Positions 1-64,000 are shown, counted from the first letter of the stretch. The stretch is DNA of 64,000 nt from Podarcis muralis (GCF_964188315.1 NC_135656.1:107012001-107076000), one strand, 5' to 3'. Translations and numbers: made by a program. The notes: generated by a model not told the origin, from the letters alone.

Positions 1-119
1 AGTCTATAGTTTTTCTACAGAGATATTGCTTCAGTGGAGTAAAAAAAAAACCACACAATGTGTATCCCAAAGGAAAGCCTCTCTCTCCCCGCACCACAGT
101 TAATTGTTTTATTAATTTT

Positions 120-400
120 TAGTACTTTTTGACCCCACCTTCCTCCAAGGGGCACAAGGTGACAAAACATGCTTCTTTCCTCCCTTCCTCCATTTTAACC
201 TCACAACAGCCCTGCGAGGTAGATGAGGCTGAAAGACTGATGGCTCCAAACAGTGACCAACCAGGTCCCTGCGGGAAGCTCGAAAGCTGGACCTGAACCT
301 TCCAACACGGTTTCCCTGGACGCCCACGAGTTCAAGAGCTGTGCGAGAGGGAGAAAAACCTTTCCCCCGCGCTCTAACCACTATGCCACACTGCCACCAC
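120..400 (-). mobile_element. Degraded tRNA-derived SINE (MIR-like squamate family)
   Basis: Contains cctcacaacagccctgcgaggt and ctctaaccactatgccacactg; related to copies at about 40690-40830 and 61370-61545. Confidence 0.5.
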
Positions 401-534
401 GCTGTTTAAATTAGAAAAGCAAAACCTCTTAAGCAGACCACGCTTCGGACACCCCGGGGTTTCTCCCATGGCTTTTCAGCTGCCCCATCTCCACCCATGT
501 CGCCTGCAGCTCTCTCTCTCCACCCGCCCACCTA

Positions 535-740
535 CCTCGCTCTGCTCCCCTCTTGCTCTCGCCTGCTAAAATGCAGCGTCCGACCCCCGGGAAACATCAG
601 CCAACCTGCAAGGGAAAAGCCCAGCTCGGCCCGGCCTAAGGAGAGAGCCCAGCAGCGGCCTAACTCCGCCCCGCACAGCGCTCCCAACGGGAGATCTCTG
701 CCAGCTGCGTCTCCTATAAGGCACCCATCTGGATTATAAG
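535..740 (-). promoter_or_regulatory. Candidate promoter and first exon of a minus-strand gene running out of the window
   Basis: CpG-rich stretch, GC box aactccgccccgcac at about 662-676, minus-strand donor GAG|GTAGGT at 536/535. Confidence 0.35.
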
Positions 741-1520
741 AAACCAACAGAAAAAGGGAGCGGGGCCTTTAAAAAACTGGAAATAAGGAAATGAGTTGGG
801 TTCGCTGCCACTAGGCAGCTCCCAGAGGTTGTCTCTTCCAACTACCACCAGGTGGTTTCCTTAAGGGATAAGAAAGCAAACAGCTGTTTTCTGATTATTA
901 TTATTTTTAAATCGGTGTTGCTTGCAGCAATTTTATGCCGATTGCTTTGCAAGGCTCTCCTGAAATAATTTAAAGAAATAAATGTGTGTAAGAGGCGTGG
1001 GGGGGGGGATGTTCGGGTGCATTTTACCCCACCCTGGATAGACAATGCTGGCAAATACTTTTCCTGCCTGCCTGGAAACAGTTAAAGGCGCAGGAGCTTG
1101 GGAAGGGTGCGGAAGGAACTGTAGTGCCCTGGGGGCTCTGGGTATTTAGCAAAAAAAGAAAAAGACCATGCCAGAGTCCAGAAGGGGGAGCTTCACAATT
1201 GCAGCGGGTCTGGTTTCCCGCAGGTCCTAGTGCGACACTAACCACTATACCACACTGCTTCTCAATCTTCTTCTCAAGGAAATGAAGAAATCCTCTTGAT
1301 TTTGTTAAAGCAAAACTACCACTGCATTTCGGATTTGCACCGCAATCCCAAAACACGGTTGCAGAGAGAAGACTCGCACGAACCGGATGCTTTAGAAACA
1401 GCTTGCAGGTTTGTTCTCTGCAGAAACGTGCACACCCATTCAACATGCTGGCTCCAGAACGCATCTAGAAACCCTTTTCAAGGTTAGCACACGTGCTTGT
1501 TTCTAAAAGTTAATTATTTG

Positions 1521-1553
<33 letters not shown>

Positions 1554-1699
1554 GGGTTATGGCGATTATAAAATTGTAAAACTCAGTAAAACTTAAAAAA
1601 AATAAAAGTGTTTACCATCACGAAAGAATGGCCAGGCTGCCCAGGTAACGCAATCAGTGACCATTATTAGGTATCCTGGGAGACAGGATTTCTGCTGTA

Positions 1700-1962
1700 G
1701 ATGGCCTCCTTCTGTAATGTATATATGATGTTTTGGGGGGGGGGTGGTCTTGGACTACAGGGTGGCAATTTCAAAAGTTATTGTTCAGTGTTTTCCCTGT
1801 TGGGCGGGACCTTGTTGCAACAGTTCCTTGAATAAAGATCAGGTTTACTAGCCGCTTTGCTTCTCAAAATACTCTGTTATTTTTCTCCTGCCAATAGGAA
1901 ACCCTCTATATGGGCTCCTGAAATACCCCAGAAAGGAAAGAGGAGCAGTTTTTCTTATAACA
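1700..1962 (+). mobile_element. Degraded solo-LTR-like element
   Basis: Shares aataaagatcagg..tactagc.gctttgcttctcaa and the terminal ..aca with 3528-3921; left boundary uncertain. Confidence 0.4.
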
Positions 1963-2301
1963 ATAGTAGCAAACACAAAGTTTGAAAGGCCTGGGAATGT
2001 GTTTGCCTTAAAGATGTATAACGAAGCTGCTAAGCAACCCTTCACCACCACCACCACCACAATGAGGGCTGGATATTTAAAACGGAGAAAGTGTTTGGGC
2101 TGCAGCTTGCAAGAGAGGAGTATTGAATGAAACCTGGCCAGCAGCTGTGACCCAATAAAGCGATTTCATACTTTTGAGTTAATTAGTAATCTGCTAACTA
2201 GGGTCAAAAGTAGCAAGAGGCTATCCACCATTTCCCGCGTCAGTGCCTCAACATAGAAGTACTGCACTCCTTCCTCTTCTCCCAGGCTTTCTGCCTGGGA
2301 A

Positions 2302-2341
2302 GAAACGAAACGCCCGATTGCAGGAACACGAAAGCGAAACT
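2302..2341 (+). promoter_or_regulatory. IRF-binding elements (ISRE/IRF-E) upstream of TRIM-A
   Basis: GAAACGAAAC at 2302-2311 and GAAAGCGAAACT at 2330-2341, 60-100 nt before the ATG; matches the GAAANNGAAA consensus. Confidence 0.7.
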
Positions 2342-2403
2342 GAGCTTGCCTATTCTCCTCCAGCTCTCGGAAAACAGCTGCTGCTGCTGCTGCTTGGGCG
2401 ATC

Positions 2404-13450
<11,047 letters not shown>

Positions 13451-14066
13451 AACACATGGTCCTTGGCCTGTACTTTGCTTTGCTTTGCCTTGCCTGGGTG
13501 CTCAGACGAATCCAGGTGTTAGTTCCAAAGATCAGCGGATATCATTTCTGTGCACATTGTCTTTGGAAGTCTGTTTCCATCCCAGGCTGCTGTCCCACAT
13601 TCCCCTTCAACAAAGGACCAAGGTGTTTTGGTTTGACTGTGCAGATGATAGCTTTATAATCCAGTACAGAAAAGAAGCACTATAATATTGCAAATAATTT
13701 TACTTTAATTTTGCACCCTCTCGGTGGTGCCAGTGGGGGATTTCCTCCCAGTGCAAATAGCAGCTTCAGAGGGATTATCCTCGGGACCAAAACAAAGGTG
13801 GAAAGGGTTAAATCCTCCACCGCATTTTGTGATTCTCATAATCATCAGCTTCTTCCCTCACTCAGCATTTTGCAGTTTTAAAAACTTGCATGCTAAATGC
13901 AAGGCCATATTTTCTCTGGTTTTGATTCTTAGTTTATATTAACCACACTATTTATTAGCATGTAACTCCTCAGGTTTTTCTCTTTAGCTTTTTATGTTTA
14001 ATAAACCTGCGATTTGATATCTCCATTGTCACCATTGCAGTCTTTCACTGATTTCATTAATTCGTC

Positions 14067-14072
14067 AATAAA
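14067..14072 (+). terminator. Candidate poly(A) signal of TRIM-A
   Basis: AATAAA conserved in homologous context in TRIM-B (27237-27242); a second AATAAA at 14000-14005. Confidence 0.55.
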
Positions 14073-15054
14073 ATTATAAAAAAATCCTTTTAACCTTTGT
14101 TTTGACTCAACTAACTTTTTATGCTGCAGTTCTGTTATGATACCTTTAGTTTATTAAATTGCTTTTCTTAGAAGATTAAAGGCATCCTAAAAACTTTTAA
14201 AAAGTACCATACTTGAACAAAAATGATACAGATAATGTTCATAGCATAAGAATTATTTTTTAAAAAAACCACCATCCCAGAAAAATAACAAAAGTAGGCT
14301 AACCAGTTAACCAGGCCTATGTTTAAAACCATCCCATCCTAACCCTTTTCCTTTTTTAAAAAAGAACCATACTGTACTGAACATTCATATTAATAGCGTA
14401 AGAATTAACTAAGAAACCCACCATCCCAGAAAAATAACAAAACCAGGCTAGCCAATTAACCAGGCCTGTCATCACCTCACATCCCATGAAATGCCTGCAA
14501 CTATAGGAACATCTTAGCATTGTGCCAGAAAAATGACAATGTTAGTGCCAATATTTTGTTTTAAGATACATGTTTTCAAGATGGAGTATTGTATTTTGTG
14601 TGAGGCCCCAATCTCCTGTCCCTCACTCCCCCCCCTTTTAATTTTTTTTAAAATTAGTTTTAACATTGGGCAGTTGAGCATGCTGCTAAGTGCAAGCCCA
14701 GTTAGACCCCTGCTGGAAATGGAGGGGTGGTGGGATACTGCTAGTGGAATACCATATATTTTTCTGGTTGGCTGCTGAAAAATCCTGTCACTATTTTTTA
14801 TTGTTTTGATTGAATATTTAATGTATTTTATTACATTACACACCATCCTAATCTGCACGAACAGAACATTCCAGGAGCTTTAGCTGTGCTTATCTGAGCG
14901 AGGACAAAATTTGGTAACACCCCCCTAAATATTTATTTTCACAATAATTCCTTCTTTGTGTATTACTTTTTGCACCCCCTCAGCTTGGCACCCTGTGCAG
15001 GGGACATCCCACCCCCGCCTAAATCTTGCGCTGGTCTGTGTACCCTTTTGGGAA

Positions 15055-15299
15055 GAAGAAGAGGAGTTTGGATTTGATATCCCACTTTATCACTACCCGA
15101 AGGAGTCTCAAAGCGGCTAATGTTCTCCTTTCCCTTCCTCCCCCACAACAAACACTCTGTGAGGTGAGTGGGGCTGAGAGACTTCAGAGAAGTGTGACTG
15201 GCCCAAGGTCACCCAGCAGCTGCAGGTGGAGGAGCGGGGAAGCGAACCCATTTCACCAGATTACGAGTCTACCGCTCTTAACCACTACACCACACTGGG
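15055..15299 (-). mobile_element. tRNA-derived SINE
   Basis: Reverse-complement homolog of 10346-10566 with intact head (ctcttaaccactacaccacactgg). Confidence 0.8.
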
Positions 15300-16034
15300 T
15301 ACTAGCAGCAGGGGAGGACTTTGGTAATCTGGCACCTTGAGCAAGGCCAAAATTTGGTGTCCCCTATAGATCACCTCAGTTATTCCTTATCTCAATTTTG
15401 CACCTCCTCAGGAACCACCAAACAGCCCTAAATCTGACACTGACAGTAAAGACTGCTCTCTTTATGACATATGGCATTGTTTACATACAAACTGCACTTA
15501 GATGGAGGGATCACAGAGCTTTTGCTGTTGGGTTCAATCAGAATCTGTTGGGGGATTTTCAGAGCCCCAAAGACCTGCTGGAGTTTCCCTAGGCAACCAA
15601 AACTCTTCCTTTGGGTCCAGTACCAGGTTTCCAAGTTTCCTTTGTAGCAGAATATCATGCAGCGTCTAATAGTGTAGGAGTCCCATGTCTAGCAGGAAGC
15701 GTAGAAATAAACTACAGGAAACAATTCAGTACAGCCAGAAGTCCTTTACTCTCGTTCTTGAGCATAATGGTTACAAATTTTACAATCGTCTATCAGATCC
15801 CTCCAGTTCAAACTGCTCCAGGCCTAGCTCTAAAAGCTGCCAGACCGTCTCTCACACTAAGAGAGCAAAGATCAGACTAAACAACTCTCTTTGTCCAGCC
15901 CAGAAGCTTCAGAGTGACAAGCCCAGCTTCTGGACAGTTCACCCTGTTGTTTCTGGGAATCGACGAGACTCAGTCCCAACATTCATGTCCTATGAGGGTC
16001 TGGCTTCCCCCTTAAAGGAAGCAGTGGATTCATA

Positions 16035-16391
16035 AAGGTAAAGGTACCCCTGCCCGTACGGGCCAGTCTTGACAGATTCTAGGGTTGTGCGCCCATCTCG
16101 CTCTAGAGGCCGGGGGCCAGTGCTGTCCGAAGACACTTCCGGGTCACGTGGCCAGCGTGACATCGCTGCTCTGGCGAGCCAGAGCCGCACACGGAAACGC
16201 CGTTTACCTTCCCGCTAGAAAGCGGTCCCTATTTATCTATTTGCACCCGGGGGTGCTTTCGAACTGCTAGGTTGGCAGGCGCTGGGACCGAGCAACGGGA
16301 GCGCACCCCGCCGCGGGGATTCGAACCACCAACCTTTCGATCGGCAAGCCCTAGGCGCTGAGGCTTTTACCCACAGCGCCACCCGCGTCCC
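16035..16391 (-). mobile_element. Sauria SINE
   Basis: Full length; TSD agtggattcata at 16023-16034 and 16393-16404. Confidence 0.92.
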
Positions 16392-16712
16392 TAGTGGATT
16401 CATAGGACATCAAAAAAAGCCACCCTCTGTCTCTTGGTTCCAGACTGTCATCCCCAGCTCACATGGTGTTCTCTGCAAGGATCAATCAATGTTGAACCTG
16501 GCTTTGTCTATACCCACTAGCCCCTATCAAGGAAGAGGGCCCACTCCCCTTCCCTGGCACTCTTGTCCTCTGATGGTTTCCTTGATGGGCCATCACTGGT
16601 CTTTGTCCCCTGCTAATGGCCCATCCATCCAGCTCTGCAGATGTGGCTTGGCTCATTAGAATAATTAAATCCAGGCGATTTCAGTATGTGGCAAAGTTTA
16701 ATCAAACCTTGT

Positions 16713-17069
16713 TTTGAATTATACTGCTGAAGGAGACTCTTGAGAGTCCCATGGACTGCAAGAAGATCAAACCTCTCCATTCTGAAGGAAATCAGCCCTG
16801 AGTGCTCACTGGAAGGACAGATCCTGAAGCTGAAGTTCCAATACTTTGGCCACCTCATGAGAAGAGAAGACTCCCTGGAAAATACCCTGATGCTGGGAAA
16901 GATGGAGGGCACAAGGAGAAGGGGGCGACAGAGGATGAGATGGTTGGACAGTGTTCTCGGAGCTACCAGCATGAGTTTGACCAAACTGCGGGAGGCAGTG
17001 GAAGACAGGAGGGCCTGGCATGCTCTGGTCCATGGGGTCACGAAGAGGCGGACACGACTAAACAACAAC
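16713..17069 (+). mobile_element. Bov-B (RTE) LINE 3' fragment
   Basis: LRVPWTARRSN..LKFQYFGHLMRR..W; (aac)n tail; TSD aatcaaaccttg. Confidence 0.92.
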
Positions 17070-17453
17070 AAATCAAACCTTGATAATTTAAACTTCCTAA
17101 ATCCAGGAATTATGAGGAGTCTGCTCCCGCGCCCCAATTCAAGAAAGTATATTTCTTTTTTATTGACATGTTTTAATATTGTTCACTACTTCTGGGAGTT
17201 TGGGGGCTAAAAAGCAGTATATAAATAAAACATATCCTAACAAGACCCCAGACACCCACCAGTCCTGCTCCTCTACTCAACTGGGTCCTAAACTGATTAA
17301 GAAAGAGGAAGCAGAGAGCAGGGAATAGGCAAACTCTGGTACCACTTCTTAAAATTTGGACTAGGGTGGGTTCCCATCCCCATGTGGCGGAGTGTTGCCA
17401 CGGCTGCTCAGCCTAACCTACCCAACAGGGGGGTTGTGAGGGTTAAGGGGGGA

Positions 17454-17512
17454 ATCTTCTCTGCCTTTTGGCGAAGATCAAACGTACCTGTTTAATATGA
17501 GTTTAATATCTG
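17454..17512 (+). pseudogene. RNU2: U2 snRNA 5' fragment
   Basis: atcttctctgccttttggcgaagatcaa..agtttaatatctg aligns to the first ~60 nt of U2, with the branch-pairing segment damaged. Confidence 0.7.
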
Positions 17513-17526
17513 GCATGGCCTCTGTT

Positions 17527-17813
17527 CAGTGCCGAATTTATGTATAAGCTAAACAAGGTATAGTTTAGGGCCCCACTCTCTTGGGGGCCCCCAAAAAATT
17601 AAAGGAAAAATAACTGGATGTACATTTCCAAAATATAAGATAAAAAACATAAAATAAAACCTGCATCCAGCAACAGTGGCAAATGGCTTTAGATACCTGT
17701 TAGGTCCATAAATTACAGTGACAATTTGTTGTTGACAAAAGACAGCTGGACATATAAAGGGCCCCATTACCTTGAGTAGCTTAGGGCCTCCTCCAACCTA
17801 AATCCGGCCCTGC
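17527..17813. mobile_element. hAT-like non-autonomous element
   Basis: Imperfect inverted ends cagtgccgaattta / taaatccggccctg. Confidence 0.55.
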
Positions 17814-18161
17814 CCCTGTTAAAGAGTAAATACAATCTTTGACCTTTTAAACTTTGGGTTGGCGGGTCATTGCTTACTATGCTATATATATTTTCGTGGT
17901 TTTATATTGTAAAATCTTCGGAGGAAAGGCGGAGCAGAAATTTAATACATGCCGCCCTGCGCTCCTTAAGGGATGCAAATGTAAGAAAGACAAGTGGTGC
18001 AGTCAAAGCGCATTTAAGCACCACCATCAGGCATATCTTCATGGGTGTGAGCCATTTCCTGAAAAGTTTTCTGTCCCCTCGCGGCACTTTCCCCCTTCGC
18101 TTCAGCGCCACGCCCCCTTCAGACCCTTGGCGTCACGCTCGTCTCCGCGTTGCGCTGCGTC

Positions 18162-18177
18162 TTCGCTTTCGCTTTCG
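18162..18177 (-). promoter_or_regulatory. Tandem IRF-E upstream of TRIM-B
   Basis: ttcgctttcgctttcg, which is GAAAGCGAAAGC on the minus strand (18165-18176), in a CpG island about 170 nt before the ATG. Confidence 0.65.
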
Positions 18178-18344
18178 CCCGTCTCCTCCTTTCCGTTCCT
18201 CCTCGGTTTGCAGGGATCCAGGCTGCGGCGGCAGAAGGGATCCTCCGTCTTTGGACCCCAAATTGACCTCTACCGCGGCGAGGCGGGACTCTCTTTCTCC
18301 CGCACTGCCCAGACCGCGCATTTTGCGCGCAAGGAGACGCACCC

Positions 18345-21300
18345 ATGGCCGCCGCCGGGGACCCCTCCAAAACTCTCCAGGACGAAGCGACCTGCTCCAT
18401 CTGCTTGGATTACTTCTGCGACCCGGTGATGATCATCGCTTGCGGGCACAGCTTTTGCCGAGCCTGCATCGCCCAGTGCCCGGAGGGGCCGAGCCGCGAC
18501 CTCTCCTCTTGCCCCCAGTGCAGGATCGCTTTCCCCCGGGGCCACCTCCGGCGCAACAGGCACTTGGCGAATATGGCCGAAGCGATCCAGCGCCTCCGCC
18601 TGCAGAGCCTCTGCCTGGCCGAAGGGGAGCCCAAGAAGGAAGCGCCGAAGTTGTGCGGGAAGCACTACGAAGCCCTCCGGCTTTTCTGCCTAGAGGACCG
18701 CGCCTTCATCTGCTTGGTCTGCAGGGAATCCCGGGCGCACAAAGCGCACGTCGCCCTCCCCATCGACGAGGCTGCCCAGGATGCTAAGGTAAGGGAAATC
18801 GCCCCTCGTTTTGGGAGAATTTGGAGCACGAAGAGGATGGGAAAAGGATGACTCAGGCATAGGCAACCTTGGACCCTCCAGATGTTTCGGGACTACAACT
18901 CCCATCATCCCTGACCACTGCTCCAGTTAGCTAGGGATAATGGGACTTGTAGTCCCAAAACATCTGGAGGGCCGAGGTTGCCTATGCCTGGTCCAGATAA
19001 TGTTGGTCTTCAGGCATAAATATAAGCACCAATTCTGTGAATTGGCCATATTTCTGCTGTTATTTGTAGCACAATACTACTTTTAATACGGTCAGTGACC
19101 AGGAAGCAATTTATAAAAAATATGACATTAAAAGTAGTTTTGTTGTTTAGTTGTGTCCGACTCTTCGTGACCCCATGGACCAGAGCACGCCAGGCACCTC
19201 TGTCCTCCACTACCTCCCGCAGTTTGGTCAAACTCATGCTGGTAGCTTTGAGAACACTATCCAACCATCTCGTCCTCTGTCGCCCCCTTCTCCTTGTGCC
19301 CTCCATCTTTCCCAGCATCAGTGTCTTCTCCAGGGAGTCACCTCATGAGAAGAGAAGACTCCCTGGAAAAGACCCTGATGTTGGGAAAGATGGAGGGCAC
19401 AAGGAGAAGGGGACGGCAGAGGACGAGATGGTTGGACAGTGTTCTCAAAGCTACCAGCATGAGTTTGACCAAACTGCGGGAGGTAGTGGAGGACAGAGGT
19501 GCCTGGCGTGCTCTGGTCCATGGGGTCACGAAGAGTCGGACACAACTAAACAACAAAACTACTTTTAATGTCATATTTTTTATAAATTGCTTCCTGGTCA
19601 CTGACCGTATTAAAGATATTTGATTTGATTTGGTCTTCAGGTGCCACCATCCCCAGGATTTTATTTACAGTTTTACTTGTATACTATGAGAGCTTTTTAG
19701 TGAAAAAGTGGTTTCTAAATCTTTCAATGGTATAAGCGCTGAATGCTTTTTTTTTATTTCCTTTTAGGATCACCTCCAAAGCTGCCTAACAACCTTGAAG
19801 GAGGAGAGAGATGAAATTTTGAAGGGGAAATGGTGCAGTGAGAGAGAAATTCAGGAAATGAAGGTAGGCAGGCTCCCAGTTTGCCATCCACTGAACGCAG
19901 CTGCCTCCTTTTTGTGCTCCCCAGATGTTCTGGACTGCAGCTCCTCTCAGGCCCATTAGAGTAGTTGTTGTTGTTCTTGGGGCCTTCCATGTCAGTTCTG
20001 TTAGTTTCTGTTTCTCACTGTGCAGCTGCTTGCAGTCACAGGACTGTTTACATTCCAGAGAGTCCAGATACTGTTGGAGTCTCACGGGAAAGGGAGACGG
20101 GATGTGACGTTACTACAATCTCATCCTTCTGCTGTGGCGTTGTTTTAATGCTCTGCTGGGCTCAAAGGAAGATGAGCCTTATCAGCTCGGATGACCGGAG
20201 CTGAAATTCCAATAAGTTCAACGCTGTCATGTCACCCACCTTCTTGGATTTTGTTGAAACTTGGTGTACACCCTTCCCTTATGGTTGAAAAAACAACAAC
20301 CCTTAATTTCCCCCTCTATCTCAAACGGTTTTAATTTTATAGCACTTCAAAGTTTCGTGAAATCGGTGTTTGTGTCCCTCTTGAGATCTTCAGCCTTGTG
20401 TGCATTTTATTTTTTTTCTCCATAACCAATGATCAGATCTCTTTGAAATTTTACACAGAGATCAATAACATGATGAGGATTTCAGGGGGGAAATACACCC
20501 ACACTCAAAAGATTTTATAAATGCCTTAAAAAATGTATAAATGTAGCATTTTTGGTGGAAAAACTAGGTTTAGAAAAATTTTCAGCATTAGGGCACGATG
20601 CAATCAAAAGTTTTTGATGGTGAAAATTATTGCAAAGACATGCTTTTTCTCAACAAAGAATAAAATTTATGGGTCTCTTATGTCTTGTAACAAAATTTTA
20701 TGTTTTTTGGACATCGGGGGGGAATCAACTGGGTACAACTTTCCTACAATACATAGCTGTAAAAGAAAAAATTAATGAAACAAAGTTCATCTTAGAATCT
20801 AAAATAATATTGGTTATTACAGGGTTGTTGTTTTTTCAAAAGTGCAGGCTTGTTTTTCAGTTTTGGGGTATTTAAAACTATGAAAATTGGCTTTATCATG
20901 AAATCAATCTAAAAACAACAAATCACAGCTAAATGCAGATAGGTCCATACAACATAAGCTGAAGTGTATTAAGGCACCTACAAAATGCTTTCATAACATT
21001 TAAGATATAGAGATGGATGAAAACAGGATTTCAGAAGTGAATATGGTTACATTATAGATTTCTGGAGCGAAATGCGTAGCTAAAGACCTTTCGAATAAGC
21101 CCGCAGCGCTTCTCCTCTGTTCCCGGGGCTTGCGGTGGGAGGAGGGTTTTTCCTCCCCACCGCCAACATTCAGAACAGCATTCTGAATGTTGGCGGTGGG
21201 AAGGAAAACCCTCCTCCCGCCGCCAGGCTTCGGAGCAGCCTTCCGAAGCCTGGCGGCTGGAGGAGGTCTCTCCGCCCCGCCGCCAGGCTTCGGAGCAGCC

Positions 21301-24300
21301 TTCCGAAGCCTGGCGGCGGGAGGAGGTCTCTCCACCCCACTGCCAGCCTTCGGAGGAGGTCCGAGGACAGTGGGGAAGACGCGCTGCGCTTCCCCGCTGT
21401 CCCGGAGATTTCGCTATGGGCTTTCGTCTTGCGAAGGAAGCCCATAGGGAAATTCGTTTTGCGAAGCGCCTCCAAAACAGAAAACCCTTTCGTCTAGCGG
21501 GTTTTCCGTCTTGCGAGGCGTTCGTCTTGCGGGGCACCACTGTAGTAGTATAGCTTAACTGAAGGTATCAGATAAGATAGTGGGACAAGGTTGGAAATAC
21601 GTGGATTGCAAAACAGAAGGAAGTAATGTTCTTGTCCAGGTCAGTAATAGCAAAGAAGTGGGTGAAAAGGTTATTGTCAAGAGAATGGTGGTGGGTTTGG
21701 GAATGAATCAGAAAGAGATGACCCCAAGCTGGGAGTGTGCATTCTATTCTCACAGTGACCAACAGATGCCTTTGGGAAGCACTGGGGGGGAAATGTCCAC
21801 CCTACTGACCTTTGCATTAGGTTACACCTCCGGCTTGTTATGGTGGAATGAATTAGCCCTGATGAAACTAAGCACAACTGGCTCTTTCCCCCTGTTTCCC
21901 TGGGGATGGAATCACAACAGCACACTGAATTCGGTCTCTCTTGTCCTCTGGTCTTTGCAGAAACGTGTGGGAAGCCTCAGGAATCAAGCTGCGGGAAAGT
22001 GGGAACTGCTAGATGCGTGTGAAGAGATCATGAAGTCAATCGACAAAATAGCCAGCGAATTCTCAGAGCGCAGTTCTCATCTTGCCAAGCTGATTAAAGA
22101 GGCAGAGGAGATGTGTCTGAAGTCTGCCTTTGAACTCCTGCAGGTGAGATTATACTAGAAGATGTGAAAGCCCAGGGAAATTTGGGCTGGGTGGACATTC
22201 CTCTCTTCTTTTTTTGTTGTTGTTCCCCTCTCCAACAAAAAAAAAAGGGAAAATTTAAAAAGGTTGGTCTATGACGTGAAAAGGGTACAGCAGATTTGTT
22301 TCAGTCCAGACAAACCTTCGTTTTTTTAGAAGTCATTATAAATGTGATGGCAAATATGAGGCAGAAACTGATAGCAATATCACAGAAATATGAGGCTTTT
22401 GTGTTCTCGCACACACACCCCTTTTTGACACTGGAGGAGCTGTAGGGTGGTAGTCAGTGCTAATCCTACTCAAAGTAGACCCACTGGAATTAATGAACAT
22501 GGTCAACTTAGGTTCGTTAATTTCAATGGGTCTACTCTGGGTAGATGCTATTTGAATACAACCCGTAATAATGGTCTTATTTTTTACTGTAGTGTTGATG
22601 GTCTGACCTGTTTTCATTGTTCCGTCTTGAAAGGAAGGTGGGCTGTAAATATGCAAAATGCACTAAGAGTTAGTACTTGATGAAATGTAATAAACTTTGA
22701 AAAGTGGGGCTGATCAATTTATCTTTCCCCCCAGGCTATGGATCCCTTGCTGAGCAGGTAAGCCCCTGTTTCAAGAATCCTAGAATTGGAAAGGATCATC
22801 TTAGTCCCACCCCCTGCAATGCAGGAATATGCAACTGTCCCATATGGGGATCGAACCTGCAACCTTGGGGTTATATCAGCACCCTGCTCTGACCAACTAA
22901 GCTATTTTTCAAGATTGGGACAGTCCTGCCATTAGGCAGATTAAGGCCGCCATCTCAGGCAGCTGATTATGCCATGAAAGCGAAGGAATTGCTAGTTTAC
23001 TTAACAGGAAAGGAATCGGGGAGCAATACAGGGCAGTGCTTTTTTTTAAATCATATGTTCTTCCAGGTGCAACACAGAAAAATATGGGAAACCCAAAGCT
23101 GATCTGAATAAAAAAGTTGAGTGGCTTAATGAAAAACTACAGCTGGTGCAGACCAAGTTGTGTGAGCTTTCAGGTAACAGATTATGTTTTAACTAGGATA
23201 ATAACAATCACATGAGTCTGTCAGGCTCACCCCCCAAAAGAGACAGAAGTTGCCAGTGCAGAGTTATATATATGGGAGTCCTTCCTCATCTCACATAGTG
23301 CATATCAATACCTCAGGTTACAAACACTTCAGGTTACAGACTCTGCTAACCAGGAAGTAGTACCTCGGGTTAAGAACTTTACCTCAGGATGAGAACAGAA
23401 ATTGCGCACCAGCAGCATGGTGGCAGTCCATTGGCTAAAGTGGTACCTCAGCTTAAGAACGAACCTCTGGAACGAATTAAGTACATAACCAGAGGTACCA
23501 CTGTATTGGCAGTTCACAAAGCCAAGTCTTGATCTGCGTCTGTGGTTAATCCTGAGGTAATTAGAGCAGATCCTTATAAAAAGTCTGTACAGTGGTACCT
23601 CGGGTTACATATGCTTCAGGTTACATACGTTTCAGGTTACACACTCCACTAGCCCAGAAATAGTGCTTCAGGTTAAGAACTTTGCTTCAGGATGAGAACA
23701 GAAATCGTGCTCCGGCGGCGCGGCAGCAGCAGGAGGCCCCATTAGCTAAAGTGGTGTTTCAGGTTAAGAACAGTTTCAGGTTAAGTACGGACCTCCAGAA
23801 CGAATTAAGTACTTAACCCGTGGCACCACTGTAGAATTATTCGGAGTACTGGGTCACAGTAACAAGACAGCTTAACCAAAGCTACTACTCAGTATTGGGA
23901 GACTCAAACTTTCTTTCTGAGACTGCTTTCCCTCATAGGGAACGAGGCAGTAAATATTAAACAAGTATCCCCTTAACTCCCAGCATGACCAGCTAAAGTC
24001 TTACCTGCACGATTGGGACCACAGTTAAATATTGCAGCCTTTCTGGTTTCTCCCTCCAAAAATGAAGAGCATTCACACACACACACACACACACGCACGT
24101 ACGTATATAGAGTACACATCCAGTGTGAACTGTACATGGTATCTGAAACTTTGTTGAGTTTCCCTTCCACCTTTCTCTCCCCAGCACCTCCAAAACTGGC
24201 CAGTCCGAGAGCAGGTGAGTTTGCATCCATGCCGGAATGGGAAAGAAGCATTTGGTCTAGAACCTTCCATGGGATATGAAATCTGGGCCCCAGTGGCTGG

Positions 24301-26658
24301 CGTGGTTGGGCACTGTTGCTGAGCAGCAGGTGACTGCATTCAGGCGGACAGAAATTGGGAGGTGCAGCCTCCCAGCCCTTTTGTTTGGCCTCATGTGCAC
24401 GTTCAGACATTCATGTTAGACTGAAATAACTGATCCGAGAGGAATGGGGTGACTCTTGTGTTTTTGAATCCAGGAGGCGTGCCACAGCAACTCAGTCAGC
24501 ACAGATGTATGTCTGTTTTTGTCTATCCAGCACCTCCTGCAGGTAAAAAATGGGAGAGCATGGGGATAAATATTTGGGTGGCCTGTGGCTGATGGGAATC
24601 TAGCAACATCCGGAAGGTTTGCCATCCCTGAGTTCCAAGCTATTCAGCAAAATGAGACGGTCTCCTCACTTGGCCCATCCTTTGACAAACTGCCTGCTGT
24701 ACTACTAAATCTGAGCAGTTAACCCATTGACCTACATACGAGTAATGTACATTCTTGCCCTGAACGTAACTCTTCTCCTCATTTATTTCTCCTCTTTTTC
24801 TTTCACCAGAACCTAGGGATCTTTCCCTGACAGTTGACGGTAGTTTTTGACGATAAGTTTGTGGGTCTAACAACACTGGGTCATCAAATGGGGCGAAATA
24901 AACGAATGCATGCCATGCCTCTCCTGCCCCCTGGAAGAAAGGCAAAGACACAGCAGTTGTTCATCTGACAGTTAGCCTTAAGAACATGATTCATGCATTA
25001 GTCAGTAATTATTGTGAATGATTCTTGCAGTTTAATTAGCAACAAAAGTTCATTGGTGCATGATTAAACAGGCTGTAAGATCTCTTTGGGACGCGGGTGG
25101 CGCTGTGGGTTAAACCACAGAGCCTAGGACTTGCTGATCAGAAGGTCGGCGGTTCAAATCCCCACGACGGGGTGAGCTCCCGTTGCTCGGTCCCTGCTCC
25201 TGCCCACCTAGCAGTTCGAAAGCATTTCAAAGTGCAAGTAGATAAATAAGTACTGCTCCGGCGGGAAGGTAAACGGCGTTTCCATGCGCTGCTCTGGTTT
25301 GCCAGAAGCGGCTTAGTCATGCTGGCCACATGACCTGGAAGCTGTACACCGGCTCCCTCGGCCAGTAAAGCGAGATGAGCGCCGCACCCCAGAGTCGGTC
25401 ACGACTGCACCTAATGGTCAGGGGTCCCTTTACCTTTAAGATCTCTTCTGTTAGCCTTACAGCAGACGTTTTACCCTGTTCTCTTTTCTCCTCCTAGACT
25501 ATTATACTCCTAAGAAGGGGAAATCAAAATGGATAAGAGGTAAGCTGCTATTTCTGGAGAGCAAAAGCAGCCCAGATGTTGGAGAGTTTCATCATTTGAT
25601 CTCCTGACGTTTCTCTCTTGAGAGAAAAGTTGCTGCAGGGGGAGATTAAACTGGACTGAGGCCCTGGCAGCAGTGCTGGGGGGCGGAGGAAGCGAGATAG
25701 TCCCTGCCCTATCATTCCAGTCTAAACCAACCCCACCCCCAGCAAGTAAATAGCTTAAGGGGGACATAAATTGGGGGAAATGCTGTTGTGGAAAAGGTTA
25801 CATTAACCATTTTCCAGCTCAAGGGCCACATTCTCTTCTAAACAGCCTTCCAAGGGCCACATGCCATGTTGTGGGAGGCCAGAGGCAGAAGTGGGTGAAG
25901 CAGCGAGTGTAAATTTCTGTACACACAGCCTCCAGCTTGCAACGCTCACCCTCCATGTGCCCCTGTATTCTTGCCATGCAAATTTGGTTGTATGAATTGG
26001 CCTACTTTGGTTCTGCGTTCCTCTCCGCCTACAGAATATGTGCAATTTGCGAGCACTACCTTACGGAGGTAACCGATTCTGTTAAGTGTTCGTCTTGTTT
26101 GCTTTGTTTTACCACCCGTCTTCCTGTTGTGTTTCAGAAAACGTGGTGTTTGATCCGGAAACAGCCCATCCCCGCTATATTGTGTCTCCAGATGGAAAAG
26201 CATTATGGTGGGGAAATGTCCGTCAGGACTACCCCTACAGTTCAATTCGGTTTGAATACACCCGCTGTGTACTTGGAATGTGGGGATTCAGCTCCGGGAA
26301 ACATTATTGGACGGTGGATGTCCAAAATGTCAACCATTGGGCTGTGGGCGTAGCCAGAGGGTCTGTGGAGAGGGATAGGGAAATTAATTTTGAACCCTAT
26401 GAAGGGATCTGGGCAGTGGGCTTTAGCCGCCATGATCAGTTCAAAGCTCTGACTTCACCTCCTACCTATTTGGACCCAGAAGAGGGCCCAGCACAAATCC
26501 AAGTTTCTTTGAACTATGACGCAGGGAAAGTGTCTTTTTATGATGCTGAAGATAACACCTGCCTCTTCATTTTCGACTCAATTGATTTTGATGGGGAGGA
26601 AGTTTTTCCCTTTTTCCGGATTGTCGATTCATCAGCTTGCCTCCAGCTGTGCTATTAA
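18345..26658 (+). CDS. TRIM-B: RING/B-box2/coiled-coil/PRY-SPRY E3 ligase, 471 aa (481 with an optional exon)
   Basis: Exons 18345-18788, 19768-19863 (96), 21961-22143 (183), 22735-22757 (23), 23067-23173, optional 24810-24839, 25498-25539, 26138-26658. All GT-AG and in frame. Intact C3HC4 RING and B-box. Confidence 0.92.
18854..18990. mobile_element. Palindromic hAT-type MITE
   Basis: caggcataggcaa..ttgcctatgcctg; relatives at 27634-27769 and about 51100-51230. Confidence 0.8.
19082..19614. repeat. Long inverted repeat made of two Bov-B 3' ends plus flank (258-bp arms, 17-bp loop)
   Basis: Arms 19082-19339 and 19357-19614, no indel, about 6 mismatches counted by eye. Confidence 0.92.
21090..21542 (-). 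mobile_element. Tigger-like MITE remnant with internal tandem hairpins
   Basis: One TIR (gtcttgcggggcaccactg|TA); 60-bp tandem units, each a 15-19 bp perfect stem. Confidence 0.6.
22770..22905 (-). mobile_element. tRNA-head / CR1-tail SINE
   Basis: Minus strand tagcttagttggtcagagc..caggttcgatcccc, followed by a CR1-like tail. Confidence 0.65.
23300..23503. mobile_element. Tigger-like MITE (degraded)
   Basis: Homolog of 9708-9933; right TIR gaggtaccactg|TA. Confidence 0.7.
23590..23831. mobile_element. Tigger-like MITE
   Basis: TA|cagtggtacctcgggtta..taacccgtggcaccactg|TA. Confidence 0.88.
25088..25437 (+). mobile_element. Sauria SINE inserted after the TRIM 3'-block duplication
   Basis: TSD taagatctctt; empty site in TRIM-A near 10820. 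Confidence 0.92.
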
Positions 26659-27236
26659 AGCACATGGTCCTTGGCCTGTGCTTTGCCTTTCCTGGGTTCT
26701 CGGACGAGTCCAGGTGTTAGTTCCAAAGAGCAGCAGATATCCCTTTGGAAGTCTGTACAGGCTGCAATTTCCATCCCATGCTGCTGTCCCACATTCCCCT
26801 TCAACAAAGGACCATGGTGTTTTGGCTTGACTGTGCAGATGATTGCTTTATAATCCAGTACAGAAAAGGAGCACTACAGTATTGCAAATAATGTTACTTT
26901 AATTTTGCACCCTCTCGGTGGTGCCAGTGGGGGATTTCCTCCCACTGCAAATAGCGGCTTCAGAGGAGGGATTATACTTGGGACCAAAGCAAAGGGTTAA
27001 ATTCCCCACCACTTTTGGGGGGATTCGAATAATCATTAGCTTCTCCTCTCAGTATTTTGCAGTTTTGCAAACCTGCATTTTAATGCTAAATAAACCAAAT
27101 ATTGTCTATTTTTGACCCTTAATCTTCCCATATATTAACTCTGCTATTTGTTAGCATAGAACTGTAGCTTTTTACTTTTAATGAACTTATGATTTGCTGT
27201 CGCCGTTGCAGTCTTTAATCATTTCATTAATCTTTC

Positions 27237-27242
27237 AATAAA
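27237..27242 (+). terminator. Candidate poly(A) signal of TRIM-B
   Basis: AATAAA homologous to 14067-14072. Confidence 0.55.
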
Positions 27243-27633
27243 GTTTTTTTTAAAAAAAATCCTTTTAACCTTTGTTTTGACTCAACTAATATTTATGCTC
27301 CACTTCTGTTATGATAATTTTAGTTTATTCTATTGCTTTTCTTAAAAGATTCAAGGCATCCTAAAAACTTTTTTTAAAGTACCATACTGAACAAAAATGA
27401 TGAAGATAATGTTCATAGTATAAGAATTATTTTTTAAAAACCCACCATCCCAGCAAAATAACAAAACTAGGCTCACCAATTAACCAGGCCTATGTTAAAA
27501 ACCTTCCCATCCTATCCCCTGAAATGCCTGTGAGTAAAGGAACATTTTAACATTCCACAATGTTGGTTCCAATATTTCATTTTAAGATACATGTGTTTGA
27601 GGTGGAGTATTGTTTGGGGTTAGCCCAGGCCCA

Positions 27634-27769
27634 CAGGCATAGGCAAACTTGGCCCGCCAGATGTTTTGGGACTACAATTCCCATCATCCCTGACCACTGG
27701 TCCTGCTAGCTAGGGATGATGGGAGTTGTAGTCCCAAAACAACTGGCGGGCCGAGTTTGCCTATGCCTG
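27634..27769. mobile_element. Palindromic hAT-type MITE
   Basis: Same family as 18854-18990; absent from the TRIM-A homologous flank. Confidence 0.8.
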
Positions 27770-29324
27770 GCCCAGGGTCCTGACCCCCAGGTATTTTATA
27801 TGAGGCTCCAATCTCCTGTCCCTCCCTCTCGCTTTAAAATAATAATAATATTATTATTTTGAATATTGGGCAGTTGAGCATGCTGCAAAATGCAATCCGG
27901 GTTAGATCCATGCTGGAAATGGAAGAGTGCTGTGAAACTTCTAGTGGAGTATTATATATCTTTTAGGCCAATCGAAAATCCTGACACTATTTTGTATTAT
28001 TTTAAGCATCTTATGTATATTACTTTCAATGTATTGTTACACATCACCTGAATCTGTGTGAGTGGTGCGTAATTCATGGGGCTGCAGGCACGCTAACCAG
28101 GATCTGCCCAGGGATGGACTTTAGTAATATGAGCAAGAATAAAATTCAATGCCACCCACTAAGTATTACTTATTTTCACAGTAGTTCCTTATTATTGTTT
28201 TTGCAACCCTTTGGCTTGGTGTCCTGTGCGGGGGAACCACCCACACCTCCCTAAATCCTGTGTTCCCTTTTGTGGCAATCAGGCACATGTTCATTCATTC
28301 ATTCATTCATAGAAACAACAGCTTGTGTATATTAATCTCTGTGAGATTTCTAGAAACTGCGAGAAGCTAGGTTGTTTACAATAGAGAAGGGGCTGATTCA
28401 TATGTGCCCAGCGAGGGGATCTAGGCCATCTCCTTTAATGGTGGCGATTACTGAGTGCACAACTCCACTAAGACTTTTCTGCCCATGAGCTTTGACCCTA
28501 GAGCAGTGGTGTCCTAACTTTTTTCAAAGAAGGCCAAAATTGATGAAGTGAAGGGCCATGAGGACTGATCAAAGGGCCAACCAAAGTTGTTGACCTTTTC
28601 ATAGGATTTAAGTTGTTGAGTTTTTTTTAGGATAATACCCCAGGAAATAAACTGCCACAAGAGCCGGATTAAACCGACTAGCGGGCCAGATTAGGCCCCT
28701 GAAACGGGATCGCAGTGGGTCACTTCTTCATGGGGGGGGGGGGGCGTCCACACTTTCTTCAAGATCAGAAGCTCATCAACCCATCTCAGATTTCGCAGCC
28801 TAGCTTTGCGATGGCTAGAAGAATGTTTATGAGCCTGTTGCAGGGCACTTGTTCCTTAGCGTGCTTGCCCTCAATAGCTTTTGAGAAACCTTCATTGTTC
28901 AAGCCATGGCCAGTGGGACTTTCCTGCAAACCTGCAAGAGGAGATATTGGCAGCAATTCAGAGTAACGCTGAGCAAAAGAGCTAATCATCTCATCTAGTG
29001 GATTTCGGGCTCTCCAAAGATTCTGGCAACAGAACCATCTTCTAACCTATGACATACACCCCTTCCACACAAGTCCAGGTGCCCACACATTCTGAATGAC
29101 TCCAGTAGCCAGCCTTTAGTTTCTCAGCCACATGCAAAAGATCTGATGGTAGGCAGAAGGGTCAGCCTTCTGCTGCATGGCCATCTGTCATGGATGCTTT
29201 AGCTGAGATTCCTGCATTGCAGGGGGTTGGACTAGATGACCCGTGGGGTCCCCTCCAATTCTAAGATTCTATGGTTCTGCTTTACACCATGCTTTGAAGG
29301 TGCTCGGAAGCAAGGAGAGGGATT

Positions 29325-29658
29325 ATTATTATTATTAATTTATTATTTGTACCCTGCCCATCTGGCTGGGTTTCCCCAGCCACTCTGGGTGGCTCCCAAC
29401 AAAGATTAAAAATACATTAAAATGTCACACATTAAAAGCTTCCCTAAACAGGGCTGCCTTCAGATTTCTTCTAATTGTCAGGTAGTTGTTTATCTCTTTG
29501 ACATATGATGGGAGGGCTTCCACAGGGTTGGTGCCACTACCGAGAAGGCCCTCTGCCTGGTTACCTGTAGCCTCACTTCTCGCAATGAAGGAACCACCAG
29601 AAGGCCTCAGCTCTGGACCTCTGTCCGGACAGAACGATGGGGGTGGAGACGCTCCTTC
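29325..29658 (-). mobile_element. L2-like LINE 3' fragment
   Basis: LWNALP-type C-terminus (NPVEALPSYVKEINNYLTIRRNLKAALFREAF) and (aat)n tail. Confidence 0.75.
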
Positions 29659-30287
29659 ATTATTATTTATGCAGCAGATTATTGCTGCTTTCAAGTACTG
29701 GCACGGCCCAGCATTGAAAGAGGCAGACTCCTTCCCTCCCGCTTCAGGAAAGCGGCCTCTCAACTCATCACACTGCTTTGCTGCTCTCCTAATTTTTTTT
29801 ATTTTTTATTTTAACTTTTATACAGCATTTACAGTATTTCTGCTCTCCTAGTACGGAGAGTATTCACGTCTCTGCAATCCTCTCAACCCGCTGAAGCGCT
29901 TGGCTGCCATTTTCCACAACTGAACAAGAAGCGTCAAGCCCCGCCCCGCTCTGCTTTCTCCACAGCCGCCTGGGCCTGTTAAGTCCTAAAGTCAGAGGGG
30001 CGCTTTTACGAAGTATTGCAGGGAATTGCCTAAAGTAAACTGCGTGACAGATTTTTAGGCAGACAGTTGTAGCTTTCACGCGCTGGAAATGTATGAGCAA
30101 AGGAATCGGCTAGGAACTGTATACACAGGGGAAACTTGCTAAATATCCCCAGCTCTCACCAAACATCGTATGGGTAAAAAAGCAATAAGCCACGAGCATC
30201 AATATTTCCATTGGAAAAACATTGGGGGAGGGTCGGATGAACAGAAAGCAGAGAGAAACACTATTTGTCCTTTCTTCTACAATATAA

Positions 30288-30971
<684 letters not shown>

Positions 30972-31028
30972 GGCCAAAAGGCCAAATAGTCCGGACCACG
31001 CCCGGCGACAAAATAATCCAGACCCAAA

Positions 31029-31044
31029 GGCTCTTTTCAGAGCC
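31029..31044 (+). terminator. Histone 3' stem-loop, copy 1
   Basis: GGCTCTTTTCAGAGCC with AAA/ACCCA flanks; ATTAAA at 31092-31097. Confidence 0.95.
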
Positions 31045-32028
31045 ACCCACAACGCTCAGAGAAGAACGGAAACACTGCCCCCCAAAATAATATTAAACCC
31101 CTGCGCTCGCTCGCACATTTCCCCCGTTGATTCGAAAACGCCTCCCTATCATTTACGCCTTAAAAACACCTTGAGGCTGCTGGTGGTCACAACCGGGGAG
31201 TCTACAATCATCCCTGCTTGCATTACAAACTTCAGTCCCGTGGGAATGGAAATCCACCTTTTTGTGCCCATGATAGCTATTTCCTGGCACCCACGGCAGC
31301 ACATCTATATAAGCACCGTGGCCAACAAGGACTCGATCCCCTGCCTGGTGAAGCAGAGATACAGCCTGCAGCCAATAATTCTAGCAGCTATTCGCCTTTT
31401 TCTCTTGTAAACCAATTTATACCAAAAGACACTGATTCTGCACTGCTCTCCACCTGCTACATAATGCTAGGACACTTGGGGATTTGCAAAAAGTTCTGAA
31501 TCGTATTTTTAAAAAGAAGTACCACCAGCAGCAATGCCAAAGCATTCAACACACCCAGCCCCTTTCCTAGGATGCTGAAACAGTGACAGCTTGGAGTGAA
31601 ACGGGGGGGGGGGGTATGGGGTGTAATAATTTTGAAAAACAATAAAATAATTGGCAAAAAGAGGGGATTGTGGGGAAATACAATATCAGTTCTGGTACAA
31701 AAAACACAGGTTGCGCAGGTGCAATATATTGCCCTGTTTCCCTCTCTCCAGTGTTTCGAATCAGCATCCTATGAGAACCCAATGATTCACCAAAGCAGAA
31801 CGGACAAACTCATCTCTATCTAAGACGGGACACATGTGTCTTATACTTGTCAGTGGTTTCATCTCTTCCTCACTCCTGTTGTTAAAACTTTATCCTTCCT
31901 CTGCAATATGGCTGGGTGACATCTCTAGCAAGCCATACTACAGAGGAATGGTAAAGTTTTCAAGTCCAATTCAGAGCCTTCAAATATATCTGGGCTCCAT
32001 ATCTCAGCAGTATGAAGAATGAAAAGAT

Positions 32029-32353
32029 CATGGGTGGGCAAACTAAGACCCAGGGGCCGAATCCGGCCCAATCGCCTTCTCAATCCGGCCCGCGGAAGGT
32101 CCGGGAATCAGCGTGTTTTTTACATGAGTAGAATGTATGTTTTTATTTAAAATGCATCTCTGGGTTATCTGTGAGGCCTGCCTGGTCTTTTTACATGAGT
32201 AGAATGTATGATTTTATTTAAAATGCATCTCTGGGTTATTTGTGGGGCATAGGAATTCGTTCATTCCCCCCCCCCGCCAATATAACCCGGTCCCCCACAA
32301 GGTCTAAGGGACAGTGGACCCGCCCCCCTGCTGAATAAGTTTGCTGACCCCTG
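32029..32353 (-). mobile_element. hAT-type MITE
   Basis: catgggtgggcaaac..gtttgctgacccctg; absent from the homologous flank of H2A copy 3 near 39300. Confidence 0.8.
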
Positions 32354-33571
32354 GGAAAGACTATCTCCCCAGCAAAAGCAACTGCCATGAAAGTGGTAAT
32401 CAAACTACTGGAACTGGCATCAAAAATGCCATTCTCCCTCCCCCGTAGTCCTGATAAACACGGATTCTGCTGAACTATGTCCCCAAGGGCAGAAAATTGA
32501 GATCTTATTTCAGAGCCCAGATCCCCTATCAAGACCCACTGCAATTTCACCTATCATTTTGACAGATTCACAGCGACACCCATAGCCCAGCGTCCACCCC
32601 GCGAAATTATTGCTACCTCTCAGTAATGCCTCCCTGAGGCAAACCCCTCACAGCACAGTGCACAGATAACTGAATCAAAATACATTTAGGTAATTAGAGA
32701 TCCATACTGCATGCACTTTCAATTTTCAAACAGCACTAGGGGTGGATGCACGCTAGTTGGATCCTTCGTCAGATTTGCTTGTGGAAGAACAGAGAAAATC
32801 CACATTAGAAGAAAGCCCAGGCTAGGAGCAGACTTGTGTAATACGGAGCCCAGAGCAAAGAAAAAAATAGGCTTCCTATTTATTTGGTGCCCTCCTCCCA
32901 TCACTTTCCGTTATGTGTACGCTCTCAAGTGCATTACATAATAGTTGTGGCTACTCCATATCCGTTATGATTGGGGCCTAATTTTAAGTAGATACTTGTA
33001 TAAATATAGGGATTTACCGGTATATAGCAATCCGTTTTAATGCTAGTTCCACATCTCCCAGATGTAGCATTCTGTAGCAGGTGGAAAACAGAGCAGAGCA
33101 CTGGAGCCAGCGTCTTTTTGTGCATGTTGGAATACAAAATAAAAAGTTGGAAAGCTACTAAGTATTCCTGGCTACAGGCTGCAACTGCAAATTTAGGGGA
33201 TCAGGTTGCTGCTTAGTCCCCGGTTGGGGTTACGCAGTGCTTTTCACAGTACATGGGGTCCTAGTGCTCATACTGTATTGTGGATGGCAGCAGAAAATAG
33301 TTGTTTATTGGCTCAACAAGCTGTCATAATCATGTGCAAGTGGGCAGCCAGATGAAAAGGTCGATTTCCATGGGACTGAAGTTTGTAAAGCAAGCAGGGA
33401 TGTGTATGTAGACTTCCCACTTGCGACCTCCAGCAGCCTCAAGGCGTTTTTAAGAAAGGCGTAAACTGATAGGGAGGCGTTTTCGAAGCAATGGGGGAAG
33501 TGTGCGAGCGAGCGCAGGTTTAATATTATTTTGGGGGGCAGTGTTTCCGTTCTTCTCTGAGCGTTGTGGGT

Positions 33572-33587
33572 GGCTCTGAAAAGAGCC
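33572..33587 (-). terminator. Histone 3' stem-loop, copy 2
   Basis: Plus strand GGCTCTGAAAAGAGCC; minus-strand ATTAAA at 33519-33524. Confidence 0.95.
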
Positions 33588-33644
33588 TTTGGGTCTGGAT
33601 TATTTTTTCGCCGGGCGTGGTCCGGGCAATTTGGCCTTTTGGCC

Positions 33645-34121
33645 TCACTGGACCGCAACGGGCGCGGTGCTGGGCTTGAGGGGCGCCTTGGTGCCTTTGG
33701 CGGCCTTGGTGACGGGCTTGGGCGCGGCCTTGGCGGCAGCCGCGCTGTGCAAAGCTTCGGTCTTCTTGGGCAGCAAGACGGCGTGGATGTTGGGCAGGAC
33801 TCCACCCTGCGCAATGGTCACACCGCCCAGCAACTTGTTCAGCTCCTCATCGTTGCGCACCGCCAGCTGCAAGTGGCGCGGGATGATGCGGCTCTTCTTG
33901 TTGTCCCTGGCTGCGTTGCCGGCCAGCTCCAGGATCTCGGCGCTGAGGTACTCGAGCACCGCGGCCAAGTAAACGGGCGCTCCGCCGCCGATGCGCTCGG
34001 CGTAGTTTCCCTTGCGCAGGAGCCGATGGACTCTGCCCACGGGAAACTGCAGCCCGGCTCTGGAAGAGCGGGACTTGGCCTTGGCTCGTGCCTTCCCGTC
34101 TGTCTTGCCACGACCTGACAT
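33645..34121 (-). CDS. H2A: Histone H2A long-tail variant, copy 2 (158 aa, G8D)
   Basis: Same protein as copy 1 except [10 protein letters not shown]; several synonymous differences. Confidence 0.93.
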
Positions 34122-37100
34122 CTTCAAAGGCTCCTGACTTCTGTCTGGCCGAAAGAACGAAAGGAATGCAGCTGCTTGGAGGGGGCGCCTTTTATTATTT
34201 TCTTGAGCTGGCTGTGATTGGTCGAAGATGAGCAGGCCAATAGAAAAAAGGATTCTATTTCTAATCCAATGGGAAGCGAGTGCGCGCGGGTGGGGTCCTG
34301 GGAGAGGGGAACAGATTAATTTAGAATATACTTATATTGTAGAAGAATGGGCAAATAGTGTCTCTCTGCTTTCTGTTCATCCGACCCTTCCCTAATGTTT
34401 TTCTAATGGAAATATTGATGCTCGTGGCTTGTTGCTTTTTTACCCATACGATGTTTGGTGAGAGCTGGGGATATTTTGCAAGTTTTCTCTGCGTACAGGA
34501 TAGAGTTTTTGCCGATTCCTTTGCTTATACTGTACATTTCCGGCACGGGAACCTACATATCATTGGGAACATATTAATTTAGAATATATTTAATGTAGAC
34601 TGCCTCATTGGCTGTTTTCACGCAGCAACCCAAACCAATCCTTTGACGTTTCTGTTCCTTCCTGTTGGCTTCCACGCACTCGAGGTGGTTTGCAGTGTTT
34701 AATAATCTCAGATAGGAGTTTCTTGTCTTTACTCAGATCAATCTCGTGTCCCTCGCGCTGTATGAAGGGCAAATATACTTGCGTACCGAAGTGGAATTAG
34801 AAATTGAAAGGAAAAATAAAATAAAATAAAACCCGGAGGCAATTTATAAGGCGACTACCAATGCAAAGGCGACTGAGCAAAAACAAAAAAGGTTTCCCTA
34901 GCGAGATCATACTAGGGATGTATCATCTGGTAGTCCTATGAGTGGTATCGACTCGGGGATCGTGGATTCTTTGATACTGATTTAGCTTTGCCATAACTGC
35001 ACGTTTCAGTCCATGATTCCACAATACATTTATTAGGAGAAACCAAAATGTCACAAAACAACGAACAGGTTGTCGTGTTCACAAAGCTCTTCGTTATGTA
35101 AGAACAGCAAAGGCGAAGGGAGAGGCGGGAAAGCTGCCTTGATGTCAGCCTTTTTATGCACATACGCAAACTCCGGTTTTGTTTACTAATCATCCTGATG
35201 ATTAATACACGCCGGATTCTTTAAAAGTAGGTTCTGATTGGTCTACAACTTAGGTTAGTAATTTAAGAATAAGTAACAAAGGTCAATGAATGCATATATT
35301 TAAGCCAGACTGTTCCCACTGAGTAAAGGACGGGATAAGTACCAAAGGGGGGGGGGGGGAATCTGCCAACAAAACCTCACGCATTAATTTGGACATCCAG
35401 GAACAGAAGGATTTTGTGTGGTGTCAAAAATGTTTATACAAAAATGGGATGATTGAAAGGTGAAAGGAAGCCAGGATATTCTGTGGTTCTATAGTATTGT
35501 GCGGATTTGGCAATTGGTAAATGAAAAAGACTTGATAGTGGATAGCAATATGAATACAATAATAGCTAGAGACAGTTTATGGCGTTGGCTAATATGCTGG
35601 AATTGTCTGGAAAATACAGTGGCGCTTGGATCACATCTCAGTCCGGTCCTGATGTGAAGTGAAGGCAGAAATTCCTAAAATTGTTTTGCTGCAACTGTAA
35701 AACCTTTGACTGCTACAGAAATTAACAAAAGCCATGCTCAATCTGCCTCTCTGACATTCGTTGGCAATAACCGCCCTGAGATCTTATGATGAAGGGCAGT
35801 ATATAAATCGAATGAATGAATGAATGAATGAATGAATGAATGAATGAAATAACGTAGATTTGAAATCTTTCTCCAGGTTTCAGACTCTCAGTGAATTAAC
35901 CAGGAACAATTTATGTCTGCGCTTGTGAGAGAATCAAATCAGACGCACTATGTACATACAGAATTATCCTATTATTATTTCAATTTATTGGCCGCCTAAT
36001 ACAAACGCCCAGAATATTTCTGTGCACGTTTAAAGAAAACAATCAAATCTAAAAATGAAACAACACACCCAAAATATAACACAAAGGCAGCTCAGTATGA
36101 TATTCCTATTTCCTCAGATACCTGGAAGAAGTTGTATATCCTAGGTGTGTCCCACTGTATTCAGTGTCTTACTCACAGGTAGGAGGGCATACAATCTGTA
36201 AATTCTTAACATCTATAAATTTAAAAAAATGCAAGATAAATGTGGGACTGCAGCGGAAAAATAGCTTCTGTCAGAATATAATTGTTAGTTTTTTAAAGTT
36301 GCCATAAAGACTGCTGTGTTTGTGGCAACAGACGAGAACGTGGCTCCTCATCCACTTATAAGATTATACATAGGAGTAATTATTACTGAAAATGAAAAGT
36401 TTCTGAAATAGAATTTAAGTTCATGAAAAGTAACCATGTCGTAACCAAGATTATATTTTAAAAGGAAATATTACAATAAAATATCTCCTCAGATGTTATT
36501 TGCTGGTAACCTTCTTTTGCCTATGTGAACGTCAAAACTGATTAAATTTACAACGTCTCCCAGAAGTGTCTTTTTGAGAGGCGCAACTTTTCCCTCAGGC
36601 AGGCGAGTGAGGTGCCGGGGAGGAAAAAGGCGGGAAAATCTGAAGCGCTTGGCCGCCATTTCCCCCAACCGCCCAGGAGCATCAAGCCCCGCCCTCCTCT
36701 GCTTTCTCCTCCGCAACCTGCGCATATTTAGTCTTGGAGTCTAGAGGGGCACTTTAACGAAGTATCGCAGGAAATTGTCTAACGGAAACTCCGTAACAGG
36801 TTTCTTGGAGGACCGTTGTAGCTTTCACGCGCTGGAAATGTATAAGCAATGGAATCGGCTAGCAATTCAATGCACAGGGGAAACTTGCAAAATATCCCCA
36901 GCTCTCACCAAACATCATATGTGTAAAAATAAAAGGAAAAAAGCCAAAAGCATCAATATTCCCATTAGAAAAATATTCAGGAAGGGTCGGATGAACAGAA
37001 AGCAGAGATATTATTTGCCCTCCTAAATTAATCTGACAACCTTCTCTCAGGACCCCACCCGCGCGCACTCGCTTCCCATTGGTTTAGAAATAGAATCCTT

Positions 37101-37227
37101 TTTTCTATTGGCTTGTTCATCTTCGACCAATCACAGCCAGCTCAAGAAACGTATAAAAGGCGCCCACTCCAAAACACCTGCAGTCTTTTCGTTATTTCGT
37201 CGAGAAAGAAGTCAGGAGCCTTTGAAG

Positions 37228-37704
37228 ATGTCAGGTCGCGGCAAGACAGGCGGGAAGGCACGAGCCAAGGCCAAGTCCCGCTCTTCCAGAGCCGGGCTGC
37301 AGTTTCCCGTGGGCAGAGTCCATCGACTGCTGCGTAAGGGAAACTACGCCGAGCGCATCGGCGGCGGAGCGCCCGTTTACTTGGCCGCGGTGCTCGAGTA
37401 CCTCAGCGCCGAGATCCTGGAGCTGGCCGGCAACGCAGCCAGGGACAACAAGAAGAGTCGGATCGTCCCGCGCCACTTGCAGTTGGCTGTGCGCAACGAT
37501 GAGGAGTTGAATAAGTTGCTGGGCGGTGTGACCATCGCGCAGGGCGGAGTCCTGCCCAACATCCACGCCGTCTTGCTGCCCAAGAAGACCGAAGCTCTGC
37601 ATAGCGCGGTCGCCGCCAAGGCCGCGGCCAAACCCGTCACCAAGGCCGCCAAAGGGACCAAAATGGCCCTCAAGGCCAGCACCGCGCCCGTTGCAGTTCA
37701 GTAA
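37228..37704 (+). CDS. H2A: Histone H2A long-tail variant, copy 3 (158 aa)
   Basis: Core differs by I80V; tail [36 protein letters not shown]; CCAAT/TATAAAA promoter upstream. Confidence 0.95.
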
Positions 37705-37756
37705 GGAGCAAATGGCAAAAACGCCTGCCGAGGGCGACCAAATATCCAGACCCAAA

Positions 37757-37772
37757 GGCTCTTTTCAGAGCC
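37757..37772 (+). terminator. Histone 3' stem-loop, copy 3
   Basis: GGCTCTTTTCAGAGCC; AATAAA at 37809-37814. Confidence 0.95.
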
Positions 37773-38700
37773 ACCTACAACGCTCCTAGAAGAACGAAAC
37801 CACTCGTAAATAAATTAAGCTTTTGGCTTGGAAAATTGGCCCATTTATTTTTAAGGCGCCTGGGAAATGAGGTTTCAGGGTCACATTAGGCCATTTCTAA
37901 AATCACTTTTAAGCTGGTCAGATCCCTTGCTTTCGTTGGAGACAAATTCCATGTAAGGAGAAATCCCAATTTATGAGACTCGGATTAGCAATTTTGGGGA
38001 CCATGACAGCTGATTGGTGCTTGGATGCACAATGCATCCATATGAGCACCAGCACCCTATGTTTTAGGAAAAGGATTGCATAGCTCCAATGGGCCACTTA
38101 CCTGATGATTTCCTATCTAACTGGTGGATCTAGCTGTATGGTCGGATGACAGCCTGCAGCCAGTTATACTAGCAGCTTTCCAACTATTTTGAATACCAAC
38201 TTGCACCAAAAAGCACTGCTTCCAGGGCCCTGCACTATTCTCTAACTGCTACATAATGCCAGTACACTTGGGGGATTTGCAAAGGGTTCTGACTCACTTT
38301 GTAGCAGCAGCAGCAGCAGCAAGGCCTCTCACCCCACCCTACCCCTTTCACAGGTTGCTGAGACAGTGACAGCTTGAAGTAAACCAAAAGGGGATTGTGA
38401 GGAAAGACAAGCTCTTCTGGTAACAGAAATACACAGGTTGAACAAGTGTTATGGATTTCCCTGCCCCCAGTCTCTGGTCACTGTTTTGGATCAGCATCCT
38501 GTGAGAATCCAAAGATTCCCAAAGCAGAACTGACAAACTCACCTCTGTCTAGGAGAAGCCATGTGTCTTATACAGAGTGAGTCTTTTAAAAGAGGCCCCG
38601 TGGAACATGTGTACTCGGTATCCACGGGGCCTCTTTTAAAGGACTTACCCTGTACTTATCAGTGGTTTCATCTCTCTCCCACCCCCGGGGGGTGTGGCAT

Positions 38701-39050
38701 AAAAAGGTAAAGGGACCCCTGACCATTAGGTCCAGTCCTGGACAACTCTGGGGTTGTGGCACTCATCTCACTCTATAGGCCAAGGGAGCTGGCGTACAGC
38801 TTCCAGGTCATGTGGCCAGCATGACTACGCCGCTACTGGTGAACCAGAGCAGCGCACGGAAACGCTGTTTACCTTCCCGCCGGAGTGGTACCTATTTATC
38901 TACTTGCACTTCATGCTTTCGAACTGCTAGGTTGGCAGGAGCAGGAACTGAGCAACAGGAGCTCACCCTGTCGCGGGGATTCGAACCGCCAACCTTCTGA
39001 TCGGCAAGTCCTAGGCTCTGTGGTTTAACCCACAGTGCCACCCGCGTCCC
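38701..39050 (-). mobile_element. Sauria SINE
   Basis: Full length; gtggcata repeated in both flanks. Confidence 0.9.
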
Positions 39051-39319
39051 TGGTCTAGTGGCATAAGAAAACACAAACGTTCAGAGAAATATTTCAGCAC
39101 TTTATTATTTTTTAGATTTGGAGGAAAATGTACAACTTTTGAGATTTACAAACAATCCGATGAAAACATTGCCCAGTAAATAGCTTAACTCTTAAACTTA
39201 ACATAACTAGACTGGCTAGCCTTTCTAGTAAGTCGGTTGCCAGTCCATAGCTTTTAAGTACATAATTGCATCTGGGCTCCATATCTCAGCAGCATGAAGA
39301 TTAGAAAGATTGTCTCCAG

Positions 39320-39555
39320 GCAGAGGGCCTTCTTGGTAGTGACGTCCTCCCTTCAGATGTCAAGGAAATAGACAACTACAGTACCTGACTTTTAGGAGAC
39401 ATCTGAAGGCAGCCCTGTTTTGGGAAGTTTTTAATGTTTGATGTTTTATTGTATTTTTACTATTCTTCTGGGAGCTTTTCAGAGTGGCTGGGGAAATGCA
39501 GCCAGGTGGTTGGGATATAAATTATTATTGTTGCTATTGTTATTATTATTATTAC
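39320..39555 (+). mobile_element. L2-like LINE 3' fragment
   Basis: Homolog of 29325-29658 in the opposite orientation. Confidence 0.6.
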
Positions 39556-40498
39556 TAGCAAAAGCATGATTTAGCCTTTGGGCATGCGGCCAGGGATCTT
39601 GAGCCCCTAACAGCTGTGTGGCTGGCAGAAACCCAACAGGTCAAGCCTTTCCTCTACAGTAGTATGGAAATACCGTACTGCAAGAAATGCGTATGTGGTT
39701 GCCACCTAGTGGCCAAAAGGCAGAAGTATCTCTTGGAAAAGTTAATACAAGCAGTTTTATAAATTGCACTTGCAGCCCAGAATCACAGGCTCCTTAAGAA
39801 TCTCTAGGCAGATTGGACAGGTGGCCTCACTGTGGGATGTGGACCAGATCAGCTTTCGCCAATCTGGTGAGCCCTCCAGATGTTTGGGGGCTGTAGCTCC
39901 CATCAGCTAAAGCCTCTGGAGGGCACTAGGATGGCGAAATCTGATCTAGTCCACATCCCATAGAGGCCAAGAGGTCCGGACATAGATGGACTCCTAGCAA
40001 TGGGCTACACAACGGGGCTTCCACTGTCATTTTGTCTATAACCGCTTGCAAAGACCTTGCACAGAGTTGCTTGCTGCACCTTTAAATACCCAAGACACCT
40101 AATCCGGAGACAGGTGTGTCACCTGCCTGCTCTAAGGCAAAGTTAGAATCCCAGTGGTCACAGCTGGTAGCTTTCACTTTTGTTGTTGATCTGCAGCCAT
40201 GAGCAGATGTTTCATCCTCATACCATAAAAAGCTTCATTTGCTGGTTTCTGCAGACTAGGCTGCTTTAGAGGGACAGAAGCAGGCAGATATCTTTCACTG
40301 GACAGCAAACAATCCTAATAAACAAGGTGGATGGCAGAAGACAGGGAAGAAGCGGCCTCTATGGCAAAACAGGGAATATATGCAAATATTCCCGCTATAA
40401 TTGTATTTATATAATCGTTTTGATTTCTACATTGTACTGATACTATGTTATGTAGTTGTGTGGTGTAAAGTGCTCTGTGGTCTTCTGATGGAAGGGTT

Positions 40499-40500
<2 letters not shown>

Positions 40501-40540
<40 letters not shown>
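40501..40540. repeat. (AAT)n microsatellite
   Basis: About 13 perfect units. Confidence 0.95.
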
Positions 40541-41106
40541 GCAGATAAGAAAGTGAAGTTTATGTGTCTGAATTAGCTCCTCCACAGGCAAAAAACTCAA
40601 CAGGTATGGCTTTCCCATCTCTGCATTACCATTTTGAAAAACAGCACCTTCTGTACAATGGTTTTCAGCTGAAACCCAGATGAAAAGATAACCAAATGCA
40701 GCAACCCTATCTAGGTGTCAGCATAGCTTAGTCTGCCTCAAGTCCCCCCCCAGTTTCATGGCTAAGTGGGGATTTGAACCCTGGTCTCCCAGGCCCTAGG
40801 CCAGCACTCTAACCACTATACCACACTGGCCCTCTGCCTTTTCCCCTTCCCATATTTTCTATACATCCATTTCAGCTTTCCCCTCTTCACCCCCCCTTTC
40901 ATTAATGATCATAAGGGGTGCTACTTTTAAGGGAGATGTGGGACAGATGTTATTTTACCTCGATGGGATTTCAGTGCGGGGAGAGGAATAGATGGTCTGC
41001 CCCTTAGTTCCAGACACCTGGGGGTCCCCAAAGGAATGGAGCCTTGGGCAACGAGAGCTCACAACTTTGAGTACATTTTAATAAGGATAACTCTAAACAT
41101 TTATAC

Positions 41107-41663
41107 AGCAGCCACGAAATTAAAAGATGCCTGCTTCTTGGGAGAAAAGCAATGACAAACCTAGACAGCATCTTAAAAAGAGACATCACCTTGCCAACAA
41201 AGGTCCGTATACTTAAAGCTATGGTTTTCCCAGTAGTGATGTATGGAAGTGAGAGCTGGACCATCAAGAAGGCTGATCGCCAAAGAATTGATGCTTTTGA
41301 ATTACCGCGCTGGAGGAGACACTTGAGAGTCCCATGGACTGCAAGAAGATCCAACCTCTCCATTCTGAAGGAAATCAGCCCTGAGTGCTCACTGGAAGGA
41401 CAGATCCTGAAGCTGAGGCTCCAGTACTTTGGCCACCTCATGAGAAGAGAAGACTCCCTGGAAAAGACCCTGATGTTGGGAAAGATGGAGGGCACAAAGA
41501 GAAGGGGACAACAGAGGATGAGATGGTTGGACAGTGTTCTCGAAGCTACAAGCATGAATCTGACCAAACTGCGGGAGGCAGTGGAAGACAGGAGTGCCTG
41601 GCGTGCTCTGGTCCATGGGGTCACGAAGAGGCAGACACGAATAAATGACTAAACAACAACAAA
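41107..41663 (+). mobile_element. Bov-B LINE 3' fragment
   Basis: MTNLDSILK..YGSESWTIKKAD..FGHLMRR..; (aac)n tail. Confidence 0.92.
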
Positions 41664-42133
41664 CAGATTGCTGAAAACACACCGATACGTTCTCTTAGCA
41701 ATTCTTACGACACTGCGAGGTAGGTTGGAATATTAGGGTCCCCACATTAATTTTTATGGGTGATGGGGAGGGTGCTAAGGAAGGAGAAAATGAGTCAATT
41801 GTACTTCATTTTGACTTTAAATGTAATTTATAATGGTGAGGTAATACATCCTAGGTATATGTGAAGATATGTGAATCTCATCCAACCCCTAATTAAACAG
41901 ATTTGTTCCTGCCACATGGGCCTCTGTGATTGGTGGCACAGTGTCTACCTGTGGAAAAAAGTTTGACAGTTGCAGGGGAAGTTAGGAGCGAAGCTTTGAG
42001 AGACTCTACTTTGGGAATATCGAGGGGGGGGGGCATTGATTGCCACAGATTGGTTGCCCTCCCCTCTCCCTTCCTTCCCCCAATTTGCTTCTTCTTGTCA
42101 GCTTTATATAATTATAGGAATATTCAGGCTGTA

Positions 42134-43041
42134 CAGTGGTACCTTGGTTCTCAAACACCTTGGTTCCCAAAGGCCGAAAACCCAGAAGTGAGTGTTCCGG
42201 TTTTCGAACGTTTTTCGGAAGCCGAACGTCTGATGTGGCTGTTGGCTATTATTTTGGGGCGTTTGCACCAATCAGAAACTGCACTGTGGTTTGTTTTTTT
42301 TTATAAAATGTTTTATTAAATTTTCTTTCAAACAGTCAGAAATTTACAGAATAAAGAGTAAAGAAAAGAACAAAGAAAAAAAGAAATACGTAAAAACCAA
42401 CTTTCCAGAATATTTTTACCATTCCAACTGGACTTCCCCACATCTTTCGAACCCTGCGTTCTTTGCAATAAAAACATCAGCAATTTGTTACCTTATTTCA
42501 TGTCTTACTGTATCTTTCAAATATTATGTTTCTAAATTCAAAATACTGTATCTCAGTTGTTTGTGCCTTAAAATAAACATAATATAGTTATTTCATGTTG
42601 TCTACCTCGTCTTTCTTATAACTTAATTTCCAAATTCACCAAATCAAGTTGCTGAAGCTAAAGTTTCCAAATCATGCACATTCTTAACATTCATACAGCT
42701 TATAATGTTTTTGCAAATAGTCCTTAAATTTTTTCCAGTCCTCCTCCATTATTTCCTCTCCCAAGTCTCGAATTCTGCCAGTCATTTCAGCTAATTCCAT
42801 GTAGTCCATCAACTGCGTCTGCCATTCCTCCAGCGTGGGTAAATCTTGTGTCTTCCAGTACTTTGCGATGAGGATTCTTGCTGCTAGAAACTGCACTGTG
42901 GTTTTCAAACATTTCAGAAGTCAAACAGAATTCAGGAACAGATTAAGTTTGGGGCTTTTGTTTTGCTATTTATTTTGCATTTTTGTTTTTGAGGCATTTT
43001 CAGTTAATTTGTTTTTGTGACTGTGTGGAACCCGGTTCAGC

Positions 43042-43075
<34 letters not shown>

Positions 43076-43405
43076 GTGACTGCGGAAATGGATAAAAAAC
43101 CCCATCCAAACAATGACTATCATCAGTGCAGGTAATTTTTTTTATTTTTAAATTTATATCATCTATAATACTGTTTTTTTATTTTATAGTACACTGCATT
43201 GGTTATTGCTTTCATTTCTGGATCAATGGTCTCGTTAGATAGTAAAATTCATGTTAAATTGCTGTTTTAGGAGTTTTTAAAAGTCTGGAACGGATTAATC
43301 TGTTCTGCATTACTTTCTAGGGGAAAGCATGCCTTGTTTTTGGGACGCTTTGGTTTTGGAACGGACTTCTGGAACATATTAAGTTTGAGAACCAAAGTAC
43401 CACTG
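42134..43405. mobile_element. Tigger-like non-autonomous element interrupted by an L1 fragment
   Basis: TIR cagtggtaccttggttctcaaac / gtttgagaaccaaagtaccactg; TA TSD. Confidence 0.85.
42293..42885 (-). mobile_element. L1 3' fragment
   Basis: AARILIAKYWK..EEWQ..DWKKF ORF2 C-terminus; 19-bp TSD agaaactgcactgtggttt (42274-42292, 42886-42904). Confidence 0.88.
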
Positions 43406-43430
43406 TACTCGTATTCAAACCTTTCACATA

Positions 43431-44958
43431 CCGTATTTTTCGCTCTATAACACGCACCAGACCATAACACGCACATAGTTTTTAGAGGAGGAAAACAAGA
43501 AAAAAAATATTCTAAATGAAACAGTGGATGTATGATTTTTGTGGTTCATGCTGTGGCCACAGACATGTGATCTGACAGTGAGTTTGGAGTAGCCCAATGC
43601 AAAAATCCTGAGGATCCATGCTTTGTAACCACGTTTTTGCACCACTGCGACCCTAGGCAACAGTGGGTGCGTGATTTTTTTGGTGCAGGCTGTAGCCATG
43701 GACATGCTATGTTATCTGATGGTGAATTTGGGGTGACCCGGTGCAAAGATCCTGTGGATCCATGCTTATAAAAGTCCCTATTAAGGAAAAAACAGACAGG
43801 ATATACGAAGTATGATTTCTTTTTTATTTACGGTATTTCTTTTTTGGCCACCTCTGTCACTGCAACCTTTGCTCTGTGCTTGCACACTTTTGGGCAATAG
43901 GGCATGTAACACACTTTTTTTCATCTGCCAATATGTAGAAAATCAATTTTAATGTCCCTATATAAAATGCCTAGTGAAGCAGAAGGGTATTACATCAGCC
44001 ACTGTATTAAGGCTAAACGTTTGAAGAACAGCTCTCTATGGGGGGGGGGGGACTAAATTCCATTTTCAATCAATTGTTATTGTGGCAGCAATTATCAGTG
44101 TATAGCGCACAATGAGGAAATGAACTTTAAAAAAATATATAAAAAACATTCTCACGTTATACTTCTTCAAAGAAGAGTATTAGGCTTTTAATGAAGGGGA
44201 GAGGAGAGATGCTGTAATCCTCCTGGCTCAGGAGATTCTGATTTACCTGCCGCGTTAGAAAGTATAGATTAAGATATTTGATATACAGCATATAAATCCA
44301 GAGATTTCCATGTCTCACTCTGCAATCCAGCCTGCTGTTACTTACGAGCAGGGAAGCAGGGTTTCTCTTCCAAACAAGCATACTGTCTCCCTCCAGCAGT
44401 ACATTGCTTGGAGAAGCTGTAATTTGGAAGGGGCCTGGGGGCAGGGCTCTCTGCTTTTGGAAAAGAAATGAGAAACCTACCATTGTAAAGCAAAAGTCCC
44501 CTCCACCCCACCCAAGCCAGCCCCCCCCCTCTCTCTCCCACTTGCGTGTTTTTCGGCTGCCTGCGAGTCCCTAGAGCATGGAGAGGAGGAGGTGGTGGGC
44601 TGGAGCCTGCACGCAGTGTGACTAGGAAAGAATTAGAAAGACTCGATCATTTCCTTAACCCTCTGCTTGCCAGGAGGGCAGGGGATGCCCTGCTCTTTGT
44701 TGAGTTTGAGCAAACGCAGCAACAGAAGCGGGTGGGCAGTAAGACCCTGAGGCAGAATGCAGGAAAGCAACAGCTTCCGCCTTCCCTCTTCCCTCCGCCC
44801 GCCCGCCCAATCTTATTTTTGCCTGATTTTTGCCTATTTTGCCCCTTCGCTCCGGAGAGTCAGCTCCAGGGACCACACATTCGCTCAATAACACGCACAG
44901 ACATTTCACCTTACTTTTTAGGAGAAAAAATCTGCGTGTTATAGAGCGAAATTTACGG
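43431..44958. mobile_element. Tc2/pogo-like non-autonomous DNA transposon (~1.5 kb)
   Basis: TIR ccgtatttttcgctctataacac / gtgttatagagcgaaatttacgg; TA TSD. Confidence 0.8.
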
Positions 44959-45252
44959 TACATTCTTTTGCAATTCTTACAACAAGCCTGCAAGGTAGGT
45001 CAGTTTTATTATCTGCAGGCTGCAAATGGCGGAGTAGAGAGAGAGAGAGAAGCTTGTCTAGGATACCTGAGTGGACTCATTACAAGAGAGGAGAGGGCAA
45101 CTCTCAAATTCGTAGCACAAGTGTTCAGCCATTATGCCACGATATCCCTTCCCTCTACATGAGAGCCAGCCAGGACCCATGTATTTCATAGCTGCCATCA
45201 AAATAAGTCATTTATTTTTATTTCATATGGGGACAGAAGAGATGGTCTCTTC

Positions 45253-45535
45253 TTATTTATTTATTATTTATTTATTGAATTTATATACCATCCTACACCC
45301 GGAGGTCTCACAGCAAAGATCACAATACTTAAAATCAAAATAAAAACAATGACCCAATAACACCTGCCCAAAAAAGAGCCGCATTTTAAAAGGGTATAGG
45401 ATGTTGATCAGTTCAACAAAAGGAACAATTCTGGCTGCTGCCTAAAAGTGTATAATGAAGGCGCCAGGCGAACTTCCCTGGGGAGAGCATTCCACAGGCG
45501 AGGAGTCACTGCAGAGAAGGCCCCGTTCTTTCCAA
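45253..45535 (-). mobile_element. L2-like 3' fragment directly downstream of the transposase stop
   Basis: RLWNALPREVRLAPSL..F remnant; (aaat)n tail carrying minus-strand AATAAA at 45256-45261 and 45271-45276. Confidence 0.7.
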
Positions 45536-45574
45536 GACCAGCCATGAGGATTCCTTTAGGGGAAAGCAACAGAT

Positions 45575-48500
45575 TCAGTCCGACTTCCCCCACTCTCTCC
45601 TTTCCATGTACGTGCTCAAAAGATCCCTGATCTCCCGCGCTCGGGGGTTGGCCGCGTACACCAGCTGCCTCTCCGGCTGCTGGTAAGACCGCGAGACGGA
45701 CCTCACCACTTCCTGCCAGCCTTCCTGGAGAGGCTCGCCTCTGGTCTCGCAAATGTTGTGCAGGATGCAGCAGGCCACGATGACCCGGGGGGCGTAGCGC
45801 TCCCTCACGTCCAGGCGGGAGAGCAGGCACCGCCAGCGGCCCCGGAGGCGCTCGAAGGCGGACTCTGCCACCGCGTGGCAGCGGCCAAGGGCGTCGTTGA
45901 ACCGCTGCTGGCGGGCGTCCAAGTGCCCGCCATACGGAGTCATCAGCCAGGCCAGCAGCGGGTAAGCGGGGTCTCCAAGGATCACCGGCTTCAACTGCTC
46001 GCCTCCCACGTCCACGGTCACGCTGGGACCAAAGGTGCCTTGGTTCATGGCACGGAAGATGGGCGAGCCGCGGAAAATCCGGGCTCCGGGAAGCTTCCCG
46101 GAGCGCCCCGCGTAGACGTCCGTGAACCTGCCTCTGTGGTCCACCAGTACTTGCAGGACCATGGAGTAGTAGCCTTTGCTGTTGATGTACTCGGTGGCTC
46201 TGTGTGCCGGGGCAATGATAGGGATGTGGGTGGCGTCGAGGACTCCGATGCAGTGGGGGAAGCCCTTGGCAGCGAAGCCTTCCATCACCTCCTGGGCACC
46301 GGCCAGGTGGACCACGTGGTGGTAGACGTCGTAGAGCGCTTGGCAGACTTCCATGACGATCCTGGAGACCGTGGAGCGGCCCACCCCAAAGCACTCGGCC
46401 ACCGAGCGATAGCTATCCGGGGTGGCCAGCTTCCAGACGGCGATGGCCAGCTGCTTCTCGACGGTGATCGGAGCGCGCATGTTGGTGGTCTGCCGCTCGA
46501 GGACGGGCCTGAGCCGGTCGCACAGCTCCATGAAGGTCCTCCGGCTCATGCGGAAGTTCTCCTGCCAGAGTTGGTCGTCCCAGTGGGGCAGAACCACCTT
46601 CTCCCACCATTCGGAGCGGCCCGGCTGCACCCAGAAGGCCCTCTCCATGATGTAGAGTTCGTCGATCAGGCCGGCCAGGACGGCCGGCGACTGGAAGAGG
46701 CACGAGCACATCATGGCCTTCAGAGAGTCGATGCTCGATTCCACCACCGCCCGGAGGCGCACCGATGCAGCCGTCTCCACCATCTCCTCCAGCTCGGCCA
46801 GGTCGTCGCGCCCTCGCGGCAGAAGCTTCCGGCGTGTCGCCAGCCGCGCAAAGATGCGCGACTGGATCCCCGCGACGGTTGTGATGGCGGCCACGGCAGC
46901 TGTGGCGGCGGCGAGAGCAGCTGATGCCGTCTGATCGCCTTCTGGAGAAAATGAAAGACAAGAGAGGTCGTTTCAGGAACACCAGGAAGGAGCTGCTTTG
47001 TACCAGGGCAGATTCTGGTGATGGAGCCCCATATCTGATAGGCAATGGGTCTCAGGAGCCTCAGCAGGGAAAAGCCTTTTGAACAGCCTTTTGAATGTGT
47101 TTGTGGGAGGCAGGGGGCCCACTATTGTTTCCTTCTTTTTGATTTCACTATTTATTTGTGCTTTTACTTTGTATTTCATCTATGAACCACCCAGAGATCT
47201 TGTGACCACGGGCGGTATATAAATCTAACAAATAAAATATGAATAAATAAACGTGGGTGACTCTAAACGAGGATCGAACAAATTCATGGAGGACAAAGGC
47301 TATCCAATGGCTATTAGCCACGATGCCTGTGCTCTATCTCCACGATTGGAGGCAACAAGGCTTCTTAAGAATAAGAATTTTATTAATTATACCCCACCCA
47401 TCCGGCTGGATTTCCCCAGCCACTCTGGGCAGAATATTAAAAACATGATCAAAAATTAAAAACTTCCCTAAACAGGGTTACCTTCAGATGTCTTCTAAAA
47501 GTCAGGCAGTTGTTTATTTCCTTGACATCTGATGGGAGGGCATTCCACAAGGCGGGTGCCACCACCGAGAAGGCCCTCTGCCTGGTTCCCTGTAACCACA
47601 CTTCTCGCAGTGAGGGAACTGCCAGAAGGCCCTTGGAGCTGGACCTCAGTGTCCGGGCTGAGCGACGGGAGCAAGGCCAATTGCTAGGAACCACAGGAGG
47701 GAAAAGGGCTCTTGCGTTCGGATCCTGCTTGCGTATTTCCCACTGGCATCTGGCTGGCCACTGTGAGAACAGGATGATGGAATAGATGGGCCACTGGCCT
47801 GATCCAGCAGGCTATTCTTAAGTTCTTACTTTGGGGTGCGTCCACCAACAGTTAAAGTCCCATCTATCTACCATGAGTTTCCCCGGACAACTAGTGTTGG
47901 GTCTGAATGTTTGCCGATTAGGATTTGGCCTTTTTTTGGATTCCGCAAGGCTTCTTTTTTAAAAAATAAAATAAAAATAAAACAATGCAAAACAATGTTG
48001 TTATTGCTGCAAAGGAAAGGGCACATAGAATTTGCAAAAAATATATATAATTTGTTCAGGTTCCTATTATTCCTTAGGCAAATACCTGTTTGTTTCGGTT
48101 CAGCTTATTCTGTTGCTGCGAGTCCTGGGGGGGAAAGCATGTGGGCACAAGGGGCATTGAGGTGACCAACACCTGCTGCATATATTTAAAGGAAGAAGTG
48201 GGACTGGCCTGTGGAGGCCGTGAGACCAAATATTTGAATGCTTCCTCCTGTACAAGGAGAATTTCCACGTTTGAAACTTGCAGTCATGGAAAAGGCCAGG
48301 CTACTTCTGTAGGTCCAGGATTTTGTTGTTGTTGTTGTTTTACATTGAATAGGATAGAATTTTTTAAAAAGAGAGATTTCCTGCTTGTAGCTGGAATTCT
48401 TTTGTGTTTTGCCAGCCGTTGAGAGTAAAAGCCGACTGTGACATGTTGGTTTAATCTCTCAAAAGCTGAAAACATCCCAGAGTTTGCACTGCAGGAGTTT

Positions 48501-49313
48501 GCACAAGCTGGGGCCCGACTGGAATGTCCTTGGAAGCCTGAGAAAGAAGTAGAAGCTGCCTTGTTTATCAGTTTCGCATCCACACCCTTCACAGCAGCCC
48601 CTGAAGGCTCTTCCTGGTCACAGACCCGCATTCTCAAATCTAACAAACTAAAAAAACAAAAAACTCTACTGTCTTTTAATTCTATGAACATGTACCTAAG
48701 CATGCATCTTTTAAGTCTCTCAATAGCTTTGCAAGAGTTACAAATATAGACAAAAATGCTAGCTTATTCTCCTACTTTGTGAAATGAGAAACTTATCGTG
48801 GGCCAGAGGATAGCCAGTTTGGATATACAGTCGTACCTTGGTTGACAAACGCCTTGTGAGTCAAACGTTTTGGCTCCCAAATGCCGCAAACCCGGAAGTG
48901 ATTGTTCCGGTTTGTGAATGTTCTTTGGAACCCAAACGTCCGATGGGGCTTCTGATTGGCTGCAGGAGCTTCCTGCAGCCAATCAGAAGCCGCACCTTGG
49001 TTTTCGAACGTTTTGGAAGTCAAATGGACTTCGGAAGGGATTCTGTTTGACTTCAGAAGGCAGCCTCTTAGGCGCACCAGACAGAAGGGACCCTAAGGCC
49101 AGCAACACATTCACCTTTTACATGATGAAATCAAACTTTTGACTTACACGGTTTCCACTGAAATACTCTTCTGTTTTGTTTTTCTGTCCGAGTCCTTACC
49201 TGAGCTGCTATTCCTTGGCATCTCCTCTGTCTTAGGGTCCTGGGGGTCCAGGTTCGATGTTTCTTCTTCTCTCTCCATCCTCAACCTCACCTTAGGCTTT
49301 AAGAAAGGAAAAC
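45575..49313 (-). CDS. KRAB-B-like exon spliced to a PIF/Harbinger DDE transposase exon (at least 493 aa; 5' exon unresolved)
   Basis: Exon 49313-49200 (114 nt, GFPFLKPKVRLRMEREEE..LDPQ, tag| and |gtaagg, phase 1/1) and exon 46941-45575 (tttctccag|, phase 1, no stop or frameshift). Harbinger motifs NFRM, WKLAT, LDATH, GDPAYP, AESAF, CCILHN. The transposase homology is firm; the splice join is predicted. Confidence 0.85.
47375..47665 (-). mobile_element. L2-like LINE 3' fragment
   Basis: FSVVAPALWNALPSDVKEINNCLTFRRHLKVTLFREVF. Confidence 0.8.
48284..48639 (-). pseudogene. Degenerate KRAB-ZNF terminal exon (linker plus broken C2H2 motifs)
   Basis: Acceptor tttgttag|, phase 1, DLRMRVCDQEEPSG..; contains C..C..F-x5-L-x2-H and SQRLAKHKRIP; a TGEKPF-like nucleotide echo near 48235-48255. 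Confidence 0.5.
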
Positions 49314-49821
49314 CTAATCAGGAAAGAGAAGCCAGAACAAAGGCAAAGGGGCTGGCAGATTCCAACAAGGCCTGTGGCTCCTACTGCAGCAAAATGCTGC
49401 ATTTACAAGATGAGAAGCGCCAAAGATTATAATCATCCAAGCATGTGCAGAGCAGAGTAGGTTCTGGAGCAGATTTTCGTAGGATCATGGAGTTGGAAGG
49501 GACCTCAAACGTAATCCAGTTGGTGGAGCATCAGACTCTTAATCTCAGGGTCGTGCAAACAAATCCTGCATTGCAGGGGGCTGGACTAGATAACTCGTGT
49601 GGTCTCTTTCCAACTCTACCATTCTAATGCAGGAATTACAGCTTGGTTTCCTGGTAGAGCTGGAAAAGCTCCAGAAAAACGCAGCCAAAATCGTCAAGAG
49701 GCTGGAGACACTCATATACTTGTATGACAATACTAAGCAGGGGCAATGTCTGACATCCTTGGGCATCAGGGAGGATCCACCCAGCGCTCTGAACAGTGCC
49801 AGGCATTGTGGCTTATCCACC

Positions 49822-50220
49822 ATTTTATTTTTATTTTTTAATTATTTTTATCATCAATTTCAACATAACAAATTATCAAACCATATAATCACATACATTA
49901 TTTTCCCCCTCCCTTCCCTCCCCCACCAAAGACTTCCCTCAGCTCCTCTCTCTGATTTCTCAGCACATATTATTCTCTGCATGTTATAAAATTGTACATA
50001 TCCTTATATTATCTATCTAACATGTTATCAACCAAAAAATTTGTGTATGTTTATTCAAAACCTGCCAAGGAGTCCAGTTCATTTTGTTGTCTTTTTAAAT
50101 AATTTGTAAAAAGCTCCCATTTTTCCTTAAAGTCACAGTTGTCCTTGTCCCGCAATTTATATGTTAATTTAGCCAACTCTGCATAACTGATCAATTTTTG
50201 GCTTATCCGCCATTTTAATG
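49822..50220 (-). mobile_element. L1 3' fragment
   Basis: KLISYAELAKLT..KWELF ORF2 C-terminus and A-rich tail. Confidence 0.8.
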
Positions 50221-50464
50221 CCCACCAGACCCCCACAGCAACACCACATCCCCATCCGTCCTGTACATTGAAAGCAGTACCATTCTGCTCAAAAAAATGT
50301 CATGGCTTCCCCCAAATAATTCTGGGAAATGTAGTTCGTTAAAGGTGCTGAGGGTCGTTATATGTCTCTGACTACCACTCGCTGGGAACTGCAGCGGGGC
50401 AGAGTACCGTTGTGCTCATGTCCTGCTAGCAAACCTCCCCACAGGCCATGGGGCGAACAGGATA

Positions 50465-50676
50465 CAGTGGTACCTCAGGTTAAGAACTTAATTCATTCCA
50501 GAGGTCCATTCTTAAACTGAAGCACCACTTTAGCTAATGGGGCCTCCCGCTGCCACTGTGCTGCCGCCGCCGCGCGATTTCTGTTCTCATCCTGAAGCAA
50601 AGTTCTTAACCCAAGGTAATATTTCTGGGTTAGCGGAGTCTGTAACCTGAAGCGTATGTAACCTGAGGTACCACTG
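50465..50676. mobile_element. Tigger-like MITE
   Basis: TA|cagtggtacctcaggtta..taacctgaggtaccactg|TA; inverted relative to 9708-9933. Confidence 0.88.
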
Positions 50677-51929
50677 TACTGGTCTGGATGGGCCATTGGC
50701 CTAGTGAGGCAAGTAGGAGATCCCTATTCCACCCGCAGAGCTACCAGAGTTCCCAGGGGTTAAATAACACTGTTCCCAGTTCCCAGCATTCTTTGGGGGG
50801 AAGCAATGGCCTTTAAAGTGGCATGACGCTGGTTTAATGGTATAGTGCAGAAGATGTCTGTGTTGGACCCACTTCCAGGAAATTGTGCAGGCCGCTGCCG
50901 ACTTAAATTAGTGACCCTTAAACAAGCTTCCTAGGAAGTGAGTCTTGCTTGGCACTTGCTCCAAAGGAAACGTGCGCAGGATTGGGTTGGGATTGGGGAA
51001 GGTGGCCATTGCTCTGTGGTGGAGGTGGTCTTAGGTTTAATCCCAGGCACCTCAGGATTTCAGGAAGCTAGCCTGAGAAGGCTTAGGACAGCCCCCCCCC
51101 CCAAACTCGGCCCTCCAGATGTTTTGGGACTACAACTCCCACCATCCCTAGCTAACAGGACCAGTGGTCAGGGATGATGGGAACTGTAGTCCCAAAACAT
51201 CTGGAGGGCCGAGTTTGGGGGTGCCTGGCTTAGGAACTGCCTATGGCAGGGATGGGGCGGGTGGATAGCTGGGGGCAACATCGCCCACCACCCCTGGTCA
51301 CTAGCTACATTGCCTGTGGCTGATGGGACCTGGAGTCCCACAGTGCCAGGAGAGCCACAGGTCTTCCTTTCCTGACTTGGGAGACTCGCCATTGGCTGGA
51401 GCTGCACACAGTGCATGGCTAAATCAGAGGCAGTCAGTCTTCAGGTTTGTCTGATATCCTATTTAGTTTTACCTAGAAGACTCAAGATTTTCCAACCAGG
51501 GCCAGATGCAAAAGGCATACCTCCAGGGTGCGGTTTTCCCAAATGCGGGTTTCTATTTTTTTGGACTACAACCCCCATCATCCTTAGCTGGCAGGAACCA
51601 GGGGTAAGGGATGATGGGAACTGTAGTCCAGAAACAGCAGCAGACCCAAGTTTGGGAAGCCTTGCTCTAGGGCAGGGACAGCCTGTGCGGTGATTTCTTA
51701 ATACTTCAAACTACGACTCCCAGAAGCCCCAGTCTGCACTGCCAAAGGTCAGGGAGGATGTGAGCTATAATCCAAAACCACTTAAGGGCGCCGGTGCAGT
51801 TACCTTGTGTTTCTGAGCAGCAATAATTTATTTCCAGGGCCAGAAATGAATTGAGCCGGAGCTGAATTTCACGCGGAAGTCTATTCCTGATTAGGGATTC
51901 CCCCCCCCCCCCCATTTCAGGAATTTATG

Positions 51930-52500
51930 TTTAGGTGGAGAACATCATTTCTTCACTGCTGATGGGACGACCGAGCGCAGGAAGCCCTTGCCGATCTACT
52001 GCAAACCATCCAGATCTCAGCAGATCTCCAGCCACCTCCCGCCTACCGGATTCCCACTTGATCCAGCCTGGTCGGCGTCTTCCTTACACCATCCTCCCGT
52101 TTGCATTTAGAGAGGCGCCAGGCTCCTTTATCGCAAGCTGCGGACCACAGGAATCATCTTTCTTGGTCGCTCCATCTGGGGGATCTCAGATTCTCCCCCA
52201 GGATCGGATCGGCTCTCCGGGCAAAGTTGGGTTTCTAAACTCCGCCCCGCACGATTCCCCCGCCTTGTGAGCAGCAGAGCAGACTGGAATCTACTGGGAC
52301 CCCCCACTTCCTGGAGGTCTCGCGGATTCTGCAAATACACGCAGGAAACGCGCGTGCAGCGTGCAAGAAGAGACACGAATCCAGGATCGGCAGCAAACCC
52401 TCCTCCGACAGCCACGGGACCGAGGAGATCCTCTTCCTGTGGCGACTGCGCCCGAAGATCTCTTACGTGTCAGCTCCCCTCAGGGTCCTAAAGCCTACCT
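51930..52500 (-). promoter_or_regulatory. CpG-rich candidate promoter and first exon for the KRAB-transposase gene
   Basis: GC box aactccgccccgcac at about 52238-52252 (same 15-mer as at about 662); minus-strand donor GGT|GTAAGG at 52088/52087. Confidence 0.45.
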
Positions 52501-52714
52501 GCTCCCAGGAGTTGTGATTCTGGGTCGGCTTCTTAACCAAGACTGTGCCTGCGATGCAGTTCTTGCTTCAATTAGGCATCATGACTGTGCCCTGGCACCA
52601 GGGGTGGCCCCGCCATTGTGGGTGCCCGAGGCCGTGGGTGCCATGCAGCATGCATGACCCTGGCACTGAAATTTGTGGGTGCCTGGGCACCCAGTTAGCC
52701 GGCACCTATGACCA

Positions 52715-53052
52715 GGAGATGGTGGCGCTGTGGGTTAAACCAGAGAGCCTAAGACTTGCCGATCAGAAGGTCGGCGGTTCAAATCCTCGCAACGGGGTGA
52801 GCTCCCGTTACTTGGTCCCAGCTCCTGCCAATCTAGCAGTTCGAAAGCACGTCAAAGTGCAAGTAGATAAATAGGTACCGCTTGGGCGGGAAGGTAAACG
52901 GCGTTTCCGTGTGCTGCTCTGGTTCGCCAGAAGCGGCTTAGTCATGCTGGCCACATGACCCGGAAGCTGTACGCCGGCTCCCTCGGCCAATAAAGCGAGA
53001 TGAGCACCGCAACCCCAGAGTCAGTCATGACTGGACCTAATGGTCAGGGCTC
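52715..53052 (+). mobile_element. Sauria SINE
   Basis: Near full-length match to the copy at 25088. Confidence 0.9.
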
Positions 53053-53896
53053 CCTTCATGCAGTTCCTCCAGACCCCGGGATTGCCATGGGTGCAGGGCA
53101 CACAGGGTGATCAACTTGGTCAAGAATCAGCCTGCTCTGCTCAGACAGGTCAGGCATCAACAGAGGGGGGGGTGACCGCTGGAAGGAGCCCATGGGGCAT
53201 CTCCAGCGGCACAACTGGATACCTTCATCTGCCCCACCTGCAACAAAACAGGTCTCTCCTACATCAGTTTCTACAGCCACAGCAGGCGCTGTGACTCTCC
53301 AGCAGTTTGACTTTACCCCCCCGCCCCCAGGTACACTCTTCCATAGAATCATAAAATTGTAGGGATGGAAGACAACCGGAGGGTAATCTAACCCAACCCC
53401 CTGCAATGCTGGATCAATGCTGGTACAGTGGTACCTTGGAAGCCGAACGGAGTCTCGATTTCCAAAACGTTCAAAAACCAAGGCGCTGCTTCCGATTGGC
53501 TGCAGGAAGTTGCAGAAGTCGCATCGGATGTTCGGGTTCCGAAGAACCTTCACAAACCGGAACACTCACTTCCGGGTTTGCAGCGTTTGGGAGCCAAAAC
53601 GTTTGACTTGCCAAGCAACACATGATACTCACGAGTGGCTTTCAACTGGCTGCAGCAGTCAGATCATAACAGATGATAAATGTTTAGCTCTGAGACGAAT
53701 TCTCCCACCTATCATCCCATCACTGTCTCATGGGAGACGAATTCTCCCCTACCTGTAGCCTTTGGGATGTTACTGGACTTCAACCCCACCCACCTTAGGG
53801 ATGATGGGTCTTGCAGTGGCATGTTCACCTGGCAGCCGTGGGGGATGTGAAGCTTTGTGTCTGAATTTCCAGTACAGAAATGCTTCTGCAGAAATA

Positions 53897-54400
53897 CCGT
53901 ATTTTTCGCCCCATAGGGTGCACCGGCCCATAGGGCACACTTATTTTTTTATGGGGGAAATAAAGGGGGGGATTATTATTTTTCCCCCGAGCCCCAAAAA
54001 GCAAAGAAGCCATGACAGCAAGCAGGACGGATCCTGCTAGCTGTCCTGGCTTCGTTTTTAGCCTCGGGGCTGGGGGTCCGGAAGCGAAGGCGAGGTTGCG
54101 CAACCCGGAGCTTGCTCCCGGAGCTTGCCGGCCTGGGGCGGGGGAAGCCCGAGCTTCCCCCGACCCCATCCCCCAGAACAGGCTGCTATCCGCAAGCCTA
54201 GGGAGCCTGGCGGGAACTCCCGCCGGGCTCTCCAGGCTTGCGAATATCTGCCCGAAGCCCGGGGCGCCCCCCGCTGCGCCCCCCGGGTTTCGGGCTGCAG
54301 GCTGCTTCCTGAAAGCCTGCATTCGCCCCATAGGATGCACACACACTTCCCCTTCATTTTTGGAGGGGAAAAAGTGCGTCCTATAGGGCGAAAAATACGG
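53897..54400. mobile_element. Tc2/pogo-like MITE
   Basis: TIR ccgtatttttcgcc / ggcgaaaaatacgg; TA TSD; GC-rich hairpin interior. Confidence 0.85.
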
Positions 54401-54739
54401 TACTTAGAAATGATACCAAGGAAGGAGGGCAGGGATGTTATGGTCTGCATGGTTCATAGGAGCCCCCCCCCCCCCCCCCCGTGTGGAGGCTGTTTGTTAT
54501 AATGTGTCTAGGTAGGAACAGCTGGTTCTTGCATCCCAGAAAACAAAAGATGCTCCAGGCCATTCTCAAAGAAGAGGCGGGTGTGTCAACAAGAGCCCTC
54601 TTCACGCAAACAGACCCAGCCAGGCAGACCCGTCTGACAAGGTCTCTTCACCTCCGCCACCTCCAAACCCTTTTGCAAAGGACAAATCTACCACTTCTCT
54701 GACATAGCACCACCCATAACCAGAAGCTTGCAGAAAGGC

Positions 54740-54994
54740 CATGGGTAGGCAAGCTAAGGCCCGGGGGCAGGATCCAGCCCAATCGCCTTCTAAATCTAGC
54801 CCACGGACGGTCCAGGAATCAGCGTGTTTTTACATGAGTAGAATGTGTCCTTTTATTTAAAATGCATCTCTGGATTATTTGTGGGGCATAGGGATTCATT
54901 CTCTCCCCCCCCCCAAAAAAAATATAGTCCGCCCCCCTACAAGATCTGAGGGACAGTGGGCCGGCCCCTTGCTGAAAAAGTTTGCTGACCCCTG
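54740..54994 (-). mobile_element. hAT MITE
   Basis: 8-bp TSD agaaaggc (54732-54739, 54995-55002). Confidence 0.9.
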
Positions 54995-55319
54995 AGAAAG
55001 GCCATCTCAGAACCTGTTTTCCTGCCTTGTCCATCCTTTTTCTCGTCCACAGCAACCTTGCTCAACCCTGCCTCCCAGTGTCTTCTTCTCTCCCCCCCCC
55101 CAGTTCTAACACCGCCACCCCTCTTTTCAACACACACATATGTGGAGTTTTCTTCCAGCCGAATCCATTCTTCATTTCCTTCCCTTGTCAACAGTATGTA
55201 ACTATCACTTCCACTTCTGCACTTAGAATACTCGACAACATTCCATGATGTTGCAGCAGCTTAGCCAATGGCTGGGGGTTATTTCAAACGCCAGCATATT
55301 CTTTTAACCTATCCTAGCA

Positions 55320-55810
55320 AGTCATTCTCCAGCATGGGGCTTACAACTTCCTGCGTATGGATCCCACAGTAGAAGCGGCATAGAGGAACCATACATTGAA
55401 GATATGGCCTGTAGGTTTATATATGTTGGCTCCCACCCACTCAGACAGATTGTGGGAGGGGACTGTTTTGTCCCTGCTTTATTCTGTATTTTGTGTTCAC
55501 TAAGAGGTGCATCTGAGATCCTTTGCGATGTCACAGAAGACGCTGCCACCAACTTTTCCCTATCCATGGACTCCAGGCCATCGGTCATTGTAAAAATGTG
55601 CCTGGAGGCAGACATGTCGTGTAGAGAGAAGATGCGCCATGGTGCACCGGCAACAGCACAACCAGACGCCTTCATATGCCCCAGTTGCAACAAAACATGT
55701 CTCTCCTGTATCGGCCTCTACAGCCACAGCAGGCGCTGTGACTCTCCAACAGTTCACCCCAAAAGGCACACTTCTCCATTGTCTTCTGAGACAGACAGAT
55801 GCCAACAAAA
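55320..55810 (+). mobile_element. RTE-clade LINE 3' fragment
   Basis: C-terminal zinc motif FICPSCNKTCLSCIGLYSHSRRC; shorter relative at about 53200-53340. Confidence 0.75.
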
Positions 55811-55841
55811 ACCTTCACCCTAAGGTCCCAGATATGTGACA

Positions 55842-55842
<1 letters not shown>

Positions 55843-55886
<44 letters not shown>

Positions 55887-55910
55887 GTGTGTGTGTGTGT
55901 GTTTGTGTGT
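55843..55910. repeat. (ATCT)n(TG)n microsatellite
   Basis: Direct reading. Confidence 0.95.
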
Positions 55911-56241
55911 ATACATATAGAGAAATAAGATGGCACAAAATGGTTTTGTGTTGAGTGGCACGTGAGTTTCTGTGCTACAACATTTTTCTCACACCCCTTA
56001 TTTACCAGAACTAGTAATGTGGGGAAAGAAAGGGGAGGGGGGGGAAGAACCCCACCCCCAACTTTTTTCCCACCCAACCCCGCCTTCCTAATTACACAAC
56101 TAGCCAGCCAAAATCATTAATTGCAAAAAGGTTTTTTGAATTCCTGAAAAAGAAAACTACAACCCGTTACAAACGCAGCCCGGATGTCCCGCACGCTAGC
56201 GGAACTACAGCCAAAGAGCGTCGCCACAGCCGTCTCGGGAG

Positions 56242-57360
56242 TCACCTCCGGTACCTCGCCCTCGCCATGGACCGCCTGGTGGACCCCAAGCGCAAGGGAG
56301 AAGTGTCTGCCGCGTGACCGGGCTGCCCAAGCCGGGGTAAACGGGCCTGCCGGGTTAAGGCCGGGGCCGGGGGAGCCTGTGCCTCTGCCTGCTTCCGCAC
56401 GAGTGACTCTAGCAGTTCTGTCTGGCGGTTCATGAGCGCAATGATCTGTTCAGTGTCCACGCGGTCCCGCTCCCGCTCCTCCAGATCGGCCTTCGTGTAC
56501 TCGCCCAGGGCCGCCAGGATCCGGTCGGTGGCCGCCTGCACCCTTCTGTCAGCTGCGTGGGTGATTTCCAGCGCCAGATCCTGCCTGTTTTTCCTCTTCC
56601 GCTTCCGGATGTTGGCGAGGCGCTCTGCGGCGTACGACCTGGCGGGGTCAGGCAAGGGACTTGGGGAGGGGGTTATGGCCCCGTCTGAAAAGCAGGAAAC
56701 AAAATTATGCTTAGAACTCACTTCCTCAACAGCAAGTCCCATCCAACAAAGTGGGACTTTCCGAATCAACATGATTCGGATTTTCAGCGTTAACTTTAAG
56801 AAGCAGTGCATGAGTTTGCTTTTCCCCCTCCTCCTCCTATTTTCCTTTTGTGTTGTGTCATTTTTGGGTGTAGCTTGATTTTTTAAAAAATTGATCTGTA
56901 AGCTCTCTCTACCAGTTGGTTCAACTGAGCCACAGTGCGAAGGAAAGACAAACGAGTTGGCTCCTATCCATCCCTTGCGAGTCGACTTGTTGGTACCTAC
57001 CTGTCTGGTTGCTTGTGGCAAGAAAGAAAAATGTATTCTGGTAACCCAACAGGGAAGAGCTATGCTTTGGCTTGTGGGCTAGAAATGACTAACATAGTTT
57101 TGTGTAGGATAGCAAGCTCCTGCAGGTGACCATGGGCGAGTGACCTTTGCAGACCAACTTGCAAGGCTGTTCCCTCGAACAGCATCCCTGTTGACACGAG
57201 ACAAGCGCTCGCTATCTGTACTTTCTGGAAACGAATGACATTTCTGGAAACACTGAAGACGAATTTGTTTCGAGACAATTCTCCACCTGGAAGAAACGGC
57301 CTTAGGTTGAACAATACAAAACGCAAACGTCAACTTGGTTTTTGGTGCTGCTTTTCAAAG

Positions 57361-57398
<38 letters not shown>

Positions 57399-60381
57399 CC
57401 ACTCCTTCTGTGGCCTGCCTGCCAATTGCCTTGAGACAGTATGTAAAAAGTGATTCATAAATTAATAAGGCTACCTATTAACATAACTCCACCTATTAGA
57501 AAGAATTATTCCTTGCCACAGGCGAGCATCTAATTTACATCCAGTCATTCAACCTCATGAATTGGCAATTCTTATCTGCTTGTTTTGTTCTGTTCTTACC
57601 TACTGTTGAGGCAGAGCTGCCGGGTTTATCGCAGGGAGGAGACAGCAGAGGTGGAGCTGGACTGCTGGCTTCTGCTGTTCCTGAAGACAGACAGAACATT
57701 GATTAATTTCAGGAGCATAGCTGGCCTTCGTCCACAGCAACAGCCCTAGCCCCCCTCTGCTTCTGGTCTATCGTATCAAAAACCACAACGTATGCATATT
57801 GTTGTGCAGAATGGGCTGAGGAAATGCTTGGGGGCAGATGTGTGAATGCAGAATGCCTAAGAATGAAATGATCATCATATACAAAACACACCGCAATCCC
57901 TTGGGCATTAACCCAGCCATTGCATTTTGATTATCGAGTTCAAGAACATAGCAGTCTTGTCTTCAAGCACTAGGCTGGCAGCTAAAGACAACCAAGGACC
58001 TTATGAAGGACCGGTTGAAGGAGATGGGTATGTTTATCCTGGAAGAGAGGAGACAGGATATCCATCTTCAAATATCTCAAGGGCTGCCGCGTGGAGGATG
58101 GAGCAAGCTTGTTTTGCTCCCGCTTTCATAGAATAGAATCATAGAGTTGGAAGAGACCACAAGGGCCATCGAGTCCAACCCCCTGCCAAGCAGGAAACGC
58201 CATCAGAGCACTCCTGACATATGGTTGTCAAGCCTCTGCTTAAAGACCTCCAAAGAAGGAGACTCCACCACACTCCTTGGCAGCAAATTCCACTGTCGAA
58301 CAGCTCTTACTGTCAGGAAGTTCTTTCTAATGTTTAGGCGGAATCTTCTTTCTTGTAGTTTGGATCCATTGCTCCGTGTCCGCTTCTCTGGAGCAGCAGA
58401 AAACAACCTTTCTCCCTCCTCTATATGACATCCTTTTATATATTTGAACATGGCTATCATATCACCCCTTAACCTCCTCTTCTCCAGGCTAAACATGCCC
58501 AGCTCCCTTAGCCGTTCCTCATAAGGCATCGTTTCCAGGCCTTTGACCATTTTGGTTGCCCTCCTCTGGACACGTTTTAGAGGGTAGGACCAAAACCAAT
58601 GATTCAAGTTACAAGAAAGGAGATTCTGACTAAACATCCCATAACTAAATAAGGTAAAAAGGACCCCTGGACAGTTAAGTCCATTCAAAGGCAATTATGG
58701 GGTTGTGGCGCTCATCTCGCTTTCAGGCCGAGGGAGCCGGCGTTTCTCCACAGACAGCATTCTGGGTCATGTGGCCAGCAGGACTAAACCGCTTCTGGTG
58801 CAATGAAACACCGTGACGGAAGCCAGAGCGCATGGAAACGCTGTTTACCTTCCTGCTGCAGTGGTACCTATTTATCTACTTGCACTGGCGTGCTTTCGAA
58901 CTGCTAGGTTGGCAGGAGCTGGGACAGAGCAATGGGAGCTAACCCCGTCGTGGGGATTCAAACCGTCAACCTTCTGATCAGCAAGCCCAAGAGGCTCAGT
59001 GGTTTAGACCACAGCACCACCCGCGTCCTTTTATAACTAAATAACTGCATGAGAGGAAGGACATGCGCCGATGCAAGAGGACTTGCTCCCTCTCGCCTCC
59101 TGCAGAGCATGTGCTTCATGCTCTCCCCAAATCTGCTCTGGAGGCTCGGAGGCAACCCCAGAACAGATTTAGGGAGCACACTGTGGGGGTGGGAAGTCTC
59201 ACTGCGCAAGCGGAAGTAGCTCTGCTCTTGCAAGGTTTTATCGCTACTTTGGATATGACTCACTGTCTGTAACGCTGTAGGTATTACGGAGCCATTGTGG
59301 CTGGTAGTCACTGGTGTCTTTTTTAATCCTCCGCGAATTTCTCCAGTGAACCCGTCTAAGCTGGCCGGCTGTCACTACATCTCATGGTAAAAGGTAAAGG
59401 ACCCCTGGATGGTTAAGTCCAGTCAAAGGCGACTATGGGGTTGAGGCGCTCATCTCGCTTTCAGGCCGAGGGAGCCAGCATTTGTCCGTGCCGATAGCTT
59501 TCCAGGTCATGTGGCCAGCATGACTAAACCGCTTTTGGCGCAACAGGGCACCATGATGGAAGCCAGAGCGCACGGAAACGCCGTTTACCTTCCTGCCACC
59601 GTGGTACCTATTTATCTACTCGCACTGGTGTGCTTTTGAACTGCTAGGTTGGCAGCAGCTGGGACGGAGCAACGGGAGCTCACCCCATCGCAGGGATTCA
59701 AACCACCAACCTTCTGATCGGCAAGCCCAAGAGGCTCAGTGGTTTAGACCACAGCGCCACCCGTGTCCCTGTACATCTCATGGTAGCTAACGTGCACCAC
59801 CAGCAACACACTGGCCAAGCAGCAGTGCATTATGGGAGAGGGATGAAAGCCAAGGGGCATACCGACACAAAATCATCCTCTTGGATCTACATACTTATAA
59901 CGACTGCAGCAAAGGAGAGGAGGATATATACACACACACCCTACTTTTCTTCAAAGAGCTCCAGGCAGCACATGGTTGCCACCCCACCTCTCAATTTTAT
60001 CTTCGCAAAAACCTCGTGAGCTTCCTGGGGATTCGAACCCTGCCGTCTCCCATCACAACATGCCTTCCTAACCACTACCCAACAGTGGTTCTCTGGAGTC
60101 CTGCGGCATGTTGTAGACCAAGTTATTCCACTTTTTTCGCAGGCTTTGGTCTGCTTAACTAGATGTACGCTGCAAAAGCAGCAATTATGCCACGGTAAAT
60201 GGATTTAGCCTTCCAAACGCCACAGTAGCTTTGACCTTTCACAGCAACAGTGGGTCATTTTTAATTTACCCTTATGGTGCAAAAGTGCTGGGGTGAGGAG
60301 AGACTTTCTGTTCCTCATCAGGTAATAGCTTTTCCATCTGCCTGGCCCCAACCAGCCCTTCCCAGACTATGACTTTGAGAA

Positions 60382-60424
<43 letters not shown>

Positions 60425-63400
60425 TGGGAAGAGAGGAGTTCAGGGATATTTTTTAAAAACAGTTTTATAAGTTGTGCTTCTTAGTTTCTCAATTTGATCC
60501 TTTAACGTGGTTTTTGTATGTTTTGCGGTATTTTGCTGTTACTTTTATTGATTGTAGATTGGTAATTCTTTATTGTGGGTGAACTGTTTAATTACTATTT
60601 GCTGATGTTTAATTTTACTGTTTTACTGTTAGATTCTGATGGATTGCTGAACGTTGCTTTGTCATTGCGACTTTTATATTGGATCAGATTGCTACTATTA
60701 ATGTTTGATGCTTTATTGTGTTTTCATGTCTTGGAAGCCGCCTGGAGTGGCTTGGGCAACCCAGCCAGTGGGCAGGTTATAAATGAATTATTATTATTAT
60801 TATTAGGCAGTTAGCCACGCTCGCAGAATCACAGAACTGGAGAGTTAGGATTCCTGAACAATGAGACCTGGCAGACCAGGCCGTGCTTTTTTTTCTGGGG
60901 GTACTCAAGGGTAAAGCTAAAGGACCCTTGGGTGGTTAAGTCAAGTCAAAGGCGACTATGGGGTTGTGGCACTCATCTCGTTTTCAGGCCAAGGTCCACA
61001 GACAGCTTTCCAGGTCATGTGGCGAGCAAGACTAAACTGCTTCTGGCACAATGGAACACCTTGACGGAAACCAGAGCGAACGGAAACTCCGTTTACCTTC
61101 CTGCTGCAGCAGTACCTATTTATCTACTTGCACTGGTGTGCTTTCGAACTGCTAGGTTGGCAGGAGCTGGGACAGAGTAACGGGAGCTCACCCCGTCACA
61201 GGGATTTGAAACCCCAATCTTCTGATTGGCAAGTCCAAGAGGCTCAGCAGTTTAGACCACAGCGCCGTACTGGCACTCTTTTTTCCTAGACAAAAAGAAC
61301 TGACTAAAAGTGTGGCATTTACTGCAACGACTTCATGGTGAGAACTGGCACTTTTTTTCCCTACAAGAAAAGCATGGAGACCCGGGTTCAAATCCCCTCT
61401 GCCACGAAGCTCAATGACCTTGACCTTGGACTACTCACAGGCTCTCAGCCTAACCTACCTCGCAGGGTTGTTGTGGGGGATTAAATGAGGACAACCATGT
61501 ACGCTACCTTGGCCTCCTTGGAAGCAAAGGCGGAATCTAAATGCACGAAAATAAAACAAAAGACACTGTCCCCCAGGGATTCCTTTCTTTTTTAAAGGCT
61601 ATTTCGAAAACCTCATTCCACAGGACTCTCCTCAGACACCAAATGCCGCCACTGACCCGTGGGAGACGTCACAGGCATTTCGTCGGGGGCTTCCTCCTTT
61701 ATGTATGGTACGGGGAAGCCGCCCCCCAGGCTGGGGACCTGGGGGGGCAACCGCGTCCTTAGAGCCAACGTCTCCTGGCTGCCCGCTCTAGCCCCCTCCG
61801 CCGCAGCTTCCTCCTCGGTGGAGCACTGAGACATCGAGTCGGCGACAGACGCCCCGCGGCGGCTCAAGGCGGGCAGCACCTCCGGGGGCGGGACATCCGC
61901 CTCGTTGGCCAATAGGTGATCGAGCTGGTCGTAGAAGAGCCAGGCCAAATGTCCTTTCCCCGGGGAGTTGTTGGCCTTGGCTATCCTGTAGTCCCTCTTC
62001 AGAGTCTTGATTTTGGAGCGGCACTCCAGGGCAGAGCGCTTATGGCCTCTCTGTGCCATCTTGCCGGCCACCACTTGGAAAGTCTCGATGTTCCGGTGAC
62101 TCCGCTGCAGCTCCTGCTGGATCTCCCGCTCGCGCCAAATGACCAGCAGGTCTATGATCTCGGGGTAGGTCCACGTGGTGCCGCGATACTGCCTGTAGGG
62201 GGCAATGGCTGGCTCGGGCGTTTCGGCAGCTGGAAAGCCAAGTGGGAGAGAGGTGAAGCCAGGTGGGAGGGAGGTGAAGCCAAGTGGGAGGGAGGTGAAA
62301 AGAGAGAGAAAGGTTAAATCAGACAGAACAGGGTGGGGAGAAAAGAGCTGACAATATTTAATTATCTTTTTTTGCGTGTGTGTCCTGAAGCATCACAATT
62401 ACAAGAATTTTTAAACTCTTGAAACAGAGGGGGGTATCAACAAAAATAAGGACTGCACTAGATCTGACACTAAGAAACGAGAAGGTTTTCAGCATTCCTC
62501 AAGTGGACTCTGCTGTACAGCCAGGCTTGAGGCACACAATGCACAAAATCCCCTGGGATAGCTCAGTCGGGAGAGCATGAGACTGTTAATCTCAGGGTCG
62601 TAGGTTTGAGCCCCACATTGGGCAAGAGATTCATGCATTGCATGGGGTTGGACTAGATGACCCTTGTGGTTCCTTCAAAATCCATAATTCTTTGATTCTT
62701 CTTTGATGCTTTGAATGAGGAGGGTGCATCTTTCTCAGTGCTGAGTGAGCACAACCTGCTCACTCAAACTCTGGGCAGACAGAGGGAGAATAGACTTCCT
62801 TGCAATGAGGTTGAGGGAACGGTAAAAGAGCATTGGGAAATAATTCAAAATGAATTGGGGAAAAAAAGTTTTAAAGTACTTTTAAAAAACAACAACCAGA
62901 GTCCTTTTTGTTGGGGAAAATTCAGACGGAAATTCCCAGGTGTCAAAAAAGTTTAGTAATGTTTGCCACTATTGTGTTTCGTTAACCCAAAAGTGCAAAT
63001 TGAGCAAAGTCCCAACTAAAGAAGAATGACAACTTAAACTGATGGAATATGTGCAGCTTGCAGACCTAACATAAGAGAGCAAGGAGGACATACATTTAAA
63101 GATTGGAAAATGTGTACACTTGAAAACGTTGGCAGCATTAAGATAAATTCAACCGTGTAAACAAGTTTTGGTGGATGTACTAATGGAATACTGAATGGTT
63201 TAGTTAATGTAAAATATGCAGGGATTTATGATATGCAAAATGAACTATGGAAAGAGAAGAAGGGAAGCCACTGACATTTTAAGGTTGCGTAAATTAGTAT
63301 TCTAAATTGTAAAACAGAAAGTTTAATAAAAACTATAAAGGTAAAGGTAAAGGTACCCCTGCCCGTTCGGGCCAGTCTTGCCAGACTCTAGGGTTGTGTG

Positions 63401-63896
63401 CTCATCTCATTCTATAGGCCAGGAGCCAGCGCTGTCCGCAGACACTTCCGGGTCACGTGGCCAGCGTGACAAGCTGCATCTGGCGAGCCAGCGCAGCACA
63501 CGGAACGCCGTTTACCTTCCCGCTGGTAAGCGGTCCCTATTTATCTACTTGCACCCGGGGTGCTTTCGAACTGCTAGGTGGGCAGGCGCTGGGACCGAAT
63601 GACGGGAGCACACCCCGCCGCGGGGATTCGAACTGCCGACCATGCGATCGGCAAGTCCTAGGCACTGAGGTTTTACCCACAGCGCCACCCGCGTCCCTAA
63701 TAATAAAAACTATAGAGAGAGAGAATAGACTTCCTGGTTAGAAGGCACGCGCTAGCCCTTCCAGGTGGAGTTGGCCCCTCACCTAAGTTGCTTCCAGGCA
63801 GGATCCGCCTCCCTCTCGCGACTTGCTCGCTTGGGATCCACTGCTCTTCCTCAGACTCAATCTTGCAGATCAGCTCTGGCTCGTCAGCAGGCAACC
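56242..63896 (-). CDS. KRAB-B-like exon spliced to a Harbinger-type Myb/SANT-like DNA-binding protein (at least 403 aa; 5' end beyond the window)
   Basis: Exons 63896-63783 (114 nt, [22 protein letters not shown]), 62229-61657 ([31 protein letters not shown]), 57680-57600 (81 nt), 56684-56242 ([13 protein letters not shown], coiled coil, TGA). All junctions phase 1, GT-AG and in frame. Confidence 0.85.
58127..58575 (-). mobile_element. CR1 LINE 3' fragment
   Basis: [34 protein letters not shown] and attctatg tail. Confidence 0.92.
58653..59028 (-). mobile_element. Sauria SINE (older subfamily)
   Basis: TSD ataactaaataa. Confidence 0.88.
59390..59770 (-). mobile_element. Sauria SINE
   Basis: TSD tacatctcatggta. 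Confidence 0.9.
60385..60423. repeat. (CAG)13 microsatellite, intronic
   Basis: Direct reading. Confidence 0.95.
60909..61266 (-). mobile_element. Sauria SINE nested in a small DNA-transposon remnant
   Basis: Diagnostic body and head sequence. Confidence 0.8.
62551..62699 (+). mobile_element. tRNA-Lys-head / CR1-tail SINE
   Basis: tagctcagtcgg.agagcatgagact.ttaatctcagggtcgt followed by ggttggactagatgacc..; partial relative at about 49520-49620. Confidence 0.8.
63000..63337 (+). mobile_element. L1 3' fragment
   Basis: [21 protein letters not shown]2 remnant and aataaaa end. Confidence 0.65.
63338..63697 (-). mobile_element. Sauria SINE
   Basis: TSD taataaaaactata. Confidence 0.92.
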
Positions 63897-64000
63897 CTGC
63901 GCAGGAAGGAGCAGAAGAGCAGCAAGGCCCAGGTCAGTTGGCCATTCCACCCATCATTGGCTAGGGAGATGTTCTCCATTGCTTCACCCCAGTCCACAAC

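Follow-up and report, generated by a model that had tools for sequence, protein, structure and literature searches.

A probable squamate-wide pair of adjacent domesticated PIF/Harbinger genes whose KRAB leader exons have decayed

Introduction

Domestication of both proteins of a Harbinger transposon is already known from vertebrates, plants and insects, and the capture of KRAB by Harbinger transposases is known from reptiles. The vertebrate pair HARBI1/NAIF1 was reportedly described by Kapitonov and Jurka in 2004 and by Sinzelle et al. in 2008. It consists of a domesticated Harbinger transposase and a Myb-like partner (PMC9710019). Insects possess adjacent, co-domesticated PIF pairs, namely DPLG7-DPM7, APLG1/2-APM1/2 and LPLG2-LPM2 (PMC9710019), and in the plant pairs ALP1/ALP2 and HDP1/HDP2 both Harbinger proteins have been co-opted as a complex that acts on chromatin (PMC4671723, PMC7282668, PMC5339849). 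The MSANTD1-4/NAIF1 family comprises Myb-like genes derived from Harbinger partner ORFs, which arose at the base of the vertebrates (PMC9392472). In reptiles, KHARBID1-4 and HARBID-G2 are fusion genes that join KRAB or SCAN to a Harbinger transposase (Cosby et al., bioRxiv 10.1101/2020.05.07.082677, supplementary file 6).

The locus described here lies in a window of 64,000 nt (the whole stretch of DNA that was analysed) from Podarcis muralis (GCF_964188315.1 NC_135656.1:107012001-107076000). An earlier note had read two of its genes as both genes of a Harbinger transposon, domesticated side by side in a lizard lineage and each fused to its own KRAB exon. Taken as a whole, the results make it probable that the two are squamate-wide domesticated PIF/Harbinger genes, adjacent since before geckos split from the other squamates, with KRAB leaders that have decayed and products that would form an ALP1/ALP2-like complex.

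Comparison with Described Harbinger-Derived Genes

Like HARBI1/NAIF1, the locus combines a DDE_Tnp_4-derived protein with a Myb/SANT/trihelix-type partner bearing a basic NLS-like stretch, both single-copy and under purifying selection. Unlike HARBI1/NAIF1, it is independent and squamate-only, its clade excluding both the turtle TEs and a HARBI1-like protein of Sceloporus (44% identity); its genes are adjacent, both carry leader exons that appear KRAB-derived, and the catalytic E is not universal. With the insect pairs it shares the co-domestication of adjacent genes for a transposase and a DNA-binding partner (over 28-140 My in the insects), the lack of TIRs and low dN/dS. The insect partners, however, are MADF proteins and their pairs resemble one TE insertion, whereas the lizard partner is of the Myb_DNA-bind_4 type, each lizard gene has KRAB-derived exons of its own, some 7 kb separate the two genes, and they are oriented to each other in another way than the ORFs of the closest TE family.

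The KHARBID1-4 genes resemble the lizard locus in that KRAB exons of a squamate host are joined by splicing to the ORF of a Harbinger transposase, and in their low dN/dS (0.08 for KHARBID1). They are different genes (identifiers 110070590, 103280956 and 110091519, against 110069952, 103278031, 110091183 and 103278030 for the lizard pair); KHARBID and HARBID-G2 keep a Pfam-detectable KRAB or SCAN, whereas the lizard pair has lost KRAB-A, and no partner Myb gene is reported for them in Cosby et al., whereas the lizard transposase gene has one beside it. Since the KHARBID1-4 fusions and the adjacent insect pairs had been described, the case is less unprecedented than the earlier note thought when it knew of no KRAB-fused adjacent pair.

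As in plant ALP1/ALP2 and HDP1/HDP2, catalytic residues are lost or eroded in the transposase-derived member, but the plant pairs are of independent origin, are not adjacent and have no KRAB history, and a chromatin role for the lizard pair is suggested by analogy. Several squamate transposase orthologs are named 'ALP1-like' by NCBI on the basis of similarity. The lizard Myb gene, like the MSANTD1-4/NAIF1 family, derives from a Harbinger partner ORF, but it matches squamates only. Two of its lizard orthologs carry the NCBI label 'MSANTD7'; in humans that name is an alias linked to the HSPA14 locus, and our searches did not suggest orthology of the lizard gene to it.

Gene Structure, Expression and Harbinger Ancestry

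The minus strand carries the pair in tandem, the Myb gene (LOC114588424) upstream and the transposase gene (LOC114588406) downstream (Table 1). Apart from two alternative first exons, all six exons are open with a common frame offset (phase-1 exons), each is preceded by a pyrimidine tract and AG, and GT follows wherever an intron lies downstream. Joined, they yield uninterrupted ORFs of 402 aa for the Myb gene and 492 aa for the transposase gene, which upholds the in-frame exon joins originally read from the sequence. The transposase exon does lack an ATG at its N-terminal boundary, its first in-frame Met being residue 53, and the pyrimidine tract and AG noticed at that boundary are present.

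Table 1. Exons of the Myb gene and the transposase gene in the window
Feature	Position	Strand	Evidence
Myb gene, 114-nt exon: conserved KRAB-B box and linker	63783..63896	-	AG/GT flanks, open frame, profile match, RNA junction
Myb gene, exon with Myb/SANT-like (trihelix-type) DNA-binding domain and acidic linker	61657..62229	-	Pfam, BLASTP, RNA contigs
Myb gene, 81-nt alternative exon, Ser/Pro-rich	57600..57680	-	AG/GT flanks
Myb gene, last exon: basic NLS-like stretch (IRKRKRKNR), predicted coiled-coil region, stop	56242..56684	-	Open frame ending in TGA (56242-56244)
Transposase gene (LOC114588406), alternative first coding exon, RefSeq isoform X2	52047..52106	-	tblastn of first 20 residues, 100% identity
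Transposase gene, alternative first coding exon, RefSeq isoform X1	51802..51915	-	tblastn of first 38 residues, 100% identity
Transposase gene, 114-nt exon: probable KRAB-B relic with start codon	49200..49313	-	AG/GT flanks
Transposase gene, large single exon: whole Harbinger transposase (HTH and DDE_Tnp_4)	45575..46941	-	Stop 45575-45577

The Myb gene is expressed. The exact junction 63783>62229, proposed beforehand, occurs in RNA contigs of two runs from different studies, 31 raw reads from two further runs join 63783 to 62226, and contigs of two runs cover 61656-62231. RNA depth over the exons is 13-25x, on one strand only, and about 0-2x over unique intron sequence. The model aligns end to end (378/402) with the RefSeq ortholog of Zootoca vivipara; the 81-nt exon is included in the Zootoca model, skipped in one P. 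muralis isoform, and 71-96% identical in Pogona, Heteronotia and Zootoca. As for the transposase gene, RNA runs contain about 0.3 of the sampled words from 45400-49400, RefSeq isoforms match the model, and the model is 100% identical to residues 39-530 of XP_028569512.2 (isoform X1). The first exon of isoform X2 shows no conservation outside lacertids, and that of isoform X1 has no counterpart in the other squamate loci compared.

Both genes are of Harbinger ancestry. The transposase ORF runs uninterrupted for 1.37 kb, with a full-profile Pfam match to DDE_Tnp_4 (E 6e-31 on 45575-46939, 1-158/158) and a weak HTH_Tnp_4 hit upstream of this core. The Myb gene matches Myb_DNA-bind_4 (E 4e-17 on 61657-62227), and its last exon is predicted to encode a coiled coil and an NLS. 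In BLASTP against the Myb-like genes of turtle Harbinger elements, exon 61657-62229 matches exon 1 (E 3e-20) and the last exon matches exon 2 (E 5e-9); these Myb-like genes sit inside the Chrysemys and Natator elements that bear the closest TE transposases. Judged by these alignments, the Myb protein has retained the Harbinger partner's division into two exons.

In Podarcis the D-D-E triad (isoform X3 numbering) comprises D262 (46235-46237), D350 (45971-45973) and E386 (45863-45865), columns that we take to be catalytic from published PIF/Harbinger motifs. The triad is intact in Podarcis, geckos, Varanus and others, and nuclease activity may be possible in these lineages. In the E column, Anolis and Pogona have D whereas Thamnophis and Phrynocephalus have G, and a conserved V-H-D has become L-P-G (starting at 46091-46093) in all four lacertids. 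With several lineages having another residue in place of the catalytic glutamate, catalysis is probably dispensable.

Orthology, Synteny and Selection

Searches with the Myb protein gave squamate hits only, 19 in all, in 18 lizard species that include five geckos; the gene has one ortholog per species. Orthologs of the transposase occur in about 15 squamates, one per species, are 82-86% identical, and form one clade (100/98) with taxonomy-congruent subclades, separate from the turtle elements, which are multicopy. Pogona, Heteronotia and Varanus share with the window the order Myb > transposase > H2A, with H2A on the opposite strand, and in Anolis, Elgaria, Zootoca and Heteronotia the two genes have neighbouring LOC numbers. 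Syntenic orthologs span four distant families, in Gekkota, Iguania, Anguimorpha and Lacertidae, with adjacency kept for roughly 200 My. The proposal of a lizard-lineage regulator was therefore too narrow, since the pair is found squamate-wide.

Pairwise dN/dS (NG86, deep comparisons) lies at 0.01-0.20 for all parts: the Myb domain gives 0.01-0.04, the transposase 0.03-0.10, the C-terminal exon of the Myb gene 0.07-0.14 and its KRAB-B exon 0.10-0.20; between orthologs dS is saturated and dN remains <0.1. Both genes are thus under strong purifying selection. No second copy of any exon occurs within the window, the database hits of the transposase include one Podarcis cluster, and the next relatives are <=53% identical, so that by window and protein hits the locus is single-copy. 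Neither gene is flanked by a TIR pair; such inverted repeats as occur between 44 and 64 kb are opposite-orientation SINE copies or AT-rich low complexity. The introns do hold SINE copies and a CR1-like LINE tail (58203-58694). Synteny across squamates, low dN/dS and one ortholog per species bear out the central claim of the earlier note, that a Harbinger pair was domesticated as adjacent spliced host genes; its claims about KRAB fared less well.

KRAB Ancestry and Decay

Neither 114-nt exon, both of which had been called KRAB-B-like, scores against Pfam KRAB (PF01352, which models the A-box) at E<=1. No squamate ortholog matches that model at E<=10, and a turtle KRAB-Harbinger model scores E 1e-24. 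For the Myb gene, KRAB-B identity is nevertheless established: over the A-tail and B-box, a profile of 16 squamate N-termini aligns in register with KRAB in ZNF568 (E 2.4e-5) and in ZNF93 (E 0.008). Its KRAB-A relic exon, with a start codon, lies beyond the window end in Podarcis. In Pogona, Heteronotia and Zootoca the relic is untranslated and interrupted by a stop or frameshift, the stop being at the same place in gecko and agamid. Outside Podarcis, 16 of the 17 full-length RefSeq or Logan orthologs start at the Met within the old VMLENY motif, where the L and E of M-L-E that follow the Met are replaced by Q and N, and the translated A-box remnant amounts to 12 C-terminal residues before the conserved B-box. 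On these sequences, the KRAB-A of the Myb gene is dead across squamates.

For the transposase gene, the KRAB-B identity of the 114-nt exon is statistically weak. Compared with the Myb-gene KRAB profile it gives an hhalign P of 7e-4 in register at a probability of 26%, a shuffle test for KRAB-B likeness gave p 0.0002-0.04 in three of four species, and a PDB profile search returned no hit. The exon has the same acceptor in Thamnophis, Pogona and Heteronotia, and the start codon lies inside it (ATG 49276-49278, M-E-R-E-E-E) in all squamates, and the annotated proteins of about 15 species begin with MER(E/G/K)EE. In Varanus a stop stands upstream of this Met, and the first half of the relic is untranslated. 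No A-box relic is detectable within 3.5 kb, and the exon is probably at most a B-box relic. The combined comparisons support KRAB ancestry for the opening exons of both genes. That the two partners are functionally KRAB-fused, as had been supposed, is not supported, KRAB-A being decayed and untranslated in one and undetected in the other, and because no Pfam KRAB was found, recruitment of TRIM28 is unlikely.

Alternative Explanations

A heterodimeric repressor recruiting TRIM28 through working KRAB modules on both proteins would fit the KRAB-ancestry exons that open the two genes, and the Myb KRAB-B exon is indeed translated, spliced in and under purifying selection. We consider it very unlikely, given proteins devoid of KRAB-A and of any Pfam KRAB match, the stops and frameshifts of the A-box relic, translation from the VMLENY Met with the altered M-L-E, and the untranslated first half of the transposase-gene relic with its stop in Varanus. 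Margolin et al. in 1994 and later work on KRAB and TRIM28, including the ZNF93 complex 7Z36, reportedly showed that the A-box is needed for TRIM28 binding, for which the B-box alone is insufficient. Still further from the evidence is a dormant or recently active Harbinger transposon in place of host genes: the intact D-D-E of Podarcis and the uninterrupted transposase ORF would suit it, but the single Podarcis cluster with only distant relatives, the lack of TIRs, syntenic orthologs in four distant families, saturated dS with low dN and the splicing of the ORF to upstream exons make it extremely improbable.

More serious, although still unlikely, is that two unrelated domestications became mere neighbours, functionally untied, the Myb gene coming from an expanded squamate Myb_DNA-bind_4 family. 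Squamates have several such paralogs, some on the same Podarcis chromosome, and since these are closer (44-58%) than the turtle TE protein (32%), the Myb gene might stem from an older host paralog and not from the same insertion. The two ORFs of the Chrysemys and Natator elements (n=2) are convergent, not tandem, so one simple insertion fails to explain the lizard arrangement. Moreover, snakes seem to keep the transposase gene without its neighbour: no snake Myb ortholog was among the protein hits, in Thamnophis the 10 kb upstream of the transposase gene show no trace of one, and the transposase-derived gene may thus work without a Myb partner. Against mere neighbourhood stand the adjacency and order kept across the four squamate groups, the same odd build of both genes, with a 114-nt phase-1 KRAB-B-type exon preceding a transposon ORF, and the Harbinger two-exon architecture of the Myb protein. 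Co-domestication of the pair is, besides, the rule for PIF/Harbinger (PMC9710019).

Proposed History and Function

For the domesticated, long-adjacent pair that we favor, we hypothesize that in both genes KRAB exons of a host gene were spliced onto a transposon ORF, and that decay of the KRAB-A box followed in the squamate ancestor. The remaining leader would supply promoter, splice sites and start codon, with the 12-residue A-box tail and an intact, selected B-box still translated in the Myb gene and only the second half of the B-box-like exon in the transposase gene. Judged by analogy to Harbinger3_DR, HARBI1/NAIF1 and ALP1/ALP2, the Myb-like protein is most likely a DNA binder that acts via its trihelix-type domain; it also has the NLS-like stretch and would bind its transposase-derived partner, import it or tether it. 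The likeliest function, on that analogy, would be a HARBI1/NAIF1-like or ALP1/ALP2-like complex, for which catalysis may be unneeded and which would act on chromatin or DNA without TRIM28.

The locus would then join co-domestication to KRAB capture and add a later step, the early loss of the repressor-recruiting KRAB half; both partners have a KRAB-capture history and yet were kept together for about 200 million years. The strictest version, in which both Harbinger proteins captured KRAB separately and discarded the A-box more than about 190 My ago, the pair staying linked and the Myb B-box staying selected, is speculative and in our view rather doubtful. If true, KRAB exons would be a disposable scaffold for gene birth, the B-box would have a function independent of the A-box, and squamates would own a nuclease-optional chromatin complex paralleling plant ALP1/ALP2. 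KRAB capture followed by early KRAB-A loss and retention of the pair would offer a natural test of whether, at the birth of a gene, captured host domains serve for no more than a transient phase, as a source of promoter, splice sites and start codon. Domain-based screens for host-transposase fusions miss the pair because it has no Pfam KRAB any more. Lineages that differ at the catalytic glutamate, and snakes, which seem to have lost the Myb gene, provide contrasts for probing the role of the transposase-derived protein.

Gene models and transcripts

The two minus-strand genes that the earlier note read as Harbinger partners domesticated side by side, each fused to its own KRAB exon, make up a genuine pair of adjacent, conserved squamate genes of Harbinger origin whose KRAB leaders are vestigial. 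All six proposed exons are open with one frame offset, each is preceded by a pyrimidine tract and AG, GT follows every exon that has a downstream intron, and the joined ORFs run free of stops for 402 residues (Myb gene) and 492 residues (transposase gene). The large ORF is that of P. muralis RefSeq LOC114588406 (100% identity), and the transposase model corresponds to residues 39-530 of isoform X1; the Myb model and its ortholog from Zootoca vivipara align over their full lengths (378/402). Pfam recognises DDE_Tnp_4 over the whole profile in the large transposase exon (E 6e-31) and Myb_DNA-bind_4 in the Myb exon (E 4e-17), and no family in either 114-nt exon, the 81-nt exon or the last Myb exon.

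Features of the gene pair and its neighbourhood in the window
Position	Strand	Feature	Remarks
2404-2883, 18345-18851	+	TRIM-type genes, RING/B-box first exons	Two genes in tandem
12761-13450, 26086-26658	+	Same two genes, B30.2/SPRY last exons	
16613-17210, 19095-19568, 41004-41652		LINE-like fragments	Translate to RMRWLDSV...LREAVEDR.AW.ALVHGVTK
30369-30971	+	H2A gene	Near-identical trio, long Ala/Lys/Pro-rich C-terminal tail
33645-34127	-	H2A gene	As above
37108-37704	+	H2A gene	As above
45253-45289 / 47214-47250		Inverted repeat flanking transposase exon	AT-rich low complexity, 84%
45575-46941	-	Large transposase exon	ORF 45575-46939
49200-49313	-	114-nt exon, transposase gene	
51098-51221		Perfect-looking 52-nt hairpin, MITE-like	Arms 94% complementary, 20 nt apart
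56242-56684	-	Last Myb exon	
57600-57680	-	81-nt Myb-gene exon	
58203-58694		CR1-like LINE tail (presumed)	Myb-gene intron
61657-62229	-	Myb exon	Pfam match in 61657-62227
62230-62821	-	Upstream extension of Myb exon	592 nt
63783-63896	-	114-nt KRAB-B-type exon, Myb gene	

RNA was mapped for the Myb gene region, with four runs over 58000-63999. Two runs, each from a separate study, yielded contigs with the predicted junction 63783>62229 at the exact positions. In two raw-read runs (X23 and X24), 31 reads join 63783 to 62226 instead, an acceptor 3 nt further in. Both runs are labelled as the same species, differ from the reference at about 17 fixed sites within the Myb exon and probably come from a divergent Podarcis lineage, so that the shift may belong to another lineage. 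The Myb and KRAB-type exons are covered 10-25x on a single strand, and unique intron sequence is near zero. One Podarcis isoform of the Myb gene skips both the KRAB-type and the 81-nt exon. The upstream extension of the Myb exon was observed in one contig (depth 23 versus 59 for the exon) and in four raw reads, with a junction 62821>63781 near the KRAB-B exon donor; used as an alternative acceptor, 62821 would place stops between the KRAB-B and Myb parts. For the transposase gene, the RNA runs contain about 0.3 of the words sampled from 45400-49400, close to the share that is exonic.

Conservation and selection

The transposase-derived protein has a single ortholog per species (82-86% identity) in Varanus, two geckos, Thamnophis, Pogona, Phrynocephalus, Anolis, Sceloporus, Elgaria, Hemicordylus, Rhineura and other lacertids, and its nearest relatives beyond these are multicopy turtle sequences at about 50% identity. 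In a maximum-likelihood tree the squamate genes form one clade (100/98) apart from the turtle elements, within which lacertids, anguimorphs, geckos and two iguanian groups are recovered. For the Myb protein, 19 ortholog matches were obtained from 18 lizard species, five geckos among them, at 66-80% identity. The synteny and dN/dS checks proposed for the domestication both came out in its favour. The order Myb gene, transposase gene, opposite-strand H2A is found in Pogona, Heteronotia and Varanus as in the window, and consecutive LOC numbers point to the same adjacency in Anolis, Elgaria and Zootoca. Pairwise NG86 estimates, the only kind obtained, gave dN/dS of 0.03-0.10 for the transposase exon (dS 0.75-2.0), 0.07-0.14 for the last Myb exon, 0.01-0.04 for the Myb domain, 0.17-0.34 for the Myb-gene linker and, in deep comparisons, 0.10-0.20 for the KRAB-type exon of the Myb gene. 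No tuatara sequence occurred among the database matches, which would date the domestication to the squamate stem unless the gene was lost in tuatara.

The pair is no longer a transposon. As the earlier note had stated, there are no TIRs: the inverted repeats of the 44-64 kb region are opposite-orientation SINE copies or AT-rich low complexity, without any of them enclosing a gene. The repeat flanking the transposase exon was considered as a TIR and dismissed for its composition. Within the window there is no further copy of any exon, and remnants of the other transposon ORF were looked for beside each gene and not found. Between the two genes lies the MITE-like hairpin.

Origin of the Harbinger partners

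The Harbinger ancestry of the Myb gene is seen in two turtle elements, of Chrysemys and Natator, which carry the closest transposon-encoded transposases and each also a two-exon Myb-like gene. The first of these exons matches the lizard Myb exon (E 3e-20) and the second the last lizard exon (E 5e-9), in a match that takes in the basic R/K stretch and the helical region. Both turtle elements have their ORFs converging, tail to tail, and squamates have the genes in tandem, and therefore one plain insertion does not explain the locus; we infer that either a rearrangement or two oppositely oriented captures were needed. Other squamate Myb_DNA-bind_4 genes are closer (44-58%) to the Myb gene than the turtle protein is. 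At least one further single-copy squamate family of this type has the C-terminal coiled-coil exon in common with the Myb gene, at 42-44% identity across 85% of the length, and there are other paralogs besides, some of them on the same Podarcis chromosome; the set comprises P0175 (P. muralis LOC144326090), P0325-P0331 and P0196.

KRAB-Harbinger fusions (KHARBID1-4) and one SCAN-Harbinger fusion have been reported in reptiles (Cosby et al., bioRxiv 10.1101/2020.05.07.082677, supplementary file 6). The gene ids of the lizard pair are absent from that file, which fits a screen that relies on recognising a host domain. Pairs of neighbouring PIF genes domesticated together are known in Drosophila, Anopheles and Lepidoptera (PMC9710019), the MSANTD/NAIF1 paper mentions neither reptiles nor KRAB, and our literature search found no paper describing the lizard Myb-transposase pair. 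Two lizard orthologs are labelled 'MSANTD7' on the basis of similarity; in human, MSANTD7 is an alias at the HSPA14 locus.

The KRAB-derived exons

The claim that both genes gained KRAB exons holds for the ancestry of the Myb gene's exon and probably for that of the transposase gene's; a working KRAB domain is unlikely in either, as the A-box is dead or undetectable. The 48-residue N-terminal profile of the Myb protein matches KRAB domains of known structure, those of ZNF568 (E 2.4e-5) and ZNF93 (E 0.008), in the register MLENYSNLV..G....KPD.I..LE..EEPW, that is, the last 12 A-box residues and the whole B-box. Of the 17 full-length orthologs (RefSeq or Logan) from outside Podarcis, 16 start with MQNN(Y/F)..VALLG; the other, from Phrynosoma, is a model whose start is annotated elsewhere. 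Upstream of this Met the rest of the A-box is recognisable as DNA and dead: in Pogona, VVVDFSREALWA runs into a stop and a frameshift; in Heteronotia, VGFSREPCWA ends in a stop at the same place; and Zootoca keeps LDQNQRAL in another frame. Since the stop is common to gecko and agamid, the loss of the A-box falls before the squamate radiation. Regex and tblastn scans of the window found no KRAB-A or SCAN exon.

The 114-nt exon of the transposase gene has the same length and phase as that of the Myb gene, and Thamnophis, Pogona and Heteronotia have it too, acceptor included; in the last of these, a gecko, it reads FPNSKPKVISNMERGEE. Its likeness to a KRAB B-box, judged from sequence comparison, is modest: hhalign to the KRAB profile of the Myb gene gave P 7e-4 in the expected register with a probability of 26%, and a shuffle test against ZNF568 and ZNF93 segments gave p 0.0002-0.04 in three of four species. 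Neither a profile search nor a single-sequence search with the gecko exon returned KRAB among PDB matches, and no A-box or SCAN exon is detectable within 3.5 kb upstream in five species. The exon was also considered as a KRAB-A relic on account of an EE.WNLDPQ stretch; this was rejected, FP.SKP.VIS.(L/M)E.GEE.W being a better fit to the B-box.

Pfam KRAB matched neither the 114-nt exons nor the full-length squamate orthologs, which weighs little because PF01352 covers the A-box. A turtle KRAB-Harbinger model reaches Pfam KRAB E 1e-24, whereas no squamate ortholog matches. This Emydura macquarii model (P0015) joins a full KRAB-A box directly to a transposase of the multicopy Harbinger family, and may show what the ancestral squamate fusion looked like. 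TRIM28 is bound by the KRAB A-box. Since, in addition, the M-L-E position retained in the A-box tail of the Myb gene is now M-Q-N, TRIM28-type repression seems unlikely for either protein. The B-box of the Myb protein is under purifying selection.

Catalytic state, start site and possible mechanism

Catalytic columns were assigned from published Harbinger motifs. In the alignment every squamate retains both aspartates (IDATH, ILGD). At the glutamate of VVE.AF.RL.GRW, Anolis and Pogona have D, Thamnophis and Phrynocephalus have G, and E is found in lacertids, geckos, Varanus, Elgaria, Hemicordylus, Rhineura and Sceloporus; the V-H-D motif, present in every non-lacertid sequence aligned, crinoid included, has become L-P-G in four of four lacertids by point changes in three adjacent codons. 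Such changes in a protein otherwise strongly constrained suggest that catalysis is not what selection preserves.

The ancestral start K-M-A-S-A-A is still visible within the large exon in most squamates. In Podarcis the site reads Q-T-A-S and, bearing out the lack of an ATG near the N-terminal boundary of the exon, the first in-frame Met is residue 53; the full-length Podarcis product must therefore start in the upstream exon. A Met within the 114-nt exon, MER(E/G/K)EE, is the annotated start in about 15 species; in Varanus a stop codon separates this Met from the acceptor.

If Harbinger3_DR and HARBI1/NAIF1 are a guide, the Myb-like protein, which carries the basic NLS-like stretch, would attach to DNA and would also bind its transposase-derived partner or import it, with the KRAB-derived exons reduced mainly to leaders. 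No snake ortholog was present among the Myb matches, and none lies within 10 kb upstream of the Thamnophis elegans transposase gene (L001, 1-9967), whose protein has G at the catalytic E alongside the missing neighbour. The Myb partner may have been lost in snakes, and its absence there counts against an obligate pair.

Neighbouring genes and repeats

Because the transposase gene is also followed by an H2A gene, on the other strand, in Pogona, Heteronotia and Varanus, H2A is part of the conserved block. With its H2A and TRIM-type genes, the region looks like a histone/TRIM cluster. The LINE-like fragments share what we take to be the C-terminal motif of BovB/RTE-type reverse transcriptases.
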